Part shown: positions 1 through 64,000 of the stretch, in pieces | Position numbering within the stretch: position 1 is the first letter of the stretch | Layout: every line of letters starts with the position of its first letter | Sequence record: MN850645.1 | Length of the DNA: 64,000 bases | Reading direction: 5' to 3' (one strand) | Source: Escherichia phage outra | Made by a program: the position numbers and the translations under genes | Notes under the pieces: model-generated | What the model was told of the DNA's origin: nothing | Database searches by the model: none | The model's input: the letters and a program-made list of their open reading frames with translations, nothing else

Positions 1-270
1 ATCTTTAAGAGGGAAATGGGTATATTCTAAATGCTCATATTCCTCCAGTCGGTATTCATACTTTCCGTCAGTCTCAACATACGGACGACCATCGAAAAGA
101 TATTTATCACCATCATGGAAAGCAATAATCTCTCCAGTATCATGACTTTCGCACACAATACAGTGCATTGCAAAACTATCTTTTAAACGATATGGACTTG
201 CCAAGTAATCTACACTTTCGTCATTAAGCAAGTTGTTACTTTCAATGTCGAAAGTAAAAGCTCCCATTCT
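1..270 (-). CDS. hypothetical protein, 3' end truncated by window edge
   Basis: ATG at 270 preceded by GGAGGG; ORF runs off the window start. Confidence 0.45.
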
Positions 271-357
271 CCCTCCTTAAAATATTTCTAAAGTCTTAAT
301 TTGTTAATACTGTACCACAAATTAATTGTTTTGTAAAGGGGCTTTCGCCCCTTCTTG

Positions 358-753
358 TTATTTATTGTCAGCACTTAGTTGTACTTTAATAAGGCAATTA
401 GGGACACCATTGGTATTTCTCAAGCCTACACGTTCAATTTTAACAGTGCCTGTCAAACCATTAAAAGTGGAAACAATGTTATTAATGTTTTCATCCTTAC
501 TAGTGATATCAAGAATAACTTTATCACTGACATTTTTCAACATACGATCTACAAGCTCTCCCACAAAACCACTGGTAGTTTGAATGAGAAGGTATAGACA
601 ACCATCCTCAAACCACAAATGTTCACCATAAGCATAACCGTATGGTTCTAATTCTGATCCGTCTTGAAATTTAAACTTAGCAATAGTTTTCGTATAATCA
701 TACGCTAAAGCAGAAGGGCATACCCCATAGAGGATGTTTTCGTTGTCTTTCAT
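358..753 (-). CDS. hypothetical protein
   Basis: ORF-track frame; start moved to internal Met at 753 (GGAG upstream, 11 nt after primase-helicase stop). Confidence 0.45.
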   Translation of the reverse strand: MKDNENILYGVCPSALAYDYTKTIAKFKFQDGSELEPYGYAYGEHLWFEDGCLYLLIQTTSGFVGELVDRMLKNVSDKVILDITSKDENINNIVSTFNGLTGTVKIERVGLRNTNGVPNCLIKVQLSADNK

Positions 754-763
754 ATTTTTCTCC

Positions 764-2536
764 TTAATAAGAACCAGCAGAGATGTTCTCTGGGTTACTT
801 GTGTATTGATCGTAATCGTGAAGTGTAGCTGTTTTAATCTCATAGAAGAAACTACCTGCTGCACCAGTCTCTGAGAACTCACGGTTCTTTAGAATGTAGC
901 AATATGTGCGGTTACGTTCCATAGGATCTTCAGCTTGTTTATCACGCTCCAGCGCAATTGTGATACCAGCACCTTTAGCAAGGAAGCTACTACCCATTGC
1001 ATCATCTTCTACAATATGTTCATTACTATTGTTAGAAGACTTTTTAACGTGTGAAATTACAACAATGGTTATTGCATACTCTTTCATAATGCGTTTCAGC
1101 CACGTCGCAAGTTCCTCTTGTTGTGACACGTCCATACCAGAAAGCAAATCAGAATAAGGGTCGATAACAAGAATGGTTACTCCGAAATAAATAATCATTT
1201 CCAGAACCTTCTCTTTAATCACATCTACGTTAGCTCCACGATCATCACAAACATAGAAACGTGGTGTTCCATCTTCTCGTTCGTAAAAATCACGAATCTT
1301 TTCTTCATTATCTTTTAAAATCTTTTCCTTCTCTTCTTTCGTTTTACGGTGAAGAGGGATATGCAAGAATGAAGACAGTAAGTTACGAGAATACTTCTTA
1401 TACGTTGCCTCCAAAGATAAAATACCAAGAGTATGTTCTGGATGTGCAAGAATAATGTGCTTTGTAATCTCGTTAACCAACAGTGTCTTACCAATACTTG
1501 TTTTTGCAAGTATAACAGTAATTTCTTCTTCTACCAAGCCTCCACCTAACATATTAGAAGCAACACGCATGAATGGAGGAAGGGTGATCATTTTAGCTTC
1601 CAGGCATTCCAAGGCTGCTTCATACAGTACGTTAGAAGCGTAAACACCAGCAGGTGTGTACAATTTAGCTTTGAAAAAGCGATCAATAAAATGATCAATT
1701 TTTCCTTCTACTAGTGCCTGGTTAGGATCTTTAACATCCGTTAGTTCCATCACGTAAACTTTATTACGTGGTAAGATTTTAACACATTTCTCAACTGCTG
1801 CACGTCCAGCTTCATCATTATCCATACATAGAACAATCTTTTTAAATTGATCTAAGAATTTATAACGATGTTGAAGCTGCTTATGCAGAGATGTTTCGCC
1901 ACAAGTACCAGATACTACAGCAGGAACAGGATATTTACCACCCTTGTTATAATCTTTTAGCATCTGTGTTGCAGCCAGCATATCGTGTTCACCACCAACG
2001 ATTAGAATAGTACCGCTGTGGTTACGATATTTAAACTCCCCAAAAAGATCACAATCCTTTCCTGTTTCACCGATAGGATGCGAGAAATCTTTTGGATCGA
2101 TACGTTGTTTATACCCAGCAATATTGTAATCTTTAGTTGTAGGGTATAGTGTTGAAATTACTTCGCCAGTAGCTTCATCGTACATATAACGTACACCGAA
2201 AGGCTTAGAGATATCTTCACGAATACCGCGATAACCTTTTGGATTAGTTCCAGTGCTGGCTTTTAGTTTATCATGTACTTCTGGATTAAACTCACTACCC
2301 AAGATATCCTCCTCTTCAATTTCTTCGCCGTGTGCATTTAACCATTTTTGATCAGGGATAGTAAAGCCACAAGAAAAACAATGTGCGCCTCGATGGTCTT
2401 CATCGGCATCTAAGCCATATACCATCAAATTGTTTTGTGATCGATCACGCCCTCCTTTCATACAACGAGGACACCCAGTATGTCCTTCTTGACTTAGATC
2501 AATGTTATACCCATATTTATTTACAACATAAGACAC
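764..2536 (-). CDS. DNA primase-helicase fusion (zinc-binding primase N-terminus, DnaB-like helicase C-terminus)
   Basis: 590 aa; CPRC...CFSCGF zinc motif, primase-type GGEHD, Walker A AKTSIGKT, Walker B-like VIDPYSDL; GGAGA RBS. Confidence 0.85.
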   Translation of the reverse strand: MSYVVNKYGYNIDLSQEGHTGCPRCMKGGRDRSQNNLMVYGLDADEDHRGAHCFSCGFTIPDQKWLNAHGEEIEEEDILGSEFNPEVHDKLKASTGTNPKGYRGIREDISKPFGVRYMYDEATGEVISTLYPTTKDYNIAGYKQRIDPKDFSHPIGETGKDCDLFGEFKYRNHSGTILIVGGEHDMLAATQMLKDYNKGGKYPVPAVVSGTCGETSLHKQLQHRYKFLDQFKKIVLCMDNDEAGRAAVEKCVKILPRNKVYVMELTDVKDPNQALVEGKIDHFIDRFFKAKLYTPAGVYASNVLYEAALECLEAKMITLPPFMRVASNMLGGGLVEEEITVILAKTSIGKTLLVNEITKHIILAHPEHTLGILSLEATYKKYSRNLLSSFLHIPLHRKTKEEKEKILKDNEEKIRDFYEREDGTPRFYVCDDRGANVDVIKEKVLEMIIYFGVTILVIDPYSDLLSGMDVSQQEELATWLKRIMKEYAITIVVISHVKKSSNNSNEHIVEDDAMGSSFLAKGAGITIALERDKQAEDPMERNRTYCYILKNREFSETGAAGSFFYEIKTATLHDYDQYTSNPENISAGSY

Positions 2537-2548
2537 AGGATTCTCCTA

Positions 2549-2818
2549 CTAAAATGATTCGTTTGTCTCCATAATATATTGCATTTCCAAATCTTCCATA
2601 TGTTTCTTAAATTGGTAAACAATTTCCGATGGGGAAATATCTATATCAAAAAGTTCTTTTGTACCAGAATAAAACCTAATACCATCAACAATAAGACCAC
2701 CATAATAATCCCAATCACTTTCTCGTGAGAAAGGGTTAGGTTCTTCATAATAGTAATCTACTTCAACAATAATAGGTTCTTTATTATCTTGTTTATACTC
2801 AAAATCAAAAGTGTTCAT
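2549..2818 (-). CDS. hypothetical protein
   Basis: 89-aa ORF packed between neighbours. Confidence 0.4.
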   Translation of the reverse strand: MNTFDFEYKQDNKEPIIVEVDYYYEEPNPFSRESDWDYYGGLIVDGIRFYSGTKELFDIDISPSEIVYQFKKHMEDLEMQYIMETNESF

Positions 2819-3762
2819 TATAAATCCTCGATAAGCAGTCTGCGGGTTTCATTTAAATCATCAATATTGTAGTTATCTCTTACATACTTAGCAAGAGCCA
2901 ATCCTTTCTCAATACAAACATCAGGAGATTCGATTAAGTATTCTACAATATCTTTCCACTCTTTAACTGAATCAGCAAAGAAGATTAGATCTTTAAATTC
3001 TTCAGTATAATAGTTCTCTCGTGGCGAACAAACGAGTGGCAAACCTTTAGCACCAGCTTCAAGAATTTTTAAATTACTTTTGGCATTATTAAAATGATTA
3101 TTTACTAATGGAGCTATGGAGATTTGATGACCATCGTATGCTTCCATATAACACTCATAAGGACGAATACCTTCATAAACACAATCTGGTTGAATATCTT
3201 CTTTAATTTGCAACCATTGAGCACTACTTAACTCTTCGTGATCTCTACGAAATCCACATAAAGTTAAATCTTTACCAAAATCAGGAAGAATTGCTAAATC
3301 ATGTTTATGGGTTTCACTTCCCGCCCAAACCAGTGGACTTTTAGAATAACGATCTTTAGTAAGAACAAACTGTCCTTCATCAAAAGGTAGTCCGTTAGGC
3401 ACAATATGTACATTATCATTGTATTGGCTTAATTCAACCTTTAATGCCGGAGTTGTTGTAGTTACAAGATCGCTTCTTTCAAGAAACCATTTTAGGTCAT
3501 CTCGGATTTGATTTTCAAATAGTCCTTCAAGCATATGTCCTTCAGGAATAATTAAAGAATCATCCAGATCCATTACCAATTTAAACCCAAGTTGTTTAAG
3601 AGCCAGGAAACCTGGCTTTCCACGTGTTGGTACACCATTGAACACAAAAATATTATGCTTAGGATTAATGGTCAGTTTGCGTTTATATGGCAAAATGATT
3701 CTATGAAAATCACATACACTATACTTTTCATTTCCGCGTGTGTCAAGAATAATATTAGGCAT
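2818..3762 (-). CDS. glycosyltransferase-like protein (GT-B-like), paralog 1
   Basis: 314 aa; SNLKILEAGAKGLP motif typical of GT1-type donor-binding region; paralogous to 3774..4748; GGAG RBS. Confidence 0.5.
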   Translation of the reverse strand: MPNIILDTRGNEKYSVCDFHRIILPYKRKLTINPKHNIFVFNGVPTRGKPGFLALKQLGFKLVMDLDDSLIIPEGHMLEGLFENQIRDDLKWFLERSDLVTTTTPALKVELSQYNDNVHIVPNGLPFDEGQFVLTKDRYSKSPLVWAGSETHKHDLAILPDFGKDLTLCGFRRDHEELSSAQWLQIKEDIQPDCVYEGIRPYECYMEAYDGHQISIAPLVNNHFNNAKSNLKILEAGAKGLPLVCSPRENYYTEEFKDLIFFADSVKEWKDIVEYLIESPDVCIEKGLALAKYVRDNYNIDDLNETRRLLIEDL

Positions 3763-3773
3763 ATAACTCCTTG

Positions 3774-4748
3774 TTAAAGACTTTCAATAACTTGACGACG
3801 CAGTTCATTGGCATCTGCAAGATTATAATTAAGACGAACGTGTTCTGCAAGCATCATACCACGATCTTCTGTGTATCTAGGGTTCCTCATTAGCTTGACA
3901 ACTTCATAATGCCAAGATGCTTTAGAGTCTGCATAGATAACAGCCTTTGCATCTACCGGATTGAAGTACGGCAGCACAGGAGAACAGATAATAGGAAGAC
4001 CCTTTGCACCTGCTTCCAAAATCTTCAAATTGCTTTTACAGTTGTTGAAGTCATTATCTACCAGGGGAGCAATTGCAATGCTGTGACCGTCATACACAGA
4101 CATATACTCACCTAAATTTTTAATAGCTGGTTTATACTGTGCATTTGGAATTTTACGTTTTATTTTAACCCACTCCGCAGTAGTTAGATACTGACTGTTA
4201 TTTCCAACAGGTGCAGAAGGATACACTTCATACCCTGCAATTGTCAATAGTGTATCATCAAATGTATTAGCTACAAGAGATAAATCAGGCTCGTGGCTTG
4301 CTCCTCCAGCCCAGATAATAGGCGTGTCAGAATTACGGTCTTTTGTCAAAGTAAATTGACCTTCGTCGTAAGGTAGTGCGTTTCTAATTACGACAACATT
4401 ACGATTTAAATGACGAATTTTGTAAGCTAGGTATTCTGTTGTTACAGTAACAACATCTGCTAACTTAACCATCTCTACAATAGTCTTTGAATGATTAGTA
4501 AATACGCCAGCCATATAATGTTCAGGATTAAGTGAATAAAAGTCATCTAAATCAACAATAATCTTAACACCTTGTGCCTTCAGGCGTTTAACCTCGTCTG
4601 CTCCACGAGAATACACTCTATTAAAAACTAAAACGTCTTTCTTAGGTTTAAACGTATTTCCAGCAAATGGCATTACAATACGATGGTAATCACAACCACT
4701 GCCTAACTTATTATCACACTTAAGTACAGGAGTATTAGGATTTACCAT
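3774..4748 (-). CDS. glycosyltransferase-like protein (GT-B-like), paralog 2
   Basis: Shares DGHxIxIAPLVxNxFNNxKSNLKILEAGAKGLP and LTKDR..W motifs with 2818..3762; start set at Met with GGAGG RBS. Confidence 0.5.
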   Translation of the reverse strand: MVNPNTPVLKCDNKLGSGCDYHRIVMPFAGNTFKPKKDVLVFNRVYSRGADEVKRLKAQGVKIIVDLDDFYSLNPEHYMAGVFTNHSKTIVEMVKLADVVTVTTEYLAYKIRHLNRNVVVIRNALPYDEGQFTLTKDRNSDTPIIWAGGASHEPDLSLVANTFDDTLLTIAGYEVYPSAPVGNNSQYLTTAEWVKIKRKIPNAQYKPAIKNLGEYMSVYDGHSIAIAPLVDNDFNNCKSNLKILEAGAKGLPIICSPVLPYFNPVDAKAVIYADSKASWHYEVVKLMRNPRYTEDRGMMLAEHVRLNYNLADANELRRQVIESL

Positions 4749-5421
4749 ATTTTTGAGCCTCCTCATAAGAGATAAAAGTTTTACCATTGCGAAGATCCTC
4801 CAAGGATTGTTTATATTGTTCCCAGTTTACACCAATCCCCTGTTCTTTCTCTTCTTTTGACAGATTCGCAAAAGGTAAAGGATTGTCTCCAAATACATCA
4901 TCAGGATGGATAAACGCCATAATTCGAATAGGACATGGCACGCCTTGAATACCTCGGTTCAAACCTGCCAGTGGAACGCGATGAATCCACTCTGCATCTT
5001 CATATCCATAACCGTGGGTGTATGAGCGGAAATAGCCAGCTTTCTCAATAACTGCACGGGAATACATACCAAACTGGCACATACCTAGTTCCCAAATAAC
5101 CACTTCCCCTTCAATACCTTTTACTTTATCTTTAAAGTATTCAGGCATACCAAAGAAATCCCAACCATTTTCCTTCGCCTGTTTTACAAAATATGTTTCC
5201 CAACCTTGAACAACAGGATAGCAATCATCATCAAAAATAAACCAGTAATCATACCCTTCATCATAAAACTTTTTCATCAGTTCATTACGAGCATATGCAA
5301 CACCTTTTCGCTCCCGATCATACTGTACAACAAAAGTAGCATTAGGATCAGTCACAAGATAATCTTTAAGAGGACGCTTACCTACAGTAATAACACCAAC
5401 ACCAATTTTTGTATTTTCCAA
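4735..5421 (-). CDS. glycosyltransferase-like protein (GT-A-like, DxD motif)
   Basis: 228 aa; WFIFDDDCYPV acidic DxD-type motif; GGAG RBS. Confidence 0.45.
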   Translation of the reverse strand: MENTKIGVGVITVGKRPLKDYLVTDPNATFVVQYDRERKGVAYARNELMKKFYDEGYDYWFIFDDDCYPVVQGWETYFVKQAKENGWDFFGMPEYFKDKVKGIEGEVVIWELGMCQFGMYSRAVIEKAGYFRSYTHGYGYEDAEWIHRVPLAGLNRGIQGVPCPIRIMAFIHPDDVFGDNPLPFANLSKEEKEQGIGVNWEQYKQSLEDLRNGKTFISYEEAQKYGKS

Positions 5422-5430
5422 AATAACTCC

Positions 5431-5994
5431 TTAAATAATTTTATTCATGTCTTGACAATGTAAAAGGTGTGAAATAGCTTTTCTAGGATCATCATTACCT
5501 AAACGGTATGTGTGAAATAAATATAACCCACGTAGTAAACCTAGCCTTTTATTGTTAGCGTGCAATGCTTTAGAGAAAATTATATCAAACTGTATTGATC
5601 TTTCCTCAAAAGGGATTTCATTCCACAGACTCTTACGAAAGAGAAGAAAGAATCCTGCTAAGATAGCATCTGTAGGTACTTCCTCTATTGAGTTTCCCCA
5701 TTCTAGATGTGCTCTTTTTGCAATCTCAATGTGGTGTAGTATATTCGGATCTTCACTTCTTTCATTATTAAATAATTGATATGTTGATCCCAATCTATTA
5801 CAAGATGCACCAAGAACATCAAAATCAGGATTTGAACGGACTATTGATTCCAGCCAAGCAGGTTGTTCTGGAAGAAGAAACATTGTATCAATGTCTCTTA
5901 GGCAAATCCAACTATCTTCTGGTAAGACACTTATTGTGTCATTGATACCTTTTCCAATATCTCCAGAAAGATAGGGAGTTATGTGAAATATCAT
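5431..5994 (-). CDS. hypothetical protein, possible second GT-A-like glycosyltransferase
   Basis: 187 aa; CLRDIDTMF acidic motif; GGAGGG RBS. Confidence 0.35.
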   Translation of the reverse strand: MIFHITPYLSGDIGKGINDTISVLPEDSWICLRDIDTMFLLPEQPAWLESIVRSNPDFDVLGASCNRLGSTYQLFNNERSEDPNILHHIEIAKRAHLEWGNSIEEVPTDAILAGFFLLFRKSLWNEIPFEERSIQFDIIFSKALHANNKRLGLLRGLYLFHTYRLGNDDPRKAISHLLHCQDMNKII

Positions 5995-6051
5995 ACTCCC
6001 TCCGTATTATTACTTTAGCATTTTTAGACTAAAAAGTCTAAATGGTTTTAC

Positions 6052-6246
6052 CTATTGATTACGTTTTGCGAGTTCCATTTGGATAGCTAAACTGTGATCT
6101 CGTGCTTCCATATACTCTTTATACGTTTCATTAAGATGATCACGACAAACATCACGCAGTTTAATCAATTTATCTGTAGGGATACCACTAAGATCATCCC
6201 AAGATTTTACAACTTCGCCAGTATCATTGATCCCAATGGTTTTCAT
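6052..6246 (-). CDS. hypothetical small protein
   Basis: 64-aa ORF in operon context. Confidence 0.35.
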   Translation of the reverse strand: MKTIGINDTGEVVKSWDDLSGIPTDKLIKLRDVCRDHLNETYKEYMEARDHSLAIQMELAKRNQ

Positions 6247-6454
6247 CTACAACCTCCTTAATTGCTACAGCACAGTTTTTGCAGATACACTGCCCTTTAC
6301 CTTTAGAAATCTGGATGTAAGGTTCATTTTCATTTTCGCCCTTACGTGAGTCATATATTACAGAATTGAAGCACACAACGCAAATATTTTTTAAGATTGT
6401 ATACTTATCAACTTTCTTTTTTGTTTTAAAGTTAACTTCAATAACATCAGCCAT
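6224..6454 (-). CDS. small Cys-rich (zinc-ribbon-like) protein
   Basis: CVVCF...CICKNC motif; start at Met overlapping upstream stop (ATGA-type coupling). Confidence 0.4.
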   Translation of the reverse strand: MADVIEVNFKTKKKVDKYTILKNICVVCFNSVIYDSRKGENENEPYIQISKGKGQCICKNCAVAIKEVVDENHWDQ

Positions 6455-6732
6455 CAGTGTAACACTCCCAGTATGTTGCTTTGTGACATAACCATAGAAC
6501 ATTCAACATTATCGTGACTACGTGAAAAACGTTCCCAAACATCTTCATCGACTCGTAAAGCTATACAAGGATAGACGTTATCATTGATCATTTCAATTGA
6601 ATAAACATCCATATTGTCTTCGTCTTCGATGAACATCATTGCAAACTGTTCTAAATGTTTCCTAATGTAATGTACATCCTCTTCTGTAAGACCAATAACA
6701 AGATAACTTGCAACGATAACGCCATCTTTCAT
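6454..6732 (-). CDS. hypothetical protein
   Basis: 92-aa ORF. Confidence 0.4.
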   Translation of the reverse strand: MKDGVIVASYLVIGLTEEDVHYIRKHLEQFAMMFIEDEDNMDVYSIEMINDNVYPCIALRVDEDVWERFSRSHDNVECSMVMSQSNILGVLH

Positions 6733-6742
6733 CTATATCTCC

Positions 6743-7252
6743 TTAGCGATAGAATTGATGTTCTTTGTAGCGGTACACTAGAACCATATCTTTTTCCCAG
6801 TGTGCTCTTATTGTAGATTTTTTAAAGTATAATGCTCCTTTTGTAATATCTAATGCAATTCGTAATTCTGGAAAATGCGTATCGAGATAAAGTAGACGTT
6901 CTGCTATAGTCTTAGCTTCCTTCCACTTATCACGTTCCATAACGTTGAATGTCTTTGTGTAAGAGAATTGTCCTTTTTGAAACAAAACTTCTTTTATAGT
7001 ATCAGGGAAATATGAATCTCTAGCCCTATTCAATACTACATTACCAACAGCAGACATACCTCGCTTTCCTTGATTACGACTTTCTGCATAGATTGCACAA
7101 GCTAATAGATTTTCTTTACTATCACGCTTTGTACACTTGTGAACTACTTTAGCAGTTTTTACGTTTGCAGCTTCGGCTTGCGCCACAACAGGTGTAAATG
7201 TAAAAGCAGTTAAGGATAGTAACGCAATTGCGACAAAGGTTTTTATTGACAA
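6743..7252 (-). CDS. SleB/CwlJ-like cell wall hydrolase with N-terminal signal peptide
   Basis: 169 aa; hydrophobic N-terminus ending AQA; LACAIYAESRNQG...AVGNVVLNRA matches Hydrolase_2 core. Confidence 0.65.
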   Translation of the reverse strand: MSIKTFVAIALLSLTAFTFTPVVAQAEAANVKTAKVVHKCTKRDSKENLLACAIYAESRNQGKRGMSAVGNVVLNRARDSYFPDTIKEVLFQKGQFSYTKTFNVMERDKWKEAKTIAERLLYLDTHFPELRIALDITKGALYFKKSTIRAHWEKDMVLVYRYKEHQFYR

Positions 7253-7344
7253 ACTTGCCTCCTATTTTGTTAAACGAACTTTTATTGTAACACAGAAGAG
7301 GCTGTTTTGCAAGTGGAGGGGGATTATCCCCCTCTTACACCCTG

Positions 7345-7947
7345 TTAGATGTTGTAAACCTTTGTATGAGTTACTACACCATCTTCTACAAAATCAATAC
7401 GTTCTTGATCCGTAACTAGTGCAGACAATACTTTAAATTTAATTGTTACACGTTCAAAAGCTGGTTGACCATCTTTAAGATAATTATGTTCAGTTGTTAC
7501 TGTCTTGTTTACAAAATCAACTTTTGCTTTACCGTTTTCACGCAAGTGGAATGTTTTTCCTGCTTTATACACAATTTCAACATTACCTTCGAGAGTAATT
7601 CCTTCAAAAAGTTCACCCTCTTCTTCATTTTCTTCACTTTTGAACAGACGACGAAACTCTTCCATATCAAGATAAACAACATCTTCAGAATAACTATCAG
7701 TAAGGTATGTCTTACCATCCATTAACCCGAAATATTGCCAGATCGCAGAATAAACATCACTAGTTGATCCAAGGGTTTCTCTGAGTTTAGTTCCACGGAT
7801 TACTTCATAAACTTCAAAATTGAAACCAGACTGCAAAGCATTAAACAGTACATCACTAACTTCTAAAGCATAATCTTCATTGTTGTCAATATCCACAAGA
7901 AAATTACCGCTGCGAATAAGTTTTTGACCTTCTAAAGTAATACCCAT
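7345..7947 (-). CDS. hypothetical protein
   Basis: 200-aa ORF. Confidence 0.45.
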   Translation of the reverse strand: MGITLEGQKLIRSGNFLVDIDNNEDYALEVSDVLFNALQSGFNFEVYEVIRGTKLRETLGSTSDVYSAIWQYFGLMDGKTYLTDSYSEDVVYLDMEEFRRLFKSEENEEEGELFEGITLEGNVEIVYKAGKTFHLRENGKAKVDFVNKTVTTEHNYLKDGQPAFERVTIKFKVLSALVTDQERIDFVEDGVVTHTKVYNI

Positions 7948-7974
7948 TGTTTTCTCCTCTTCTATTTAAAATAT

Positions 7975-7990
7975 GCGCCCCGAAGGGCGC
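7975..7990 (-). terminator. hairpin downstream of terD
   Basis: gcgccccgaagggcgc followed by atatttt on minus strand. Confidence 0.5.
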
Positions 7991-7999
7991 TATGATTTA

Positions 8000-8596
8000 T
8001 TACTCGAACCAATCGTCGCCAGCGCCAAACGCTTTAACTACATCATAAATGTCAAGTCCAGCTTTACCTACACCATATGCTTTCAGTTTCCATTCGCTAT
8101 CTTCCCGCACCAGGGAGGCAACGTGGCAAATGGTATTACCTGCAAGTTCTGGAGCCAAGAAGTCAAAATCCAGCAGTTCAACGTTACGTTCATCATCGAA
8201 GATTTTAAGGAAACCTTCGGTAGCGTGACCAAGGCGTTTCTTACCCGTTTCGTCATCAATAGTGATTACGAATGCAATTTCCTGTGCTTCAGCAGAGATA
8301 TTATCCAGTGTAACATCAATCTGCTCCATTTGTCCTACACCGTCACGAACATCTTCACCTGCAAAAGTAGAACGTTCAGGATCAAATTTCTGTGCGTAGC
8401 ATACCAGGTGGCGAGGAGACAACAGTTCCGGCAGACCAGATGCATTGTGTCGGCAAATCAGAGCACTAACATCCAGATCCAGTTTTTCGTTAGATTTCCA
8501 AGAGAATTCCAGACGAATGCGTTTCAGTGCTGGTGCAATCTTTTTCAGAGAAACTTTTTCGCTAGAACCTTTTTTCAGGGAAATTTTCTGAGTCAT
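8000..8596 (-). CDS. terD: TerD-family protein
   Basis: 198 aa; KISLKKG...VSLKK N-terminus, DLDVSAL, GEDVRDG, EIAFVITI, EWKLKAYG match TerD architecture; AAGGAG RBS. Confidence 0.8.
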   Translation of the reverse strand: MTQKISLKKGSSEKVSLKKIAPALKRIRLEFSWKSNEKLDLDVSALICRHNASGLPELLSPRHLVCYAQKFDPERSTFAGEDVRDGVGQMEQIDVTLDNISAEAQEIAFVITIDDETGKKRLGHATEGFLKIFDDERNVELLDFDFLAPELAGNTICHVASLVREDSEWKLKAYGVGKAGLDIYDVVKAFGAGDDWFE

Positions 8597-8668
8597 AATT
8601 TATTATCTCCTTTGTTGTTAATTTACGTTGTCTATTTTACTAATCTTTTCTACAAAGTCAAGCGTTTT

Positions 8669-9463
8669 TTACGCTTTTGCTCCAAATTTTTTAACCCACT
8701 CGCCAAACTCTTCGGATAGCAGTTTATCGTAAAGTTCTTCGTCAGACAAGGACAAATCTGCAATACCGATAAAATCAACGTTATCGTATTCTTTTGCCAA
8801 GTCTTTCAGGAATTTAAAGTTTGCATTACCTACACCAACCATAAACCAGTAAACAGGAGTGTTGCGGTGTTTGTTCAGCAAACTACGTACTGCTGAAGTA
8901 TCCATGTTCTCCCCGTCAGTTTGGAAGAAAATCATTGCAGGAGTACGATCAACTTGTGCATCAGTATCTACAACCTGTTCTACAACAGTACGTGTAACTT
9001 CTACACGTTCTTTTTTACCAGTTAGTTTAGCAAGGAAACCCTTAGCCGGAACTTCTTCATACTCAACGACTTCGCGTGTAATATTTTTCATAGGTACACT
9101 ACCGAAGTATGTATCATAGATCTCTTGCATTACTGGAGCATAAGCTGTACCACCATTGATGCAAACATTAGACATACAAGAGCCGACATAATCATCATAT
9201 ACATCAGCCGTTGCAGGAGGCAGTTCAAAAGAAGAACTATTGAAAGCCCACATGTCAATCTGTGCATTATCATCAAACTTCATACCAAACGGCAGTAGCT
9301 TACCTACAAAATCACTAACAGTGCCATCACGATACAGCTCACACATACTACCCGAAATATCTAAGGCGCTACCGACACGAAGAACAACATCGTTAATCTT
9401 TTTCTTACGCAGAGATACGGTAAGAGTTTCTTGACGTTTTTTAAGACTGATTTTATTGGACAT
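8669..9463 (-). CDS. vWA-domain protein with TerD-like N-terminal motif (TerY-like)
   Basis: 264 aa; N-terminal KISLKK, DISGSM (DxSxS MIDAS), FFQTDGEN; GGAG RBS. Confidence 0.55.
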   Translation of the reverse strand: MSNKISLKKRQETLTVSLRKKKINDVVLRVGSALDISGSMCELYRDGTVSDFVGKLLPFGMKFDDNAQIDMWAFNSSSFELPPATADVYDDYVGSCMSNVCINGGTAYAPVMQEIYDTYFGSVPMKNITREVVEYEEVPAKGFLAKLTGKKERVEVTRTVVEQVVDTDAQVDRTPAMIFFQTDGENMDTSAVRSLLNKHRNTPVYWFMVGVGNANFKFLKDLAKEYDNVDFIGIADLSLSDEELYDKLLSEEFGEWVKKFGAKA

Positions 9464-9464
9464 A

Positions 9465-9734
9465 TTATTTCTCCTTTCTGAGTGTAATGTTAGTAACTTC
9501 TAAATCCACTTCTACCATTTCTGTATCATACGAAATACAGCTAAGTTGACCTCTTTGCGAACCGTTCAGACACATTGCTTGGTTTGTATTAACTTTAATA
9601 AACACTAAGTTTCTGAACGTATCTAAACCAGAATCTTGATAGGCAACATAATATACAAATGTATCACCTACGTCAAGTTCTCCAAAACATTTAGGTTCAT
9701 CTGATTTGTCGTCTTTGATATTAAATTTAAGCAC
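9465..9734 (-). CDS. hypothetical protein
   Basis: 89-aa ORF. Confidence 0.4.
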   Translation of the reverse strand: MLKFNIKDDKSDEPKCFGELDVGDTFVYYVAYQDSGLDTFRNLVFIKVNTNQAMCLNGSQRGQLSCISYDTEMVEVDLEVTNITLRKEK

Positions 9735-10290
9735 TATCTCCTCCTTTACCTACTTTCCAACCTAAATAGAAAGCCTCTCTAGTGATTTTTTGCAACTCGT
9801 TTAAAGAGATAGTTACAACTAAATCATCTTCAATTTCTAGCTTTGAGTCTTCTTCTGTCTCAATGCAAGTATTATGCACTTTGTGGTAAGGATTGTCAAC
9901 ACGTTTAAATTTATTATTTTCAGTGTTGAAGAAGCAATCTGGATCTTCTTCTCCATCACCCCAACCCTGGTTAGGATCTTCTTCAGATCTTTCTGTTGGG
10001 ATCTCACCTGTAAAGTGCTCTTCTAATACCAGAGCAATCCCATCTCCAAGATCGGAAGAGAACATCAAATTACAAACTTCTTCCCAAGGCATAGACCACT
10101 TAAATCTTTTACGATTGCCATGTTTATCTTCTTCGTTAGAGAAAACACTACCATAGCTATCATAATTCCCATACATCTCTTCGACAACCTTACCACCTTT
10201 CAAAAGAAATAGGTAGCAAGGAGAGCCATCAAAAGAGGTAGAAAGAGCAGCATTACCAGACTCTTTGCACAAGAAACTAAAACACCCCAT
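9727..10290 (-). CDS. hypothetical acidic protein
   Basis: 187-aa ORF; C-terminal ELQKITREAFYLGWK motif also present in 10290..10490. Confidence 0.45.
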   Translation of the reverse strand: MGCFSFLCKESGNAALSTSFDGSPCYLFLLKGGKVVEEMYGNYDSYGSVFSNEEDKHGNRKRFKWSMPWEEVCNLMFSSDLGDGIALVLEEHFTGEIPTERSEEDPNQGWGDGEEDPDCFFNTENNKFKRVDNPYHKVHNTCIETEEDSKLEIEDDLVVTISLNELQKITREAFYLGWKVGKGGDSA

Positions 10291-10490
10291 TATACACCAG
10301 CCTTAAGATCAATTAAAGCCAAAGTTGTTTCAGAGTGTGTTTGCTCGTCTACAGGTGCAGTCATATGATAATACAAAAAATCTTCGGCATCATACCAATC
10401 TGATTCTTGACCTTGTTTCCAACCATCAATGAAAGCATCTTCCATAATGGTTTGCAATTCTTCACGAGTTAAGTGAATATCTTTACTCAT
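10290..10490 (-). CDS. hypothetical protein
   Basis: 66-aa ORF. Confidence 0.4.
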   Translation of the reverse strand: MSKDIHLTREELQTIMEDAFIDGWKQGQESDWYDAEDFLYYHMTAPVDEQTHSETTLALIDLKAGV

Positions 10491-10723
10491 TACACATTCT
10501 CCTCTTTTACCAATTCCATCGTTGAATTGTCAAAACCATCTTTAGAAGAATAGGTATAGACAGAACGTAGTTCTCGCAGGACAGTGAATACATTAGGATC
10601 ATCTAACCAAGCATCCTGGAGGAGAACATAACGATCTTCATTATCATACTGAACAGCAATCATAGAACCAGACAGTTTGTAAATTTTAATATTCATAATA
10701 TATTTCTCCTTAAAGTAGACCAC
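10490..10723 (-). CDS. hypothetical protein
   Basis: 77-aa ORF. Confidence 0.4.
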   Translation of the reverse strand: MVYFKEKYIMNIKIYKLSGSMIAVQYDNEDRYVLLQDAWLDDPNVFTVLRELRSVYTYSSKDGFDNSTMELVKEENV

Positions 10724-11813
10724 GTTTAACAGTTTGAATCATACCATCTTCAAGAGATTGCACTTCTTGAATGTAATCAATACGAGCAGCACGGGCTTCA
10801 GTGTTGATTCGGTTAGTTTCTTCCAACATTTTAACCAAGTTTTCTTGATCACGACGTAATGTTTCAATATCCAATACTTGACGATTAGCAAGTTGTGTAG
10901 CTTCAATTTGGTTTTGTGCAGCCAAATCACTACCCATTGCAATCGCAGCATTAAATTCATTTAGTACATTGTTCTGTGTATCGGCTGCTTTCTTCTGGCG
11001 TAGACTTTCAATATACATAGAAAAGTTTGCAGAGTAAGCAGGGATAACATTATTCACAATATTACGGGCTGATCGCATCAAACTTGCAGATACTTTCTGC
11101 ATACTTTGTACACGTGGCCCCATCTGAACACATAGTAAGCGTAAGGCTTTCAGGTCTGCAATACGAATTTCAAGCAGATCCATAGTATCACGAGTACGTT
11201 GACGCTCTTCTACCTCATTTTCAGGCAGTGTATTAAGGCGAATTTCTTCTTTTTCATAAGTAGCTGTTAGAAGCTCTATATCCCTGTTTAAACTAAGGGC
11301 ATATTTTGCAATAGCCTCTTCTAAACGTTGCAGATATCGTAAAGAATCTTCTTCTTTTTTCAAGTCTGTTTGGAGTGTCTTTACCAAACCTTCAATACGG
11401 TTATTGATGGTGTCAAATTCTCCAAACAAATCTTCTTTCATACCTAAAACTTTCTTAACTAGTTTACCTAAACCTTTAGATTGTTTAATAGAGTTAGGAT
11501 CAAGTTGCTTTGCTTGCTTAATAAGCGCAGTTAAACGTTCACTCATTTCATCTCCCTGAGATGAACGCTGGTGTTTAAGCACTTCAGCATTAAGGTTACG
11601 AAGAGTAAGTCCTGCATCAGCACCAACCTGTTCAATCTCTTCACGAGACATTGGAGGCAGCATTTGTACAGGTCGTGCAACAGCAGGGGCATATACAGGA
11701 CTTGCATCCATAGCAGTTGGAGCAAACAAAGACTTACTTTTTTCTGTTGTTGCCGTGAATACACTCATTTCAGACGGTTTGCTTTTTACGGCACTGATAA
11801 AAGGACTGGACAT
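10710..11813 (-). CDS. TelA-like (toxic anion resistance family) coiled-coil protein
   Basis: 367 aa, size and long coiled-coil profile fit TelA/KlaB; position inside ter-like cluster; GGAGG RBS. Confidence 0.45.
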   Translation of the reverse strand: MSSPFISAVKSKPSEMSVFTATTEKSKSLFAPTAMDASPVYAPAVARPVQMLPPMSREEIEQVGADAGLTLRNLNAEVLKHQRSSQGDEMSERLTALIKQAKQLDPNSIKQSKGLGKLVKKVLGMKEDLFGEFDTINNRIEGLVKTLQTDLKKEEDSLRYLQRLEEAIAKYALSLNRDIELLTATYEKEEIRLNTLPENEVEERQRTRDTMDLLEIRIADLKALRLLCVQMGPRVQSMQKVSASLMRSARNIVNNVIPAYSANFSMYIESLRQKKAADTQNNVLNEFNAAIAMGSDLAAQNQIEATQLANRQVLDIETLRRDQENLVKMLEETNRINTEARAARIDYIQEVQSLEDGMIQTVKRGLL

Positions 11814-11881
11814 TCAATTTCCTCCATATTCTTTAGTAGATGGTGATACTTCTATACCACCATCATAACACAAGTTAAGTA

Positions 11882-12733
11882 TTAAACAAACATATCTAAA
11901 TAATTTGTAGTAATAAATGCTCCATCTGCTTCCAGATTAACATAACCCGTGGTATTAGCAGTTAAGAAATCCAGATCGAAGGACTCTTTAACACCCCGTA
12001 CCTCAACACGAGAGATATCGAATACAGGTAGTGTAACAGCCTCTTCGTGCAATACCGTACCTTTGTAGGTTGCCTTAATGATAAACTTGATATTACCCGT
12101 TCCAGCATCATACAAAACACTTTCAAACCCTTTGAGAGTATATTTATCACCAGAAGTGAAGTGCAAAGTTGCTTTGTTTACAGTACGTTTTTTACGAGGA
12201 GTTCCTTTCACACGTTTATGATCACTACGTTTTTTGTATTTAGGAATGAATACAAACGATACACTCTCAAGAAAGGTATCAACATCAAGGATTTTAATAT
12301 CCTCTGTTGCAGCAAATTTTGAAGTCGTTGCATCAAAATGCTTTTCCCTGCGATCATACATAAAGATATCAAACCGATCTTCTAAATCAAACAAATTATG
12401 TATTTTAATTTCAGAATGCTTGCGCATTGCAGCAACCTTGAACTCTTCAAAACGTGGGTGTTCTACAAGTTCTTCAAGTTTTACACCAAAGACAGTATAT
12501 TGCTTCGAAGTCTTTTCTGGTGTTGGCATTACAGAAGCATAATCACCGATTGCGCTCTTAAAGCAAAATTGTTCTTGACCTGTATTTTTACCAACGAATT
12601 TACAGTATTCGTCATTGTGCATACTTTCCTTGGTAGTACCAACAAACTCAAAACCATCTTTATTCTTCTCAAGAATTTCTTGATTAAAGATCCAACCTTC
12701 CAGGCGATACACTTTACCAACTTCTAGTTTCAT
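11882..12733 (-). CDS. hypothetical protein
   Basis: 283-aa ORF. Confidence 0.45.
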   Translation of the reverse strand: MKLEVGKVYRLEGWIFNQEILEKNKDGFEFVGTTKESMHNDEYCKFVGKNTGQEQFCFKSAIGDYASVMPTPEKTSKQYTVFGVKLEELVEHPRFEEFKVAAMRKHSEIKIHNLFDLEDRFDIFMYDRREKHFDATTSKFAATEDIKILDVDTFLESVSFVFIPKYKKRSDHKRVKGTPRKKRTVNKATLHFTSGDKYTLKGFESVLYDAGTGNIKFIIKATYKGTVLHEEAVTLPVFDISRVEVRGVKESFDLDFLTANTTGYVNLEADGAFITTNYLDMFV

Positions 12734-12768
12734 CTGTTTCTCCTTCTTATTTAATCTGTATTAAATTA

Positions 12769-13374
12769 TTAACGACGACGTGAGCTACTAAAACTACGTT
12801 TCGACGAAGAATAACTTTTCGAAGACTTACTATAAGAGCTAATAGGACTTGAGTAAGACTTACGAGCAGAGTAATCACTATTCACTTTTGTTGTTGATGG
12901 GCGTGAATACGTTTGTACACTTTGCTGCTTAATTGTGTTTTGTTTAGTGGTTGTATATGTATTCCCTTGTTTATCATAAAACCTATGCTTTTGTGTTGTA
13001 TATGCTTTACTATTAGTTGTAGGAGCAGCGTTGTTATTGATAATTGTTGTATTGCTACCGCCATCTCTATAACCACCACCGCCACTATTACCACTCAACA
13101 TATGACCAAGAAGCATACCTGTAGCAAACTCACCTACGCCAGAAGAACCACTGCCGCCTCCTTGCACAACAACTGTTGAAGGTTGTGCAGGTGCTGCTTG
13201 AACAACTTGAGGTGCAGGCTGATTTACATATTGTTCATCTACCATCTGATTTGGTGTTTGTTGGTAACGTTGATTTTGTACATTTTCAGAATCATCACAA
13301 CCTACCAGCAATGCACTACCTAAAACAACTGCAACAATAAAAGATTTAATGTTTTTCATTTGTAACCCTCTCAT
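12769..13374 (-). CDS. lipoprotein with Gly-rich and S/Y/K-rich low-complexity C-terminus
   Basis: Signal peptide plus lipobox LLVGC; GGGSGSSG and SYSSPISSYSKSSKSYSSS tracts. Confidence 0.55.
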   Translation of the reverse strand: MRGLQMKNIKSFIVAVVLGSALLVGCDDSENVQNQRYQQTPNQMVDEQYVNQPAPQVVQAAPAQPSTVVVQGGGSGSSGVGEFATGMLLGHMLSGNSGGGGYRDGGSNTTIINNNAAPTTNSKAYTTQKHRFYDKQGNTYTTTKQNTIKQQSVQTYSRPSTTKVNSDYSARKSYSSPISSYSKSSKSYSSSKRSFSSSRRR

Positions 13375-13567
13375 TTAAAATCTCAACACAATTTTTAAAA
13401 TCCCTAGAGAAACAATACATCTGTTCTCCGTTCCTGTTGATAGTAATTGTATGGTTATCAATATATGTTGTCAAGATAAAAATCAAACAAAACAAACCTA
13501 GAGCAAAACAAATATTTTCAAACAGAATCCAAAGAACACGTAAAACCACCATCAGATCACCTCAATA

Positions 13568-13585
13568 AAGCCCCCGAAGGGGCTT
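13568..13585 (-). terminator. hairpin downstream of terC
   Basis: aagcccccgaaggggctt. Confidence 0.5.
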
Positions 13586-13591
13586 AATGAA

Positions 13592-14569
13592 TTAAGCAAC
13601 AGCCTGGTCTTCTTTTTCAGGGAAGATTAAACTTGCAAGAACACCCAGCCCAAGAGTACCTAACACAATATACATACTGATCGTCGGGTCAATGTGTGCT
13701 GGCAGGAAACTCACTTTTGCGTGCAGAGTTTCTGCAAACGGGTGATACATCAGTTTTACACCCACAAACACCAGGACTACGATAACTGCTTTCTCCAGAT
13801 GAACCAAATACTTCAGTGCAACACTAAGAACAAAGAACAGAGCACGTAAACCTAAGATTGCACAGAGCATCGAAGAGAACACCAGCAGAGGTTCTTGTGT
13901 CACTGCAATTACTGCTGGAACAGAGTCTACTGCAAAGATTACGTCAACCATTTCCATTACAAACACACAAACCAGAGCCGGAGTTGCTACACGAACACCA
14001 TTTTTGATTGTGAAGAACTTCTCACCATCCATCTGATCAGATACAGGGAACAGCTTACGAACAATGCGAGTAGCCCAGTGTTTAGAGTAATCAACTTCTG
14101 CATCATTATCTCCAGCGAATACCATTTTAGCCGCACAGAAAAGGATGACAGCACCGAAGAAGATATTAACATACCAGCCCAAACTCAACAAGTAAGTACC
14201 TACTGCTACAAACACACCTCGGAAGACAATCGCACCTGCAATACCCCAAAGTAGAATCTTGTGCTGCAAGTGTGTGCTTTTAATACCAAAACTTGCGAAT
14301 ACTGCTACAAATACTACTAAGTTATCTACAGAAAGAGATTTCTCCAACACATACCCACTCAAGAACAAGCTCGCAAAATCAGCACCGTGTTGGAAGTATA
14401 CAAAACCATAGTAGGCTAATGATACCCCAATCCAGAAAATTGACCAGCCAATTGCAGATTTAAATGAAATTTCTTTGTTTTCTCTGTGTCCAAAGAAGTC
14501 AATACAAATCGACAAGACTAAAATACCCACTAAAACAACCACATCAATAATTGGGAAACCCAGTTGCAT
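13592..14569 (-). CDS. terC: TerC-family integral membrane protein
   Basis: 325 aa, multiple TM segments, EKSLSVDNL hallmark; GAGGAG RBS. Confidence 0.8.
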   Translation of the reverse strand: MQLGFPIIDVVVLVGILVLSICIDFFGHRENKEISFKSAIGWSIFWIGVSLAYYGFVYFQHGADFASLFLSGYVLEKSLSVDNLVVFVAVFASFGIKSTHLQHKILLWGIAGAIVFRGVFVAVGTYLLSLGWYVNIFFGAVILFCAAKMVFAGDNDAEVDYSKHWATRIVRKLFPVSDQMDGEKFFTIKNGVRVATPALVCVFVMEMVDVIFAVDSVPAVIAVTQEPLLVFSSMLCAILGLRALFFVLSVALKYLVHLEKAVIVVLVFVGVKLMYHPFAETLHAKVSFLPAHIDPTISMYIVLGTLGLGVLASLIFPEKEDQAVA

Positions 14570-14646
14570 TCTTTTCTCCTCTTTAATGCGGAGGACAATC
14601 CTCCGCTCTATGTCTTATACTATAAACTGTTTTTAAAGAAAGTCAA

Positions 14647-14895
14647 CTAGTTCAGTTCTGTAATTTTAAGTTTATCTTCTTTGTTAATGACAGGGAAAGC
14701 TACAGCATCACCTACGTCATCAATAAAGCAAATAGCAAGACCACCTTCCACTTTGCTGATTTGACCATTAAAGGCGTGATACGGGGCAGGAACTTGATCT
14801 CCATCTTCAAGGAGAATAGCCTCGTAAACCTTGCCGATAGTACAATCACGAGTGTTTCTAAATTTTTCAAGCACTTCAACATTTACTTTACGCAT
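14647..14895 (-). CDS. hypothetical protein
   Basis: 82-aa ORF. Confidence 0.4.
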   Translation of the reverse strand: MRKVNVEVLEKFRNTRDCTIGKVYEAILLEDGDQVPAPYHAFNGQISKVEGGLAICFIDDVGDAVAFPVINKEDKLKITELN

Positions 14896-14909
14896 ATAAA
14901 AATCCTCTC

Positions 14910-15116
14910 TTATTTGTTAGATTGAAAGATACCACGAAGTACCGCAAGAATGAACGTCACACAGACTACACTCCAAAACGTTACAGGAACATGATGCCAG
15001 TCTAAGCCGATAATGTCAATCATATAGTTGTATGCTAAAAGCAGTAGCCAACTAGGGATTAACACAATCAAAAACACAACAATAAAACAACCTAATACTG
15101 CTAAAACACCTGCCAT
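14910..15116 (-). CDS. small membrane protein
   Basis: 68 aa, two hydrophobic segments. Confidence 0.4.
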   Translation of the reverse strand: MAGVLAVLGCFIVVFLIVLIPSWLLLLAYNYMIDIIGLDWHHVPVTFWSVVCVTFILAVLRGIFQSNK

Positions 15117-15125
15117 ACTTTCTCC

Positions 15126-15842
15126 TTATTTCAGTTTGTAAACAATTACATTTAAACCTTTGTTTACTAGAGTTTCTTCGATCATAAGTTTTACAATACT
15201 CCAAGAACCTCCAGCCAAACCACAACCAAGCATTGGTAAACCTACAATTTTACCGCCTGAAGATACAACATCGTCTCCCATACTATCTAACGCATTGTAG
15301 ATAGCTTCATAATTCAGGTCACGCTTACCTTCCTCACGACGACTATAACCATATTGTCCATATAAATTATAAATTGTCAAATTGTTTTCTATATATTTGG
15401 TAAACGTACCTAATTTTTTATAATCACCATGTTTAGTGGCACAATCTGCTTTAAACGCACCAGGCCACTTGCTTTTAATTTTTGGTGCAATACCACTACC
15501 CATAGTGCAAAAACAGTTACAGCAGTGTGCTATAGCGTCTATATCGCCTCTCTCGGCTGCTGCTAAAAGATCACCGTATACCTCAATGATACCTGCCGGA
15601 TAACTTGTTACAATTTCATCTTCCCAATACATTTTCTCTACACCACCGATCAGTGCAAAGTTTTGTGTAATGCGATCATCAATATAGTTAAGACCTGAAA
15701 CATACACAGCATATTCATCCTGTGCTGTAATACCTTGTACACGAATTCTTAAGACACCATCTTTATCTGTTGCTACACGCCCAAAATCTTTTTCTGTAAT
15801 ATTGGTGATAGGATCTCCGAAAGTCATTACTTTATTAGACAT
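15126..15842 (-). CDS. macro-domain protein (ADP-ribose binding/processing) with unknown N-terminal extension
   Basis: IAHCCNCFCTMGSGIA and GLPMLGCGLAGG resemble macro-domain glycine-rich loops; start placed at Met just after upstream stop. Confidence 0.55.
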   Translation of the reverse strand: MSNKVMTFGDPITNITEKDFGRVATDKDGVLRIRVQGITAQDEYAVYVSGLNYIDDRITQNFALIGGVEKMYWEDEIVTSYPAGIIEVYGDLLAAAERGDIDAIAHCCNCFCTMGSGIAPKIKSKWPGAFKADCATKHGDYKKLGTFTKYIENNLTIYNLYGQYGYSRREEGKRDLNYEAIYNALDSMGDDVVSSGGKIVGLPMLGCGLAGGSWSIVKLMIEETLVNKGLNVIVYKLK

Positions 15843-16692
15843 AATAATCCCCTTTAACATTAGATTTGTTGATAATGTTGCTTTCAAAAAATTGACGTAG
15901 GAAATCAAAGTTCTCTTTATATTTTTCAATGTTATTGTAGCCTTCTGCAAGGCAACCAAAGAACAGTTGTTCTACATAATACAAAGGAAGCTGTGAAAGT
16001 GCAATTTTAAAATCAACTTCGCTTTGACTCATTAGATACTTAATAGGACGAACCAAACATTTAGCATCAGTTTCTTGTTTAATCATTTTAATAAAAGCTG
16101 CCAGGTTATTGATATAGTTGAAGTTAAGTGCAGCTTCGGTATTGGCTTCTGTACCTTCATACTTTGCAAAGTACAGGAAAAACGTATCGTTTTCAACACC
16201 TTCTTTGTCTAAAATTTCAATAAGTTTTTCTTCGTGCGTTCCTGTAATATTAACATCATCAATGAAAATCAGAGTTTTATTACCCCAGAAATCACGATTG
16301 ATAGAGAAAGTGTCACCATCGATCAAAGCCTTACGATCTTCTTTGCTAAGAAATCCATAATCATTGATATAGCTCACTTTACGATGAACGATATCCCACT
16401 CCACTGCTTTACCTCCTTTGATAGAGATTAGGTAGTTGAGGTGATCTACAAAATGTTCAGATAACACTGTAGCTGCATTTTTCACATAGTTATATGGAGA
16501 TGGAATAACAACAAAACTTTCATTTACCAGTCGTTCTTCATACTTGGAAAAGAAACTTTCAGCCAGAATGCGCCCCATTCTTTTTGCTGCCTGGTTACTA
16601 CCAAACTTTAGCTTGGAATAATCTGCAATGTTAAATTTTGCTTCCTTCAGGTTAGTAAAAGTATTAGCAAAATGTTGAATTTGATTACGCAT
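15835..16692 (-). CDS. phosphoribosyltransferase (PRTase type I)-like protein
   Basis: 285 aa; TLIFIDDVNITGTH resembles the PRPP-binding motif. Confidence 0.5.
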   Translation of the reverse strand: MRNQIQHFANTFTNLKEAKFNIADYSKLKFGSNQAAKRMGRILAESFFSKYEERLVNESFVVIPSPYNYVKNAATVLSEHFVDHLNYLISIKGGKAVEWDIVHRKVSYINDYGFLSKEDRKALIDGDTFSINRDFWGNKTLIFIDDVNITGTHEEKLIEILDKEGVENDTFFLYFAKYEGTEANTEAALNFNYINNLAAFIKMIKQETDAKCLVRPIKYLMSQSEVDFKIALSQLPLYYVEQLFFGCLAEGYNNIEKYKENFDFLRQFFESNIINKSNVKGDYYV

Positions 16693-17341
16693 TAATAAGT
16701 TCCTCTTTTTTAAGTTTAGCCAACAAGTCTTCTGGATTAATAATATGACAGAACTTCATCCCTATGTCAACAGCTTTTCCATCATAGATCAAACTATCTC
16801 CAACGTGTAAGATCTCCTCTGGTGCGAGATCAAACGTTACCATTTCATCAAAAGAGAGTTTAAAAAACCTAGGATCTGGTTTACACAAGCAAAACTCGTC
16901 AGAAAAATGCATAAAGTCGAATGGTAATTTTGTCAAGCCAGAATATACAGCTAAAAAACTACCAGGTACAAAATTAGTATTGCTTTTAATACTCAAAGAA
17001 TAGGTTGAACTTAGCTCTTCCAACTTCTTGCAAAGTTCAGGGTTTAATGTTGGAGGATGTTTTATAAACATTGCTAAACAGTCTCTTTTTAACCCATCTA
17101 CTTTATCAAGATCAATGTTCAAACGAGCAGAAAGTGTTTCCCAAGCATTTCTAGATGTTCCACAAATGCCTTTTTCTGCTTTTAAATCCAGGAGAGTTTT
17201 TACCTCTTTATATACGGTAGCTGCTTCTACCTCAGAACAAGAGGCATACTCGGCAATAACCTTGTTGCGTTCTTCTGCATACAAAGGATTAGCAGTAATA
17301 AGAGTATTCCATACATCAAAAGAAATATGCTTAACAGTCAT
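16685..17341 (-). CDS. HAD-superfamily hydrolase-like protein
   Basis: ISFDVWNTL (motif I-like) and HVGDSLIYDGKAVDIG (motif IV-like); start at Met with GGAGG RBS. Confidence 0.5.
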   Translation of the reverse strand: MTVKHISFDVWNTLITANPLYAEERNKVIAEYASCSEVEAATVYKEVKTLLDLKAEKGICGTSRNAWETLSARLNIDLDKVDGLKRDCLAMFIKHPPTLNPELCKKLEELSSTYSLSIKSNTNFVPGSFLAVYSGLTKLPFDFMHFSDEFCLCKPDPRFFKLSFDEMVTFDLAPEEILHVGDSLIYDGKAVDIGMKFCHIINPEDLLAKLKKEELINA

Positions 17342-17510
17342 TTTTAATCCTCCGTCCAAAAGAATATCATCTGCTTAATTTTATTGATCTCTTGATGTAG
17401 TAACTTTCCAGCATGTGATTGATCTTTAATATTGACAGCAAGAATTTCAAGTTCCGTTAGTTTTTCTTGGATAGCTTTATATTCATCATCTGTAAGCATT
17501 TTCTTCCCCT

Positions 17511-17714
17511 TTAGAATGGTAATCTTTGTATGTCACTTATCCCCACACCAAGAAGTCTAGCAATATCCTTATCTAAAAGCAACTCTTTTTGTTCTAAAAT
17601 GTTAATCAGATCTCCTAATACTTCTTTAATGTCACGATCATTTTTAGCAACGTGACCACCTGCGGTATCAACTTTATCTTTAAAAACAAAATAATGATCC
17701 ATAATACCCTCCAT
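17511..17714 (-). CDS. hypothetical protein
   Basis: 67-aa ORF. Confidence 0.35.
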   Translation of the reverse strand: MEGIMDHYFVFKDKVDTAGGHVAKNDRDIKEVLGDLINILEQKELLLDKDIARLLGVGISDIQRLPF

Positions 17715-17715
17715 A

Positions 17716-17748
17716 CAAATAAAGGAGGCTTTCGCCTCCTTTTATCAC
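17716..17748 (-). terminator. bidirectional-looking hairpin terminator downstream of 17749..18909
   Basis: ggaggctttcgcctcc with T-tracts on both sides. Confidence 0.55.
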
Positions 17749-18909
17749 TTAGTAAGAACGACCACCAAACACATACTCTGTGTAGTTTTTACGTTCTTTG
17801 TTTTTAATAACAACTTCAATGTTGTTACCTTTATCATCGGTGAACATAAAGTGATAACCGTCACCGCCCATTGTACGGATGTGTTTTTCATCATACGTCA
17901 GCAAGATACGGTCTACACCCCAGTAGTAGTCACCTTCTTCGTCTTTATCTTCTACGGTAACGACTCCTTCCATTTCAGGAAGATGCTCTTCTCCTAGCTT
18001 ATGGTCTACAGCTACAACATAACGATTACCGCTAAACAAACCCTGTGCTGTCATACCGTCAATATCGGTATCTGCCGAAACATCTCCTGTACGATCTACA
18101 CCGTTAACTTTCAGAAGTTTAACTTCTTTTGCAGCATAGCGGTGTTCAGTAATACTGATACCCATTAATGCAAGTGCATCAGAGAATTTGTCATTAGGGT
18201 AACGGTTAAGTTCTTCTACTAATGACTGAACAATATCAAAGTTCAAGTCCACGGACAGATTATAAAGCGTTTCAAAATCTGGTAAAAAGGCTTTGTTCTC
18301 CAGATTTTTAGCCAGATAATCATCCATAGTAGCTTTAGGTAGTTTCTTATAGCTAAAGCTGTAGAAAATACGGCTAGGGCGATTACGCAAAAATTCTGAT
18401 ACATAACCATCATTTTTAGTCAATACAAACAGCTTGTCATAGCCACCAACACCATCCAGCAGGGTAAGCAAACCATCCTGTGCATCTTTTTCAGCATACA
18501 GTTTATCAAATTCATCGATCATAATCATCACAGGTTGTGTGATTTTAGACATAAAATTGATAAAGCCTTCACCATTAAAAGCACTACCGATAGAAATAGT
18601 AGGAATACCCATTTCACGAAGAGCAGAAGACAGCATTTTAGCTTGCAAAGTTTTACCGCTACCCTTCGTACCCTCAAGGAGAACACCTGTGTTTTTACCT
18701 TTGCGGCTAAGGAACGTCTTGATAATACGTTCTGATTTATCATCAGTATCACCGTATGTTACTGAAGGGACTTCCATATCGTTTTTAGGATACAGGAAGA
18801 ACTCGCCACTTTGAGTAACACCTACACCAAAAGTTCCTGCTGGAATTTCTTCAATATCTGTACCAGACTTCTGACGCAGGAAGATTTGATTGCCGAATAC
18901 TGTAAACAT
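17749..18909 (-). CDS. AAA+ family ATPase, paralog A
   Basis: 386 aa; Walker A GTKGSGKT, Walker B IMIDEFDKL; paralog of 33477..34604; GGAG RBS. Confidence 0.75.
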   Translation of the reverse strand: MFTVFGNQIFLRQKSGTDIEEIPAGTFGVGVTQSGEFFLYPKNDMEVPSVTYGDTDDKSERIIKTFLSRKGKNTGVLLEGTKGSGKTLQAKMLSSALREMGIPTISIGSAFNGEGFINFMSKITQPVMIMIDEFDKLYAEKDAQDGLLTLLDGVGGYDKLFVLTKNDGYVSEFLRNRPSRIFYSFSYKKLPKATMDDYLAKNLENKAFLPDFETLYNLSVDLNFDIVQSLVEELNRYPNDKFSDALALMGISITEHRYAAKEVKLLKVNGVDRTGDVSADTDIDGMTAQGLFSGNRYVVAVDHKLGEEHLPEMEGVVTVEDKDEEGDYYWGVDRILLTYDEKHIRTMGGDGYHFMFTDDKGNNIEVVIKNKERKNYTEYVFGGRSY

Positions 18910-18929
18910 AGTTTTCTCCTCTATTTAAT

Positions 18930-19400
18930 TTAGTCAGATTCCCAAATGTTGTCTTTCTTAACCCACATTCGTTGATTATCTGAACCTCTATAACGTTTCG
19001 TTGTTGGTTGAGTCATATCATACTTACCATCTATTACTATGTCAACCAGTTTTTTAATTTTCTCTGGAATTTCTTCAAAAAGATATCCTGTATATAAGAC
19101 AATATCTTTTTTGTTTCTAAAACAATCTCTTACCTTCTCAAGAACATACTCTACAGTGTCAATGTTCTCTTTGTCAAGAGGTTCACCACCTAAAACTGTT
19201 AATCCTTTAATGAAAGGTCGAGATAAATCTTTCAAGATAAGATCTAATGTTTCAGTAGTGAACTCTTGTCCGTAGTTATACGACCAGGCTTTCTGGTTAA
19301 AGCAGCCACGGCAACCGTGGCTACAACCGCTCACCCACAAAGAGCATCTTACACCATCACCGTTGAGCATGTCAACAGGTTCATATCCGGCGTAATTCAA
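18930..19400 (-). CDS. nrdG: anaerobic ribonucleotide reductase activating protein (radical SAM)
   Basis: 156 aa; CSHGCRGC radical-SAM cluster motif; overlaps nrdD stop. Confidence 0.85.
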   Translation of the reverse strand: MNYAGYEPVDMLNGDGVRCSLWVSGCSHGCRGCFNQKAWSYNYGQEFTTETLDLILKDLSRPFIKGLTVLGGEPLDKENIDTVEYVLEKVRDCFRNKKDIVLYTGYLFEEIPEKIKKLVDIVIDGKYDMTQPTTKRYRGSDNQRMWVKKDNIWESD

Positions 19401-21196
19401 AAATGTTTCTCCCTTTCTAATACCTCTTGCATTTTACCTTTATTATAAGGGCGAGAGTTAGGGGCAGACAGGTATCCTGACACTCTTCTGATTACAGATA
19501 TAGATTCTTCCTCATGATTGCCACAACTTGGACACTCGAAGCCTTTAGCTGTTGCCTTAAATTCACCATGAAAACCACATTTGAAACACTGATCTACAGG
19601 TTGGTTCACGCCAAAATAAGGAATTTTGTTGTAGGCATAATCTACAAGGGTTTCCAGTGCTTGCAAGTTATTTTTAAGGTTTGGTGTTTCTACATAGCCT
19701 ATGTTCCCACCATTACTGATTTGTGCAAAACCTTCCTCATAATCCCACTTTTGGAACGGGGTAGTGTGCATCCACACAGGTTGATGGAAAGAGTTTGTCA
19801 AGTAGTCACGATCAATAGAACCAGGATAGCGATCATTTAATGCTTTGGCAAATTTATAACACAAGGATTCTGCTGGTGTTCCATACAAACTAAAAGCTAA
19901 ACCAGAACGTTCTTTAAATGTGCCACAGATATCCTTCATATATTGAAGGATGTTTTTACCCATTGCTTTTGGATTGGTGTTACCTGGGTATAAAATCTCC
20001 ATAGCTTCTGCTAAACCTACATAACCGATACTAATAGAGGCATAACCACCTTCGAATAGCTTACCAATCTCTTCATTAGCTTCTAGTCGAGCTAAAGCCC
20101 CTTCCATAAACAATGTAGGGTTTTGAGATGCTTTGGTATGTCTAATACGGTTAACACGTAGCATATGTGCCTTATACGCCATCTCCATATGTTGTTCCAA
20201 CAGTTCAGTAAATAAGATGCCCTTTTCACGGGACTCTGCTGCAATGATAGGTAAGTTTAAAGAAACTACGCCTAAGTTGAAACGACCATCATATTTTTCA
20301 CCTTGCTCTGTTGCATAGTATGACAAGAAGCTACGGCAACCCATGCTTGTGACGCGACCATCTGAAGATCCTGTAACTTCTTTGTTTAAAGGTACAGAGA
20401 TAAAATCAGGATAAATGCGTTCAGCACAACACTCCATTGCCAGTTGCTTCAAATCATAATTTGGATCGCCAGCTTTCATGTTAACACCATCTTCCAAGAA
20501 GAAGATAACTTTAGGAAACACAGGAGTTACCCTATCTTTTCCCAATCCTTGTTTGTGCACCATTAGGTAGTTTTTAGTGATCATTCTACCAAAAGCAGAG
20601 GTATCCAAACCTAAACTAATTGTTATAAAAGGTGACTGACCATTTACACTCATTAGAGTGTTCACCTGGTAGATTAAAGTTTGCATTGCATCATAGACCT
20701 GTTTATCTACCATACGCATAGCAATATCATAATCGCCAACATCGGCATATATTTTATTAAAACTTGCTTTAACGTATTGACTAAGCCCAGTATCAACATG
20801 TGCACAAGTTTGTCCACCATATTGGCTAGAAGCTACTGCTTGAATAATTTGAGTTAGGACAGTAGTCGCTACACCGATAGATTTTGGTTTTTCAATATGT
20901 GCATTACCAATACGGAAACCGTTCTCAAGCATATCTTGGTAATTTACCAGGCAACAATTAGTTAAAGGTGAGAGTAAATAATCTAAATCGTGAATGTGAC
21001 CATACCCACTTTTATGCCATTCTGCCAGATCTTCCGGTAAAATATGGGTCATTGCCATGTGCTTGCTTAGGATACCTGCTAGTAAGTCTCGGTGAGTATT
21101 AACAATCATTGCAGGTTTGTTTGCATTTTCACGAGTAAATTCTTCGGATGTTTGTTCGAGGAATCCGATTACATCCTCATATAGTTTTTGGGTCAT
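19397..21196 (-). CDS. nrdD: anaerobic ribonucleoside-triphosphate reductase
   Basis: About 600 aa; C-terminal CFKCGF...CPSCGN zinc ribbon and glycyl-radical-type RVSGYL; start at Met with GGAGG RBS. Confidence 0.9.
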   Translation of the reverse strand: MTQKLYEDVIGFLEQTSEEFTRENANKPAMIVNTHRDLLAGILSKHMAMTHILPEDLAEWHKSGYGHIHDLDYLLSPLTNCCLVNYQDMLENGFRIGNAHIEKPKSIGVATTVLTQIIQAVASSQYGGQTCAHVDTGLSQYVKASFNKIYADVGDYDIAMRMVDKQVYDAMQTLIYQVNTLMSVNGQSPFITISLGLDTSAFGRMITKNYLMVHKQGLGKDRVTPVFPKVIFFLEDGVNMKAGDPNYDLKQLAMECCAERIYPDFISVPLNKEVTGSSDGRVTSMGCRSFLSYYATEQGEKYDGRFNLGVVSLNLPIIAAESREKGILFTELLEQHMEMAYKAHMLRVNRIRHTKASQNPTLFMEGALARLEANEEIGKLFEGGYASISIGYVGLAEAMEILYPGNTNPKAMGKNILQYMKDICGTFKERSGLAFSLYGTPAESLCYKFAKALNDRYPGSIDRDYLTNSFHQPVWMHTTPFQKWDYEEGFAQISNGGNIGYVETPNLKNNLQALETLVDYAYNKIPYFGVNQPVDQCFKCGFHGEFKATAKGFECPSCGNHEEESISVIRRVSGYLSAPNSRPYNKGKMQEVLEREKHF

Positions 21197-21210
21197 TAAT
21201 CCTCCGTGGA

Positions 21211-21240
21211 AAATAAAAGCCAGCATTAAGCTGGCTTTAG
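21211..21240 (-). terminator. Rho-independent terminator (minus strand) between 21286..22236 and nrdD
   Basis: aaagccagcattaagctggcttt flanked by A/T tract. Confidence 0.6.
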
Positions 21241-21285
21241 GGTGGATCTTTATTTTAAATCTTTTTCGTAAGATTGTCCTTGATC

Positions 21286-22236
21286 TTAGTCAAGGTTTTT
21301 GGTAATACGTGTACAACCATCAGAAGTCAAACCGTCAACTTGAGTTTCCCAAGTGCCATGAATATTTCGGAACAATGTTGTTACACCTTTTGGTTCATTA
21401 ATAATGATTGCCATAACAAGTTTAGGATCGATAACAGACATAATCTTTTCCTCAATACCCTCTGTAATAACATTATTACGCACAATATTAATTACATCTT
21501 CTTGTACAGAAAGGGTACTTACGTTCTTAAGAGTATATACCTGCTGCGTAGTGTAAATGATACGAACATAACTTACAGAACGAGTAGGCACAGGTTTACG
21601 CGGTCGGCGAAAACGTGGTTTTGGTGAAGATTCAGTCTTACTTTCATTTTTTGAATAATACTCCTCAAACAGTTTAGTAAATGTTTTTACATCAACTACA
21701 AACCGATCTTTCCTATATGGAGAATTCTTATGTGCACCATTAATACCACTGTTTTCATCGAAGAAAGTAATGTTTTCTTCAGTTGAATATGTTAGATAAT
21801 GGTCTGCATCTTTCCAATGTGGTTGTGGACAATGCGGATTACAAACGGAAAGCAGATAACTAATATCTTCTTCCGTTGCACTAGTATCCAGGAAACACGT
21901 ATTGTGCACAGTCAGTTGTACTTTTGCAACCATATCCATTTCTTTATCCTCGTTGGCAAGATATTCAGTACGAATAATTTCCAGAAAACCTTCAGGTGTT
22001 ACTTCCATAAATGTGTATTCAGGGTGAAGTTCCATATATTCAAATCCACAACCATCTAATTGCTGTAGGAAGTTAGGATAGAAGAACAAGTCATTAACAC
22101 TATGAATCAGATCATTGATTTCTGCTTCAGATGTGTAACCAAAACTTTTGTGAATTGCTTCATTAAGAATATGCAGGATACCCATCTCTTCTGCTGCTTT
22201 TTTAACTTCCAGTTTATTAGCGTAAAATGCAATCAT
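21286..22236 (-). CDS. hypothetical protein
   Basis: 316-aa ORF followed by hairpin terminator at about 21211-21240. Confidence 0.5.
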   Translation of the reverse strand: MIAFYANKLEVKKAAEEMGILHILNEAIHKSFGYTSEAEINDLIHSVNDLFFYPNFLQQLDGCGFEYMELHPEYTFMEVTPEGFLEIIRTEYLANEDKEMDMVAKVQLTVHNTCFLDTSATEEDISYLLSVCNPHCPQPHWKDADHYLTYSTEENITFFDENSGINGAHKNSPYRKDRFVVDVKTFTKLFEEYYSKNESKTESSPKPRFRRPRKPVPTRSVSYVRIIYTTQQVYTLKNVSTLSVQEDVINIVRNNVITEGIEEKIMSVIDPKLVMAIIINEPKGVTTLFRNIHGTWETQVDGLTSDGCTRITKNLD

Positions 22237-22253
22237 TATGTTCTCCTTCTAAA

Positions 22254-22688
22254 TTAGTTTAAAATTTCTTTGGCAATGGTAGAAGCAAGTTTTCCATCAT
22301 ATTGATTAGGATACTCTGCTTTAAGGTGTTTCATCATATCTGGCATTTTCTTGCCTGTCAAGGCAAATTCTTCAGCAATCGCTCGAAGGTCATCTTCAGA
22401 TAGCATTTCTGGCAAATATTTTTCCAGAGTGGTGATATCACGCATAGCTCGCTCACATTTGCTAATGGAAGCATTAACTTTCTTAAGTGAGTCTAGCTCC
22501 TCTTTAGCGTGTGCAATACCAATCTTAACAATGTTAATCATAATATCATCTTCTGATTTATTTAGATTTGCCTTTTGAGTACGCGCAAGGTCAAACTCAC
22601 CAATAATATTAGTTAACAAAGCAAAAGCACCCTTATCGGTTGTACGTGCTAAGATACGATCTGCTTTCATTTGTGTCACAATAGACAT
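22254..22688 (-). CDS. GatB/YqeY-domain protein
   Basis: 144 aa; YLPEMLSEDDLRAIAEEF...GKKMPDMMKHLKAEY...GKLASTIAKEIL matches the YqeY pattern. Confidence 0.55.
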   Translation of the reverse strand: MSIVTQMKADRILARTTDKGAFALLTNIIGEFDLARTQKANLNKSEDDIMINIVKIGIAHAKEELDSLKKVNASISKCERAMRDITTLEKYLPEMLSEDDLRAIAEEFALTGKKMPDMMKHLKAEYPNQYDGKLASTIAKEILN

Positions 22689-22700
22689 TCTATTCTCCTC

Positions 22701-23273
22701 TTATTTGCTAATGCTTTGAGTCTTGTTTACAACACGGTTTATTGCCAGTGAAGCCCTAGGCTCTGCAATACCTGTTGCATAGATATAAGGATGACCTTTT
22801 GGAGACTCCCTCATACCGAATGAACCTAATTCTAAACCATATTCATCCTCTACGTCAACCCCAATATTAGTGGGTACTAAATATGTTTTAACTCCATAAT
22901 AAGTAGAGAAGAAACAGCGCATAGAGTTAGCATACTCTTCAATTGTAGCATCAGGGTAGAACTCAATCAACTCCAATTTCAAGAAAATATTAAAATGGGT
23001 ATCATCTAAATTTTCTTCTGTGCGGTAACATGGTGTTAGTGCCATATACGGATTACCTACTGCAAATTCAAAACCATCCTTCTCCATTTGCAGGAAAGAT
23101 TGTTCTGCACTAGCTACATAGTATTTACCGTTAGGATGCCCTAATGGGCGATCCTCTTTATTTTCTGGTAGTGTATACGCCAGTATATCAGCATCCACGA
23201 GATATGGAACTTCCAACATTTGTGCAAATCGACCATAGTAATCAATAGCTTGAGCTATTACTGCAACATTCAT
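22701..23273 (-). CDS. hypothetical protein
   Basis: 190-aa ORF; no confident domain. Confidence 0.45.
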   Translation of the reverse strand: MNVAVIAQAIDYYGRFAQMLEVPYLVDADILAYTLPENKEDRPLGHPNGKYYVASAEQSFLQMEKDGFEFAVGNPYMALTPCYRTEENLDDTHFNIFLKLELIEFYPDATIEEYANSMRCFFSTYYGVKTYLVPTNIGVDVEDEYGLELGSFGMRESPKGHPYIYATGIAEPRASLAINRVVNKTQSISK

Positions 23274-23521
23274 GATCGACCTCCATTGCGGAATGCACGT
23301 TTAGTAATGTTTGACATAGTGATCAAATCTTGAAGCGTCATACCAGGAAAATGCTGTTCAAGAACACCTTCAACAGCGCCTACAATATCTGATAACTCAA
23401 TAAGTTGCATCAGCTTGCAATCTTGATCAATAGCATCTTGAAGTTCATAAAGCTCTTCTTGAATCTTAGCAACAGAACCATATTCCTCTTTGCTAATCTC
23501 CTTCAAATGATACCCTGCCAC
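23270..23521 (-). CDS. MazG/HisE-like nucleotide pyrophosphohydrolase-like small protein
   Basis: 83 aa; EELYELQDAI...LIELSDIVGAVEGVLEQH resembles the all-alpha NTP-PPase helix pair. Confidence 0.4.
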   Translation of the reverse strand: MAGYHLKEISKEEYGSVAKIQEELYELQDAIDQDCKLMQLIELSDIVGAVEGVLEQHFPGMTLQDLITMSNITKRAFRNGGRS

Positions 23522-23533
23522 TTTAACCCCCCC

Positions 23534-25270
23534 TTAGTTTACCAGTTTATTTATATCTGGTAAAAGATTTATTTCACCTAAGAAATCACCTTCACCTTCC
23601 TCTAGCCAACTCTCATATGCTTGTGCATGATTATAGTTACCATCAAAAGAATCTGCAACAAATTTTTCTACAGTTTTTCGAGATGTGCCAGCGCCAAATA
23701 CACCAAGTTTAATACCATTGATCGGTAAAGTGGTACTTGTGGGTACTTTCTCTGTTGCAACACGGTTGATATCTATAATCTCCTGTACGGTTGTGTTCCA
23801 TTGTAAGCATTTAACACAACGGGTATGCGCTACATACAGTAGGTTTCGCTCTGCCTCTTCCAGTCCTACCCATTCACCAGTCTTTTTATCATAGTTGGAA
23901 GGAAAATCATTAGCAACAATAACCTGATCCCACTCCAAACCTTTAGACTTGTGTGCTGTAGTCAGTGTGACTTTTGCTGTAGGAGAATTTCTATGCGTTC
24001 TAAGTGTATGTGCTATAGTGTTTGCCTTACCAGAAACTACGATGTTTAACAAGCGTTTAGCATCTGGATCAGCCTCTGCACACTCAACAAATTCATCCCA
24101 GTCTGCGTAAGGTAATACAGTTTCATGTTTTACTTTCTCAATATCTCCTCTCCGAAGAGCATTAACACTATCTACCATAGAGATAAAATCCCTGGTATCT
24201 ACGTTAATAATAATTTCTTCCCCATCTGCAATACGATCCATTGCCTCCATAAGCAAGGTTAAATTCTTGCGAAAGATGATAGTGTAAGGTTTTGTATAGT
24301 CTACAACATCTGATTTGTAGCTACCTACTACAGTATCAAAACCTTTACCAACCAAAGGATGACGCAAAGGTTCTTTATCGCTTAAAATCATATTGGCAAT
24401 GTTTGCCACTTTGGGGCCAAAACGGAAGCAAGCAGTTAATGGAAGCTCTGCCCCATATGTAGAGGTTTCCTTCATCATATTTTGGCTTCCACGGAACTGG
24501 TAGATGCTCTGATATTCGTCACCCACCACTACTACTTGTTTTGCAGATTTAGCATTTCGCAGAATAGACAAGAATGCAGGGTTAACATCCTGGAATTCAT
24601 CACCAAAAATAATATCATAACCAAGATCAGCACCAGATAATTCAAACAATTTTACATAGGTGTCATGCGTCATCAAAGTATCTGTGTTAGGATCGATGCG
24701 CTCTCGCCACAATTGTTTTGCATACTTAACTACTTCTGTAATTAGTTTGTGTTCGTTAATACCTTTTCTTTTAATATCTGCAAGATGTACACTAGGAAAA
24801 TGTTTACGGCTGATAAAAGGATCATCCGAAAATTCAAACTTACCTACGGTTTGCTTGATCATTAAACCGATCATAGCACGAGTTAAAAGTGTTTTCCCTC
24901 GTTTATCAATAAGATTATTAATCTTAAATTTCTTTGCTATCTCACTACCTGTACCTGCAACGTTAACATACTGTCCTTCTGGTCGTGACAGTTTTGCACG
25001 TAAACGATGATCCAGGAATTGATAGCAAATAGAATGCAATGTACGGCATTCTACATTTAGTGGCATCTTACGTCGTGCTTCTTCTGCCATGCTTTTATTG
25101 AAAGCTAAGTAAAGAATGCGATCTTCTGTACTGTTAGCCAGCAAATAAAGTGTTGACGTTTTGCCTGATCCAGATTTAGCTTGGATAGTTAAAAAGCGAT
25201 GGTCTGGAAAAGCCTCCTTAATAGCTGTCTGCTCTTCTGTTGGAGTGAAGCTCAACTCTTTCTTAGCCAT
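23534..25270 (-). CDS. UvrD/Rep-like superfamily 1 DNA helicase
   Basis: Walker A SGSGKTST, VVGDEYQSIYQFRG (SF1 motif III), IFGDEFQD; start at Met overlapping upstream stop. Confidence 0.8.
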   Translation of the reverse strand: MAKKELSFTPTEEQTAIKEAFPDHRFLTIQAKSGSGKTSTLYLLANSTEDRILYLAFNKSMAEEARRKMPLNVECRTLHSICYQFLDHRLRAKLSRPEGQYVNVAGTGSEIAKKFKINNLIDKRGKTLLTRAMIGLMIKQTVGKFEFSDDPFISRKHFPSVHLADIKRKGINEHKLITEVVKYAKQLWRERIDPNTDTLMTHDTYVKLFELSGADLGYDIIFGDEFQDVNPAFLSILRNAKSAKQVVVVGDEYQSIYQFRGSQNMMKETSTYGAELPLTACFRFGPKVANIANMILSDKEPLRHPLVGKGFDTVVGSYKSDVVDYTKPYTIIFRKNLTLLMEAMDRIADGEEIIINVDTRDFISMVDSVNALRRGDIEKVKHETVLPYADWDEFVECAEADPDAKRLLNIVVSGKANTIAHTLRTHRNSPTAKVTLTTAHKSKGLEWDQVIVANDFPSNYDKKTGEWVGLEEAERNLLYVAHTRCVKCLQWNTTVQEIIDINRVATEKVPTSTTLPINGIKLGVFGAGTSRKTVEKFVADSFDGNYNHAQAYESWLEEGEGDFLGEINLLPDINKLVN

Positions 25271-25271
25271 T

Positions 25272-25748
25272 TCAACCTCTCTTAATTTGTTTAACAAGCA
25301 TAGGAACAAAATCTCGTTTTAAAATTTGTTCAATAATGTGATCAGGTAGCTGTTGGAAATTATAATTAAATGCTACTGTCTCACCTTTAGGTGTTTCTAC
25401 CCGCACATATAACATGTTACGAAGTTTATCCACTTGTGCTGTATATTCTAAACCATGTAATTGATGCATTGCAAACATCAAATCATCAGTTTCAGTTTGG
25501 AATCTATCATTTGCTTGCATCAAGGACAAGGTAAAAGGTAGATTTTCCCTAAGAGCCACCTTCTTAGGAACTAGTGAAGGAAAATACTCACCAATAACTT
25601 CCTGTGTAAGCTGGATACACTCTTTTTCAAGTTGGTTTTGTTCCTTGAGTTCACAAACACTTTTTTGTAAAGTGTTAACCTCTTTTTGCAAAGCTGCTAG
25701 TTGAGCACTTAACTTTCTTTTTTGATTACGACCAAAACGTTTAGACAT
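25272..25748 (-). CDS. hypothetical protein
   Basis: 158-aa ORF. Confidence 0.45.
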   Translation of the reverse strand: MSKRFGRNQKRKLSAQLAALQKEVNTLQKSVCELKEQNQLEKECIQLTQEVIGEYFPSLVPKKVALRENLPFTLSLMQANDRFQTETDDLMFAMHQLHGLEYTAQVDKLRNMLYVRVETPKGETVAFNYNFQQLPDHIIEQILKRDFVPMLVKQIKRG

Positions 25749-25757
25749 ATTTCCCCC

Positions 25758-26273
25758 CTAGTAAAACCCTTTAACAATCTGTATTAACTCGGCACAACGG
25801 TTGACCAACTTTTCCTCATACAATACACGTTGTGGCATATGTTGTATAATATACTCCATTTGCTCATGCCATGTCCACTTCTCTTTTTTGTCTGGGATAA
25901 CATCACTAGCACGAGAATTATCTTTTAATGTTTGTATAATCCAATTGCTTGGAAAGTGCTCTCCACCTTTCTTAAATGGTTTATAGTGGCCTAGAGTAAA
26001 TTGAGAATCCCCTGTTAGAGCACCCAATTTATTTAGATGGATAATCAAACTACGAAACACGTAGTATTCATAGATGTTATCCACCGTATAGCAAGCATAA
26101 TATTTCAAGATGCCCTTATCTCGCGGATACTTACCAACATCCAGATTGCACCAGTTAACATTTTCTGGATCATAGTGGTGTTCCTTAAGCCATATTTCTC
26201 TTTCATCAAAGTCTGGATATATTACCGCCCTGCTTACAGAGTCAACAAGTGGAGATTGAGCATCAAAAAACAT
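25758..26273 (-). CDS. hypothetical protein
   Basis: 171-aa ORF. Confidence 0.45.
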   Translation of the reverse strand: MFFDAQSPLVDSVSRAVIYPDFDEREIWLKEHHYDPENVNWCNLDVGKYPRDKGILKYYACYTVDNIYEYYVFRSLIIHLNKLGALTGDSQFTLGHYKPFKKGGEHFPSNWIIQTLKDNSRASDVIPDKKEKWTWHEQMEYIIQHMPQRVLYEEKLVNRCAELIQIVKGFY

Positions 26274-26294
26274 TATATTTTCCTTATTGGTTTG

Positions 26295-26660
26295 TTAAAC
26301 GTTTTCTAAATCTTTTAAGGCATTACCCAACGTTAGAACAATAACATCGTTTGCTGCCTCTTCCCCATTGATATTGGTGAAATTTGGTGTGACAAAAGTA
26401 ACCATATAAAACTCGTCCACCTGGAAGACAGCAATAACACCATCCATCTTAACATCTTGACGAAAGGAAAAACCAATCATCTTCTCTTGCAAAGGCATAT
26501 CCCCTTCCTTCATTACCGCCAGGGAGTTTTCAGGAATGTTATATTTATCTGATCCGATGTAGATGTACGTAATGTTATCTTTATCGTGATGATACAGGGT
26601 TGCTTTTTCCATATCTAAACCTGACAGATCAAATACGTTAATTTCTTGTGTAGTCTTCAT
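26295..26660 (-). CDS. hypothetical protein
   Basis: Start moved to internal Met with GGAGG RBS. Confidence 0.4.
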   Translation of the reverse strand: MKTTQEINVFDLSGLDMEKATLYHHDKDNITYIYIGSDKYNIPENSLAVMKEGDMPLQEKMIGFSFRQDVKMDGVIAVFQVDEFYMVTFVTPNFTNINGEEAANDVIVLTLGNALKDLENV

Positions 26661-27024
26661 AAATATCCTCCCAAATCCAATAATCATCTGTGTAAGTAGG
26701 ATGCCTTTTATCCCACTCTGCTCTAGCCCAAGCAACCGCTGCTACCAACACATCACCATGACAAGGTTGAGGTGCGCAGAAGCAAACTAAGTCTTTCCCT
26801 TCTAATTCTAACAAATCCTCAAGAGTGATTTTACCACAACGAATTTGTTCCCACAACCACTCTTTATATCTTTGTATAGTTGACCCTCGTGGTTCATCAT
26901 CCTTTAACTTAAAAGGATTTGCAAACTTTGAGGCTTTTAACCCCATATGAGGCATAGCTCTGCCAATGTAAACTGCACCTTCAGGTATTACTTTACCTAA
27001 GTGGTAAAAATTTAATACTTTCAT
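26638..27024 (-). CDS. hypothetical protein (DUF4326-like C.C.P..CHGD motif)
   Basis: CFCAPQPCHGDVL motif; start at Met next to upstream stop. Confidence 0.35.
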   Translation of the reverse strand: MKVLNFYHLGKVIPEGAVYIGRAMPHMGLKASKFANPFKLKDDEPRGSTIQRYKEWLWEQIRCGKITLEDLLELEGKDLVCFCAPQPCHGDVLVAAVAWARAEWDKRHPTYTDDYWIWEDIYEDYTRN

Positions 27025-27025
27025 A

Positions 27026-27376
27026 TTAACCCAAACACATCTGTGCAATCAAGCCCTGTATAAATTTATTAGCTTCTTTACTGTCGTAGTCAGTCTCTTC
27101 TGGATATCCATCTTCATCGTACACAACTGTACCTTCAATATACCCTGCCTCAATTAAGGCGCGGATCATATCAAATTGCCAGCATGAGTTACCAAATGGA
27201 CGTTTACCATTAAAACACTCTTCTTCTCTCCATAACGTAGAGAGTAGTTGTCGGAAATATTCCCGTACAGTGACAGTACCAAGATCTGAATCCTCAAACA
27301 TAACATCCAGGGCATCAGGATTGCTTTTCTCTACGTAAGGAATATATTTAACACCATTAATAGTTACATCAAGCAT
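27026..27376 (-). CDS. hypothetical protein
   Basis: 116-aa ORF. Confidence 0.4.
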   Translation of the reverse strand: MLDVTINGVKYIPYVEKSNPDALDVMFEDSDLGTVTVREYFRQLLSTLWREEECFNGKRPFGNSCWQFDMIRALIEAGYIEGTVVYDEDGYPEETDYDSKEANKFIQGLIAQMCLG

Positions 27377-27739
27377 TTATTTCTCCTTATCATCATATTC
27401 TAGGAACATATCTGCACGATATGCTTTACGCTCTTCAAACTTAGCAGGATCTACAACAATAAGCAATACAAGGTTAACATCTAAATACTTTTTAACAAAT
27501 AGAAATAAATCTTTTCCACAGTTAAAACCTACACCAGTATAGGCATCCCCATATTGATCTACTGATTTAATCTTCTTACTAACCGTACATTCTATGCTAT
27601 TCTTTTCTTCTTGGTATAAGGCTTTCCCACCCCAATATGTAAAGAATTTAGTACCGTCAGCACCAAGTTTAAAACCTTCTGTTGCATGTCCAGCAAATGA
27701 AAGTAAACATAACCAAGTAATCATCAGGTACTTTAGCAT
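27377..27739 (-). CDS. secreted protein (signal peptide)
   Basis: MLKYLMITWLCLLSFAGHA hydrophobic leader. Confidence 0.4.
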   Translation of the reverse strand: MLKYLMITWLCLLSFAGHATEGFKLGADGTKFFTYWGGKALYQEEKNSIECTVSKKIKSVDQYGDAYTGVGFNCGKDLFLFVKKYLDVNLVLLIVVDPAKFEERKAYRADMFLEYDDKEK

Positions 27740-27740
27740 T

Positions 27741-28223
27741 TTAACCACCCAATTGCAAATGTTTAGAAAGAACAATATCCCACTGATCACCACAACCATT
27801 ATCTATGCGGAACATAATGTACGTATCATCTTCTTCTACGACATATAATACCTCATAGGAATTACAACAGCCTTCCCAATTTTTAACAGCCTCTGGTGTA
27901 TGATGTGTAAGGATTTCATTACCATCATATGACCAAAACAAAGGGGTAAGGTTTTCGAAGGTCAGTGAAGTAGGGTTTACTTCATCTTTAACTGCTTCCT
28001 CATATTCTTTATGCGTTTGTACTGCTTTAGTTAGTGTACTCATGTCTATCTCCTTTTCTCCTTCTTGACTATGGAGGATAGCGAACTCTCTAAACTCCAC
28101 CTCACGCCATGTTTTCAGGTAGTGCTTTATAATTTGATCAACATCTACCTGTTCAACGTTACTTTTCAAGCAATAGTAGTCATGGTCTTCACCCATTCTA
28201 CCCCATATGCTATACATTGTCAT
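27741..28223 (-). CDS. hypothetical protein
   Basis: 160-aa ORF. Confidence 0.4.
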   Translation of the reverse strand: MTMYSIWGRMGEDHDYYCLKSNVEQVDVDQIIKHYLKTWREVEFREFAILHSQEGEKEIDMSTLTKAVQTHKEYEEAVKDEVNPTSLTFENLTPLFWSYDGNEILTHHTPEAVKNWEGCCNSYEVLYVVEEDDTYIMFRIDNGCGDQWDIVLSKHLQLGG

Positions 28224-28491
28224 CTGATTGATCCTTCACATTGTTCTTGGCATACACAGGAATAACATCATGGTGATCTTTATTACTTTCGTCTGTTAAA
28301 GCCCAAAACAACTTACCTGCCGGATGTTTAAAGATGTAAGCAATAGGTTCCTCTTCCTGTGCTTCTTTGCTACGGATGCCATCCCGCCAGGCAAGCCAAG
28401 TGTAGATCATCATCTCTTGACGTTCTTCTTCATTAGGCCACAGATGGGGTAGAAAGTTTTTATCAAACCATTGCTTAAACTCTTCAGTCAT
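28210..28491 (-). CDS. hypothetical protein
   Basis: 93-aa ORF. Confidence 0.4.
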   Translation of the reverse strand: MTEEFKQWFDKNFLPHLWPNEEERQEMMIYTWLAWRDGIRSKEAQEEEPIAYIFKHPAGKLFWALTDESNKDHHDVIPVYAKNNVKDQSDDNV

Positions 28492-28726
28492 AATCTACTC
28501 CTTAGCGTACAAAGTTAACTTCTGCTTCTTTCAGCTTTGACACTTCTACATAACCACCATGATCATCTTTAATCCATTCTTTTCCTTTTCGGATGATAAC
28601 AGGGTAGGTAGAGTGAGTAAGTTTAGGTACAGATCTTTTTGTTTTAGTGATAGAAATGTTTTGCATAGTAGTCTCCTTAGTAAATTTTACATAGAATCTA
28701 GATTATTTAGTAGGTAGAGTCAATAA

Positions 28727-28993
28727 CTAATTACTGTTAGATCTGTACTCTGTCTTCCATTCACAATGGTAAACTTCAACAGGTTCTAACTTCCAGTGTT
28801 CAGGAACTAGTTCAGGACAATATCTACAAAAGAGAAATAGATAGATAACTAAGACAGGTATTAAATAGTAAAATGGTATACGATCATAACCATACTTACG
28901 AGATAACATGTAGACATATAGATAGGGTATAACAATTAATCCTATAACTATAAGTAAGAAGAGAAGTATAAACCTTAGTGTAGTAACATCCAT
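28727..28993 (-). CDS. small membrane protein
   Basis: 88 aa, two hydrophobic helices. Confidence 0.4.
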   Translation of the reverse strand: MDVTTLRFILLFLLIVIGLIVIPYLYVYMLSRKYGYDRIPFYYLIPVLVIYLFLFCRYCPELVPEHWKLEPVEVYHCEWKTEYRSNSN

Positions 28994-29157
28994 AGTATTC
29001 TCCTATACAGTAATATACTCTGTTCCTGCCCCTCCATGAGTGACAGGAACAATATCTATAGAGAATACTAACTCGCTTCGCTCGTCACCTTTCAGGTTTA
29101 GGGTAGCATGTTTTTCTGAAAAAGTCAATACTCTCCACAAAACTTTACAAAATACTT

Positions 29158-29430
29158 TTACATAGGTACAACAGAGTCTGTTTTGAAGTCGTACATATGA
29201 TTTACACCTGTGATTTTTGACATAGAGATTGCACGTTTAGCACCTGCAATTACCTGGTCTGTCTTCTTAATCTCTTCACGGAACTTACGTACAGTTAAAG
29301 AGAAGAAACGATGATCCATCCATTGACGATTCACACGATCACGCTTGAAGTGACGGAAATCTTCAATCTGCTTATTGCGCAATCGGCGCAGTACATGCAA
29401 TAGTTGATAGTAAGGGTGTTTATTTTTCAT
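29158..29430 (-). CDS. hypothetical basic protein
   Basis: 90-aa ORF. Confidence 0.4.
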   Translation of the reverse strand: MKNKHPYYQLLHVLRRLRNKQIEDFRHFKRDRVNRQWMDHRFFSLTVRKFREEIKKTDQVIAGAKRAISMSKITGVNHMYDFKTDSVVPM

Positions 29431-29433
29431 AAA

Positions 29434-29862
29434 TTATTCTCCAAATCGAAAATCGTCAATATCATCAAACCATACACAATGGCGAGTCCTTTCTTTTTCT
29501 GTTGCAGACATTGTTTCAACAGCTTTAGGACTAAGCACAACAGGAGTGTAACGAATAGGTCGTTCATAATAGTAGCCATACTTTTCTGTATTAGCTGCCT
29601 CAAAGACTTTACGGCGTTCTTCAAGATCTTCTATGGTGAATCCTACCATATAGCCATCATATTTGCTACCCCATCCTTCCTCGCTTTCAACAATCGGGAT
29701 ATAAAAGCCGTTACGCGTCCCTAACGCTGGTTTTTCTTGAGCCTGAAGGCAAGCCTCCCATCCTGCTTTAAAGACGTTATAGAGCGATTTACGCACGTTA
29801 TGAGTGCCGCTTTCGCTTGCTGGATAGAGTTCATTAAATTTATCTTGGATTTGTTGTGTCAT
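29434..29862 (-). CDS. hypothetical protein
   Basis: 142-aa ORF. Confidence 0.45.
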   Translation of the reverse strand: MTQQIQDKFNELYPASESGTHNVRKSLYNVFKAGWEACLQAQEKPALGTRNGFYIPIVESEEGWGSKYDGYMVGFTIEDLEERRKVFEAANTEKYGYYYERPIRYTPVVLSPKAVETMSATEKERTRHCVWFDDIDDFRFGE

Positions 29863-30005
29863 ACTCGCCCCTTAGTGATTATTTGACCAGCTAAACAAAT
29901 AGCTTGTAGTACAATAAAGAAGTAGCCTAATTTTACACTACCCAATACCCAGAATGCAATGTTTGCAAACAAACAAAAAGCAATATTAAGTCTAAAGAAT
30001 AACAT

Positions 30006-30206
30006 TTAATCCCCTTCATATTTAGGTAAAGGCATATATGCCACAATAGGAGGGTAATCAAAGTGAAAATGATGGTTCACCACAATAATCTTACCAGACA
30101 TACTTTTATGCACTTCACAATACCCTTTTTCACCATCTTCCATTACCACCACATACTCACCTAGTGGGATATCGTATGGATCTTCTACTTTTACCCATTC
30201 TGTCAT
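30006..30206 (-). CDS. hypothetical protein
   Basis: 66-aa ORF. Confidence 0.35.
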   Translation of the reverse strand: MTEWVKVEDPYDIPLGEYVVVMEDGEKGYCEVHKSMSGKIIVVNHHFHFDYPPIVAYMPLPKYEGD

Positions 30207-30472
30207 TTTGGAAATACCTCTTGTCCATCTTCATGCATTTGTAGTAAAGTTTCACAGATTTCATACACATCTTGGTATGTTACAACTGAGAGATCAGATT
30301 CTTGATCTTCGACAAGCATAGCACAAAGAGCTTTAATGTCAATACCTTTACAATGTTCCGTAGCTACACGGTACATTTCACCATCCTCCCAAACAATTGG
30401 TTGCGGGAGCAAAACATCTGTACCATCTTCACAAGTTACAATGTAGTCTGCAATATTATCACGAATTTTCAT
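30203..30472 (-). CDS. hypothetical protein
   Basis: 89-aa ORF, overlapping stops/starts with neighbours. Confidence 0.35.
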   Translation of the reverse strand: MKIRDNIADYIVTCEDGTDVLLPQPIVWEDGEMYRVATEHCKGIDIKALCAMLVEDQESDLSVVTYQDVYEICETLLQMHEDGQEVFPK

Positions 30473-30726
30473 TGTACTACCCCCTTAAATCCAGATGTAC
30501 TGCCAGTTTTAACTTTTGCTTTAAGAGGTTCCAACTCTACCATAGGTGTTGCTACTTGTATAGGATTTTCCTCAACCTCATAAATATAATATTCATAATA
30601 AGCATACTTACCAATAGAGTGCAGATACTTAATTGCATGTTCAGGTGAATCTGCTTCAACATACCCCAAATCTTTTGTAGTGCGGCCTTCACAGTCGCCT
30701 TCTGTAGTTACGTGATAAAGTGTCAT
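30469..30726 (-). CDS. hypothetical protein
   Basis: 85-aa ORF. Confidence 0.35.
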   Translation of the reverse strand: MTLYHVTTEGDCEGRTTKDLGYVEADSPEHAIKYLHSIGKYAYYEYYIYEVEENPIQVATPMVELEPLKAKVKTGSTSGFKGVVQ

Positions 30727-31046
30727 AAAACCTCCTTCTTGTTGGCTGCTTCAATCATAGCGTTAAGAGTCTCCATACCACTGTCAACTGCTTGAGCAAT
30801 CTCTTGGAACACCGTTTTCTTAAAGATGTATAAAGATCCTGCCTGTAAGCGTTGCACACAGCATAAGATGGTTTGGTGATCCATAACAAAATCACCATAA
30901 GCACAATCAATTTTCCCTGTGATTGGGTTGTCTCGTGAGCGAGGATCGTATTCTAATGTGATATGCGTTACACCAGGTAAAGTAACAAACTGACAACGGA
31001 TATTGACACGTGGTGCAATTGACACGCTAAACAGACTGTTTGACAT
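30723..31046 (-). CDS. hypothetical protein
   Basis: 107-aa ORF. Confidence 0.35.
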   Translation of the reverse strand: MSNSLFSVSIAPRVNIRCQFVTLPGVTHITLEYDPRSRDNPITGKIDCAYGDFVMDHQTILCCVQRLQAGSLYIFKKTVFQEIAQAVDSGMETLNAMIEAANKKEVL

Positions 31047-31189
31047 TTAAACCTCCTCATAGTAAGGTAAAGCCTTGATCAGTTGTTCTGAAGTGCCATT
31101 TTGCACCCACGTAACACCATTGTCAACAGAAACATACCCTTTTTTGTCAATAAATTTACGCAGACAGCCAGTGAACTTATTTTTGTAGA

Positions 31190-31357
31190 TCATTTCTTCT
31201 TTCCTTTTTGATTACACCCCCCATCACTCCCTTGCCAAACTTCCGATCTGAATTCCATCTCAAACCACTCACCACCGCAAAAACGGTTATGTTCAACACG
31301 TCTATCTTCCTTCATTGCTTCTTTAGCTTCGATAGAAGTTAGTTCGATGTTTTGCAT
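31190..31357 (-). CDS. hypothetical small protein, first gene of the minus-strand block
   Basis: Start at Met with AAAGGAG RBS. Confidence 0.35.
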   Translation of the reverse strand: MQNIELTSIEAKEAMKEDRRVEHNRFCGGEWFEMEFRSEVWQGSDGGCNQKGKKK

Positions 31358-31475
31358 TTGTTTTTCTCCTTTCATTTGGTATGCGCTAATCTTAACAAAA
31401 TAAAAATGTATGTCAATACTTGATTTGAAATTAGTTTCTGGTACTCTGTGGGTATCGTAACAAAAGAGGTTAGAT

Positions 31476-31766
31476 ATGAACATCACACTAGCAACTAAGA
31501 ATATTACAGAAACTTTTGATGGTTTTGGCATTATTATTGCTGTTCATGGGCATAACGAAAAATGGTTAGCCTCTTTTGAAGAGGACAAAGAACGCAATGT
31601 ACGTTTGAATGCACCAATCAAAGTTTTACACCAGGTAGGTGAGAATAAGAAACAATGGAGATCATACAAAGAGTGGAACATTACGAACGAGTTAATACAC
31701 AAACTTGACAAAGTGATAAACATGTTCGACAATGCACCAAGCAGTGCAAAACGTGTTTTACTATAA
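31476..31766 (+). CDS. hypothetical protein, first gene of plus-strand block
   Basis: 96 aa; AGAGG RBS. Confidence 0.45.
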   Translation: MNITLATKNITETFDGFGIIIAVHGHNEKWLASFEEDKERNVRLNAPIKVLHQVGENKKQWRSYKEWNITNELIHKLDKVINMFDNAPSSAKRVLL

Positions 31767-31777
31767 AGGAGAGTGAT

Positions 31778-32131
31778 ATGAAAATTGTACACGATGAAAT
31801 TCAATTTGAAGAGAGTGATCTTCTTGATCTGGATGTGACACTAAGTAAACTGATCTACAACGCACTTTCTGCATATCGTGCAAAAGTGATAGCCACAAAC
31901 AATGTTAAAATTCCTAGCGGGTTACTTCGTCGGATGTACCCACACGCTAAAGGTGACTATCTACCTTATATGGAAGAACGAGCAGCAGAACACTGGTTAG
32001 AAATTCTTGAAAAAATGGAGTCCTCTTTTAAGGATTCAACTCCACCTGAAGAAGTTAATGAAAAACAACGGCAAGAGCGTTTAGAAGGTCGTATTTTGTT
32101 TGCTAAGTATTTCCATAATTTGTGGAGCTAA
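31778..32131 (+). CDS. hypothetical protein
   Basis: 117 aa; GGAGAG RBS. Confidence 0.45.
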   Translation: MKIVHDEIQFEESDLLDLDVTLSKLIYNALSAYRAKVIATNNVKIPSGLLRRMYPHAKGDYLPYMEERAAEHWLEILEKMESSFKDSTPPEEVNEKQRQERLEGRILFAKYFHNLWS

Positions 32132-32229
32132 ACATATCTGGTAAAATCACTTATATGTTCTTAGTATACTTGTGTAAAGAAGTTATCTAACAGGTGTTGA
32201 GTGGACTATTAAATTAGGAGGGCTTTAAT

Positions 32230-32568
32230 ATGTTTAGTAAAGAAATGAGAGAAGTAATTGCCACTTTGGTAGTTGATCATGGTGTTGAAGTTGAGCGTCA
32301 CGTTTGGAACGATGAACCTCCTTTCTTCGATTTGGCATCACGAGCTAAAAGTCATATGCACCTGCTGGAAGACGGTAATGAGTTTGTTCTCCGTATGCGT
32401 TATGATCGAGAGTTTCGAATTCCGCTTGACACTGAACCAGATGGTGTAGTAATGTGGTTGGCAGAACATTTCGCATACGATGCACTACATGGAAGAAGTT
32501 TTGGTAATGAGCGTTGGGATGCCATTTGTCGTAAGCATAATATTGAACCAGAGTACGGAGTTTTATAA
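32230..32568 (+). CDS. hypothetical protein
   Basis: 112 aa; AGGAGGG RBS. Confidence 0.45.
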   Translation: MFSKEMREVIATLVVDHGVEVERHVWNDEPPFFDLASRAKSHMHLLEDGNEFVLRMRYDREFRIPLDTEPDGVVMWLAEHFAYDALHGRSFGNERWDAICRKHNIEPEYGVL

Positions 32569-32819
32569 TGTTAAGTATCAAACCTAAAATGATAACAGCA
32601 GATGAAGCAGACTTTATTTTCAAATGTGGACGTGTATGGAGAGAATTCACAAAAGGGAATGAAGTGGTTGTTGTTGTCGAACACAAGATATCTATCCAGG
32701 ATCTGTTTGGACAATATGTTGATGTTATTAAATTAGGTATTGACAAGGGTTTAGTTGAGGTGTTAACATTAGATCAAGTTGAAGCAGAGCACCTCGATAA
32801 AGTGGTGGTTGAATTTTAA
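32568..32819 (+). CDS. hypothetical protein
   Basis: 83 aa; ATG overlaps upstream stop. Confidence 0.4.
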   Translation: MLSIKPKMITADEADFIFKCGRVWREFTKGNEVVVVVEHKISIQDLFGQYVDVIKLGIDKGLVEVLTLDQVEAEHLDKVVVEF

Positions 32820-32839
32820 AATACAGACGGGAGAAAGGT

Positions 32840-33013
32840 ATGAGTTTCTTTGTTACAGTATTTATGGCTATCTGGATTGTAGTCTCACTCGTTCTTTTCC
32901 TGGTGGGTTGTCTGGAAGAGATTAAGAAAGCGGTTATTTGCGGTTTCTTTGGCTTTATTATCTCTCCTGCCTGGATGTGGTTCTTCATTATGATTGGTTT
33001 CCTTAAAAGGTAA
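32840..33013 (+). CDS. small hydrophobic membrane protein
   Basis: 57 aa hand-translated (MSFFVTVFMAIWIVVSLVLFLVGCLEE...), GGGAGAAAGG RBS. Confidence 0.35.
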   Translation: MSFFVTVFMAIWIVVSLVLFLVGCLEEIKKAVICGFFGFIISPAWMWFFIMIGFLKR

Positions 33014-33027
33014 GTGAGGAATAAAGA

Positions 33028-33465
33028 ATGAGTAAAACAAACGCAATCGCAGATAAAGCAACGGATGTACTTCTGAACATGGTTAACGTCACTATTCAAA
33101 CAATGAGTGATGTTGTAGAGTTTGGAAAACAACAAATTCCAGAAGTAATCCATCAACTATTAGTGTGGAAAGCAGTATCCGCAGGTTTATGGCAACTTTT
33201 TAGTATTTGCTTTATGTTTATTACTTTTATTGCTGTGCGGAACCTCGTAAAAGCAATTAAAGATAAAGAATGCCTGTGGTCACGAGATCGCTATGGTGAA
33301 GTATCTGCTTTACCTATTGTTGGCCTTGTTGTCTGTGCTTTCTTTTTCTTTTTAGGATTTGTTATTTTCTTTTCGAATTTTGATTGGCTAAAAATCATTA
33401 TTGCACCAAAAGTGTATCTGATTGAATTTGCTGCTGATTTAATTCGTTCATCTCAACAAAAATAA
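33028..33465 (+). CDS. membrane protein
   Basis: 145 aa, several hydrophobic helices. Confidence 0.45.
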   Translation: MSKTNAIADKATDVLLNMVNVTIQTMSDVVEFGKQQIPEVIHQLLVWKAVSAGLWQLFSICFMFITFIAVRNLVKAIKDKECLWSRDRYGEVSALPIVGLVVCAFFFFLGFVIFFSNFDWLKIIIAPKVYLIEFAADLIRSSQQK

Positions 33466-33476
33466 AAGGGGTTAAA

Positions 33477-34604
33477 ATGAAATACACGATTTATGGTGAT
33501 ATTGTAAGTGTAAATAAAGATATGGGCGTGGAATCTAACTATCTTCCACCTGGATTCTATACTGTTAGTCGTGATCCCCTTGGCAATTATTTTTTAAGCC
33601 GTGGTAATCTGACAGGTGTACCTGATGTTCTGTATGGTGAAACAGAAAAACGAGCAAATCACGTTATCCGTACATTCCATCGCCGGAGTGCACAAGGTAA
33701 AAATACAGGATTGCTTCTGACAGGAACTAAGGGTAGTGGTAAAACTATGTTAGCCAAACTCATTAGTCGTGACCTTGTAGAAGAAGGTATTCCAACTATT
33801 ATGGTTACTCAAGCCTACAGCGATGCTAATTTCATTGAACTTATTAGCAAGATCACCGACAAAGCAGTGATTATTTTTGACGAGTTTGATAAAGTGTATG
33901 AGAAGAAACAAGATCAAGAAGCACTTCTCACTTTGTTAGATGGTACTGGCAGTGGTAATAAACTGTTTATTCTAACTAAAAACAGTGGCTTTATCTCTGA
34001 ATTCTTTCTAAATCGTCCTAGTCGTGTGTTTTATAATTTTAATTATGATAAAATCTCACTAGAAACTATGATTGACTATTTAGATAAAAACCTGGATAAC
34101 AAAGCACACTTTGATAATTTCCAAAGGCTTTGGGATGTAAGTTTAGAGTTGTCCTTTGATGTGATCCAAGGTATAGTAGAAGAACTTAATTTCTACCCTG
34201 ATTTATCCTTTAAAGAATGCATCTCTATGATGGGCGTTTCTTTGGGTGGTGGTAATAAGTGGGATATCAGCAGCGTTGTTATTAATGGGAAACTTCAGAA
34301 AGTTAGCTGGGTATCTAGTTGGCATAACTTCACACCTGCAATCTTTTTAGGTGGCTCGTGCACACTAGACGTGTACTTGTCATCTCCAAGTGATGCAGAC
34401 TCTAAAGAAGCCCTTGCTAATAGCTCTTACGTGGTTTTTGATGATGAAGGAGATGCTCGAATTCCATTGAATGCGACAAAAATGAAAGCAGATCTTATTA
34501 CAGGCGGTAAAATCGTTGTGTTTAGTGATGATCCAGAAGATTCTTTCCGTATTGTTCTGGAACCAACTATCACCAATGGTGCAACTTTGGCAAGCGTGTT
34601 TTAA
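33477..34604 (+). CDS. AAA+ family ATPase, paralog B
   Basis: 375 aa; Walker A GTKGSGKT, Walker B IIFDEFDKV; LLTLLDG.G...LF.LTKN.G..SEF..NRPSR.FY.F.Y shared with 17749..18909. Confidence 0.75.
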   Translation: MKYTIYGDIVSVNKDMGVESNYLPPGFYTVSRDPLGNYFLSRGNLTGVPDVLYGETEKRANHVIRTFHRRSAQGKNTGLLLTGTKGSGKTMLAKLISRDLVEEGIPTIMVTQAYSDANFIELISKITDKAVIIFDEFDKVYEKKQDQEALLTLLDGTGSGNKLFILTKNSGFISEFFLNRPSRVFYNFNYDKISLETMIDYLDKNLDNKAHFDNFQRLWDVSLELSFDVIQGIVEELNFYPDLSFKECISMMGVSLGGGNKWDISSVVINGKLQKVSWVSSWHNFTPAIFLGGSCTLDVYLSSPSDADSKEALANSSYVVFDDEGDARIPLNATKMKADLITGGKIVVFSDDPEDSFRIVLEPTITNGATLASVF

Positions 34605-34618
34605 GTAAGCCAGCAAAT

Positions 34619-34650
34619 AAAAACCCGCTCCGGCGGGTTTTCTTGTATTG
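34619..34650 (+). terminator. Rho-independent terminator
   Basis: aaacccgctccggcgggttt hairpin followed by a T-tract. Confidence 0.7.
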
Positions 34651-34678
34651 ATGCCAGATTTAATAAGAGGAGTAATAG

Positions 34679-35851
34679 ATGACAGCACCAAAATCATGGG
34701 AACAATATAAAGAAGAATTAACACCCCTTGCTAAAAATCGCAATATTCAAATCCTGGGTTATGTTGGTGAATGGAAAGGGAACAAGACTAAACTTAAGCT
34801 ATCTTGCCCTAAACATGGAGAGTGGAACACCACGAACATTAATGATTTTAAGAAGGGACGTGGTTGTCCTATCTGTTCTGGTAAGAAGCCGTTAACATGG
34901 GAAACAGAATTGCCGATCTTGGAAGAGATAGCACAGAAGAGGGGGTATCAGGTGTTAGGGTACGTGGGAGAATGGAAAGGGAATAAAACAAAACTTGATT
35001 TGTTGTGTCATTGTGGTAATAAATGGGATACTACAAGTATTAACAATTTTAAACGTGGTAGCGGTTGTCCACAATGTAAGAGGGAGAGACAAACAATGTC
35101 CGACGATCAACATATTGCAGATTTCTTTTCTACAGGGGAATTTAAGGAAGGCACTATCTTCACCAATACAGGGAAACGTAACAAGCGTGATGCAGTATGG
35201 ATGGTTGAGTGTCCTGTTTGCTCCCATGATGAATATGTTCAAGCAGGTGTTTGTGATGGTAAATTTTACTCTGCAGGACATAACCTTAAACAAGGGTATA
35301 TTCCGTGTCGTTGTGGGAACTATCAGTATACAGAAGACCAGATCACCTATAGGGTAAAAAAGGAAGTAGAAGGGAAAGGGTATGTCTGGGTAGATTGGAT
35401 TACCAAACCCTCTTCTATAGGTAAGTTTAAATATCTTTGTCTTGTGCATGGTGAGCAGATAGGGAGTGCTCGTAATTTATTAAGCCTCGGTCAAGGTTGT
35501 CCACAGTGTGCTGGTCATAATCAACAGCAATTATATATTAATATTGTTAAAGATAATGATATTATAGTTGCTCTTAAGTTTGGTATATCTAAAGATAGCG
35601 ATAGACGATTAAACGGTCAAAATAGCCGTAATCTGTTTTTTATGGGGCGTATTTGTTTATATGATTTTAGCACAGTGAAACAATGTAGGGCTGCTGAAAG
35701 AGCTATAAAGAAAAAATTAAAAACTGGTATTTTAACGGCAAGAGAGTTGAAAGATGGTTATACAGAAACAGTAAGTGTTTCTGATTTGGAAAATCTTCAA
35801 AAAATTATTACACAATATGGTGGCAAATTAGTATACAGTAAGGAGATGTAA
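34679..35851 (+). CDS. homing-endonuclease-like protein (tandem Zn-ribbon repeats plus C-terminal T5orf172/GIY-YIG-like domain)
   Basis: Two repeats LGYVGEWKGNKTKL...C..G..W.TT.IN.FK.G.GCP.C and a third CPQCAG unit; C-terminal YINIVKDNDIIVALKFGISKDSDRR; GAGGAG RBS. Confidence 0.5.
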   Translation: MTAPKSWEQYKEELTPLAKNRNIQILGYVGEWKGNKTKLKLSCPKHGEWNTTNINDFKKGRGCPICSGKKPLTWETELPILEEIAQKRGYQVLGYVGEWKGNKTKLDLLCHCGNKWDTTSINNFKRGSGCPQCKRERQTMSDDQHIADFFSTGEFKEGTIFTNTGKRNKRDAVWMVECPVCSHDEYVQAGVCDGKFYSAGHNLKQGYIPCRCGNYQYTEDQITYRVKKEVEGKGYVWVDWITKPSSIGKFKYLCLVHGEQIGSARNLLSLGQGCPQCAGHNQQQLYINIVKDNDIIVALKFGISKDSDRRLNGQNSRNLFFMGRICLYDFSTVKQCRAAERAIKKKLKTGILTARELKDGYTETVSVSDLENLQKIITQYGGKLVYSKEM

Positions 35852-36403
35852 ATGCGGATTACTGATAAGTATGTGTTCTTCTTCTCGGCAAAAGATGAAT
35901 TTAGCAACTGGTATCTATCATCTTTTATTGAACCTTTAGCTCCCAAGTATAATAATTCTATTACAAGTTCTGTTGAATTTACTTGTGTGGAACAATATAT
36001 GATGTGGAGAAAAGCATGTTTGTTTTATGATTACAACATTGCATCTTCTATTTTAACCGGAGATCTAAGATATACAGGAGAAAAAGAACAGGCATATTAT
36101 AAGCGACTAGGTAGATTAGTTAAAGATTACGATGAAGCTACTTGGACTTCTTTACGGGAGAAGATTGTCAAGCGTGGTTTGTATCTTAAATACACACAAA
36201 ATGAAGATCTCAAAAATAAACTTATCGCTTACGCAGATAAGGAGTTCGTAGAGGCAAGCCCTTATGATTCTATTTATGGTATCAAAATGGGAATGTGGGA
36301 TCGTGATGTGGAAAATAAGGACTGTTGGAAAGGACAAAATCTTTTAGGAAAATGGCATACAGACCTTGCTGTTTATCTAAAAGCACAATCTGATATTTCC
36401 TGA
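35852..36403 (+). CDS. NADAR (YbiA-like, DUF1768) family protein
   Basis: 183 aa; FFFSAKDEFSNWYLS...FTCVEQYMMWRKA and GQNLLGKWHTDLAVYL fit NADAR conserved blocks; AAGGAG RBS. Confidence 0.55.
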   Translation: MRITDKYVFFFSAKDEFSNWYLSSFIEPLAPKYNNSITSSVEFTCVEQYMMWRKACLFYDYNIASSILTGDLRYTGEKEQAYYKRLGRLVKDYDEATWTSLREKIVKRGLYLKYTQNEDLKNKLIAYADKEFVEASPYDSIYGIKMGMWDRDVENKDCWKGQNLLGKWHTDLAVYLKAQSDIS

Positions 36404-36599
36404 TATTTTGAAAATTTTTATTTTTATAAAAAGGGGTGTGGGTTTCATGTACGGAAATCCACCCTCTGAATAATATATCCAGAGTAAATATTATTCTGTA
36501 CTCTGTTAATAAAGTATTTAATTTGTTTGTTTGACTATGGTATCTGATCTTTAAAAGGCATACTATCTCTTAACTACTACTTATAACAGAACAGTAAAA

Positions 36600-36840
36600 T
36601 CATTTTTATAAAAAGGACAAAATTATTTAAAGTTTTTACAGATTTTTGGGTACAAATTTTGAAAATGAAAAGTTCAAGTTTGGTCAAAATTATTTAAAGT
36701 TTTTGTACGTATTTCTATCCAGATTTTGAAAATGAAAACTTCAATTTTTTAAAAATTCCCCAGTTTATTTAAAGTTTTTTTGCCTTTTTCCGTAGAAAAA
36801 TCAAAAATGAAAAGTTCAATTTCGTGTTTTTATGGGTGTG
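36600..36840. repeat. tandem direct repeats (about 60-70 bp period, 3-4 copies) in a non-coding region
   Basis: Recurring TTTTGAAAATGAAAAGTTCAA and ATTATTTAAAGTTTTT blocks near 36623, 36658-36698, 36724-36777, 36800-36830. Confidence 0.6.
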
Positions 36841-36841
36841 C

Positions 36842-36955
36842 GTATGATAATCATTTTCATTTGTAAATGAGAATCATTATCATTTAAGTATGTAAGTGAT
36901 AATCATTCTCAGTAAGAGAATGAGAATCATTAGCAAATGAGAATTTTCTCATTTA
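36842..36955. promoter_or_regulatory. cluster of AT-rich dyad operator-like sites (AATGA-n3-TCATT, Fur-box-like)
   Basis: gataatcatt, aatgagaatcattatc, gtgataatcattctc, gaatgagaatcattagc and the perfect palindrome aaatgagaattttctcattt. Confidence 0.45.
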
Positions 36956-37595
36956 GAGAATAACGCGCAGGGGCGGTGTTTGTCTCGCGCTCCCGTGTCC
37001 CCTCGCCATACAATAAGAATAGCATAACCAACAACAAAAGCAAGCGATTATTTTTATCTTTACATTTCTTTACAAATTTATTTTAGACGAGCTACCGGCG
37101 ATCAACCTTCCAACCAGTAGTGCCCTGGTATGTTAGCCCCGCCTTTACGCCGTGGGGGTGGCGCTTCCTCTTCTGTATGTAAAACAGTATAAGCCCGATC
37201 CCTGGGCTTGTCAAGATTATTTTTTGTTTTCTTGCCAGGATAGGACACCTAGCCAAAAATACATGTCGCCCCGCGCCCCTGGCGGGATCTTGCTTTCCCC
37301 GCCGCCACTGCAAGCCCATAGATAACCATTTGCGAACGTATCAAAATGATCTATTTCTTCCACCTTATGATCGCCCAGGTTGAGAACGGTTTCAACCTTT
37401 AAGCCCGTTGCGCTTGCTACCTGGTGCACCGTGCCGCCTTGCCAGCCTAATGAGTGCATGAGGTGTAAAGTAGTATTTGTCATGGTATCGCCCTTTCTTT
37501 GATGTGCGCCCTGGTTGGCGCGGTAGAAAGATAATAGCCCCTTTCCTTTATAGATAGCAAGCAAAAAAGAAATGAAAAAAGATTAAAAAAGGGGT

Positions 37596-37624
37596 TGACG
37601 TTCCTCACCTGGTAGCGTATTATT
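37596..37624 (+). promoter_or_regulatory. sigma70-like promoter (TTGACG-17-TATTAT)
   Basis: Read directly; located in a locally GC-richer island. Confidence 0.45.
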
Positions 37625-37854
37625 CATCTTGTCGAGGGGGGCGAGGCACAACGACAATAAACAAAAGGAGGGCGCAATGCAGGACGGGCAAAGGTGAGGA
37701 TCTCCACAATCCACCGTCACAATAACATTACTTATAAAAGGTTGATAACGATGATCAAGAAAGAAAACAGCTTGACGGTTGGAACGATTAACGCTATCAT
37801 TCTAGCCGTTCCATTTTGGATTGTAGTAGCGGTTATTATCTTTTAAAAATATTC

Positions 37855-37912
37855 TTGACAACGTTTTTTAATCTGATAAGATGTATCACATAGGGCGGCA
37901 ATAGTGCCGCTC
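37855..37912 (+). promoter_or_regulatory. early promoter plus stem-loop cassette (TTGACA, TAAGAT, hairpin GGGCGGCAATAGTGCCGCTC)
   Basis: Module directly precedes the RBS and ATG of 37935..38207. Confidence 0.6.
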
Positions 37913-37934
37913 ATAACAGAAGAGAGAAATAATC

Positions 37935-38207
37935 ATGGCATCATATAGCGCATCAATGATCGTAGCTGGCATCACTGGTAAACCTATGCGCGGTGGCGGA
38001 TCTTTCGCTAACATCAATATTGATGGGCGTTTATCCCTGGATGCAGCGATCACCGTGGCACGGGAAACATTTAAAAAAGAATGTAATTTCAATAAACAAG
38101 ATTATCTCGGCTTCGTTATTGAAAAAACCGCGCGCTTTGTGGATTATAAAAGCCCGAAAATGATCGACACTACACTAAAAGCGCAAGATGTAGCGTTTTT
38201 GCTTTAA
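37935..38207 (+). CDS. hypothetical early protein
   Basis: 90 aa; promoter/stem-loop/RBS module upstream. Confidence 0.5.
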   Translation: MASYSASMIVAGITGKPMRGGGSFANINIDGRLSLDAAITVARETFKKECNFNKQDYLGFVIEKTARFVDYKSPKMIDTTLKAQDVAFLL

Positions 38208-38210
38208 GGC

Positions 38211-38271
38211 TTGACACTTAAAAATAATTTTGTAATATATACCACATAAGGCGGGGAAATGGTTTCCCGCC
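38211..38271 (+). promoter_or_regulatory. early promoter plus stem-loop cassette (TTGACA-17-TAATAT, hairpin GGCGGGGAAATGGTTTCCCGCC)
   Basis: Consensus-like spacing; hairpin abuts RBS. Confidence 0.65.
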
Positions 38272-38293
38272 AAATCAAAGAAAGGGTAATGCA

Positions 38294-38656
38294 ATGAGCA
38301 AGCAAATCAATACTATCATGTTAAACCTGGTATCTTTCCGCGACGACGTGAAAAATCTTCCACGTGATGCAGTGGATGCACGGATCGAAAGCTATCGCTC
38401 ACAGATCGCAACGCTACCGCTAAAACGTGATCAACATGCCGCTAATATGATGCTTAATGCTATGCTTAAAAAGATGATTCAATGTGATCTTACCCTGGCT
38501 TATGAATATGCTGGCGATCTCTTTGTAACATATAGCAAGCCCGTACCAGGTATGAGCACAACCGAAGAATTGCATGCCTTAAATCTGCGACAAGATGCAT
38601 GGGATAACATGCGCCGTGTTATGGTATGGGTAGAAAGCGGTAAAATTTACGAATAA
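38294..38656 (+). CDS. hypothetical early protein
   Basis: 120 aa. Confidence 0.5.
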   Translation: MSKQINTIMLNLVSFRDDVKNLPRDAVDARIESYRSQIATLPLKRDQHAANMMLNAMLKKMIQCDLTLAYEYAGDLFVTYSKPVPGMSTTEELHALNLRQDAWDNMRRVMVWVESGKIYE

Positions 38657-38734
38657 AAACGGTTAACATTGCACTAAAACCTGATAAGCTATCTTAAAGC
38701 GGGAACTATTCCCGCTTACATAGGATAAAACTTT

Positions 38735-38884
38735 ATGAAACAATATGTAATGAGTATTCACACCAAAAACGGCGCTACTGTTACAACTCCGGCACGGTTT
38801 GCACTTGTAAACCGTTGCAAGAGACTAAAACGAGAGTTAAAAAATAACCGTGCAACGGGCTGCTTTAAACGCTGGGGAGGATAA
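38735..38884 (+). CDS. hypothetical small basic protein
   Basis: 49 aa hand-translated; preceded by hairpin AAGCGGGAACTATTCCCGCTT. Confidence 0.3.
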   Translation: MKQYVMSIHTKNGATVTTPARFALVNRCKRLKRELKNNRATGCFKRWGG

Positions 38885-38886
38885 TC

Positions 38887-39159
38887 TTGTTTTTTCTAAA
38901 AGTTTTTGATAATGTGATCGCTTTTGAACATGCTACAACGTTCAACCTGGCGAGATACGCTATCAGGTTTAAAGATAATGTTTATCCCCGTGCTGGTGGC
39001 GGTTACACTATCTTTAATCATCGTAACGCTCAATTAACAGATATAACGAATCCAGATCCTGGAGTGTATCGCATAGGCTGGCTACCGTCAAAAGACGCGG
39101 CAAGCATGTTTAAGGTGTGTAAACTACTAACAGAAGAGGCGAACGAACATGGGGCGTGA
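38887..39159 (+). CDS. hypothetical protein (TTG start per ORF track)
   Basis: 90 aa; GGGGAGGA RBS 6 nt upstream. Confidence 0.4.
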   Translation: MFFLKVFDNVIAFEHATTFNLARYAIRFKDNVYPRAGGGYTIFNHRNAQLTDITNPDPGVYRIGWLPSKDAASMFKVCKLLTEEANEHGA

Positions 39160-39703
39160 ATATGTGATCCAGTCATGGGTAAAGCATGACGCTAATGATC
39201 CGCGCATAATACCAGATGACATGATCGATCACATGGTAGGGTACAGCGGGGAGCAGATAGGGAATCGAGCGGCAAAGAGCAACGGGCACACAAAGACGCG
39301 ATCCGTTCGCCCTGGTTGGCTGGCAAATGGTAACGCTGACATTGCAAGCGCCGCAGATCCAAGCGATGACGCTAAAAATAATCCCTTATATAGCATTGAT
39401 CCGGCTTTTAAGGTGTTAGAAGAGTATCCCGCTAAATTAGCCGCACTAGATAAGGCATACGAAGAAAAGCGCATGGCATGGACTGTATACAACACCGCTA
39501 AAATGGTGCTAGATGCAAAATTGATTAAAGCCCAGGAGAAGATCAATAAACTTGTTGCAGTAGCGCAAGAGGAAGACCAGGACGACCAGGAGGAAGAGGA
39601 AGAAATCATGCCTACCCTGGAAGAGGAAGAGATCCAGCCATACATGCCGACGGAAGAGGAAAAAAGACAAGCCCTAAAAAATTATGAAAATTGCATTGTG
39701 TAA
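39149..39703 (+). CDS. hypothetical protein with acidic D/E-rich C-terminus
   Basis: 184 aa. Confidence 0.45.
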   Translation: MGREYVIQSWVKHDANDPRIIPDDMIDHMVGYSGEQIGNRAAKSNGHTKTRSVRPGWLANGNADIASAADPSDDAKNNPLYSIDPAFKVLEEYPAKLAALDKAYEEKRMAWTVYNTAKMVLDAKLIKAQEKINKLVAVAQEEDQDDQEEEEEIMPTLEEEEIQPYMPTEEEKRQALKNYENCIV

Positions 39704-39784
39704 GGCTTGACATATGCAAATAAGCCCCGTAATATGTACCACATAAAGCGGGGCAACGCCCCATAAAGTGAAATAAAAAATCAC

Positions 39785-39812
39785 TTGACACCTGAAATCA
39801 GTAAGCTATAAT
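39785..39812 (+). promoter_or_regulatory. consensus sigma70 promoter (TTGACA-16-TATAAT), second of a tandem pair (first TTGACA near 39707)
   Basis: Read directly. Confidence 0.6.
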
Positions 39813-39849
39813 GCTTATATAGATTGAAACATTACTAAGGAATAAAAGC

Positions 39850-40029
39850 ATGGCTATTATTGCAAAAACTGAGATCGTAGGTTTAGATTCTATCATCCTG
39901 GCATATGAGGAAGCTGTAGAAATGTATGTGGTTTCCTATGGTGATTATATCCGTGAATATAAATCTATTGATCTAGCTTTTGAATGCTATATTCGCCAGG
40001 TCAATAAAGCATATGATGATTATCGTTAA
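39850..40029 (+). CDS. hypothetical small protein
   Basis: 59 aa hand-translated downstream of consensus promoter. Confidence 0.35.
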   Translation: MAIIAKTEIVGLDSIILAYEEAVEMYVVSYGDYIREYKSIDLAFECYIRQVNKAYDDYR

Positions 40030-40124
40030 AAGTTTTAGTCTTGTGCTATTGACAACGAACGATAGTACAAGCATAATAACTTTTATCGGGAATACTCCTA
40101 ACTAATCAAAAGAGATTAAAGACT

Positions 40125-40490
40125 ATGGCTAAAAATATCAATGTTTCTGCTTATGCTACCCTGGCTAACACTGCTAAAATTGAACTATCTAGCATTGAAG
40201 CGGTACATATTAGCGCCCGTCGCTGGTTTCAAAAGTCTTATGGTAACACTTATTTCTCTTTGATGGTTGACGTTGAGATCGGCGGTAAACTGATCGAAGT
40301 CGTTAACGTTCCGTTTCACTATGGCTACGGGGATCATTTTGATACCGTTGCCCTAGAAGAGTTTAGCAAGGTTATCAACCTGGAAGGTAAAGAGTTTTCA
40401 AATTATGCCTACCTTTCCCGTTTTTGCCGTGATAATGGGATCGCTGTATACAGTCATGCAAGCGATGTTAAACGTAAAAAAGATTTATAA
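40125..40490 (+). CDS. hypothetical early protein
   Basis: 121 aa; TTGACA promoter near 40049. Confidence 0.5.
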   Translation: MAKNINVSAYATLANTAKIELSSIEAVHISARRWFQKSYGNTYFSLMVDVEIGGKLIEVVNVPFHYGYGDHFDTVALEEFSKVINLEGKEFSNYAYLSRFCRDNGIAVYSHASDVKRKKDL

Positions 40491-40610
40491 AAAGCATTGA
40501 CAGCACGAATAAAAAGCGTAAAATGTTTCATATCAGGACGGGGAACGAAGTAACACCCCGTTAAGTAGCCCAGGAGTAAGGCACACGAAAAACTCCCCTG
40601 ATAAAATAGT

Positions 40611-40670
40611 TTGACAATGGTTTCTAATAACGTATAATACTTACATCGAGAGCGGGAACACTTCCCGCCT
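40611..40670 (+). promoter_or_regulatory. early promoter plus stem-loop cassette (TTGACA-16-TATAAT, hairpin GAGCGGGAACACTTCCCGCCTC); second TTGACA/TAAAAT promoter with hairpin at about 40497-40562
   Basis: Read directly. Confidence 0.6.
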
Positions 40671-40693
40671 CACTGAAAAAAGAGATTAACATC

Positions 40694-40933
40694 ATGGCTA
40701 AATCTAAAATGTTCTTAGGTCACAAAAACAAAACTCATTGGAATGTAAGCCTTTGGATCAACAACGATGAAGGTTTTTATAATCTTGCGCGTGAATTTAT
40801 CGCAGCTAACACCAATAAGAATGACGCAGCGCGTGATATGATGTTATTTCTTGAAAGTATGGATCAAGATAAAACGCCAGACGGTTACAAGTTCAGTAAA
40901 ACCGCGATCCGTGCCGCTATGGTTGGAATGTAA
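40694..40933 (+). CDS. hypothetical early protein
   Basis: 79 aa. Confidence 0.5.
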   Translation: MAKSKMFLGHKNKTHWNVSLWINNDEGFYNLAREFIAANTNKNDAARDMMLFLESMDQDKTPDGYKFSKTAIRAAMVGM

Positions 40934-41029
40934 AGGAGACATAAAAATGAAACATCGTTCGACCTATCTCACAAAACGTTTTAGCTTAGATCATAAATTG
41001 GGCTATTACGGAAGAAATAGAAAATAATT

Positions 41030-41090
41030 TGACAACGTTTTAAATTAGTGTAAGATATATCACATAGGGCGGGAAATGGTTTCCCGCCAA
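41030..41090 (+). promoter_or_regulatory. early promoter plus stem-loop cassette (hairpin GGGCGGGAAATGGTTTCCCGCC)
   Basis: TTGACA, TAAGAT, hairpin, AAAGAAAGG RBS; near-identical to module at 38211. Confidence 0.65.
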
Positions 41091-41110
41091 ATCAAAGAAA
41101 GGTTATCATT

Positions 41111-41338
41111 ATGGCTATCATTATTGTTCGCGTATCCGGTACGGTTGGAAGCTCCCAGGTAGTAGCAGTTATCACCGAGAAGAAAGGGGATGATCTTCAC
41201 TCTTCCTTGAATAGCTGGGCGGTAGCTAACTTCGGGCAATGGTCGAGCGTTGAGTACATCGAATCCTACCAGGTGCCAACGATTAGCCTAACCGATCTAA
41301 ATGTTGATCGCTTGTTGTGCCTGGATGGATTAAACTAA
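41111..41338 (+). CDS. hypothetical early protein
   Basis: 75 aa. Confidence 0.5.
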   Translation: MAIIIVRVSGTVGSSQVVAVITEKKGDDLHSSLNSWAVANFGQWSSVEYIESYQVPTISLTDLNVDRLLCLDGLN

Positions 41339-41346
41339 AAATAATC

Positions 41347-41405
41347 TTGACAAGATAACTAAAATCAGTAAAATGTAATGCATAGGGCGGCAATAGTGCC
41401 GCTCC
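41347..41405 (+). promoter_or_regulatory. early promoter plus stem-loop cassette (hairpin GGGCGGCAATAGTGCCGCTC)
   Basis: TTGACA, TAAAAT, hairpin. Confidence 0.6.
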
Positions 41406-41425
41406 TAGTGAGAGAGATTATCAAA

Positions 41426-41638
41426 ATGGCTAATATCCGCACACTGTTAAAAAATGCAAAACAAGTTTTATTTTCTGATCACGATCATTTTAATAAAGAT
41501 ATTACAGGCGTGAAGAATATCAAAGAGGTAAAAAGTGTTATGGGTATCTATTGCAATATGAAGCGAGTAGGCACATTTGGTGATAAAGTATTATATCAGG
41601 CAGGTGACTACAATTTTACTTTGACAATTATCAACTAA
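41426..41638 (+). CDS. hypothetical early protein
   Basis: Start at Met after module. Confidence 0.45.
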   Translation: MANIRTLLKNAKQVLFSDHDHFNKDITGVKNIKEVKSVMGIYCNMKRVGTFGDKVLYQAGDYNFTLTIIN

Positions 41639-41649
41639 GGGATCACAAA

Positions 41650-41808
41650 ATGAAAACTTGCCAATGTGGTAAAAAGTCTATCTCTGGTTTAAAACGTGGC
41701 GTTGCTCTTTGTCAATATCACTATAACGCTCAAACGTGGGGTAAGCAGTGGGCGGATCAGGTGGAAGAGGCAAAGAAAGAAAATATAAAAGTAGTTGCAA
41801 AGAAATAA
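41650..41808 (+). CDS. small Cys-containing protein
   Basis: 52 aa hand-translated (MKTCQCGKK...). Confidence 0.3.
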   Translation: MKTCQCGKKSISGLKRGVALCQYHYNAQTWGKQWADQVEEAKKENIKVVAKK

Positions 41809-41879
41809 AAATAGAGTAAACTGTATTCATCAAGGCGGTGGAATAGCTCACCGCCTAACAAAGAGAAGAGGAAAACATC

Positions 41880-42050
41880 ATGATCACTTTCGCTACCCGT
41901 GAAGCCGCTCGCAACGTTGCACGTAAAGTTAATGCCGCCAACCTGGGCGCTACGCTTAAAGCCCCGGTAAAAGATGAATCAGGTAAATGGATCTTTCCTG
42001 GTCTGCGTCACGCTGATAAGCTGGGAACATTAACGTTAAAAAATAAATAA
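41880..42050 (+). CDS. hypothetical small protein
   Basis: 56 aa hand-translated; preceded by hairpin GGCGGTGGAATAGCTCACCGCC. Confidence 0.3.
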   Translation: MITFATREAARNVARKVNAANLGATLKAPVKDESGKWIFPGLRHADKLGTLTLKNK

Positions 42051-42057
42051 TATCCGC

Positions 42058-42117
42058 TTGACAGTAGCATGGTTTATAAGTAAAGTAACAACAACGGCGG
42101 GAAATGGTTTCCCGCCA
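42058..42117 (+). promoter_or_regulatory. early promoter plus stem-loop cassette (hairpin GGCGGGAAATGGTTTCCCGCC)
   Basis: TTGACA plus hairpin abutting RBS. Confidence 0.55.
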
Positions 42118-42136
42118 TCAATAAAGAGATAAGATT

Positions 42137-42496
42137 ATGAAATCAGTAAAAGCAATCAAAACTTACATTGTATCGGCTATTTCTTTTGAAGGTACTACAA
42201 CCGAAAAAGAAAAAATCACCGAACTGATGCGCCGTTTTAATTCTGAATACTGGTATCCCGATAATCAAAAACGTTACAATTATAACGTGATCAAGGCGAT
42301 AGCCTCATGGTTACAAGGTTTACCGTCAGACATTAACATTGCCTTTGATTATAACGAGATTGATCATTTATTAATTGAATGGAAGTACATAAAAGAAACA
42401 AGCAAAGAAACAACCGTTACCCGTGAGCGGGAAAATTATTGGTTATATATTGCAAGCATGATCGTAATCCTGGCAAAACAGCATAACGTGGCGTAA
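42137..42496 (+). CDS. hypothetical early protein
   Basis: 119 aa. Confidence 0.5.
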   Translation: MKSVKAIKTYIVSAISFEGTTTEKEKITELMRRFNSEYWYPDNQKRYNYNVIKAIASWLQGLPSDINIAFDYNEIDHLLIEWKYIKETSKETTVTRERENYWLYIASMIVILAKQHNVA

Positions 42497-42511
42497 TTAA
42501 GAGGAAGAAAC

Positions 42512-42649
42512 ATGAACGCATCACAGCAGATCGAAAAATTCAACCGCAGCAAGGCGCGTAAAGATTGGAACGAAGAGATCACCAAAAAAGGCGACAAGCG
42601 GAACAAAACAAAAAGAGATCGCAGCACAAAAAGATACTGGAACGAATAA
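42512..42649 (+). CDS. small highly basic (K/R-rich) protein
   Basis: 45 aa hand-translated; GAGGAAG RBS; terminator follows. Confidence 0.3.
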   Translation: MNASQQIEKFNRSKARKDWNEEITKKGDKRNKTKRDRSTKRYWNE

Positions 42650-42650
42650 C

Positions 42651-42680
42651 AAAAAAGGGCGCAATAAGCGCCCTTTTAGC
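42651..42680 (+). terminator. Rho-independent terminator
   Basis: aagggcgcaataagcgccctttt. Confidence 0.7.
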
Positions 42681-42768
42681 TTATATAGGGGCTTGTTACC
42701 CATAGGCAATGGTAACGCCAGGGCAAGCCTATAAATCAACGTTAGACGGCTTTACAGGAGCTTTAAAA

Positions 42769-42951
42769 ATGAGATTAGAAGAAATAAGCAAGGCACTAGA
42801 CCAGGAGCAAAGGTTATGCGCCCGATATCGTGATCAATATGGCTTCATAACTAGCGGCGTGATCCTGGGGATGGAAGGCAATAAGATTTTTATTGACACG
42901 TTGAAAAACGTTGTATATAGTGACAATATAATCTCAATAAAACATATATGA
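42769..42951 (+). CDS. hypothetical protein
   Basis: Start at Met with CAGGAG RBS. Confidence 0.4.
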   Translation: MRLEEISKALDQEQRLCARYRDQYGFITSGVILGMEGNKIFIDTLKNVVYSDNIISIKHI

Positions 42952-42959
42952 GGCAAGAA

Positions 42960-43361
42960 ATGAAAAACTTATTGATCGCTGGTTTAATCTCTTTTGGCAT
43001 GGTTGGAACATCTAGCGCGGCGATATCCTCCACAGTAGCAGAATTAAGCGCCGTTGATGCAATGGAAAACGTCATGCTTATTAATAATGCGATCCCCGAT
43101 GAAATCATGGAGGATTCACACATGATCGCTTATGGTGCTGTTACACAACTAACGGCAAAAATAGATAAATCTATTGTTAATGGCTTAAATGAAGATGTAC
43201 CATGTGAAATTATTACCAGTGTGCTGACTACTCAAAATTTTACGCCGTGGTTAAAAAGTATTCAAAAAGTACACAGTACAGCCGCAGATCGTAGCAATGA
43301 AAAACTAGTGTCAGCACTTGCAACGTATACCCTAGCAAAATGCACTGAGATAAAAGATTGA
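42960..43361 (+). CDS. secreted protein (signal peptide)
   Basis: MKNLLIAGLISFGMVGTSSAAIS leader. Confidence 0.45.
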   Translation: MKNLLIAGLISFGMVGTSSAAISSTVAELSAVDAMENVMLINNAIPDEIMEDSHMIAYGAVTQLTAKIDKSIVNGLNEDVPCEIITSVLTTQNFTPWLKSIQKVHSTAADRSNEKLVSALATYTLAKCTEIKD

Positions 43362-43408
43362 CAACATAGAAAGCACGTTATAAGATACACACAACAAAGG
43401 AGAACTAC

Positions 43409-43711
43409 ATGAACGGCATAGCTAAAACGTTTTTTCTTTTTTCTGGTGTAAATGATCCATCAATAAAAGTCGATAGTGTAAAAGAAAAAAATACTATCAC
43501 CGCTAAATTGTTTCAAGATGAAACAAATAACGTGCTAATCATTAATCTTAAAGAAGTAACGAAAGGTTATTATACTATTGCTTACCATGCGATCTATCAT
43601 GCTGGTACTGGTGAGGAAGTGCAAACAAGCAACAACGAAAGCGCGGCGCTACCTGGTGATCTGGTGCTGGGCGTTATCAGTTTAATTGTCAATGATTTTT
43701 TTAAGGAGTAA
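43409..43711 (+). CDS. hypothetical protein
   Basis: 100 aa. Confidence 0.45.
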   Translation: MNGIAKTFFLFSGVNDPSIKVDSVKEKNTITAKLFQDETNNVLIINLKEVTKGYYTIAYHAIYHAGTGEEVQTSNNESAALPGDLVLGVISLIVNDFFKE

Positions 43712-44040
43712 AACCATGCCCTATTTACATTTATTTTTCGGTATCTTATTAACAGGATCTTTTTTCTTCTGTATGCTTGTTTCTATTGTAAACCACGTTT
43801 TAAGACATTAAGGAAACAGCATGAAAATTATTCCCGTACAATATAGCGTAATAAATCCAGCATATGAGGAAGGAAGGAAAACAAGCATGGCTTTATGTTG
43901 TATTGCTACTATAGCCATGTTGTTATACATTGTGTTTTAATAGGTTTTATAGTTGTACGCTTTAAAGGCTTGACAATTTTTTGTTATGCTTTAAACTATA
44001 TCTTGAAAACGGCAAAGGCCGCAAACAAAAGGGTAAAATT

Positions 44041-44364
44041 ATGAAATCTGTGATCGGTGTTTATTTGGATAACTCTGATTTTTTCTATCATCGCGCGCGT
44101 TTACTTGATGCTATTGAAATGATAGAATCAGGCTTTAAAGAGTATCGCCTTGCACATGATGACCTGGAAGCATTACAGGGCAATAGTGTTTTTACATTGC
44201 AAGCGAAAGCACTATGCAAAAGCCGGATCGAGATTGCAAGTAAAAAGATAGAGCGCGGCATGTCCTGGTTGCGCACCGCAGAAATCAACATGGGGCAATG
44301 GTACGGCGAAAACTTAGAAAATAAACATGCTTTTGTCAATGTAGAAAATATTGAAGATTATTGA
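44041..44364 (+). CDS. hypothetical early protein
   Basis: TTGACA near 43970; start at Met after short hairpin. Confidence 0.45.
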   Translation: MKSVIGVYLDNSDFFYHRARLLDAIEMIESGFKEYRLAHDDLEALQGNSVFTLQAKALCKSRIEIASKKIERGMSWLRTAEINMGQWYGENLENKHAFVNVENIEDY

Positions 44365-44427
44365 TTGACAGCACACCGAACGGGGAGTATATTGTATCTC
44401 ATAGAGCGGGGAAATGGTTTCCCCGCC
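44365..44427 (+). promoter_or_regulatory. early promoter plus stem-loop cassette (TTGACA-17-TATATT, hairpin GAGCGGGGAAATGGTTTCCCCGCC)
   Basis: Read directly. Confidence 0.6.
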
Positions 44428-44446
44428 TTAAAAGAAGAGATAAGCT

Positions 44447-44731
44447 ATGAAGATCACAAAAGCACTTTCCAACTATGCAGCACGTCGCGGCTTATGTTTA
44501 ACCGTTGAAAACCTGGGGAAAGAAGATTTTTTGTGCTTTTGGGAGCTTGAGAATGATAATGAGTGGATCTTCTCTTATTCTATCTGCGAAGATCAAAACG
44601 GTTGTTTATTAGCCTGGCGCGGTAATATCTATCTACCGGAAGAAATCAAAGAAGAATTACCAGGCACGATCATGACTGAGAAACAGCTTAAGGAAGTGAT
44701 CAATTTTGTAGGGCAAAACATTAAAAAATAA
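44447..44731 (+). CDS. hypothetical early protein
   Basis: 94 aa. Confidence 0.5.
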   Translation: MKITKALSNYAARRGLCLTVENLGKEDFLCFWELENDNEWIFSYSICEDQNGCLLAWRGNIYLPEEIKEELPGTIMTEKQLKEVINFVGQNIKK

Positions 44732-44732
44732 T

Positions 44733-44790
44733 TTGACACTAGGCAAACAACGTAGTAAAGTTTATCACATAGGGCGGCAATAGTGCCGCT
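44733..44790 (+). promoter_or_regulatory. early promoter plus stem-loop cassette (hairpin GGGCGGCAATAGTGCCGCTC)
   Basis: The stretch from the hairpin to the RBS is almost identical to the module at 37855. Confidence 0.6.
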
Positions 44791-44812
44791 CATAACAGAA
44801 GAGAAACAAATC

Positions 44813-44983
44813 ATGATCCCAACTATGTTTTATGTATCGCGCAAAGGTCACAATATTTTTTGGTCTGAAGATTTAAATGAAGCCATGACGTTTGCCCGTG
44901 ATCGTGTCGCTATCGGTGGCGTTAACATTACCGTAACCGATGAAAATGGCATTGAATACTATAACGGCGACGATGAAGAGTAA
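44813..44983 (+). CDS. hypothetical small protein
   Basis: Start at Met after module. Confidence 0.4.
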   Translation: MIPTMFYVSRKGHNIFWSEDLNEAMTFARDRVAIGGVNITVTDENGIEYYNGDDEE

Positions 44984-45030
44984 TTAATGAGGCGGGGGAA
45001 TATTCCCCGCCGTCAATAAAGAGGTAAATC

Positions 45031-45300
45031 ATGAAAATATCATTGGACGTTGCAATCAAGGCCATCGAATCCGGTTACACCCTGGTAAAAGATGATAAGG
45101 CTAAAATAGTGCATCATGTTAACAAGGAAACAGGCGAAAGCATGATCACATATAAAGCCGCCTACTTTCTCCAATCAGTAGCAGATCCGCGCGTACAACG
45201 CCAGGTTACGGCGGCTATTGCTAAAAAAGTATGTGCTTTACAGGGTACAAGTTTTAACGAGATCGCCCCGTGTTTTGACTGGTCGAGCTTGAAAAAATAG
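45031..45300 (+). CDS. hypothetical protein
   Basis: 89 aa; preceded by hairpin GGCGGGGGAATATTCCCCGCC. Confidence 0.45.
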   Translation: MKISLDVAIKAIESGYTLVKDDKAKIVHHVNKETGESMITYKAAYFLQSVADPRVQRQVTAAIAKKVCALQGTSFNEIAPCFDWSSLKK

Positions 45301-45496
45301 TTTGACAATATGCGGTTATCTGGTAAAGTGTACGACATAGGGCGGGGCAATAAGGCAACGCCCACTAATGAGGGTAAAATCATGTTAGAGAAAATTTTCA
45401 CGGTTGTAGTAGTGGGCCTGGCGTTATCGGTTGGAGTGATTGCAACTATGGCTAACATGATCCTATCTTCCCACGGTATTGGATAAGGTGAATCAA

Positions 45497-45712
45497 ATGA
45501 TCACGAATAAGACAGGTAAAACAGAATTTTTACGCGGCTTGCAAATTGGTAAACCTGAAATATGGCATTGCACTAAATCCGCGCATAATGAGATGAAAGA
45601 CTTTACCGCCACGTTACAACGTGTTAAAATATCTATTACGCAGAAAAAAGCCTTATTAGTAGTAGAAAACGAGATACCGCAAACCATTATTATTGTCGAG
45701 CGTACAGCATGA
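45497..45712 (+). CDS. hypothetical protein
   Basis: Start at first ATG; a 34-aa hydrophobic micro-ORF lies upstream (about 45382-45486) after a TTGACA promoter at 45302. Confidence 0.4.
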   Translation: MITNKTGKTEFLRGLQIGKPEIWHCTKSAHNEMKDFTATLQRVKISITQKKALLVVENEIPQTIIIVERTA

Positions 45713-46095
45713 AAACTGAAATCATTATTGAAATCATCAACGGTTATAAAGAAGCCTTTATTTTTGCTGAATCAGCCAGGGATCATGAAGGTAATTTTGT
45801 AAACGACATGACTGACTATGATTTTTCAGATCAAGCCCATCAGCGGATCATTCATGACGTAGCGGCTTATTGTGATGCCAATGATGCTGCTATCTCTGAG
45901 GCAATGAGCGACGGCGCAACAGCAAACCAGATCGGGAATGACTTACATTTCACCCGTAACGGTCACGGCGTAGGCTTTTGGGATCGCCCTGAAATATACA
46001 CTACTAACACCGCCAACCGCCTAACAAATGCAGCTAAATTAATGCCATCGGTGCATGCTTACATTGGTGAAGATAATTTGATTTATATTGAATAA
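45709..46095 (+). CDS. hypothetical protein
   Basis: 128 aa; ATGA overlap with upstream gene. Confidence 0.45.
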   Translation: MKTEIIIEIINGYKEAFIFAESARDHEGNFVNDMTDYDFSDQAHQRIIHDVAAYCDANDAAISEAMSDGATANQIGNDLHFTRNGHGVGFWDRPEIYTTNTANRLTNAAKLMPSVHAYIGEDNLIYIE

Positions 46096-46101
46096 AAAGT
46101 A

Positions 46102-46160
46102 TTGACACCGATCCCCGATATGTTATTATTTACCACGTAGGCGGGAAATGGTTTCCCGCC
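46102..46160 (+). promoter_or_regulatory. early promoter plus stem-loop cassette (hairpin GGCGGGAAATGGTTTCCCGCC)
   Basis: TTGACA, TATTAT-like -10, hairpin. Confidence 0.6.
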
Positions 46161-46184
46161 AGGTAATCAAAAAAGGTAAATACT

Positions 46185-46574
46185 ATGCGCAACCTGGTTT
46201 CTGTTTCTAACGTTGAAAAATTTCAATCCTTGCAGGGTATCGTTAACAACGTAGCGCCTTTTCTAGTCAATGGCTTGATTGCAAAGATGAAAAATAAACA
46301 TCATGCAGCATGGTCTGCTTACTGCTTTGATAATGATGAAAAAGCGGCTGAAATGATGTTAAATATGCTGTTAGATAGTGTAGAATCATCTTTACCGGAA
46401 AACATCGCAGAAGAGATCACCTATCGTTATAATATGGCGATCACCTATCAGGAGGTTGCGCAATTCAATATGATGGACGATGACGAACAACAGGATCAGG
46501 AAATGTTTTGGGAATATGCAGATCGTCAATCGGCTTTTGATGAAAAGTTAGCGATGTATTATAACGAATATTAA
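46185..46574 (+). CDS. hypothetical acidic protein
   Basis: 129 aa. Confidence 0.5.
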   Translation: MRNLVSVSNVEKFQSLQGIVNNVAPFLVNGLIAKMKNKHHAAWSAYCFDNDEKAAEMMLNMLLDSVESSLPENIAEEITYRYNMAITYQEVAQFNMMDDDEQQDQEMFWEYADRQSAFDEKLAMYYNEY

Positions 46575-46587
46575 TACACGGTAAAAG

Positions 46588-46618
46588 AAAGGGGCGCACT
46601 AAGCGCCCTTTTTTGTAT
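46588..46618 (+). terminator. Rho-independent terminator
   Basis: ggggcgcactaagcgcccctttttt. Confidence 0.7.
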
Positions 46619-46959
46619 TCTTTTTCACGATGGAAGTAACACGTAAAGAATAAACGTAAGAGGTGGCGTAAAACAGCCTAAAACCGATTATAACCGCTTA
46701 AACAAGGTAGTAATGACTAATCACCTTGCCAGGATGAAAAAGCTGTTATAAAGCTATCTAGAGCGTTTAAAGCACATAGGAAATAATTTGCTTTTTATCT
46801 TGCCTTTTATCCTGCTTTTGATTATTATTATGGAACGGGCGGCACCTGGGGACAGGGGAAGATAATCACCGGAAGATCCCGCTATATATTAATAGCTAAT
46901 ACCTATCAAACAACAAAACATCAAAGGAATAAACTATCAAATCTTTACAATCCTACCTA

Positions 46960-47019
46960 TTGACACAGGATCACCCTTATACTAATATGTATCCCGTAGG
47001 GCGGGAAATGGTTTCCCGC
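46960..47019 (+). promoter_or_regulatory. early promoter plus stem-loop cassette (hairpin GGGCGGGAAATGGTTTCCCGC)
   Basis: TTGACA, TATACT/TAATAT, hairpin. Confidence 0.6.
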
Positions 47020-47038
47020 TTGATATAGGAATCATACC

Positions 47039-47272
47039 ATGATCGAACAAATTAAAAGCACTACACCAAATGTTAACGGCAATGTTTCACACTTTATCGG
47101 TGATAATGAAAGGGGCACACCATACGCCGCCGTAACCGTGCAACCTAACGGGGATTATTGGTTTACCGTGTACGGATCATACTCTTTCGGACGCCCGGCA
47201 CATGATAAGATCTTGCAAGCGGTTAAACCTGCGGGGAAGAATATCACAGTAGAAAAATTCTATGAAAAATAA
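47039..47272 (+). CDS. hypothetical protein
   Basis: 77 aa. Confidence 0.5.
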   Translation: MIEQIKSTTPNVNGNVSHFIGDNERGTPYAAVTVQPNGDYWFTVYGSYSFGRPAHDKILQAVKPAGKNITVEKFYEK

Positions 47273-47347
47273 CTTGCTTTATAGCCTCTGTTAATTTATA
47301 GTTATCGTGTAGGGCAAACAATTTTAAACGGTAAACGAGGAATCACC

Positions 47348-47731
47348 ATGAGCAATATCATCAACCTGGCAGCGACTGTAAACGGTAAAGATTTTAACGG
47401 CGCTGTAGATCATGATCCTATGTGGTGCTTATCAGTGTTTAAAGGTGACTTGGTTGAAGTTAGAACAACCGAAGGTTATAGCGACGATTATAAATGCGAG
47501 ATTCATTTACACAACTGGTACACGGGTAAAACTTATGCGCTGAATCATGCGTTTATCGGCAAGGTTGAATATAGGGAAATGATCGACGAAGAAACGGGGC
47601 AAGATTTTAGCGATTATGTTTATATTCGTTCCGAGACATTAGCCGAACGTTTGATCGAGAAAATGAAAGCAAAAAATAAAATTAATTTAGCTCATTGGAT
47701 TGATATAACAAACGATCCTGCTTATCAGTAA
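47348..47731 (+). CDS. hypothetical protein
   Basis: 127 aa; followed by terminator. Confidence 0.5.
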   Translation: MSNIINLAATVNGKDFNGAVDHDPMWCLSVFKGDLVEVRTTEGYSDDYKCEIHLHNWYTGKTYALNHAFIGKVEYREMIDEETGQDFSDYVYIRSETLAERLIEKMKAKNKINLAHWIDITNDPAYQ

Positions 47732-47744
47732 ATAACATTTCAAA

Positions 47745-47773
47745 CAAGGGCGCTTATTGCGCCCTTTCTTTTT
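47745..47773 (+). terminator. Rho-independent terminator
   Basis: aagggcgcttattgcgcccttt plus T-tract. Confidence 0.7.
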
Positions 47774-47977
47774 ACCTAAATAAAGATGATAGCTTTTACC
47801 TATCAAAAACGTTCACCGAAAAAAGTGAATAGATCGCGGTATCGAGCTAATCAGGGAGCAGATGAACAACCATACCATGAAGATCATAAGGCGCTTACAA
47901 CGGCTTTTAGACCGCTTATTTTTAATTTCTTCATGCAACTATCTGGCAAAAACAGCCTTTTTCTTGTCTTTCCTCTT

Positions 47978-48052
47978 AAATGATAATCATTCTTATTTAT
48001 AGCTGATTATTTATGCAATAAACTGCATAATGCAATAATGATAATCATTCTT
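47978..48052. promoter_or_regulatory. two Fur-box-like dyads (AATGATAATCATTCTT), 55 bp apart
   Basis: Read directly. Confidence 0.4.
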
Positions 48053-48906
48053 AACTTATGACCATCTAACCTATAAAATAATAAGCTATCTAACTAAATT
48101 AAAACTAATTATCTCACCTTTATTTATAACTTACTGTTACTATCTCATTGATAACCTTATATTAAACAACAATAACTAATATAAATCATTACTAAGCTAA
48201 ATATAATCTATCTAACCTTTAAAACTATAACTATAATCTATCGAATTGTTGCACAAAGTAACTATTAAATTGTTAGTAACATTGCTAAATAATTAATATC
48301 CTATCTATTTATGATCTAATCTTTACCTTCCTATTTATTACCTAAATAACCATTTCATATAGTAATTATTTCATACAATAACTATAACAAGAAACATAAT
48401 TCGCAAGCGTATCATTAGCAGCCTATGCCGGACACATAGGCGGCTAATAATAACGCAACTACACACCCCACATAATAACCATCACCGATAGTTATTATTT
48501 GTGCTTATGTAGCTTGCAACAATTGCAAGCGCAACAATATACTAAGGTATATTGTATCCCTTACATTGTTGCGGTGCGTTATTATTAGCTAATGTTTAGA
48601 ACATTGGCTATAATATAAGCTGCATATAATAAGCTATTCAATAATAAACATCGTGAATAATGACATTGATGATCATAATGCGCCACCCTCCAGGGGGCGC
48701 TATGTGAACACAAAGAAATCTTTCTTATCAAGAAAATATTATCACTATTGCGCAAAATTATTTACATCTGAATAGATGATTTTTCATACTATTATTGTTA
48801 TTTGTTGAGCATAGTTATAGCCTATTTGTTGAGCCTACTTTCTTAAAAGCGCAATAAATCAGAATTATCTTGATTTTTAGTGCGTTTTATAGTATAGAAA
48901 ATATGC

Positions 48907-48923
48907 AAATGATAATCATTATC
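48907..48923. promoter_or_regulatory. near-perfect Fur-box-like site (AAATGATAATCATTATC) just downstream of a TTGATT-N17-TATAGA promoter-like element
   Basis: 15-nt identity with positions 5-19 of the E. coli Fur consensus GATAATGATAATCATTATC. Confidence 0.45.
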
Positions 48924-49480
48924 AGCTATCTTCCACGGGTAGCACTATTTCACGCCAGATCATTTCATTTGGCAAGGTGTATATAGATGTTTAGACTTGC
49001 CAAGTTATTGATTTACTTAGAATTTATCTATTTTGTTGTGAGTAGTACCTTTCTTGCTTAGAAAATAATCAAAAGTCTTATAAGTCATTGAATGATAATA
49101 CAAATGATAATTATTCTCATTGATATTTGAGGGGGACGGTCGGCAGAAATCGGGGGGTGCTGAAAATCGCGTTAAGCACCTCTCGCAAGCGAGCAGTATT
49201 TTGCGGCAAGTTATTGATATTATTGGCTTTACGCTTATGAAAAGGGGGTGTGTCGAAATAAAGCGGGTATACCGGAAAATTTTTGTGGCATAGATATTTA
49301 TTTGTCTATATTATGTACAAAGGGGTGTGTTAAAAATATTAGGTATATATAGAATAATTGATAGGGAAATCCTATACTAATCCCTCCATTAATGATGTTT
49401 CTATGTTACTGTTCTTGTAATAGATGAAAAGACGCTGTATGATGTGTGGCATGAAACGTAAACTTATAAAGGAGTCTGAT

Positions 49481-49858
49481 ATGTGTGTTCCTCTTAGCAG
49501 TCCACTGCTGTTAGAATTTTATAAAGCATGGATGCAAGATCATTCCTCAATGCATCGTGAGAATGTTGGTTTGTGTATTTGCCTTATGGATTATCTGGCA
49601 ACCACTATGTCAAAGAAAAAACCTACGCGAGAAGATATAGAACATTTCAAGATGGTTCGTAGTAAAACGCTGGAAGAGATGAAATTGCAATTCACGTGTG
49701 CTGGGCTATCCTCCTTCCTGCCCTTTAATGATGATCTTCTGTGTTATGAAGATGAAGGTAAGAAACATTCTTGCCATACTAACCCAGAGAGATTGCAGTG
49801 GGTGAAAGATCGTATTGCCGATTCGTGTTTGGTGTTAGGGGGTGACAATGAAAAGTAA
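49481..49858 (+). CDS. hypothetical protein, paralog family member 1
   Basis: LLLEFYKAW...GLCICLMDYL...QFTCAGL...LPFN...CHTN..RLQWVKDRI; AAAGGAG RBS. Confidence 0.5.
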   Translation: MCVPLSSPLLLEFYKAWMQDHSSMHRENVGLCICLMDYLATTMSKKKPTREDIEHFKMVRSKTLEEMKLQFTCAGLSSFLPFNDDLLCYEDEGKKHSCHTNPERLQWVKDRIADSCLVLGGDNEK

Positions 49859-50216
49859 TATTCCGTTGAGTAGTGCAGCTTTAATACGATTCTATAAAGC
49901 ATGGATTGCCAACCATCCGGCAATGAATCGCACAACGAGTGGCTTGTGTGGTTGTCTGGTAGATTATGTAGATGATTTTGTTGGTGAGGTAACTAGAGAA
50001 GAAGATAAAAGATGGCGTGATCGTTTGTTGGATAGTTTGAAATACGAAATGAGGAAACAATTTACATGTGCAGGACTGGACTACAATCTTCCGTTCAATG
50101 CAGATTGCATGGATTACCTTTCAGAATGTATAGACTTGGCGTGTCATACCAACACGTTACGTCTTCAATGGGTGAAAAACAGAATCGAAGATGCAAATAA
50201 TGCTTGCATTGAATAG
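49848..50216 (+). CDS. hypothetical protein, paralog family member 2
   Basis: Same motif set as 49481..49858; tandem duplicate. Confidence 0.5.
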   Translation: MKSNIPLSSAALIRFYKAWIANHPAMNRTTSGLCGCLVDYVDDFVGEVTREEDKRWRDRLLDSLKYEMRKQFTCAGLDYNLPFNADCMDYLSECIDLACHTNTLRLQWVKNRIEDANNACIE

Positions 50217-50286
50217 AAATGCCTGTACACTGTGTTCCATAAGATATGCAATATCGCGCATAACAAACTACTAATGAGAGGTGTAA

Positions 50287-50745
50287 ATGAAAACTGTATC
50301 TTTGTATCTTGCTAACACGGAGCGTGTACATAATCTTGTAAAAGAATGTGGTGTGAGTGTTCAATTTAACACAGGAAAGCCTTCTGTGGTGATAGGCAGT
50401 GAGATGTGTGTTATTGATTTCATCAATGAATATTTTCGTGGGAAGCCTATTGCTCGTCACTTCATCCGAGAAATGCGAGATGTACAACAGGATTATGAAT
50501 TCTACCCAGAAATTTGTGAACGCTATGAAACTATTCTTAGTTCTGTAGAAGATCCAGATACCAGTGAAACAGGTGCTTCCCACTTACTGTGGATGTTGAA
50601 TGAAATTCAGGATGGGTGTAATGGTATGTCTGAAACCAAACGCCATCGTTGGCTAGGTTATATTCAGGGTGTTATGGTTATGAAAAACCTTATTACAGTG
50701 AATGACGAACGTAATGCTACACGCCCCGTCTTTAATGGAGCATAA
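50287..50745 (+). CDS. hypothetical protein
   Basis: 152 aa. Confidence 0.45.
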   Translation: MKTVSLYLANTERVHNLVKECGVSVQFNTGKPSVVIGSEMCVIDFINEYFRGKPIARHFIREMRDVQQDYEFYPEICERYETILSSVEDPDTSETGASHLLWMLNEIQDGCNGMSETKRHRWLGYIQGVMVMKNLITVNDERNATRPVFNGA

Positions 50746-50746
50746 C

Positions 50747-50962
50747 ATGAAAAGGATTCAGGTGTGTATTGAAAATAATTGTGGTTATCTGGGGTTGACA
50801 CACGTTGCTTTCCCTCTTATATTAGATGCTGATATCGCTTACAGCGGAGTTGCTTATGTGTCATTCAAGACAATGAGCCAAGTACCTGGCTGGAAGTGGG
50901 AAGTAGTTGATGTTGTTGAAGGAGAAGATTATGTTTTCCTTCCACACGAATATACTGTTTAA
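50747..50962 (+). CDS. hypothetical protein
   Basis: Start at ATG next to upstream stop. Confidence 0.4.
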   Translation: MKRIQVCIENNCGYLGLTHVAFPLILDADIAYSGVAYVSFKTMSQVPGWKWEVVDVVEGEDYVFLPHEYTV

Positions 50963-50977
50963 AGAGAGGAAAAGAAG

Positions 50978-51154
50978 ATGGATAAACAAACTACTGTGTA
51001 CTTAGTAACAAAGAATACCCCAGGCTGGAGCCAATGCAGCACTGTCCCTTACAAGATCTGTGCAACATTAGAACTAGCACAACGTGCAGAAGCAGAAGTG
51101 AATGCCATGCAATACAGCTATGGTGAAATCATTCCTTTTACTCTTGAACAATAA
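50978..51154 (+). CDS. hypothetical small protein
   Basis: 58 aa hand-translated; GAGAGGAAAAG RBS. Confidence 0.3.
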   Translation: MDKQTTVYLVTKNTPGWSQCSTVPYKICATLELAQRAEAEVNAMQYSYGEIIPFTLEQ

Positions 51155-51165
51155 GGAGTTGTGTA

Positions 51166-51618
51166 ATGTTTGAAATTGGTAAAGTGTATCGTTTTAAAAA
51201 CCCATCTTATATCCGTAAGTTTGCTAACATGTCTGAGTGCAATAGCAGGATTGCTTCTTTTTTAGGTGATTCCTATTTTCGTGTATTAGATGTGGATGAT
51301 TGGTATGGTGTCACTGCTTTGCAATCCTTAGCAGGAGAACAAGAAATTATCGCTCAAAATGAAGGAGACTTTCTTCAGTGTTACACGTTGCTTGCAAAAA
51401 GTGAGTTTGAGTATTTTGTAGAAGTCTTAGAGGAAGCACCAAAAAGTAAACACGAAGAGAAATACCTGCTTGTAGTGGATGGAGTTCCGATCATGGAAAC
51501 CATCTCCCGTGAGGAAGTTGAAAAAGAGGCGAAACGTTACAAGCTGGATCGTACACAGAGTGTAGTTGAAGTCTATTCTCTTGTTGGTGTTGCAGATATT
51601 AGTGTGAACATCGTATAA
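51166..51618 (+). CDS. hypothetical protein
   Basis: 150 aa. Confidence 0.45.
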   Translation: MFEIGKVYRFKNPSYIRKFANMSECNSRIASFLGDSYFRVLDVDDWYGVTALQSLAGEQEIIAQNEGDFLQCYTLLAKSEFEYFVEVLEEAPKSKHEEKYLLVVDGVPIMETISREEVEKEAKRYKLDRTQSVVEVYSLVGVADISVNIV

Positions 51619-51621
51619 TAT

Positions 51622-51834
51622 ATGTGTAATGACAGATACATTCTTCGTGTATCTGATAAGTCTCCTATGTTTGACTGGCGGGGCTGGTGGCTACTAGCTC
51701 CGATGCAAGGTCTGACAGACGTGGAAAAGGAGGCTTATGTGTATACAAAAGAAGAGATAGAAGATAGTCTTTATTTGACAGATAACATTAAGAATGGTAT
51801 CTTTGAGTGTAAATTGAAAGGAGAGGAAGAATGA
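51622..51834 (+). CDS. hypothetical protein
   Basis: 70 aa. Confidence 0.4.
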   Translation: MCNDRYILRVSDKSPMFDWRGWWLLAPMQGLTDVEKEAYVYTKEEIEDSLYLTDNIKNGIFECKLKGEEE

Positions 51835-52130
51835 CTGTTACAGAAAAACTGCGTTGTATTGCAAAGCAAAGTGGAGAAGGTTTATGGTTTCCTATTGAGG
51901 AAATTATTCAGGACTGTTATGATCAGGCTAAGACTGGCAAATATTCCAAAGCATTTAAACCATCTGTTTTCGGTTTGGATGACTATCCAAAAAATGAACA
52001 AGCAAAGAAACGACAAGTTGATTTGATTGATCTTGCTATGGAAGCACTACGAGAGCATGGACTTAGTAAGGTGTATGCTTTAAACACCAAAGAGGGCTTT
52101 GTAGATTCAGTGATCGTAGACTGGTATTAA
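51831..52130 (+). CDS. hypothetical protein
   Basis: 99 aa; ATGA coupling. Confidence 0.45.
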   Translation: MTVTEKLRCIAKQSGEGLWFPIEEIIQDCYDQAKTGKYSKAFKPSVFGLDDYPKNEQAKKRQVDLIDLAMEALREHGLSKVYALNTKEGFVDSVIVDWY

Positions 52131-52139
52131 GGAGAAGTC

Positions 52140-52508
52140 ATGCAAGAGAATACTAAAGTGTGTAGCATGAAAAGCAGCCCCTATTTGCTACAATTTTATG
52201 CGTGGTGGTTAGAACAAGAAGATACAAACTTTAGCAAAAAGCATTATGGTCTTTGCACGTGTCTTGTAGACTTCTTATACAATATTGCTTGGATAAAAGA
52301 TGTTGAGAATGTAGCAAACCTCCAATCCTCTGTACGAGAGGAAATGAAGGAACAATTTAAGAAAGCGGGTTTGAACCATTTACATCCGTTTAATACGGAT
52401 TTCTCGCACTACTTTACGGAAACAGAGTTAGGCATTGCACACCTTAATAAAGAACGTGTACAATGGGTGATTGATCGTATTCGTGATATGGAGGAATACA
52501 ATGGTTAA
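52140..52508 (+). CDS. hypothetical protein, paralog family member 3
   Basis: YLLQFYAWW...GLCTCLVDFL...QFKKAGL...HPFN...ERVQWVIDRI. Confidence 0.5.
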   Translation: MQENTKVCSMKSSPYLLQFYAWWLEQEDTNFSKKHYGLCTCLVDFLYNIAWIKDVENVANLQSSVREEMKEQFKKAGLNHLHPFNTDFSHYFTETELGIAHLNKERVQWVIDRIRDMEEYNG

Positions 52509-52719
52509 GTTTAAAACTTTCTGTGCAATCACTGTTTGTCTTATTCTTGCATACGTGTTATTCTCTGGTATCGTTCGTTTAGGTGAGTATATGGCAAGAG
52601 AAGCTCGTGAAAGTGCAGCTAAAAAAGAACAGTGTATTGTGTTCAAGCATCAAAGAGATGCTGAAAAGTTTCTCGCACTTGATTGCAATCGTTATGTATC
52701 TTATCAAATGTATGAGTAA
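52501..52719 (+). CDS. small membrane-anchored protein (paralog of 57210..57434)
   Basis: N-terminal TM helix; KEQCIVFKHQRDAEKFL motif shared with 57210..57434. Confidence 0.4.
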   Translation: MVKFKTFCAITVCLILAYVLFSGIVRLGEYMAREARESAAKKEQCIVFKHQRDAEKFLALDCNRYVSYQMYE

Positions 52720-52728
52720 GGAGGGTTT

Positions 52729-52953
52729 ATGGTAAAACGTCTGGAATGGGATGCGTGTACTGCTCACGCTTGTCACTGTGATATTGTTGAAGATCCTAAT
52801 GGAGAAATGGTGTATTATGAAGATTACGAAGCATTGCATAATGCTGTGATCGCTTTACTGGATGATATTAGCTCACGCTATCCAGGACAACAGTTTACGT
52901 GTCCACATATTCAACTGTTAGCCAAACTTACGGAGTATCCAAGTGTTCCATAA
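52729..52953 (+). CDS. hypothetical protein (CDIV.DP.GE motif, paralog of 58086..58358)
   Basis: 74 aa. Confidence 0.4.
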   Translation: MVKRLEWDACTAHACHCDIVEDPNGEMVYYEDYEALHNAVIALLDDISSRYPGQQFTCPHIQLLAKLTEYPSVP

Positions 52954-53131
52954 TATGGGTGTCCCTGAACAACTCCTCTTTATTGTAGGACTAGTAGGCT
53001 TATTGGCGGCTGGCGCTAAAGCCGCTTCTCACACGCATCACATAATGTTAAGATTTCTATTCCTGCTCCCTTCTATCCTCGTGTTATTAGTCATACTGAT
53101 CGATAATATTTTGCACAATTAAGGAGAGGTT

Positions 53132-53716
53132 ATGAGTAAAATTATACCAAGCAGTTATGAATTATTGCAGTTTTATGTCTATTATATAGACTGGGTTACT
53201 AGATCGAATGTTAAAGACAATGCGATGTTTAGTAAAAACATCTGTTTAACAGAAAGTATCTTCCGTTACTGGCACACAGGCAGAAAGTGTACACACAGTG
53301 AAGCTATGCGCATTGTAGGAGAATATCTGGAGCAATTGCAAAAAGCAGAGTTACCTGTCCTTCACCCATTCAACGAATCTAAAGAAGAATTAGAACAAGA
53401 GTGTAGAGAAGGTAAGTGCCATTTGAATGAAAAACGTATCGAATGGGTGAGGCAACGTTTAGCCGATACAGGAAAGCCTCCTAGTGACTCTGACTATACG
53501 TGGTATGATGTAGAGGGTTTAGTTCAAGGTTTTGAGGCTTGTGCTATAGATAATACCAACTTTGCCAAAGTTTTATGCGAGGCTTATGATCTGGCAGATA
53601 AAATCCGAAATCAAGGATGGAAACAAGAGCATAAAGAATCATATGAACGTCTTGACAAGATTTTCAAACAGATCTATTCTAACCACAAAGAGATGTTCCA
53701 AATGGAGGATGTGTAA
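53132..53716 (+). CDS. hypothetical protein, paralog family member 4 (divergent, with C-terminal extension)
   Basis: YELLQFYVYY...LHPFN...CHLNEKRIEWVRQRLAD. Confidence 0.45.
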   Translation: MSKIIPSSYELLQFYVYYIDWVTRSNVKDNAMFSKNICLTESIFRYWHTGRKCTHSEAMRIVGEYLEQLQKAELPVLHPFNESKEELEQECREGKCHLNEKRIEWVRQRLADTGKPPSDSDYTWYDVEGLVQGFEACAIDNTNFAKVLCEAYDLADKIRNQGWKQEHKESYERLDKIFKQIYSNHKEMFQMEDV

Positions 53717-54399
53717 TGAAAGAGATTATGTTTGAAGGTCATCGTTACGAAGTTCCAGACAATGCAAATTTCATGGCTCGTGATATCACTGGAGATGTGT
53801 TCTGGTTTGAAGATGAACCTGTGTTTTCGAACAAACACTGGTTTTCACAACAATCTTCTTCGGAAAATATGACTTTTGGTTATGTAGAACCTAAAGTACG
53901 TTGCAAAGCAGCTTCTTCTTTGGTAAAAATTTCCCAAGATGACCAAGAAAATACTCAAGATGTTGTTAGTGCGCTACTGAAGTACATTGCAGAACTTGAG
54001 AAGAAAATTAAAGAAGCAGAAACTAAGGTGGAAGCACGATCAGCAATCATCGAAGCTATGTCTGAACGTATTTTAGAACTAGAAGATTTGTGTGGAGAGG
54101 CTTATCAAGTGGTTGGTGCACTGGCTTGTGAAGCACAAATGTTTGAAACTTCAGAACAAGTTTCACATATGTTAGATAATTTGAGTGAATGTAAAATGAT
54201 TCATGATGATGTGTTACCATTTTGTTGCAATGTTAACAAAACAGAGCAAACACAAGATTCAGAAACAGTTTATGTTCCGCTAATGTGTGTTCCAGATCAT
54301 CTAAAAGGTGTATTCTCTTGTAAATGGTCGCTGTTGAGCGTTACTAATTGTGGTGAAAACTATTCTGCTAACATTGAATTGCTAAAACACGTTAAATAA
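53716..54399 (+). CDS. hypothetical protein with central coiled coil
   Basis: 227 aa. Confidence 0.45.
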   Translation: MKEIMFEGHRYEVPDNANFMARDITGDVFWFEDEPVFSNKHWFSQQSSSENMTFGYVEPKVRCKAASSLVKISQDDQENTQDVVSALLKYIAELEKKIKEAETKVEARSAIIEAMSERILELEDLCGEAYQVVGALACEAQMFETSEQVSHMLDNLSECKMIHDDVLPFCCNVNKTEQTQDSETVYVPLMCVPDHLKGVFSCKWSLLSVTNCGENYSANIELLKHVK

Positions 54400-54409
54400 G
54401 GAGAGTAAG

Positions 54410-54814
54410 ATGTGGTCTGTTAAAATCAAATATAATGCACAGTATTATGGTGGACAACCTTATGAAGTTGTTATTTGTGACTGTATCTCTAAAGAAGTTG
54501 CACAGCTTTGTGGCACTGGTGTTAGTGAAGCTATGAACAAAATGCATAACTCGACTGTGCGTTACCTGGATCAAGATATTCCAGAAGATGTAAATGATTA
54601 TGGTTACGAAATTATTTACAGTGAAGGTAAGAAGCTCTCTATTGAAGATGCACTTAAAGCACTACCTGCTATGTGCAATCCAACACCAGAAGCAGTTAAA
54701 AAGATTTTACCAGAATCCAACCCCGATGAATATGCTGCTATGGTTGCTTCAGACATGTGGAATCTCTGTCGAGAAACTATGATTAAAAATCTGGTGGAAA
54801 TGGCGCATGAGTAA
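54410..54814 (+). CDS. hypothetical protein
   Basis: 134 aa. Confidence 0.45.
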   Translation: MWSVKIKYNAQYYGGQPYEVVICDCISKEVAQLCGTGVSEAMNKMHNSTVRYLDQDIPEDVNDYGYEIIYSEGKKLSIEDALKALPAMCNPTPEAVKKILPESNPDEYAAMVASDMWNLCRETMIKNLVEMAHE

Positions 54815-55025
54815 AACGCACTTTATACATCCATTTGATCCAAAGAACAAGGCGGTTATACACCGCCGTTGGACTGAAACGCGCATTACAAAATGTCCTG
54901 TGCCAGCAGCAGAGGAATATAACAAAACATATAAAGCAGAATTTGTGGAGTACACCTTTGTGAATAACAAAGGGAAAGAGGTTTATGTTCCAGAATACTG
55001 CCTTTGGATAAAATGGGAGGAATAA
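54807..55025 (+). CDS. hypothetical protein
   Basis: 72 aa. Confidence 0.4.
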   Translation: MSKTHFIHPFDPKNKAVIHRRWTETRITKCPVPAAEEYNKTYKAEFVEYTFVNNKGKEVYVPEYCLWIKWEE

Positions 55026-55193
55026 TGCAAACATTTTTTATCGACAAGTTCAATAAAAATATGAACACGTGGATGGCAACATTCACTATGCAATTTGCAT
55101 CGTTTAAAGAAGCTCAAGAATGGTGCGATCAACACAAGGATTTTGATTTTTACTATCAAATCAATCCGAATCTCTCTCCAGAGGAGAAATAAT

Positions 55194-55538
55194 ATGTTGG
55201 CTGATATTGAAATCCTTATGTACCGACAAGGTATGATCAAAATGTGGCTAGATTCTTTTAGCAACATATACTGCACAGTGCGATCAGCAGAGGAGCGTAA
55301 AACGCTTATTTTATCTGCTATTGTTGATAAACAACGTTTCTTCAAAGAAGTTTTGCAAACAGGCTTCTCCGATGCAGGAGTAGAAATTGCAACTCTTAGT
55401 CTTGGGGTGCTGTCTTACTTGGAATCCGTTGTTTTATATGTCTTCTCTTTAGAAGAACACTTGCAATTTGAAGCATTAAAACTTATCTTAGATGCTGCAA
55501 TTGACATAGAACAAAATCGAATTGATTCTTTTGAATAA
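55194..55538 (+). CDS. hypothetical protein
   Basis: Start at Met with GGAGA RBS. Confidence 0.4.
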   Translation: MLADIEILMYRQGMIKMWLDSFSNIYCTVRSAEERKTLILSAIVDKQRFFKEVLQTGFSDAGVEIATLSLGVLSYLESVVLYVFSLEEHLQFEALKLILDAAIDIEQNRIDSFE

Positions 55539-55554
55539 AAATAAGGAGGAAACT

Positions 55555-56013
55555 ATGCAAGAGGTTAAACATTATCCACATGGTCGTAGTTTTGTAGCTG
55601 TATGGCATGTTCCTGCTCGTAATGAACTATTTTGTGCATCTTTTCATTACAAAGATGGACAATATTTCACCTATGACGAGACAATGGATGATTTTATCCC
55701 AGAGTGCGATCACGGGTATACACCAATGTTCTTTAAACGTATGAAAGCTCGTTTCTTCGTTACAGATGTTGATGGTGAACCTACTTGGCATATCGAAGAA
55801 GATTGGCAAGATTCTGTAGATATTAAAGAAGCCCCAGAATGGGCTACATTACTGGTACACGTCAAAACCCCTACTCTTGACGTTATGGCGTGGGTTAATC
55901 ATGATGATACCCATTACCAATACATAAATGGTAGCACAGAGATTTCTGGTGAGATTATTGGTCGTTGGAAGCCTACGAATCAGGTTGCCATTGTCGGGTA
56001 TAAGACAGTATAA
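55555..56013 (+). CDS. hypothetical protein
   Basis: Start at Met with AAGGAGG RBS. Confidence 0.45.
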   Translation: MQEVKHYPHGRSFVAVWHVPARNELFCASFHYKDGQYFTYDETMDDFIPECDHGYTPMFFKRMKARFFVTDVDGEPTWHIEEDWQDSVDIKEAPEWATLLVHVKTPTLDVMAWVNHDDTHYQYINGSTEISGEIIGRWKPTNQVAIVGYKTV

Positions 56014-56199
56014 TATGAAAAATAGTGTAGACTGGGATGATTTATCCGATTTTGAAAAATGGTTCTTAGGTAGTGGTTGTTATGCAGATGGGGATCTCGA
56101 AAGAGATCCTTCTGGAAATTACACTATGCCATTAACCCAAGGTTTTTATGAGTGCTGGTGCGCAGCACAAAACAACGTACTGAATAAGGAGACAACACA

Positions 56200-56439
56200 A
56201 TGCAATTAAACATCGGACAACCAATTTTTGATGCAGATACTGGTCAATATGCAGTGATTGTTGCTCGTATGAGCGGTGATGACCTTATTGTTTCAGAACT
56301 ACTCGGATCAGATCCGCAACTGCGCGTAGTATGTGACCTATATCTTCGAGACGAAAGTGATCGCATTGCACTGAAAGAAGATGGTATGCTCTACTACACC
56401 TGGACTAGAGATCCTGGGGTAACGGAGGTAGAGGTATAA
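56200..56439 (+). CDS. hypothetical protein
   Basis: 79 aa. Confidence 0.4.
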   Translation: MQLNIGQPIFDADTGQYAVIVARMSGDDLIVSELLGSDPQLRVVCDLYLRDESDRIALKEDGMLYYTWTRDPGVTEVEV

Positions 56440-56738
56440 TGGTAAGGAATAGGGGTTTACATAAAAGAAGACACCTTACTTACTGGCATCGTAAAGTACA
56501 TGAACCTGTATCAAAGAAAGAATGGCAATATCTGCCTTATGGGAAGGAGCGAAGAAAGTATTTGTTAGCTCATTTAAGGGTACATGGTTCTCTTCCTGTT
56601 AACAGTAAGTGGCAATTGCAAACAGCTTATGACGAAGATATGAAATATCTGTTAAAGAGAGGCATTATTTGCCTTGTTAAGATAGGACGATGGAAATCTC
56701 GTCAATCTTATATCGTACTTAAACAGGAGAAACGATGA
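56439..56738 (+). CDS. hypothetical basic protein (possible nucleic-acid binding)
   Basis: 99 aa, R/K/H-rich N-terminus. Confidence 0.4.
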   Translation: MVRNRGLHKRRHLTYWHRKVHEPVSKKEWQYLPYGKERRKYLLAHLRVHGSLPVNSKWQLQTAYDEDMKYLLKRGIICLVKIGRWKSRQSYIVLKQEKR

Positions 56739-56986
56739 ATATCAAAGATGTTGTAGCATACGTAGAAGATGAAGTTAAAAACCATACAAGTTTACTGAAA
56801 GTAATGGTTGTGGTTAAAGATGGTATTGGACAAGTAAACGTACAACATGTCTTATCTGACACTGTATATAATGTGTTTGAATGTAAAGAAACACCTCATG
56901 GAGTACGTGTGGTTTATATTGATAACAATTTCAAAGAATGTGTGAGACATACCTTAGAAAATGAACTAAGGATCACAATCTTATGA
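56735..56986 (+). CDS. hypothetical protein
   Basis: 83 aa. Confidence 0.4.
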   Translation: MNIKDVVAYVEDEVKNHTSLLKVMVVVKDGIGQVNVQHVLSDTVYNVFECKETPHGVRVVYIDNNFKECVRHTLENELRITIL

Positions 56987-57209
56987 GTTATTATGTTGTA
57001 CCTTATGCCAATAAGTGGAGAGTAAGAGAAACTTGTTTTCTATTCTCCTGGTGGGCTACGTTCGGAGATGGTTGTGGAAATGATACAGGAAAGCCTGTAG
57101 AGTACGACACAAAAGAAGAATGTGAACAGTGGATAAAATTAACACAAAGATGTTGACACGATCTTAACTTCTTGTTAGTATCAATGTGTACTAACGATAA
57201 GGAGGGTTT

Positions 57210-57434
57210 ATGAAGTCTGTAAACAAGTTGCAACAATTTTTGTTATCAACAGCAATCTTTTTGCTTTTGTTAATTGGTATTCTGTATGGTGCATCTAACT
57301 TATACAATCTACATAATGATGTAGAACAGAATAAAGAGAAGTGCATCATTCTAAAACACAAGAAACAAGCAGAAGATTTCTTAAAGAATAAGTGTTACAA
57401 CTACATTGATTATGAGGAGACAAACAATGATTAA
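57210..57434 (+). CDS. small membrane-anchored protein (paralog of 52501..52719)
   Basis: TM helix plus KEKCIILKHKKQAEDFL. Confidence 0.4.
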   Translation: MKSVNKLQQFLLSTAIFLLLLIGILYGASNLYNLHNDVEQNKEKCIILKHKKQAEDFLKNKCYNYIDYEETNND

Positions 57435-57669
57435 AGAATTAGGTATGCGAGTATACAGTGAGTGGACTCCAAGCAATGGCCCAGGAGTTGTTGCAGCTAA
57501 ATGTATCAATGGTCGTATTGAGTACCTGGAAGGGTATGAAGATAATGAAGAGTTAGTAGATTATGCTAAATCTTTTATTGAAGATGATACAGACTTTATT
57601 GTATTATATGATACAGGAGAGTTAGAGTATGGATATGATGGAGATGGGGATATCTTTGAACTTCAATAA
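57427..57669 (+). CDS. hypothetical acidic protein
   Basis: Start at Met. Confidence 0.4.
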   Translation: MIKELGMRVYSEWTPSNGPGVVAAKCINGRIEYLEGYEDNEELVDYAKSFIEDDTDFIVLYDTGELEYGYDGDGDIFELQ

Positions 57670-57876
57670 GAGTAGTAAGTAAGGTATAAAGAGTATATAG
57701 TTAGTTATAGAGTTAGTAACATTACATATACTCTTTCCATGTATAACATGGAATATTCTCTACCTCGCTATCGCTCGGTATATAAGATTAGGGTAGCATG
57801 TTTTTTACGAAAAGTAAAACTGTTTATACCGATTGATAGCAGGTTTTTAATAGATTCTATCTATGAGGAGTAGAAA

Positions 57877-58095
57877 GTGTACAAATTATATAAAGGAAAA
57901 GATAAGTTTACGGGTAATACATCTGGTTTCTATGTAACACCACGTGGCGTTGCTGTATTTGACTGGATTCCTGGTACTCCAGATCGTGAAATGATCTCTC
58001 TTGTAAAACTGTCGGAACAAGAGTACACTTACGGTGACATTACAACATTCTATTCTCGTGCAGAAAATCCAAAACTGATTGCGGAGTGGGAATAA
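57877..58095 (+). CDS. hypothetical protein
   Basis: 72 aa; GAGGAG RBS. Confidence 0.45.
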   Translation: MYKLYKGKDKFTGNTSGFYVTPRGVAVFDWIPGTPDREMISLVKLSEQEYTYGDITTFYSRAENPKLIAEWE

Positions 58096-58358
58096 TGGTT
58101 ACACGATATGATTTAGAGGTGTACAGCCAAGGTGCTGCTGGTCAATGTGATATTGTACCAGATCCAGAAGGAGACTATGTTCTTCTTGCTGATTACAATA
58201 AGCTAGAAGAAAGGCTTCGGGCTGTGTATGCTAAAGAGAACAAAACAATCTGTCCTTATTGCAGTGGAATGGGTTGGGTGGTTGCAGATGTTGGACAAAT
58301 GTATGAATGTGTACCTTGTAAAACCACAGGCTTTATTGAAAAGGATACTGACAAATGA
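58086..58358 (+). CDS. hypothetical protein (CDIV.DP.G motif plus C-terminal Cys pairs)
   Basis: CPYCSG...CVPC. Confidence 0.4.
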   Translation: MGIMVTRYDLEVYSQGAAGQCDIVPDPEGDYVLLADYNKLEERLRAVYAKENKTICPYCSGMGWVVADVGQMYECVPCKTTGFIEKDTDK

Positions 58359-58603
58359 CTGTAGCAGATAAAATGAGAGAACTGGCAGAAAACGCAGAAC
58401 TTAACAAAGCAAAAGAGAGTTTACAAAGCATCTACGCGTATATTGAAAGAGCAGCTAAAGATGGAGACAGAGAAGCTGCTATATACACGCTTTATCCAAC
58501 TTTCGTAAAAGTTAGCTTGGATGCTGAAGGTTTTTCAACTTTTATTGATACAGAAACATCTCATTACGATGAAAACTTTACTCGAATAGTTATTCGATGG
58601 TAA
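58355..58603 (+). CDS. hypothetical protein
   Basis: 82 aa. Confidence 0.4.
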   Translation: MTVADKMRELAENAELNKAKESLQSIYAYIERAAKDGDREAAIYTLYPTFVKVSLDAEGFSTFIDTETSHYDENFTRIVIRW

Positions 58604-58708
58604 ATTTCTGATATTTATGCGCCCTGGCTACCTGGGCGTAATAAATTCAGCTTATATTTGATCCGCGCCTTCGGCGCTTAGGCAAAGCCACGCCACATAG
58701 GAGAGTTT

Positions 58709-59119
58709 ATGTTCAAATGGTTAAAAGGGTTTCTAACATCTTTGGCAGAACCTAAGCAAGATGTTATTAAAAGCTCTATCACAGGAAAACCGCTTGTTAT
58801 AGTTACAGGCGGCTTTGGTCATGGGTTTTCTCTTAAACAAACAGATATAGGTTTACAGGGATGCTTGATTAGCTTTAGAATCACTCAATTAGGAGATAAT
58901 AGACAAACAATCTTAGACCTTTTCAATGGGGAATTTGATGATTATTTATCTAAGAGTGGTAAAGAACGTCTGATCGAACATATAAAACACCGCTATGAGC
59001 ATGGTGGTTACTACTTAGATACAAAACGTAATGCACAAGGTGATCTTGACATAGTTCGTATAGCGTGGGATAATGAATTTAAAACTAAACTTGGTAAACT
59101 TCTGGAGGAGTTATGGTAA
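58709..59119 (+). CDS. hypothetical protein
   Basis: 136 aa; AGGAGAG RBS; preceded by GC-rich hairpins at 58620-58690. Confidence 0.45.
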   Translation: MFKWLKGFLTSLAEPKQDVIKSSITGKPLVIVTGGFGHGFSLKQTDIGLQGCLISFRITQLGDNRQTILDLFNGEFDDYLSKSGKERLIEHIKHRYEHGGYYLDTKRNAQGDLDIVRIAWDNEFKTKLGKLLEELW

Positions 59120-59295
59120 ATATTAAAACAGGTGATATTGTACGTCTTGCCAGTGAAGAAATGTTAATGACTGTAATGGTATCTACCTATGATACTTGCG
59201 AAGTGGTATGGTTTGATGTTAATGAACAACTACAGAAAGCTACATTTGATAAACGTATGCTTCGTAAAGTTGAAGAAGTGAAGGAGGAAGAATAA
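59113..59295 (+). CDS. hypothetical protein
   Basis: 60 aa. Confidence 0.35.
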   Translation: MVNIKTGDIVRLASEEMLMTVMVSTYDTCEVVWFDVNEQLQKATFDKRMLRKVEEVKEEE

Positions 59296-59296
59296 T

Positions 59297-59509
59297 ATGA
59301 CAATGTTGCTTCGTATGTTTGTGTTTCTTATGTTCTGGATTATCGTTGGTAACGGTATTGTATTTTTGATTTTTCCTGAAGTAATGACAGGTAATGAAAA
59401 TAAGGCAGTGCCTTACATTATGCTTATCGGTTACGGTATTGGTACACTTGGATTACTGTTTGCTGACTGGTTAGTCAATACCTTGTTCTCTAAGTACAGG
59501 AACAACTAA
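59297..59509 (+). CDS. small membrane protein
   Basis: 70 aa, two TM helices. Confidence 0.4.
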   Translation: MTMLLRMFVFLMFWIIVGNGIVFLIFPEVMTGNENKAVPYIMLIGYGIGTLGLLFADWLVNTLFSKYRNN

Positions 59510-59510
59510 T

Positions 59511-59783
59511 ATGTCGGAAAAATTACCTAATGTTTTCTTTTGTTTTGTAGATTGTGTTACACAAGAAATTATAGTTGACGAAGAAGGTATGTTTACTTAT
59601 TTTGCATCTGAAGAAGAGGCAAAACTATCAGCTATGAAATGTATAAGCCAATTGTCAGTACCTGCTGTCAACAGGTTCGGTATTGCACAGGTGTATAAAA
59701 CAGTAACAGAGTTTACACCAGATCGAAAACTAACTTTTCTTAACGTTCACTTTGTTTGTAAGTTTAGTGAACTACGACATTAA
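59511..59783 (+). CDS. hypothetical protein
   Basis: 90 aa. Confidence 0.4.
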   Translation: MSEKLPNVFFCFVDCVTQEIIVDEEGMFTYFASEEEAKLSAMKCISQLSVPAVNRFGIAQVYKTVTEFTPDRKLTFLNVHFVCKFSELRH

Positions 59784-59796
59784 AGCAGGAGTAAAA

Positions 59797-60396
59797 ATGA
59801 AAGAATATTGGAGTGGTGAGAAGGGCTTACTAAAGCCAGGAATGCTTTTGCGAGTAAAGAACATGTTGATCACACAAGATTACATAATGCCTAATCCTGG
59901 AGCATTAGTAGAATTCCTTACTGCGCGAGATCAACCTGGGGTTGGTGAAATGTGGATTGTAACGTGGATATCTCTCGATAGTAAATTGCGCGTTGCTCCT
60001 ATTGACCCAAAACACCTAGAATCTCCTTACGCCAGTATTGATCCTCGGATCATAGATTTGGCTAGAGTTTATAAGGCTAGGACTGGTGTAGAATTAGATG
60101 TAGAAATTTTAAATCAATGTATTGACTTCTTACCTGAAAAAGTGCATAATGCACAACAAGAAGATAGCAGTTTAGAAGTTATTCTTCTGAATGATGGGAT
60201 GTTCTCTGGTTTGGCATCTGTAGATTTTCCAATAACATTAAGATTGTTACCTGGAGAATACGTACTGGATGAAGATACTATTGCTATATCCTCTAAAATT
60301 TTAGAACTCATTCCAGGTGCAAGGTGTGTTGGTGATACATCTTCCTTGCTGTTTACTCTGAATGAAGAAGCCATTATAGTTAAAAAGGAGAAGTAA
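59797..60396 (+). CDS. hypothetical protein
   Basis: Start at Met with GCAGGAG RBS. Confidence 0.45.
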   Translation: MKEYWSGEKGLLKPGMLLRVKNMLITQDYIMPNPGALVEFLTARDQPGVGEMWIVTWISLDSKLRVAPIDPKHLESPYASIDPRIIDLARVYKARTGVELDVEILNQCIDFLPEKVHNAQQEDSSLEVILLNDGMFSGLASVDFPITLRLLPGEYVLDEDTIAISSKILELIPGARCVGDTSSLLFTLNEEAIIVKKEK

Positions 60397-60552
60397 ATGA
60401 TGACGTTTATTGTTGGTGTTGTTGTTGGTTATTTTGGTCACAAGTACCAAGATGTTATCATCGCTAAAGTTGACGAAGTAATCGAAAAATTTAAACACTA
60501 ATTTTCTAAAAGGCTGTACTATTGTGCAGCCTATCTTTCAAAGGAGAGTAAA

Positions 60553-60726
60553 ATGTTCAAAGATACCAATTATAAATGTGTACATTGTGGTAAATCTTTT
60601 GGTGATCACCAAGCTAAAACATTCAATTGTCCACGAAAAGGGCGAGGTAGCTTTAAAGGTTTTAATCCATCCCACGTTTATTCTCCCAACTACGAGAAAC
60701 CAGAAGAAGAAAAATTTGTAATCTGA
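60553..60726 (+). CDS. small zinc-ribbon-like protein
   Basis: 57 aa hand-translated; CVHCGK...FNCPRKG; AAGGAGAG RBS. Confidence 0.35.
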   Translation: MFKDTNYKCVHCGKSFGDHQAKTFNCPRKGRGSFKGFNPSHVYSPNYEKPEEEKFVI

Positions 60727-60735
60727 GGAGGCAAT

Positions 60736-61023
60736 ATGGAACTAGTGCAAGAAGTTTATGAAAAACTGAAAGAAGAGAATCTTGATTGGCCTGAACATGC
60801 TCTTATTGTCGTCAAAGATACTAATGGTGAAATAAAATTCTCAAGTGTAAGTGAAGATGATGTTGTCTTAAGTCCTACAGGATATTATATGAGAGGTGTT
60901 ACGTGTCTATTCAACACCAAAGTGTATCCTGAAATTAAACTTAGTTACGGTGAACCTGATCATCCAGAAATCGTTACACGTAATGAATATGAAAATTATT
61001 ATTTTGCTCGTGAAAGCAAATAA
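60736..61023 (+). CDS. hypothetical protein
   Basis: 95 aa. Confidence 0.45.
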   Translation: MELVQEVYEKLKEENLDWPEHALIVVKDTNGEIKFSSVSEDDVVLSPTGYYMRGVTCLFNTKVYPEIKLSYGEPDHPEIVTRNEYENYYFARESK

Positions 61024-61031
61024 GGAAAACT

Positions 61032-61355
61032 ATGCAAAAAATAAACACTGGTTCTCGTCCTAAACAGAAGCAAACAAAAGCAAGGGTATCTTATGTTGAC
61101 AACTCTTGTTATAATTTCAAAAATGTTAAAGAAGTTATCATTGATGAAAAAGAAGGTTTGATTCACATTTCATCTGAACGTTTGAAAGGTAGTGTTACTC
61201 TTCGTGAGAATGTATCTATACCTATGAAAGTTGTGGCTACACTCTGTGTTGATAAACCAGATGTTGTTAACTACTATGTGTTCCGTGATAGTTGTATTTC
61301 ATTACATAATAAGATTTTTAAATCTTCGCACGTTAAAACAAAACACATTGTATAA
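61032..61355 (+). CDS. hypothetical protein
   Basis: 107 aa; followed by terminator. Confidence 0.45.
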   Translation: MQKINTGSRPKQKQTKARVSYVDNSCYNFKNVKEVIIDEKEGLIHISSERLKGSVTLRENVSIPMKVVATLCVDKPDVVNYYVFRDSCISLHNKIFKSSHVKTKHIV

Positions 61356-61360
61356 CACAT

Positions 61361-61390
61361 AAACCCGCTTCGGCGGGTTTTCTTGTATGT
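61361..61390 (+). terminator. Rho-independent terminator (near-identical copy of the one at 34619)
   Basis: aaacccgcttcggcgggttttcttgtat. Confidence 0.7.
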
Positions 61391-61440
61391 GTGTTCTTTA
61401 TTTGTTATAAGTATTCTTAGCATAAACAATAGGAGGTATT

Positions 61441-61662
61441 ATGTCTGTAGTTGTAGAAGGTAGTATTGGTTTCTTAGTAGATAACCCTCACCCTTTCGTG
61501 GTTAAGGTTCATATTCAAGAAAAGGTAAGCAACAATACGTGGTTGTGCTTGTTAGATAGTAAGATACACTCTTATACAGAGGTTTATCTTCACACTTGGC
61601 AAATTGGTACGATAACAGCAGAGGATGAATTGATAATTGAATTATATGAACGAGATCTATAG
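61441..61662 (+). CDS. hypothetical protein, last plus-strand gene
   Basis: 73 aa; AGGAGG RBS; terminator 61741-61775. Confidence 0.45.
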   Translation: MSVVVEGSIGFLVDNPHPFVVKVHIQEKVSNNTWLCLLDSKIHSYTEVYLHTWQIGTITAEDELIIELYERDL

Positions 61663-61740
61663 ATGACTTTACTAGAGAGTATCGTAGTGTTAATCATCTT
61701 TATCATTGTTGTCATAGGATATTTTACAGAAGACTAAAAT

Positions 61741-61775
61741 AAAGCCCCTAGAAGCGATTCTAGGGGCTTTTGTTT
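61741..61775 (+). terminator. Rho-independent terminator at convergent strand switch
   Basis: aaagcccctagaagcgattctaggggcttttgtttg. Confidence 0.65.
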
Positions 61776-61837
61776 GCATTAGATAGGGAAACGTATTACT
61801 AAAATAAAAAGTGCGTTAGAATGCGTTACAGGAGGTT

Positions 61838-62095
61838 TTAAGAATGCATAAAATCTTCTTCAGGGCAGGTTGAGAGATAAGAGATGCACGTTGGGACAAC
61901 AACAACATTATCTTTAAGGTTTGCAACCAAGCCTTTTGTAATTCCAGCCACTGCCCCGTTAATATCTGCTTGACGGATACCAAAACCTTGTTGTGCGGAT
62001 AGATAACAAAATCCCTCACCTTTCTGTTGATTATTATTGAAGTAATAAACGTAGTGCATCATAAAATGGTCTTTAACGATTTGTTCTGTGGTCAT
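61838..62095 (-). CDS. hypothetical protein
   Basis: 85 aa; GGAG RBS. Confidence 0.4.
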   Translation of the reverse strand: MTTEQIVKDHFMMHYVYYFNNNQQKGEGFCYLSAQQGFGIRQADINGAVAGITKGLVANLKDNVVVVPTCISYLSTCPEEDFMHS

Positions 62096-62139
62096 AATAT
62101 TCTCCTATAAGAAAAGGGGCTTTCGCCCCCTTGGTCAAG

Positions 62140-62952
62140 TTACTTAGTCAAATGATCTTCTATCATTTTTATGAAAGCAGGATTGCTAAAAGCCTCTGCT
62201 GCCTTTTCTCTATAAACAAAGACTCCTCTATCTTCGTAAAGAAGAGTTTCTTCGTAATTAATTCCTGGGTTAACAACAATCATTTTTGTACCCATATTAA
62301 GTGCAGGAAATAATTCCCAATTAAAATTGATAACTTGGTTTGAACATCCTACTACAACAACCAAATCTTGCATGGTCAGAGTATCAAACAAGTAAGCCAT
62401 ATCTGCATACAAAGGTGCAGCCTCGCCAAAAAATACAACATTAGGCTTCACCCAGTTATAATCATCTATGTTTATACTATTGTAACCAATGTCTACCAGT
62501 GTTTTGTAATCTCCAGGATGCATACGGTAAACTACTTCAGGAAGATACCCGTGCACGTGAATAACAGAATCCCTGTCCACACCTGCTCGCTCTAGTAGAT
62601 CATCAACGTTTGTTGTCAAGTTTACTACTTGGTTAGGATATTCCTTAAACCACTTTGCTATTTGAATATGTGCAGCATTAGGTTGTACATCTTTAAGCTC
62701 AACACGTCTTTTGTTATAAAATTCGTGTGTTTTGGCATACAAATCCATACCGTTCTCGTCTACACCACCGACCACTGGAAGATCTGGAGATGTTCTAACA
62801 CGATAACCTGCTTGGAAAGCTCCAATATCGCAGACCTCTTCTAAATCATATTCTTCCCATAAGGCACGACCACTATCTGTGTCTGTTCGGAATGTTCGAA
62901 TCCCACTGTCTGCACTTAAACCTGCGCCACTAACAAAAATTACTCTTCGCAT
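62140..62952 (-). CDS. Sir2-family (sirtuin-like) NAD-dependent protein
   Basis: 270 aa; VIFVSGAGLSADSGIRTFR (GAG..SG.P.FR), NLTTNVDDLLERAG, IHVHG, KPNVVFFGE, LVVVVGCS; terminator hairpin downstream at about 62112-62132. Confidence 0.75.
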   Translation of the reverse strand: MRRVIFVSGAGLSADSGIRTFRTDTDSGRALWEEYDLEEVCDIGAFQAGYRVRTSPDLPVVGGVDENGMDLYAKTHEFYNKRRVELKDVQPNAAHIQIAKWFKEYPNQVVNLTTNVDDLLERAGVDRDSVIHVHGYLPEVVYRMHPGDYKTLVDIGYNSINIDDYNWVKPNVVFFGEAAPLYADMAYLFDTLTMQDLVVVVGCSNQVINFNWELFPALNMGTKMIVVNPGINYEETLLYEDRGVFVYREKAAEAFSNPAFIKMIEDHLTK

Positions 62953-63509
62953 TCAATATCCTCTTCGTAATCATCATCCCAAGAAGATGCGTCGTAACGC
63001 TCTTCCTCTTCGAAATCCCAATTAATTTCTACTCCAAAATCTAAAAACAATTTAACAATGTTTTCTGTAGAATAGTATTTATCATAAGCGTTAGCTAGTT
63101 CCCAATACTTGTCACTCAATTTTTTATAAATAGGATCATTATAGTCATAATCTACTTTATAACCATAGTCATACATCTCTTGTTCAGCTTTAAGCATAGC
63201 TTCTGGTGTAAGAAGATTAGGGAACGGACGATTTCTTTCTTTTAACTTAGAAGCGATCCAGTTTGCAACATTCGCCACTTCACCATCTCGATTATCACCT
63301 AAACAACTTGCATAATCTCCATCTTGGTAAGTGCCTAAATCCCCACTAACTTCATGTACAATACTTGAATACGATCCACACGTTTCACAATCTGAAAAAG
63401 TGTCTACTGTTGTAATATCAATAGATAAAACTGGTAAAGCCATAGCTTCTTTCACACAAGCCTCCTCATATAATAACATATCATCAAAACCCATATATCC
63501 TCCACACAA
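62940..63509 (-). CDS. hypothetical acidic protein
   Basis: 189 aa with D/E/Y-rich C-terminus. Confidence 0.45.
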   Translation of the reverse strand: MCGGYMGFDDMLLYEEACVKEAMALPVLSIDITTVDTFSDCETCGSYSSIVHEVSGDLGTYQDGDYASCLGDNRDGEVANVANWIASKLKERNRPFPNLLTPEAMLKAEQEMYDYGYKVDYDYNDPIYKKLSDKYWELANAYDKYYSTENIVKLFLDFGVEINWDFEEEERYDASSWDDDYEEDIECEE

Positions 63510-63548
63510 ATAAAGCCCCTGATTGGGGCTTTGGTTAAGTTTTACGGA

Positions 63549-63968
63549 TTATACCAGACTTTTAAGGTACTTGTCAAGGGCTTCTTGATCACCTTGACAA
63601 ACATAGCAACGGAAATCTTGAGCCGAGGGTTCTTTGTCCTCGTCCCAATCCCAATAAACAGTACCTTTATAACGTGAACCTGGGAACTCGAAATATGCTG
63701 TATGAGTGATATGATGTGGGCCACCCCAAAACTGTATAAAAGTAAATTGAGGATATGCTGCTTTAACTGTATTTTCAAACCAAGTTTTACGATCTAATGC
63801 TTCGTTTATAAAATAAGCATGGCGTTCCATTTCATCCCAGTTTTTCCAAACGCATTTTTCATCCAGAGAAAAAACAAAATCTTCACTGTTGAATTCATCT
63901 GTATCTTCCAAAATATCATAATCATGTGCACTAGGTATCCACCATCCAGCTTCTAATAGTGCTTTCAC
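63549..63968 (-). CDS. hypothetical protein
   Basis: 139 aa; terminator hairpin downstream at about 63512-63533. Confidence 0.45.
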   Translation of the reverse strand: MKALLEAGWWIPSAHDYDILEDTDEFNSEDFVFSLDEKCVWKNWDEMERHAYFINEALDRKTWFENTVKAAYPQFTFIQFWGGPHHITHTAYFEFPGSRYKGTVYWDWDEDKEPSAQDFRCYVCQGDQEALDKYLKSLV

Positions 63969-64000
63969 GGGTACAAAACCTTTTTCAGCATATTGATCAA

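What the first reader, a model, noticed from the sequence alone, without database searches (positions are those of the whole stretch)
34619..35851. Homing-endonuclease-like ORF inserted after a terminator that is duplicated 26.7 kb away
The ORF has tandem internally repeated zinc-ribbon units and a C-terminal T5orf172/GIY-YIG-like block, the architecture of free-standing phage homing endonucleases. It begins right after the terminator AAACCCGCTCCGGCGGGTTTTCTTGTAT, and an almost identical terminator occurs at 61361-61390, suggesting terminator cassettes move with, or are targets of, mobile modules.
Basis: partly seen in the sequence, partly recalled or inferred. Interest (0 to 1): 0.5.

Follow-up and report, generated by a model that had tools for sequence, protein, structure and literature searches.

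The report
Zinc-finger GIY-YIG homing-type nuclease gene
The ORF is a putative selfish "homing" nuclease of an already described phage family, with four zinc-finger DNA-binding modules and a GIY-YIG-type cutting domain; it sits in a swap-prone slot of a phi92-like coliphage, and the duplicated terminator is not a mobile cassette.

Summary
ORF 34679-35851 (390 aa) follows a strong hairpin terminator (34620-34648), and the same 28-mer with one mismatch recurs at 61361-61388.

The window is a Justusliebigvirus (phi92-like) genome, and the gene is the Phi92_gp222 homologue. None of the 55 genus records has an empty site. A Klebsiella relative does: ATPase, terminator, then the next gene. Another Klebsiella relative carries a methyltransferase in the slot.

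The flanking ATPase protein is at least 99% identical in 54 of the 55 records matching at 95% or more. The nuclease varies from 67 to 99% and occurs with 3, 4 or 5 finger units. It is mosaic, including a 93-100% identical tract shared across genera.

The second terminator copy lies in a fully collinear region with no nuclease gene, so the mobile-terminator idea fails there. At the nuclease site, terminator type does co-vary with the nuclease allele.

Verdict: a new, uncharacterised member of a known kind. Interest is modest.

The parts
34620..34648 (+). Intrinsic terminator hairpin at the end of the ATPase gene. Stem is AAAACCCGC/GCGGGTTTT, loop is TCCG, and the tail is a short interrupted U-tract (UUUUCUUGUAU).
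   Evidence: -16.9 kcal/mol. It is annotated as a terminator on both strands in phage Paula. A terminator of some type is present at this position in every relative examined, including those without the nuclease.
34665..34672 (+). Ribosome-binding site AAGAGGAG, ending 6 nt before the ATG. Only 30 nt separate the terminator from the start codon.
   Evidence: Sequence. phi92 annotates an AGGAG RBS at the same place. The promoter scan lists no sigma-70-like site lying between the terminator and the ORF start; the nearest, a weak 9-of-12 match, begins at the start codon itself.
34679..35851 (+). Nuclease ORF, 390 aa, homologue of Phi92_gp222: four CapR zinc-finger units followed by a T5orf172/GIY-YIG domain.
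   Evidence: (PHROG 681 'endonuclease', E 9e-87); AF2 full-length model with pLDDT 89.7.
34691..34882 (+). CapR-type zinc-finger unit 1 (about aa 5-68; ligands C43, H46, C63, C66).
   Evidence: This unit is missing in 3-unit alleles such as EmilieFrey and VEcB.
34895..35086 (+). CapR-type zinc-finger unit 2 (about aa 73-136; ligands C110, C112, C130, C133). It gives the best Pfam CapR match, residues 81-134.
35096..35320 (+). Divergent zinc-finger unit 3 (about aa 140-214; ligands C178, C181, C210, C212).
   Evidence: Together with unit 4 it is the most mosaic part of the gene: 53-58% nt identity to phi92.
35330..35518 (+). Zinc-finger unit 4 (about aa 218-280; ligands C254, H257, C274, C277).
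   Evidence: C254, C274 and C277 are invariant in 62 homologues.
35525..35848 (+). T5orf172-like GIY-YIG nuclease domain (aa 283-390). Invariant residues are Y286, K300, G302, R310, Q314, E340, D359, G360, E363 and T364.
35840..35854 (+). Junction with the downstream gene. The RBS AAGGAG for the NADAR gene lies inside the last codons of the nuclease ORF, and the TAA stop (35849-35851) abuts the NADAR ATG (35852).
   Evidence: phi92 annotates the RBS of gene 223 inside gene 222.
33477..34604 (+). Upstream flank: AAA+ ATPase gene (context, not part of the element).
   Evidence: The protein is at least 99% identical in 54 of the 55 records that match at 95% or more. dN = 0 against 4 relatives.
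35852..36403 (+). Downstream flank: NADAR (YbiA-like) gene (context).
   Evidence: (E 2.3e-36), (dN/dS 0.02-0.16).
61361..61388 (+). Second copy of the 28-nt terminator (TTCG loop), between two small ORFs of unknown function. It is not associated with any nuclease gene.
   Evidence: (collinear in 55 of 55 relatives); (-18.0 kcal/mol).

Best explanation
The ORF is a free-standing homing-endonuclease-type gene of the T5orf172 branch of the GIY-YIG superfamily.

Proposed mechanism:
- Four tandem CapR-type zinc-finger modules, arranged as beads on a string, read a long DNA site.
- They position the C-terminal GIY-YIG domain to cut DNA. This step is inferred.
- Repair by recombination then copies the gene, and its immediate surroundings, into related phages during co-infection. 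This step is also inferred.

Shown here:
- The gene occupies the slot between the ATPase gene's terminator and the ribosome-binding site of the next gene.
- That slot is empty in one Klebsiella-infecting relative. It holds a methyltransferase in another, and it holds different nuclease alleles in the E. coli-infecting genera.
- The gene is fixed in Justusliebigvirus.
- It is intact in every one of the 55 records but one, which has a 1-nt frameshift.
- It is under purifying selection.
- Its DNA-binding region diversifies by gain and loss of finger units (3, 4 or 5).
- It also diversifies by mosaic exchange, including exchange with Phapecoctavirus.

Inferred expression: there is no room for a promoter, so the gene is probably expressed at a low level by read-through of the upstream terminator. 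Its 3' end supplies the ribosome-binding site of the downstream NADAR gene.
For: Domains and fold:
- CapR x4 at E 2.9e-43, T5orf172 borderline. PHROG 681 'endonuclease' at E 9e-87.
- Of 62 homologues, 30 hit T5orf172 and 9 hit MUG113.
- BFVD hits are labelled CapR, GIY-YIG, homing endonuclease and T5 Orf172.
- Y286, R310 and E340 are invariant in 62 sequences.

Presence or absence:
- 0 of about 55 Justusliebigvirus records have the two flanks adjacent.
- Klebsiella phage phi1_175008 lacks the gene. There the ATPase terminator is followed directly by the homologue (E 8e-17) of the gene that follows the nuclease in phAPEC8.
- Klebsiella phage FKP3 has a methyltransferase in the slot. It carries a related nuclease (34% identity, E 3e-23) about 2 kb away on the other strand.

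Allele replacement:
- phAPEC8 against nieznany: homology ends 3 nt after the ATPase stop and resumes 30 nt before the nuclease stop.
- phAPEC8 against ESCO5: homology resumes in mid-gene.

Hypervariability in constant flanks:
- The ATPase protein is at least 99% identical in 54 of the 55 records matching at 95% or more.
- The nuclease splits as: at least 99% in 6 records, 95-99% in 10, 80-90% in 22, 60-80% in 17.
- dS in units 3-4 is 0.79 to saturated, against 0.06-0.14 in the flanks. dN/dS is 0.18-0.57.

Cross-genus exchange:
- A 93-100% identical tract covers the terminator, the RBS and the first ~100 nt of the gene between phi92 and phAPEC8. The background there is 50-75%.
- The window's units 3-4 are closer to phAPEC8 (pN 0.16) than to phi92 (pN 0.37).

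Literature:
- CapR zinc-finger cysteines are required for DNA binding (PMC8096241).
- T5orf172 genes with repeated CapR/DUF723 fingers, and deletions caused by recombination between repeats, are described as putative homing endonucleases (PMC10448857).
- T4 free-standing endonucleases have terminator-limited expression (PMC2988022).
Against: - No cleavage, target site or homing has been shown for this protein, or for any CapR/T5orf172 gene. The authors of PMC10448857 say so themselves.
- There is no empty site anywhere in its own genus. Homing in the strict sense has no naive target among the sequenced close relatives.
- A selfish gene that is fixed is expected to decay. This one is intact in every genus record but one and is under purifying selection, which also fits a useful, domesticated role.
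- The Pfam T5orf172 score is just below the curated cut-off.
- Sequence searches against solved structures find no GIY-YIG protein.
- The profile alignment to I-TevI is not significant. The assignment of catalytic residues therefore rests on fold and conservation alone.
Confidence: 0.72

Rival explanations
1. Domesticated nuclease. The gene descends from a homing endonuclease but is now kept because it benefits the phage. It might cut co-infecting rival phages that carry other alleles (marker exclusion), or satellites and other parasites as ICP1 Odn does, or host DNA. Changes in finger number and exchange of finger modules would retarget it in an arms race.
For: - The gene is fixed at one locus in all 55 genus records, with one frameshifted copy (ECGD1).
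- dN/dS is 0.18-0.57 in every segment and the catalytic candidates are invariant.
- Deep allelic lineages are shared across genera.
- The DNA-binding part varies while the nuclease part is conserved.
- Precedent: Odn and the Odn-like T5orf172 genes reported in the Justusliebigvirus phages Inny and Muut (PMC10448857).
Against: - The protein has no RepA_N or other satellite-derived DNA-binding domain.
- There is no nucleotide similarity to any of 5,426 complete E. coli genomes, unlike the capR/gp174 and Odn/RepA cases.
- Fixation with purifying selection is also expected if alleles keep homing into each other's sites.
Confidence: 0.2
2. DNA-binding regulator with a dead nuclease domain. Like the satellite protein CapR, the zinc fingers would bind a promoter or operator and repress transcription, perhaps of the protein's own operon, and the C-terminal domain would be a non-catalytic remnant.
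For: - CapR itself is a repressor built from this zinc-finger domain (PMC8096241).
- I-TevI doubles as an autorepressor (PMC2988022).
- The Pfam T5orf172 hit is sub-threshold.
Against: - The C-terminal domain is the best-conserved part of the protein. Ten residues are invariant over 62 sequences down to 25% identity, including the Tyr, Arg and Glu positions expected of GIY-YIG enzymes.
- It folds confidently as GIY-YIG.
- CapR-type repressors lack this domain altogether.
Confidence: 0.05
3. One reading: the 28-nt terminator is itself a mobile cassette or the recognition target of the nuclease, which would explain its duplication 26.7 kb away.
For: - The 28-mer repeat is not a chance match: none was found in 100 shuffles.
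- In several relatives the two copies are identical over 28 of 28 nt.
- At the nuclease site, terminator type co-varies with the nuclease 5' allele and lies inside the cross-genus high-identity tract.
Against: - The second site is collinear and 97-99% identical in 55 of 55 relatives, with no nuclease or indel.
- There is no paralogous nuclease domain anywhere in the window.
- The 28-mer occurs at most twice per genome, only in Justusliebigvirus among 50,697 phage records, and only in Justusliebigvirus-like contigs of IMG/VR.
- Relatives without the nuclease also have a terminator after the ATPase gene.
- Other terminator stem types recur in the window without any nuclease: GGGCGC three times and GCCCC twice.
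- A nuclease that cut a site present in its own genome would be self-destructive.
Confidence: 0.04

Closest known systems
T5orf172 putative homing endonucleases with CapR/DUF723 zinc-finger arrays (Vibrio phage ICP1 gp165, gp174, gp121, gp53, gp130 and relatives; Netter et al. 2021, PMC8096241; Barth, Dunham and Seed 2023, PMC10448857)
   Same: - Same two-part architecture: N-terminal repeated CapR-type zinc fingers and a C-terminal T5orf172 domain.
- Direct sequence similarity: ICP1 ORF165 shares 27.8% identity over 82% of the query, E about 1e-23.
- Free-standing intergenic position.
- In-frame loss or gain of a finger unit by recombination between repeats, as described for ICP1 gp174 and seen here as 3-, 4- and 5-unit alleles.
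   Different: - A different phage lineage (Stephanstirmvirinae).
- A single copy per genome at a fixed locus, rather than many variable copies.
- Almost never disrupted, whereas ICP1 copies are often frameshifted or absent.
- Not located next to an obviously essential structural or replication gene. The neighbours are an AAA ATPase and a NADAR gene.
T4 Seg-type free-standing GIY-YIG homing endonucleases (SegA-G; 'intronless homing', localized marker exclusion)
   Same: - GIY-YIG catalytic fold.
- An intergenic, free-standing gene.
- Expression limited by nearby terminators or a lack of own promoter.
- Replacement of one endonuclease gene by another at the same locus in related phages (PMC2988022).
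   Different: - The order is reversed: here the nuclease domain is C-terminal and the DNA-binding part is N-terminal.
- The DNA-binding part is an array of zinc fingers, not the helix-turn-helix and minor-groove elements of I-TevI or Seg proteins.
- There is no significant sequence similarity to I-TevI.
PLE CapR (satellite-encoded repressor of the ICP1 capsid operon)
   Same: The same zinc-finger DNA-binding domain (Pfam PF21817), with paired Cys motifs that are required for DNA binding.
   Different: CapR has one finger domain and no nuclease domain, and it acts as a transcriptional repressor. The window protein has four fingers plus a conserved GIY-YIG domain.
ICP1 Odn and the Odn-like T5orf172 proteins of coliphages Inny, Muut and Mt1B1_P17
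   Same: A T5orf172 nuclease domain fused to an exchangeable DNA-binding module. Odn is the one case in which T5orf172 nuclease activity has been shown experimentally. Inny and Muut belong to the same genus as this window.
   Different: Odn-type proteins use RepA_N domains captured from satellites. This protein has none and has no nucleotide match in E. coli chromosomes. It is a different gene from the Odn-like one.

Membership tests
CapR/T5orf172 putative homing endonucleases | One or more CapR-type (or DUF723/DUF4379) zinc-finger DNA-binding domains | tested here: met
   PF21817 at E 2.9e-43 in 4 stretches; DUF4379 at E 2.2e-6; DUF723 at E 1.4e-5. All 62 homologues hit CapR.
CapR/T5orf172 putative homing endonucleases | Four zinc ligands (CxxC/H ... 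CxxC/CxC) in each finger unit | tested here: met
   Ligand quartets are present in all four units (translation). C130, C133, C254, C274 and C277 are invariant. C110, C178, C181, C210, C212 and H257 are at least 90% conserved. Zinc binding itself was not tested.
CapR/T5orf172 putative homing endonucleases | T5orf172 domain (Pfam PF10544) above the curated threshold | tested here: inconclusive
   19.1 bits against a cut-off of 20, E 0.0019. Of 62 close-to-distant homologues, 30 hit at E <= 0.01 (best 5.6e-5) and 9 hit MUG113.
GIY-YIG nuclease superfamily | GIY-YIG alpha/beta fold (three-stranded sheet flanked by helices) | tested here: met
GIY-YIG nuclease superfamily | Catalytic Tyr (GIY), the second motif (YIG), and conserved Arg and Glu | tested here: inconclusive
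   Candidates LY286I, K300-F-G302, R310 and E340 are invariant in 62 sequences and lie on strand 1, strand 2, helix 1 and helix 2. hhalign pairs KFG with I-TevI YVG and R310 with R27, but at probability 0.2%. The second Tyr is Phe here.
GIY-YIG nuclease superfamily | Metal-dependent DNA cleavage | not testable with these tools
   Needs purified protein and a cleavage assay.
Homing endonuclease gene (functional definition) | Presence/absence polymorphism at an otherwise conserved locus | tested here: met
   The gene is absent in Klebsiella phage phi1_175008, with conserved neighbours on both sides. The slot holds a methyltransferase in FKP3. Caveat: there is no empty site within Justusliebigvirus.
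Homing endonuclease gene (functional definition) | Gene-conversion footprints: sharp exchange boundaries and co-converted flanks | tested here: inconclusive
   Allele replacement is bounded at the ATPase stop codon and the nuclease stop codon. A cross-genus tract of 93-100% identity is present. These are compatible with homing but also with ordinary homologous recombination.
Homing endonuclease gene (functional definition) | Cleaves the cognate site lacking the gene and is over-inherited in mixed infection | not testable with these tools
   Requires cleavage mapping and phage crosses.
CapR-type satellite repressors | Zinc-finger domain only, with no nuclease domain | tested here: not met
   A conserved C-terminal GIY-YIG domain is present.
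Odn-type anti-satellite nucleases | RepA_N DNA-binding domain homologous to a satellite replication initiator | tested here: not met
   No RepA_N hit in Pfam. No nucleotide match in 5,426 E. coli genomes.

The most novel reading that the evidence does not exclude
The locus could be a long-lived, cross-genus allelic series of naturally modular zinc-finger nucleases. Alleles with 3, 4 or 5 exchangeable finger units would recognise different sites. They would be maintained by competition between co-infecting E. coli phages, each allele cutting genomes that carry other alleles, rather than by invasion of empty sites. Finger-unit gain, loss and shuffling would act as a specificity-switching mechanism, which would explain why a 'selfish' gene is fixed, intact and under purifying selection in two genera.
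Probability: 0.2. Interest if true: 0.6.

Novelty: new member of a known kind. Interest (0 to 1): 0.3.

Why it matters
The gene type is ordinary. Public annotation already calls it 'endonuclease' or 'CapR homology domain-containing protein', and the family architecture and its repeat dynamics were described in 2021-2023.

Its modest value lies elsewhere:
- Stephanstirmvirinae phages are used in therapy collections and in the BASEL set.
- This locus offers a tidy natural experiment for a family in which neither homing nor target sites have ever been shown. There is one fixed site, constant flanks, about 130 genomes and at least three finger-number classes.
- Empty and alternative-cargo sites exist in Klebsiella relatives.
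- The locus could be used to test how tandem zinc-finger arrays set the specificity of GIY-YIG nucleases.
- It could also test whether fixed homing-type genes persist through competition between alleles.

Tried and rejected
- A Foldseek search of the full-length model against PDB gave only meaningless hits, all with E > 0.001 and TM about 0.1. The protein is a flexible string of small domains (pTM 0.47), so I re-modelled the C-terminal domain alone.
- Sequence and profile searches against PDB chains found no nuclease, only a weak zinc-ribbon match to ribosomal protein bL31.
I use it only as a hint.
- NCBIfam gave nothing relevant.
- A profile of the nuclease domain found no second copy among 423 window ORFs.
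- An IMG/VR scan for the 28-mer returned only Justusliebigvirus-like contigs.
- A search of the gene against complete E. coli genomes found nothing, so there is no hint of exchange with satellites or prophages.
- Rfam and tRNA scans of the window were empty.
- GC content gives no clear foreign-DNA signal for the ORF: 0.31-0.43 against 0.30-0.42 for its neighbours.
- I rejected positive selection as the cause of the variability. dN/dS is below 1 in all segments, and dS is far higher than in the flanks, which points to imported divergent alleles.
Full report
**What is there.** The window is a Justusliebigvirus (phi92-like, subfamily Stephanstirmvirinae) genome segment. The 3.6 kb around the finding is 99.9% identical to Escherichia phage ESCO8 and 93-99% identical to about 54 other records. 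The ORF runs 34679-35851 on the + strand and encodes 390 aa; it is the homologue of Phi92_gp222. Upstream lies an AAA+ ATPase gene (33477-34604). Downstream lies a NADAR/YbiA-like gene (35852-36403), whose ATG abuts the ORF's TAA stop.

- The quoted terminator matches exactly at 34621-34648 and with one mismatch at 61361-61388. None was found in 100 shuffles.
- Both are stable hairpins.
- Pfam finds four CapR-homology zinc-finger units, E 2.9e-43, and a T5orf172 hit just under threshold (19.1 against 20 bits).
- PHROGs places the protein in family 681, 'endonuclease', E 9e-87.

**Is it a nuclease?**
- Sequence searches against solved structures find nothing relevant.
- An AF2 model of the whole protein is confident locally (pLDDT 89.7) but is a string of small domains (pTM 0.47). 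Its fold search was uninformative.
- The C-terminal 113 residues, modelled alone with 62 homologues, give pLDDT 94.2 and pTM 0.87, with a beta-beta-alpha-beta-alpha core.
- BFVD hits are phage proteins labelled CapR-homology, GIY-YIG, homing endonuclease or T5 Orf172.
- Of 62 homologues, 30 hit Pfam T5orf172 and 9 hit MUG113.
- Ten C-terminal residues are invariant down to 25% identity, including Y286, K300/G302, R310 and E340.
- These sit where the GIY Tyr, the YIG motif, and the Arg and Glu of GIY-YIG enzymes would sit. That mapping is inferred, and the alignment to I-TevI is not significant.

**Is it inserted?**

*Within the genus: no.*
- A query made of the two flanks joined together found no record in which they are adjacent.
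- tblastn finds the gene at the same place in all 55 genus records. Only ECGD1 has a 1-nt frameshift.

*At subfamily level: yes.*
- Phapecoctavirus genomes have the order ATPase, terminator, nuclease, gp012, gp011, NADAR.
- Klebsiella phage phi1_175008 has ATPase, terminator, then directly the gp012 homologue (E 8e-17).
- Klebsiella phage FKP3 has a DNA methyltransferase in the slot. It carries a related CapR/T5orf172 gene about 2 kb away on the opposite strand.

*Allele replacement within Phapecoctavirus.*
- phAPEC8 and nieznany are 96% identical up to 3 nt past the ATPase stop, and again from 30 nt before the nuclease stop. In between they are unalignable at the DNA level.
- phAPEC8 and ESCO5 differ only in the terminator and the 5' half of the gene.

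**How the gene evolves.**
- The ATPase protein is at least 99% identical in 54 of the 55 records that match at 95% or more.
- The nuclease is at least 99% identical in 6 records, 95-99% in 10, 80-90% in 22 and 60-80% in 17.
- The variable part is the zinc-finger region (window 34690-35500). The nuclease domain and both flanks stay at 0.9-1.0 identity.
- Alleles carry 3, 4 or 5 finger units: 14, 35 and 6 records by my count. Units 1 and 2 share DNA repeats that could mediate this.
- dN/dS is 0.18-0.57 in all segments, so the protein is under purifying selection.
- Synonymous divergence in units 3-4 is 0.79 to saturated, against 0.06-0.14 in the flanks. The alleles are therefore old lineages moved by recombination, not fast local evolution.
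- The window's units 3-4 are closer to phAPEC8, in another genus, than to phi92.
- phi92 and phAPEC8 share a tract of 93-100% identity covering the terminator, the RBS and the first ~100 nt of the gene. The background there is 50-75%.

**The terminator question.**
- Every relative has a terminator right after the ATPase gene, including those without the nuclease. The terminator therefore belongs to the ATPase transcription unit.
- Its sequence type varies with the nuclease 5' allele:
  - Justusliebigvirus and phAPEC8 have the CCCGC type.
  - ESCO5, nieznany and Schickermooser have GCCCCGCAAGGGGC.
  - The Klebsiella phages have GCCCCG(A/T)AAGGGGC.
- At this site, then, the terminator is a passenger in the exchanged tract.
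- The second copy at 61361 is a different matter:
  - Its surroundings are collinear and 97-99% identical in all 55 relatives.
  - No nuclease domain is found anywhere else in the window.
  - The 28-mer occurs at most twice per genome and only in this genus, in both GenBank phages and IMG/VR.
  - Other terminator stem types also recur in the window.
- The 28-nt repeat is real, but it is not evidence for a mobile terminator cassette or a target.

**Likely mode of action.**
- Only 30 nt separate the terminator from the start codon. They contain a strong RBS, and no promoter-like site fits between the terminator and the start.
- Expression therefore probably depends on read-through of a hairpin with a short, interrupted U-tract. 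This is inferred.
- Low, terminator-limited expression is known for T4 free-standing endonucleases (PMC2988022).
- The last codons of the ORF carry the RBS of the NADAR gene.
- By analogy with the family, the zinc-finger array binds a long site and the GIY-YIG domain cuts. This too is inferred.
- CapR's cysteines are required for DNA binding (PMC8096241). T5orf172 nuclease activity has been shown for ICP1 Odn (PMC10448857).
- The same paper states that homing has not been verified for any CapR/T5orf172 gene.

**Comparison and novelty.**
- The architecture is published for ICP1 and other phages. So are the repeated fingers, the recombination between repeats and the domain shuffling.
- The main text and the supplementary files held as text do not mention phi92 or phAPEC8. 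They list Inny and Muut only for a different, Odn-like gene.
- RefSeq already labels the gene 'endonuclease', and UniRef calls it a 'CapR homology domain-containing protein'.
- I therefore rate it a new member of a known kind.
- The only mildly unusual points are its fixation, its intactness and the cross-genus allele sharing. These leave room for a domesticated or inter-allele competition role.

Noticed in passing
window 36602-36822: Three tandem direct repeats of about 70 nt (72% identity between copies) lie in a 22-25% GC stretch just downstream of the NADAR gene. They look like iterons and could mark a replication origin or a regulatory array. Several relatives annotate a 'repeat_region' under the 3.6-kb match that includes this stretch.
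   Followed up: partly
window 36845-36950; also 48034-48052 and 48905-48923: There is a cluster of Fur-box-like repeats: TGATAATCATTTTCA occurs three times, and GAGAATGAGAATCATT also occurs. Five matches to the E. coli Fur consensus at up to 3 mismatches were found, against 0.08 expected per window. This suggests iron-responsive control of something in this phage.
   Followed up: partly
window 36747-37642: This ORF-poor stretch, partly GC-rich (up to 52% GC), is 85% identical to phAPEC8, whereas the neighbouring protein genes are only 63-71% identical. A 66-nt core (36935-37000) is 92-94% identical in all Phapecoctavirus records. There is no Rfam family and no tRNA. It may be a conserved non-coding element of unknown function.
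   Followed up: partly
window 42653, 46592, 47746 (GGGCGC stems); 61741, 63512 (GCCCC stems); 336: Intrinsic terminators in this phage fall into a few recurring stem types. Several share a tail like CTTGT(T)AT. The terminator near-duplicate in the finding is therefore one of several such families.
   Followed up: partly
L014 (Klebsiella phage FKP3) 146-1096 and 4297-5019: In this relative the slot after the ATPase gene holds a DNA methyltransferase. A related nuclease gene, sharing the last finger unit and the T5orf172 domain (34% identity), lies about 2 kb upstream on the other strand. The slot behaves as a general cargo hot spot.
   Followed up: partly
KU522583.1 (phage ECGD1) 143943-145111: This is the only genus record in which the nuclease gene appears frameshifted: two tblastn pieces over 1169 nt, annotated as two proteins. 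It may be early decay or a sequencing error.
   Followed up: no
GenBank MG065639, MG065645, MG065656, MG065689: Records labelled 'Campylobacter phage' (A150, A145, C3, A110a) are up to 99% identical to E. coli Justusliebigvirus DNA at this locus (99.1% in the ATPase flank, 94-95% over the full 3.6 kb), so the host label looks doubtful.
   Followed up: no
window 62140-62952 (- strand) and 35852-36403: The window encodes a Sir2-like protein and a NADAR (YbiA-like) protein, both NAD/ADP-ribose-related functions. I did not examine them further.
   Followed up: no

Follow-up and report, generated by a model that had tools for sequence, protein, structure and literature searches.

A NADAR-family gene of Escherichia phage outra assigned as an orthologue of the anti-DarTG1 factor AdfN^Bas60

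Escherichia phage outra (record MN850645.1, of which a stretch of 64,000 nucleotides, called here the window, was analysed) carries a NADAR-family gene (Table 1) that we assign as the Justusliebigvirus orthologue of AdfN^Bas60. With a probability of about 0.9, its product is an orphan, antitoxin-like DNA ADP-ribosylglycohydrolase of the NADAR superfamily that reverses the modification made by DarT1. This function is already known, and the call is correct but not new, because a protein of a sister phage differing at 3 of 183 residues was shown in a 2025 publication to act against DarTG1. Over the 5 kb surrounding the gene, identity is 99.9% to Escherichia phage vB_EcoM_ESCO8 and 94-99% to dozens of Justusliebigvirus genomes, including PaulScherrer (Bas60) and JohannJBalmer (Bas62), and on sequence we assign the window to an rV5-like E. 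coli myovirus of the genus Justusliebigvirus (Stephanstirmvirinae, rV5/phi92-like myoviruses).

The family call was made with three independent profile libraries. The protein matches the Pfam NADAR profile PF08719 (E 2.3e-36, 126 bits for a gathering score of 35.1, with profile positions 9-154 of 163 covered), the YbiA-type NCBIfam model TIGR02464 (109.8 bits for a cutoff of 73.7) and phrog_1017, a family of unknown function (E 4e-50). These matches are far beyond chance. A preliminary description of the window had named this a NADAR-family gene and had proposed a Pfam search as a check, with the absence of a NADAR fold to count against it; the Pfam match lies well above threshold, and the NADAR alpha+beta fold is clearly present, both by profile and in a very confident AlphaFold2 model built from an alignment of 81 homologues (pLDDT 96.4, pTM 0.90). 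Membership of the NCBIfam family 'NADAR family anti-phage protein' DS32_2 was rejected (25.9 bits for a cutoff of 240).

The protein is identical at 180 of 183 positions to bas60_0111 of Bas60, which we identify from the Bas60 annotation of a NADAR protein as AdfN^Bas60, and at 182 of 183 to bas62_0106 of Bas62. The three substitutions relative to Bas60 (N62S, A96D and A178T) all lie outside the invariant and near-invariant columns of the 81-sequence family alignment. Synteny is also shared, the NADAR gene following an ATPase gene and a CapR/T5orf172 ORF in Bas60 and Bas62 as it does here. The NADAR protein common to Bas60, Bas61 and Bas62 was named AdfN^Bas60 by Johannesman et al. (Nat Commun 2025, PMC11825919; preprint PMC11257639), who placed it among non-YbiA, non-DarG1 bacterial NADARs and inferred that its recruitment was independent of that of T4 AdfN. 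In E. coli, AdfN^Bas60 neutralises the DarT1 toxin even when no phage is present, and its ectopic expression brings the DarTG1-sensitive phages RB69, T5 and Bas25 back to full titre on DarTG1 hosts, but it gives T5 no help against the thymidine-modifying DarTG2 (PMC11825919). The preliminary description had expected the gene to counter ADP-ribosylation-based defence and had proposed rescue from a DarT-type toxin as an experiment; the expectation is borne out by the 98%-identical AdfN^Bas60, and since this is essentially the same protein, the experiment can be counted as done, with a positive outcome (PMC11825919). The published AdfN^Bas60 tests that we found used ectopic expression; we found in the literature neither a deletion of the gene in a native Bas60-type phage nor an in vitro assay of the AdfN^Bas60-type clade.

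A phmmer search against solved structures matched the complex of Phytophthora nicotianae NADAR (PnNADAR) with ADP-ribose (8BAU). The residues to which roles were assigned in PnNADAR (E43, K50, K75, R79, E125, D130 and W133; Schuller et al., PMC11543638) align with E47, K54, K84, R88, E134, D139 and Y142 of the phage protein, Y142 being an aromatic residue in place of Trp133. E47, K54, K84, E134 and D139 are invariant in the 81 homologues, and R88 is kept in at least 90% of them. The family profile scored PnNADAR at 131 bits and YbiA at 71 bits and did not find DarG1 at E<=1, and the protein is structurally nearer to PnNADAR and YbiA than to DarG1. The key acidic position is Asp in DarT1-associated antitoxins and His in T4-type phage NADARs (PMC11543638). 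The residue found here, Glu134, is read as a signature of the NADAR/YbiA side of the superfamily, in agreement with the published tree position of AdfN^Bas60.

The DarG1 features (the catalytic Asp, D171 in E. coli C7, and the N-terminal fold extension) are absent, as is a darT1 operon partner, there being no ART gene at the NADAR locus. The T4-type His is replaced by Glu134 at the position of PnNADAR E125. YbiA is not the closest of the characterised NADARs, and no link to riboflavin genes was found among the ORFs scanned against Pfam. Placement on the NADAR/YbiA side nevertheless explains both the TIGR02464 match and the name 'putative YbiA-like N-glycosidase' given to the Bas60 and Bas62 proteins in GenBank. 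This name is misleading, because E. coli YbiA gives cells no protection from DarT1 (PMC11125620), while AdfN^Bas60 does. Several observations would count against action on DarT1 products: the Glu instead of Asp at the key position, the missing N-terminal extension, the structural proximity to PnNADAR and YbiA, and the NCBIfam name, which denotes a riboflavin-intermediate N-glycosidase. Moreover, YbiA- and T4-type NADARs are active in vitro, yet do not protect cells against DarT1 (PMC11125620), so that the fold by itself is no guarantee of activity in vivo.

According to the mechanism that we propose, infection of a DarTG1-carrying host would release the ADP-ribosyltransferase DarT1, which would put ADP-ribose on the guanine N2 amino group in phage DNA and thereby block replication. 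The NADAR protein would bind the ADP-ribose and hydrolyse the N-glycosidic linkage that joins guanine to the distal ribose, restoring unmodified DNA and letting phage replication proceed. In the predicted active site, K54, K84 and R88 would contact the phosphates, Y142 and D139 the adenosine side, and E47 and E134 would flank the distal ribose, these individual roles being transferred by alignment. The action would be enzymatic rather than toxin binding and would not need other phage factors. Hydrolysis of guanine-N2-ADP-ribose is implied by the in vivo rescue with the 98%-identical AdfN^Bas60. We further expect that N62S, A96D and A178T are neutral, that the gene is expressed early from its co-directional cluster and that the phage needs it on DarTG1-positive hosts.

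The start codon of the gene abuts the TAA of the upstream ORF, and the arrangement of Shine-Dalgarno sequence and ATG (Table 1) suggests that the two ORFs may be co-transcribed and translationally coupled. The upstream ORF matches CapR (PF21817) with 146 bits in three stretches and phrog_681 'endonuclease' (E 9e-87), its T5orf172 domain is borderline (19.1 bits for a gathering score of 20), and the homologous genes of Vibrio phage ICP1 carry an annotation as putative homing endonucleases; Netter et al. (2021) and Barth et al. (2023) have described the CapR/T5orf172 family. Given the CapR repeats, the phrog_681 match and the annotation of the ICP1 relatives, the earlier wording 'homing-endonuclease-like' for the neighbour of the NADAR gene is a fair description. 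The Bas60 counterpart of this ORF has four CapR repeats instead of three and shares 81% protein identity. With a DNA identity to Bas60 of 92%, against 97% for the NADAR gene, and with a differing number of repeats, the endonuclease-like ORF is the more variable of the two. Among the Stephanstirmvirinae records inspected, there was no empty site with NADAR present and the endonuclease-like ORF absent, an arrangement that would have demonstrated homing; all have an ORF of this type at this place.

A co-directional plus-strand cluster that starts near 31.7 kb ends with the NADAR gene, and for about 1.5 kb after this gene there is no long plus-strand ORF, only short, mostly unannotated ones. The terminator scan found no canonical intrinsic terminator after the gene, and folding revealed a strong hairpin that lacks a U-tract (Table 1) and probably marks or stabilises the 3' end of the transcript. 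The position at 'the end of an operon' given in the preliminary description is thus reasonable, although it rests on gene layout and not on a proven terminator. Upstream, the AAA-ATPase gene is separated from the endonuclease-like ORF by a strong terminator-like hairpin, for which the annotation of phage Paula gives a terminator on each strand and which could act on either strand because its stem is preceded by an A-run and followed by a T-run. The NADAR gene is an orphan, with no adjacent ART toxin: upstream lies the CapR/T5orf172 ORF, and none of the short downstream ORFs was identified as an ART.

Table 1. Positions of the NADAR gene and of the other features discussed, in window coordinates.
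Feature	Position	Strand	Remarks
TerD	8000..8596	-	Ter-type cluster
vWA-TerF-like	8669..9463	-	Ter-type cluster
TelA	10710..11813	-	Ter-type cluster
TerC	13592..14569	-	Ter-type cluster
Macro-domain gene	15126..15842	-	238 aa, domain at about residues 85-237; Pfam Macro 29 bits, gathering score 22
ComF-like PRTase_3	15835..16692	-	Ter-type cluster
HAD hydrolase	16685..17359	-	Ter-type cluster
Terminator-like hairpin AAAACCCGC-TCCG-GCGGGTTTT	34620..34641		Terminator scan; between AAA-ATPase gene and endonuclease-like ORF
Homing-endonuclease-like ORF	34679..35851	+	390 aa; three CapR-homology zinc-ribbon DNA-binding repeats, borderline C-terminal T5orf172-type domain
Shine-Dalgarno sequence AAGGAG	35840..35845	+	Read from the sequence; 6 nt before the NADAR ATG, within the final codons of the upstream ORF
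NADAR gene	35852..36403	+	183 aa; ATG at 35852, stop codon ends at 36403
14-bp G+C-rich hairpin, no U-tract	36432..36467	+	29 nt past the NADAR stop; fold of 36395-36490: -22.6 kcal/mol, z -2.26
Sir2-family gene, CobB-like	62140..62952	-	270 aa; PF02146 E 2.5e-22; phrog_2162 E 5e-105

The ORF-poor stretch after the NADAR gene does not correspond to a known RNA, since no tRNA was found in the window and no Rfam family matched anywhere in it at gathering thresholds. Just downstream of the gene, a very AT-rich stretch at 36602-36822 (23-27% GC), annotated solely as 'repeat_region' in phages inny and alia, holds three direct repeats of about 70 nt (72% identity between copies) that look iteron-like. 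A near-palindromic 15-mer similar to the E. coli Fur box, TGATAATCATTnTCA, forms two clusters, at 36845-36935 and 47981-49119. This 15-mer occurs 19 times in the window with at most 2 mismatches (1.6 expected), and the Fur consensus GATAATGATAATCATTATC 5 times with at most 3 mismatches (0.08 expected). Both clusters lie within ORF-poor stretches of about 1.5 kb and might be bound by host Fur or serve as operators for a regulator of the phage; the two ORF-poor regions (36.4-37.9 kb and 47.8-49.4 kb) showed no similarity on a large scale, only short motif and promoter-module matches being found. A GC-rich island at 36950-37700 (46-51% GC, compared with about 37% in its surroundings) includes a conserved small ORF on the minus strand (267 nt in the annotation of relatives; phrog_19316, function unknown), and a near-consensus sigma-70 promoter on the minus strand (37214..37186, 11 of 12 matches) is directed back at the NADAR gene. 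Further on, a promoter/leader module of about 55-90 nt with TTGACA promoters recurs at 37844-37937, 41021-41075, 41336-41407 and 44763-44815, each time before one of a series of small plus-strand ORFs, which is typical of an early region read by the host RNA polymerase.

Searches by tblastn with the NADAR protein gave at least 95% identity in 55 phage records, and 716 records in total when more distant NADAR homologues are included, mostly from large myoviruses. The surroundings of the gene vary among these relatives. In the Phapecoctavirus ESCO13, two small ORFs lie between the endonuclease-like gene and NADAR, while in the Vequintavirinae (GAP31, Mydo) NADAR belongs to a replication/repair module and immediately precedes an HNH endonuclease gene. 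In jumbo-phage-like metagenomic contigs, NADAR homologues of about 42% identity directly follow an NMNAT-like (CTP_transf_like) gene, and a NAMPT/NAPRTase gene and an Apyc1-like anti-Pycsar gene are found nearby, which suggests that these neighbourhoods are islands of anti-defence and NAD-salvage genes. In one of these contigs (455 kb), the homologue sits between GIY-YIG genes, directly after the NMNAT-like gene. A bacterial context for the nearest large-contig homologues was rejected: both contigs inspected (455 kb and 310 kb) resemble jumbo phages, and no bacterial donor is therefore identified. Genes of homing-endonuclease type adjoin NADAR in three lineages, each time from a different family (T5orf172 here, HNH in the Vequintavirinae, GIY-YIG in the 455-kb contig). 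This adjacency may mean that endonucleases have helped the anti-defence gene to spread from one co-infecting phage to another.

The preliminary description had also grouped the NADAR gene with a macro-domain gene and a Sir2-like gene as three ADP-ribose/NAD-related proteins, a set consistent with countering ADP-ribosylating or NAD-depleting host defences. Both additional genes are present (Table 1). The macro domain finds macrodomains in the PDB (5E3B at 7e-16, TARG1 at 4e-10, the DarG macrodomain at 3e-3); among solved structures, its closest relatives are SCO6735, BT1257 and human TARG1, the DarG macrodomains being weaker matches. It is also 31% identical to T4 Tk.4 (E 3e-17), which was named AdfM as an anti-DarTG2 factor (2025 HIDEN-SEQ preprint). 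As a homologue of Tk.4/AdfM, the macro gene may plausibly provide a second factor against DarT toxins, and because of this similarity the phage could possess enzymes against both DarTG1 and DarTG2. The gene is, however, embedded in a minus-strand cluster of Ter, PRTase and HAD genes (8000-17359), and instead of, or besides, an anti-defence role, it may take part in a predicted nucleoside-like metabolite pathway of this Ter cluster. That large myoviruses carry Macro and NADAR together has been documented as a general pattern (Iyer et al., 2022, PMC9503650).

The best PDB match of the Sir2 protein is the E. coli deacylase CobB (1S5P, 9e-19), and the histidine of the catalytic HG motif is kept. 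When the two proteins are aligned, the cysteines of the zinc-binding module are apparently missing from the phage protein. Next to the Sir2 gene lie two further minus-strand genes (62940..63509 and 63549..63968), both assigned to PHROGs of unknown function. We found no link of the Sir2 gene to anti-defence or to NAD-depleting systems. Elsewhere in the window, weak glycosyltransferase-type matches occur on the minus strand at 2818-3762 (Glyco_trans_1_2, 26.8 bits) and 4735-5421 (TET-associated glycosyltransferase, TAGT, 24.1 bits for a gathering score of 27.5), a faint hint of a possible glycosylation of DNA or of another target. This hint is relevant because AdfN^T4, unlike AdfN^Bas60, has been reported to need the phage context.

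A wider role, which would extend the DarT1-reversing activity rather than replace it, is possible but on balance unlikely: the protein would be a broad nucleic-acid de-ADP-ribosylase acting on both cytidine and guanosine, in DNA as well as RNA, with protection reaching beyond DarTG1. Its grouping by sequence and structure with PnNADAR and YbiA instead of DarG1, and its Glu134 in place of Asp or His, argue for such a range, which is absent from DarG1 and T4-type NADAR (PMC12945103), and because of this grouping we predict that a broader range is possible. However, no natural cytidine-ADP-ribosylating anti-phage system is known, and AdfN^Bas60 failed to counter DarTG2. Also unlikely is a combined scenario in which a broad Glu-type NADAR (active on cytidine-linked and RNA-linked ADP-ribose and facing undescribed defences) and the AdfM-like macrodomain would jointly cover the phage against ADP-ribosylation of several different bases, and in which the gene would, in addition, have spread with the help of endonucleases; for its first component, broad-spectrum activity is conceivable because the Glu-type protein belongs structurally to 'NADAR proper' and not to the DarG1 or T4 types.

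Alternatively, the main targets could be small ADP-ribose derivatives, such as immune signals or toxic ADP-ribose metabolites produced by TIR, Sir2 or ART systems, and not ADP-ribosylated DNA. Iyer et al. (2022, PMC9503650) proposed small-molecule targets for the majority of phage NADARs, and the NMNAT-like, NAMPT and Apyc1-like genes beside the homologues of jumbo-phage-like contigs, as well as the Macro and Sir2 genes of outra itself, would agree with such targets. This proposal is nevertheless older than the experiments: AdfN^Bas60 neutralises the DNA-modifying DarT1 directly, without infection, no such small substrate has been shown for any phage NADAR, and the NAD-salvage neighbourhood is absent from the outra locus, which makes such targets improbable as the main ones. 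We give hardly any credit to a YbiA-like housekeeping N-glycosidase acting on reactive intermediates of riboflavin biosynthesis: the GenBank name points to it, but the orthologue neutralises DarT1 and rescues phages where YbiA fails in cells, the profile scores and the tree of Johannesman et al. place the protein away from YbiA, no riboflavin-pathway gene or RibA/RibD fusion occurs among the 34 window ORFs scanned against Pfam, and there is no obvious reason for a lytic phage to keep such intermediates in check.

Reversal of the DarT1 modification thus remains the preferred function, and its value here is that of a correct annotation and not of a discovery: in ESCO8-like phages, the gene should be named adfN instead of 'hypothetical protein' or 'YbiA-like N-glycosidase'. 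We predict that phage-therapy candidates resembling ESCO8 are insensitive to E. coli carrying DarTG1, and since NADAR is paired with an AdfM-like macrodomain, these phages may be protected from both DarTG subtypes.

Among known systems, the closest is AdfN^Bas60 of Bas60, Bas61 and Bas62, which has the same length, 98-99% identity and the same locus position in the same phage genus; the outra version differs by three conservative-looking substitutions, none of them at a conserved position, and by three instead of four CapR repeats in the upstream ORF. AdfN^T4 (T4 gp30.3), the founding phage anti-DarTG1 NADAR, shares the superfamily, the orphan-antitoxin logic and the guanine-ADP-ribose target but belongs to another NADAR family, T4-type proteins being reported with His where Glu134 stands here; moreover, it is unable to neutralise DarT1 without phage infection, whereas AdfN^Bas60 is able to do so (PMC11825919). 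DarG1 (8BAT of G. lovleyi, and that of E. coli C7) carries out the reaction proposed here and neutralises the same toxin. E. coli YbiA (2B3W), an N-glycosidase of riboflavin intermediates, gives no protection from DarT1 and has a profile score well under that of PnNADAR. PnNADAR itself (8BAU), which represents the 'NADAR' family proper, is eukaryotic and differs by Trp133 in place of Tyr142 and by a short insertion that the phage protein has at about residues 28-40.

What the first reader, a model, noticed from the sequence alone, without database searches (positions are those of the whole stretch)
36600..36840. Tandem 60-70 bp direct repeats in an ORF-free region
Blocks TTTTGAAAATGAAAAGTTCAA and ATTATTTAAAGTTTTT recur three to four times with roughly regular spacing immediately upstream of the dyad cluster. 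Iterated AT-rich repeats next to dyad operators are typical of replication origins (iterons) or of multi-site regulatory regions; nothing here is translated.
Basis: seen in the sequence. Interest (0 to 1): 0.5.

Follow-up and report, generated by a model that had tools for sequence, protein, structure and literature searches.

The report
Conserved three-unit repeat array, phi92-like phage
Three non-coding tandem repeats in a phi92-like coliphage are real and kept in number and usually spacing, but not sequence, across two phage subfamilies, so they look like a protein-docking array in a control locus, possibly a replication origin.

Summary
Window 36602-36822 carries three (not four) direct repeats of 67, 75 and 79 bp, 23% GC, with no plausible ORF. 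The window is a Justusliebigvirus (phi92-like, about 99.9% identical to ESCO8).

The array belongs to a conserved non-coding locus of about 0.8 kb. In order it holds TGATATTT repeats, a minus-strand terminator, three tandem units, 1-5 Fur-box-like dyads, a conserved GC-rich element and two sigma-70 promoters that fire into the dyads and repeats.

The locus recurs in Stephanstirmvirinae and Vequintavirinae. Unit sequences differ completely between subfamilies. The number stays at three. The unit 1 to unit 3 distance is 138-143 bp in 12 of 14 lineages.

It lies 11.6-11.9 kb (7.8-8.0%) from the right genome end. The dyad cluster matches T5's "injection stop signal" region.

Best reading: a binding array for a lineage-specific, probably phage-encoded protein on easily melted DNA. 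The most likely role is a T7-style transcription-activated origin (about 0.35). No initiator gene or DnaA/IHF sites were found.

Rivals: a T5-like boundary or entry checkpoint, a regulatory or host-factor site, and an RNA element. Function is unproven.

The parts
36390..36415 (+). Left edge of the locus: CTGATATTTC x1.9 (TGATATTT repeats) overlapping the stop codon of the NADAR gene, followed by ATTTTGAAAAT, the core of the B box.
   Evidence: family D5. TGATATTT x2-4 sits at the same edge in every lineage although the upstream gene differs.
36433..36464 (-). Hairpin followed by UUUUUAU on the minus strand. This is a terminator-like end for leftward transcripts that cross the repeats.
   Evidence: Direct reading. 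RNAfold gives -11.8 kcal/mol. The + strand lacks a U-run after the hairpin.
36602..36668 (+). Repeat unit 1 (67 bp): TTTTTATAAAAA palindrome, A box at 36622-36637, B box at 36657-36677.
36669..36743 (+). Repeat unit 2 (75 bp): A box at 36689-36704, B box at 36724-36744.
36744..36822 (+). Repeat unit 3 (79 bp): ATTTTTTAAAAAT palindrome, A box at 36764-36779, TTTTTC-CGTA-GAAAAA dyad, degenerate B box at 36799-36819.
   Evidence: This unit is invariant in 10 Justusliebigvirus genomes.
36845..36951 (.). Cluster of four 7-1-7 dyads (TGAKAATcATTMTCA) at 36845, 36868, 36897 and 36921, plus a 14-nt variant at 36938. They match the Fur-box consensus GATAATGATAATCATTATC at 15-16 of 19 positions.
   Evidence: blastn matches the T5 'injection stop signal' region.
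37016..37075 (-). Inner leftward promoter zone (P2). Candidates are TTGTAA-17-AATAAT (37075..37047) and TTGCTT-16-TATTCT (37043..37016). The invariant CTTTACAnnnCTTTACA direct repeat (37058-37074) lies in the same zone.
   Evidence: The second candidate and the CTTTACA coordinates come from direct reading.
37057..37183 (-). Conserved GC-rich element, about 83% identical between genera. It lies just downstream of P1 and is a candidate structured RNA leader.
   Evidence: One compensatory pair was seen and there is no Rfam hit.
37186..37214 (-). Outer leftward sigma-70 promoter P1, TTGACA-17-TATACT (11 of 12).
   Evidence: It is conserved in position in 14 of 14 lineages with 9-12 of 12 matches, while its spacer sequence varies.
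37595..37882 (+). Rightward sigma-70 promoters (37595, 37772, 37855) at the head of the block of small + strand ORFs at 37.7-47.7 kb. These give context for the locus.

Best explanation
The three repeats are a cis-acting docking array for a sequence-specific DNA-binding protein. Because the recognition boxes differ between phage lineages, that protein is most likely phage-encoded. Each unit offers two boxes, A and B, 40 bp apart. The three units span about 140 bp of the least stable DNA in this part of the genome.

The array is one module of a conserved composite locus of about 0.8 kb. Two host-type sigma-70 promoters, P1 and P2, transcribe leftward. Their transcripts pass a G-rich conserved leader and a cluster of Fur boxes, enter the array, and stop at a terminator before the NADAR gene.

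The most likely role is a transcription-activated or transcription-primed origin of replication of the T7/T4 kind. In that model RNA polymerase opens or primes the AT-rich array, and the array-bound protein stabilises the opening or recruits the primase-helicase. Fur binding in between could gate this step.

Shown here: the repeats, their conservation, their spacing, purifying selection on the boxes, the promoter and terminator consensus matches, the low duplex stability and the Fur-box match.

Inferred only: that any protein binds, that P1 and P2 fire, and that DNA synthesis starts here.
For: - The repeats are real and unique within the 64-kb window.
- The same locus, with three tandem units, occurs in Justusliebigvirus, Phapecoctavirus, Klebsiella Stephanstirmvirinae, Seunavirus, Mydovirus, Certrevirus, Vequintavirus and several uncultured lineages.
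- Unit sequences are unrelated between subfamilies. Self-similarity offsets are nonetheless 66-67, 74-78 or 63 bp, and the sum is 138-143 bp in 12 of 14 lineages.
- In 10 Justusliebigvirus genomes, about 12 sites vary across 36560-36835, and only 1 falls inside the A/B boxes.
- The array is at least 99% identical in 40 of 55 full-length records. For the surrounding 701 bp only 3 records, of 55 covering at least 80% of it, reach that level.
- The array shows no RNA structure beyond shuffles in the window, z = +0.2 and +0.9. This favours a DNA-level role.
- P1 scores 11 of 12 and is conserved in position in 14 of 14 lineages. P2 is present in most.
- The minus-strand terminator hairpin lies at 36433-36464.
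- The window 36468-36707 is the second least stable 240-bp stretch of the 64 kb. The array is 23% GC.
- Relatives carry a PolA-type polymerase and a T7 gp4-like primase-helicase (PMC3606486; PMC12210895). For that replisome the known origin type is tandem promoters firing into AT-rich DNA (T7 primary origin; my own knowledge).
Against: - No origin activity has been measured in this phage group. The rV5 authors' skew analysis found only transcription-linked switches (PMC3606486).
- In the window the GC-skew sign change is at about 32 kb, not at the array.
- No initiator-type gene is adjacent. The AAA+ ATPase at 33477-34604 resembles Bcs1, Rpt and NSF rather than DnaA, DnaC or Orc. The other neighbours are a homing-endonuclease-like protein and a NADAR protein.
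- No DnaA or IHF consensus site is conserved.
- Units of 67-79 bp are unlike classical iterons.
- A transcription-primed origin would not obviously need a lineage-specific array.
- The 1.7-kb non-coding region around the terminal repeat (47.7-49.4 kb) is even less stable. It is an equally good place for an origin.
- In one metagenomic relative (L039) the array is replaced by two promoter-like repeats.
- In rV5-like LL12 the spacing is 65+52 bp, not about 141 bp.
Confidence: 0.35

Rival explanations
1. The locus is a boundary or DNA-entry checkpoint equivalent to T5 'repeat region 3' (the injection stop signal). It marks the inner end of a terminal block of about 12 kb of host-polymerase-transcribed early genes. 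A phage protein bound to the array, possibly in the virion, would pause genome delivery or organise the boundary. Transcription from P1 and P2, which point towards the rest of the genome, would help bring in or open up the remainder.
For: - The dyad cluster gives blastn hits to the annotated iss region of T5 (9608-9709) and to the same place in many T5-like genomes.
- T5 shows the same order of parts: dyads, then an array of direct repeats (9 x DRD), then TTATCTCAA-type motifs. Those motifs also occur next to the array in phAPEC8, phiWec190 and KB57.
- The array lies 11.6-11.9 kb, or 7.8-8.0% of the genome, from the right end of phi92 (annotated terminal repeat). T5's first-step-transfer DNA is 7.9%.
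- In rV5-like LL12, with PhageTerm-mapped ends, the locus lies about 12.4-12.6 kb from an end.
- The strongest sigma-70 matches sit at this boundary and none sit near the terminal repeat.
- The block between the locus and the end holds only small ORFs of unknown function.
Against: [quoted passage not shown]
- The similarity to T5 is confined to the Fur-like dyads and one short motif, not the tandem units.
- The paired DnaA boxes of T5 are absent.
- The terminal repeat here is 343 bp, against 10 kb in T5.
- No A1-sized gene lies in the block.
- It is not known which end enters the cell first.
- The shared distance among phi92-like and rV5-like phages may simply be inherited gene order.
Confidence: 0.2
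2. The locus is a transcription-control or host-factor platform. The array and the Fur boxes would be operator-like or decoy sites. They would regulate the divergent early promoters or, once the genome is amplified, titrate host regulators such as Fur to re-programme the cell, for example by de-repressing iron uptake for the phage ribonucleotide reductases.
For: - There are 36 matches of at least 14 of 19 to the Fur consensus, against 5.5 in shuffles. The best are clustered at 36840-36935 and in the terminal non-coding region: 48034 (16 of 19) and 48905 (17 of 19).
- The dyads stay the same in phage groups that share almost nothing else, which points to a conserved host protein.
- Fur boxes on multicopy DNA de-repress the Fur regulon (FURTA principle; my own knowledge).
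- The phage encodes NrdD-like and other ribonucleotide reductases.
- In contig L039 promoter-like repeats take the place of the array.
Against: - The array boxes are lineage-specific, so they are not sites for a conserved host factor.
- The array lies 130-370 bp downstream of P2 and more than 700 bp from the rightward early promoters. That is a poor position for an operator.
- No convincing, conserved sigma-70 promoter lies inside the units.
- No regulator gene was recognised next to the locus.
- A Keio screen for rV5-like LL12 does not mention fur.
Confidence: 0.2
3. The repeats act as RNA. The P1/P2 transcript would be a non-coding RNA of 0.5-0.75 kb whose three repeated modules bind or sponge a protein or RNA, or act as an antitoxin-like repeat RNA.
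For: - Conserved promoters face the array and a terminator follows it.
- A conserved GC-rich leader carries one compensatory base pair.
- Relatives show mildly negative folding z-scores.
Against: - Folding of the window array is no better than shuffles on either strand.
- The negative z-scores in relatives occur on both strands, as expected from DNA dyads.
- There is no Rfam match.
- Unit sequence is not conserved between lineages while spacing in base pairs is.
- The known repeat RNA of phiTE, pseudo-ToxI, maps to 106.7 kb, whereas this locus is at about 39.5 kb.
Confidence: 0.1
4. The array is a packaging recognition (pac-like) site for the small terminase subunit.
For: - Arrays of direct repeats on bent, AT-rich DNA are typical terminase-binding sites, as in SPP1 pacL and lambda cosB (my own knowledge).
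- Some assemblies break at this locus.
Against: - The physical ends and the 343-bp terminal repeat map about 12 kb away, at window 48832-49174. In LL12 they are also about 12 kb away.
- The assembly breaks are explained by the tandem repeats themselves.
Confidence: 0.05

Closest known systems
T7 primary origin (tandem promoters phi1.1A/1.1B followed by an AT-rich stretch) and the T4 oriF/oriG type (promoter plus downstream DNA-unwinding element)
   Same: Two tandem promoters point into a markedly AT-rich, low-stability, non-coding stretch. Relatives have a PolA plus gp4-like primase-helicase replisome. No dedicated initiator gene is found nearby.
   Different: The promoters here are of the host sigma-70 type. 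The AT-rich part is 240 bp and organised as three long repeats. It is separated from the promoters by a Fur-box cluster. No initiation has been mapped.
Iteron origins of lambdoid phages, P1, P4 and theta plasmids
   Same: There are direct repeats with lineage-specific sequence, presumably matched to a cognate binding protein, on or next to easily melted DNA.
   Different: Units are 67-79 bp and bipartite rather than 17-22 bp. There are only three. There is no adjacent Rep or O gene and no DnaA or IHF boxes.
Phage T5 repeat region 3, the 'injection stop signal' (Heusterspreute 1987; Wang 2005; Davison 2020 preprint)
   Same: Both are long non-coding regions about 8% from a genome end, at the inner edge of a block of small early genes. 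Both hold a cluster of nearly identical Fur-like palindromes beside an array of direct repeats. Some relatives also carry TTATCTCAA motifs.
   Different: T5 has 9 short DRD repeats rather than 3 long units. T5 has paired DnaA boxes, a nick site and a 10-kb terminal repeat. The two phage groups are otherwise unrelated. The function of the T5 region is untested.
Fur boxes of Enterobacterales (19-bp GATAATGATAATCATTATC; 7-1-7 TGATAATnATTATCA)
   Same: The neighbouring dyads match at 15-17 of 19 positions. They come in overlapping or phased clusters, as in strongly Fur-bound promoters.
   Different: They lie in a lytic phage, downstream of promoters rather than over a recognisable iron-regulated promoter. 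Binding has not been tested. These are the neighbours of the finding, not the repeats themselves.

Membership tests
Transcription-primed phage origin (T7 primary origin / T4 oriF-oriG type) | One or more promoters oriented into the origin region | tested here: met
   P1 (37214..37186) scores 11 of 12 and is conserved in position in 14 of 14 lineages. P2 is present in most. This rests on consensus matches only.
Transcription-primed phage origin (T7 primary origin / T4 oriF-oriG type) | AT-rich DNA-unwinding stretch downstream of the promoter | tested here: met
   The array is 23% GC. The window 36468-36707 is the second least stable 240-bp stretch of the 64 kb. It begins about 130 bp after P2, which is further than in T7 or T4.
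Transcription-primed phage origin (T7 primary origin / T4 oriF-oriG type) | Replisome of the matching type (PolA-family polymerase plus gp4-like primase-helicase) | not tested
   This is reported for rV5 and BME3 in papers. The genes lie outside this window.
Transcription-primed phage origin (T7 primary origin / T4 oriF-oriG type) | DNA synthesis or an R-loop starts at the site | not testable with these tools
   This needs marker-frequency, nascent-strand or DRIP mapping in infected cells.
Iteron-type origin (lambda, P1, theta plasmids) | Several 17-22 bp direct repeats in helical phase | tested here: not met
   There are three bipartite units of 67-79 bp. The boxes are 16-21 bp long and spaced 40, then 27 or 35 bp apart.
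Iteron-type origin (lambda, P1, theta plasmids) | Initiator gene adjacent to, or containing, the iterons | tested here: not met
   The neighbours are a NADAR protein, a CapR/T5orf172 endonuclease-like protein and an AAA ATPase whose model (pLDDT 85.7) matches Bcs1, Rpt and NSF, not DnaA, DnaC or Orc. Small ORFs on the other side have no DNA-binding domains.
Iteron-type origin (lambda, P1, theta plasmids) | Host DnaA boxes and/or IHF sites | tested here: not met
   There is no conserved TTWTNCACA or WATCAANNNNTTR in 10 lineages.
T5 repeat region 3 / injection stop signal | Long non-coding repeat-rich region at about 8% from a physical end, bounding the first-expressed genes | tested here: met
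   The array lies at 7.8-8.0% from the right end in phi92 coordinates. A block of small ORFs with its promoters lies at the boundary.
T5 repeat region 3 / injection stop signal | Cluster of palindromes of the T5 DRE/DRC/pal type | tested here: met
   blastn hits to T5 9608-9709, E = 2e-5, and to many T5-like phages at the same place. This applies to the adjacent dyads, not to the tandem units.
T5 repeat region 3 / injection stop signal | Paired DnaA boxes (IRD'-spacer-IRC') | tested here: not met
T5 repeat region 3 / injection stop signal | Located within a long (about 10 kb) terminal repeat | tested here: not met
   The terminal repeat is 343 bp, at window 48832-49174.
T5 repeat region 3 / injection stop signal | Two-step DNA transfer that depends on A1/A2-like proteins | not testable with these tools
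   This needs shear or arrest experiments. No A1-sized ORF lies in the 37.7-47.7 kb block.
Fur box (for the adjacent dyads) | Match to the 19-bp or 7-1-7 consensus above chance | tested here: met
   Matches of 15-17 of 19. There are 36 sites of at least 14 of 19, against 5.5 in shuffles. The 7-1-7 boxes show 0-1 mismatch.
Fur box (for the adjacent dyads) | Binding by Fur-Fe2+ and iron-dependent regulation | not testable with these tools
   This needs EMSA, FURTA or ChIP.
Repeat RNA antitoxin (ToxI / pseudo-ToxI) or CRISPR-like mini-array | Repeats of about 36 nt similar to ToxI, or repeats of 28-37 bp with unique spacers of 30-40 bp that match host repeats | tested here: not met
   The pseudo-ToxI of phiTE lies at 106.7 kb, a different locus. 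The variable parts here are 6-21 bp. There is no similarity to E. coli genomes.

The most novel reading that the evidence does not exclude
The locus (array, Fur boxes and inward-facing promoters) may be the functional counterpart of T5's injection-stop region. If so, two large subfamilies of myoviruses, phi92-like and rV5-like, would deliver or activate their genomes in stages. A terminal 8% 'first segment' would be bounded by a phage-protein-bound repeat array and a host-Fur-bound checkpoint. The long-unexplained T5 signal would then be a widespread, Fur-linked device.
Probability: 0.12. Interest if true: 0.85.

Novelty: new variant of a known kind. Interest (0 to 1): 0.55.

Why it matters
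No origin, entry signal or early-control site has been defined for phi92-like, phAPEC8-like or rV5-like phages. These phages are widely used in therapy cocktails and in the BASEL collection.

A unique, strongly conserved three-unit array gives a concrete, mutable target for finding one. Its spacing is kept while its sequence co-varies with lineage.

The neighbouring near-consensus Fur boxes are shared with the untested T5 'injection stop' region. They suggest that lytic coliphages from unrelated families plug into the host iron regulator. They also make the T5 question testable in a second system.

In practice, the repeats break or mis-circularise assemblies and produce spurious attL/attR or terminal-repeat annotations.

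Tried and rejected
- **RNA families and tRNAs.** The Rfam scan found only one sub-threshold chance hit. There are no tRNAs.
- **Coding potential.** No ORF exceeds 36 codons and none is conserved.
- **pseudo-ToxI of phiTE.** It lies at a different locus, 106.7 kb.
- **CRISPR-like mini-array.** The geometry is wrong and there is no host match.
- **Host mimicry.** No similarity to 5,426 E. coli genomes was found for the array plus dyads or for the GC-rich element.
- **Adjacent initiator.** The AAA+ ATPase gave weak Hda, DnaC and Orc sequence hits. Its AlphaFold model matches classical AAA proteins instead.
- **Neighbouring small ORFs.** None has a recognisable DNA-binding domain.
- **DnaA and IHF boxes.** They are absent.
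- **RNA folding of the array.** It is not better than shuffles in the window.
- **A-tract phasing.** It is significant in the window (p = 0.03) and in one Seunavirus, but not in four other lineages, so it is not a conserved property.
- **GC skew.** The sign change follows gene orientation at about 32 kb. The rV5 authors reached the same conclusion.
- **Withdrawn claim.** I first thought a Fur box sat exactly at the edge of the terminal repeat. That came from a shifted feature in the BME3 record. The phi92 annotation places the repeat at 48832-49174.
- **phiWec187 terminal redundancy.** Its 148-bp redundancy maps inside the early block and looks like an assembly artefact.
- **Literature.** Searches found no transcriptome or origin study for these subfamilies.

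Full report
**1. Identity of the window**

The region 36400-37100 is 99.9% identical to Escherichia phage vB_EcoM_ESCO8. It is 96-99% identical to about 55 other Justusliebigvirus genomes (phi92-like, Stephanstirmvirinae, about 147 kb).

Genes to the left are a classical AAA ATPase (33477-34604), a CapR/T5orf172 endonuclease-like protein (34679-35851) and a NADAR protein (35852-36403). To the right lie a small minus-strand ORF (37217-37564) and then about 10 kb of small + strand ORFs of unknown function.

**2. The observation**

Tandem Repeats Finder gives period 67, 81% matches and score 178. The repeat finder gives three in-register copies starting at 36602, 36669 and 36744, with spacings of 67 and 75 bp.

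- TTTTGAAAATGAAAAGTTCAA (B box) occurs at 36657 and 36724, against 0.05 expected. A third copy at 36799 matches 17 of 21.
- ATTATTTAAAGTTTTT (A box) occurs three times, against 0.56 expected.

Neither block occurs elsewhere in the window. Each unit therefore has an A box and, 40 bp later, a B box. T/A-tract palindromes such as TTTTTATAAAAA and ATTTTTTAAAAAT lie at unit borders.

Nothing in the region is plausibly translated. There is no tRNA or Rfam family. GenBank records of alia and inny already tag the stretch as 'repeat_region' without comment.

**3. The surroundings form one composite locus**

Reading left to right on the + strand, the parts are:
1. TGATATTT x2 overlapping the NADAR stop codon, then ATTTTGAAAAT.
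2. A hairpin at 36433-36464 that is followed by a U-run only on the minus strand.
3. The three units.
4. Four or five 7-1-7 dyads, TGAKAATcATTMTCA, at 36845-36951.
5. A conserved segment, GGTGTTTGTCTC..., and an invariant CTTTACAnnnCTTTACA.
6. A GC-rich element of about 125 nt at 37057-37183.
7. A near-consensus minus-strand promoter, TTGACA-17-TATACT, at 37214..37186. A second, weaker one lies about 150 bp inside it.

Leftward transcripts from these promoters would cross the dyads and the repeats and end at the hairpin. Strong rightward promoters at 37595, 37772 and 37855 head the block of small ORFs.

**4. Relatives**

I collected the homologous locus in two ways. I used blastn with the GC-rich element. 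I also ran exact-pattern scans of viral and metagenome contigs with TTAGCCCCGCCTTTNCGCCGTGGGG. I then oriented all the loci on that anchor.

The same order of parts appears in these groups:
- Justusliebigvirus
- Phapecoctavirus (phAPEC8, phiWec190)
- Klebsiella Stephanstirmvirinae (KP2025, KP13-26)
- Seunavirus (SSE121, EspYZU14, and a contig of PVP-SE1 size)
- Mydovirus (KB57)
- Certrevirus (phiTE, CR9)
- several uncultured lineages

rV5-like LL12 lacks the anchor, but it has the edge repeats, three units and the dyads.

The units are unrelated in sequence between subfamilies:
- Stephanstirmvirinae: AATTATTTAAAGTTTTT plus AAATTTAAAGTTT or AAAATGAAAAGTTCAA.
- Vequintavirinae: GGTTCTCGATCG, then CGTATT exactly 30 bp later, then TTTTTTC-N8-GAAAAAATTTTT.

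The number of units is nonetheless three, and the geometry is kept:

| Lineage | Start-to-start distances (bp) |
|---|---|
| Window (Justusliebigvirus) | 67 + 75 |
| KP13-26 | 66 + 75 |
| Seunavirus | 75 + 67 |
| Mydovirus | 74 + 66 or 67 |
| Certrevirus | 78 + 63 |

An unbiased self-similarity scan returns these offsets, and a sum of 138-143 bp, as the top signals in 12 of 14 lineages.

There are three exceptions:
- LL12 has 65 + 52 bp.
- Contig L022 gives a noisier signal.
- In contig L039 the array is replaced by two sigma-70-like repeats facing the dyads.

In Phapecoctavirus the middle unit has decayed into a TTATCTCAAA-type motif.

**5. Selection within the genus**

In ten Justusliebigvirus genomes about 12 sites vary between 36560 and 36835. 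Only one of them lies in the 114 bp of A and B boxes, and it makes B2 identical to B1 and B3. Unit 3 is invariant.

The 231-bp array is at least 99% identical in 40 of 55 full-length records. For the 701 bp around it only 3 records, of 55 covering at least 80% of it, reach that level.

The number of dyads varies. Phage arall has lost two through a 52-bp deletion. Other genera have one to eight.

**6. DNA or RNA?**

The array does not fold better than dinucleotide shuffles on either strand in the window, with z = +0.2 and +0.9. In relatives the z-scores are mildly negative on both strands, as DNA dyads would give.

Base-pair spacing is conserved while sequence is not. Together these results point to a DNA-level element that binds protein.

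The boxes co-vary with phage lineage, so the binder is probably phage-encoded. The dyads are constant across unrelated phages, so they probably bind a host protein. No candidate binder gene was recognised nearby.

**7. The dyads are near-consensus Fur boxes**

Against GATAATGATAATCATTATC the window has sites with these scores:

| Position | Matches of 19 |
|---|---|
| 36840 | 15 |
| 36863 | 16 |
| 36892 | 15 |
| 36916 | 16 |
| 48034 | 16 |
| 48905 | 17 |
| 49100 | 14 |

Overall there are 36 matches of at least 14 of 19, against 5.5 in shuffles.

The same cluster produces blastn hits to the annotated 'injection stop signal' of T5 (9608-9709) and to the same place in dozens of T5-like genomes.

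In T5 the order is DnaA boxes, dyads, nine DRD direct repeats, then TTATCTCAA-type DRA repeats. The searchable T5 literature does not mention Fur. It states that the function of this region is experimentally untested.

**8. Position in the genome**

phi92 has an annotated 343-bp right terminal repeat, which maps to window 48832-49174. The ends of the BME3 record repeat the same stretch, and its authors report a 342-bp repeat by PhageTerm.

The array is therefore 11.6-11.9 kb from the right end, or 7.8-8.0% of the genome. It sits at the inner edge of the terminal block of small ORFs, and the best sigma-70 promoters sit at this edge. None stands out near the terminal repeat.

In LL12, whose ends were mapped by PhageTerm, the locus is about 12.4-12.6 kb from an end. 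T5's first-step-transfer DNA is 7.9% of its genome.

The agreement among phi92-like and rV5-like phages may be inherited gene order. The resemblance to T5 is independent of that.

**9. Testing the origin idea**

For:
- The array is 23% GC.
- The window 36468-36707 is the second least stable 240-bp stretch of the 64 kb.
- Two conserved promoters fire into it.
- Relatives have a PolA-type polymerase and a T7 gp4-like primase-helicase. For that replisome the textbook origin is tandem promoters followed by AT-rich DNA.

Against:
- No initiator gene is adjacent.
- There are no DnaA or IHF boxes.
- The GC-skew switch is at about 32 kb and follows gene orientation. This is the same conclusion the rV5 authors reached.
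- The units are much longer than iterons.
- The terminal non-coding region is even less stable.
- No experiment exists.

**10. Verdict**

The repeats are a genuine, selected, cis-acting array. I put the confidence at about 0.8 that they are a functional DNA element that binds protein.

Estimated probabilities for their role:

| Role | Probability |
|---|---|
| Transcription-activated origin | 0.35 |
| T5-like boundary or entry checkpoint | 0.20 |
| Regulatory or host-factor platform | 0.20 |
| RNA element | 0.10 |
| Packaging site | 0.05 |
| No function | under 0.05 |

As far as the literature I could search shows, three things are new. One is the conservation across subfamilies of unit number and spacing while the sequence turns over. 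Another is the Fur-box identity of the neighbouring dyads. The third is the architectural parallel with the T5 region.

Noticed in passing
window 36845-36951; also 47976-48052, 48905-48923, 49090-49121: Near-consensus Fur boxes (15-17 of 19) are clustered beside the repeats and in and around the 343-bp terminal repeat. The same motif cluster occurs in the T5 'injection stop signal' region. I found no mention of Fur in the T5 papers I searched.
   Followed up: partly
window 37057-37183 (minus strand), promoter 37214..37186: A GC-rich element of about 125 nt lies behind a conserved promoter. It is about 83% identical between genera that share little other DNA identity. It has a possible pseudoknot-like CGCC/CCCC...GGCG/GGGG arrangement, one compensatory pair and no Rfam hit. 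It may be an undescribed phage ncRNA.
   Followed up: partly
window 37058-37074: CTTTACAnnnCTTTACA, a direct repeat with a 10-bp period, is invariant in all lineages. It lies just upstream of the inner leftward promoter. It resembles a response-regulator or UP-type site.
   Followed up: no
window 36390-36415: TGATATTT repeats (x2-4) mark the left edge of the locus in every lineage, although the upstream gene differs (NADAR here, an unrelated protein of about 280 aa in Vequintavirinae).
   Followed up: partly
window 47740-49420: This 1.7-kb non-coding region holds the terminal repeat (48832-49174). It contains the least stable DNA of the window (19-20% GC at 48.03-48.39 kb), many TATCT(A/C)A repeats and a strong + strand terminator at 47746-47766.
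   Followed up: partly
window 33477-34604: This AAA+ ATPase has N- and C-terminal beta-rich domains. Its model (pLDDT 85.7) is closest to Bcs1, proteasomal Rpt and NSF. It is annotated as 'replicative helicase' in Klebsiella phage KP2025, which looks wrong.
   Followed up: yes
L039 (metagenome contig Ga0208609_102219), oriented region 700-960: In this relative the three-unit array is replaced by two repeats that look like sigma-70 promoters (TTGACA-17-CATAAT and TGGACA-17-CATAAT). They face the same dyad cluster.
   Followed up: partly
L029 (phage arall) versus window 36843-36895: A natural 52-bp deletion removes two of the four dyads and leaves the repeat array intact.
   Followed up: yes
PQ002170 (L036/L037); LC739536 (L034/L035; window 43696-43843): The 80-bp 'attL/attR' features at the ends of a Seunavirus record probably come from the tandem units. 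The 148-bp terminal redundancy of phiWec187 maps inside the early gene block. Both look like assembly or annotation artefacts rather than real ends. PQ002170 is also filed under Demerecviridae, although it carries the Seunavirus locus.
   Followed up: partly
hits H44, H166-H168 (MG065656, MG065639, MG065689): Records named 'Campylobacter phage C3/A150/A110a' are 97-99% identical to this E. coli phage over the locus. They are probably contaminants or mislabelled.
   Followed up: no
L005 3242-3261, 4770-4789 (phAPEC8); compare window about 37625-37660: The 'PHIRE promoters' annotated in phAPEC8 are conserved GC-rich stem-loops (GTAGGGCGGCAATGGTGCCGCTC). They lie just downstream of sigma-70 promoters, so they are 5'-leader hairpins rather than promoters.
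   Followed up: no
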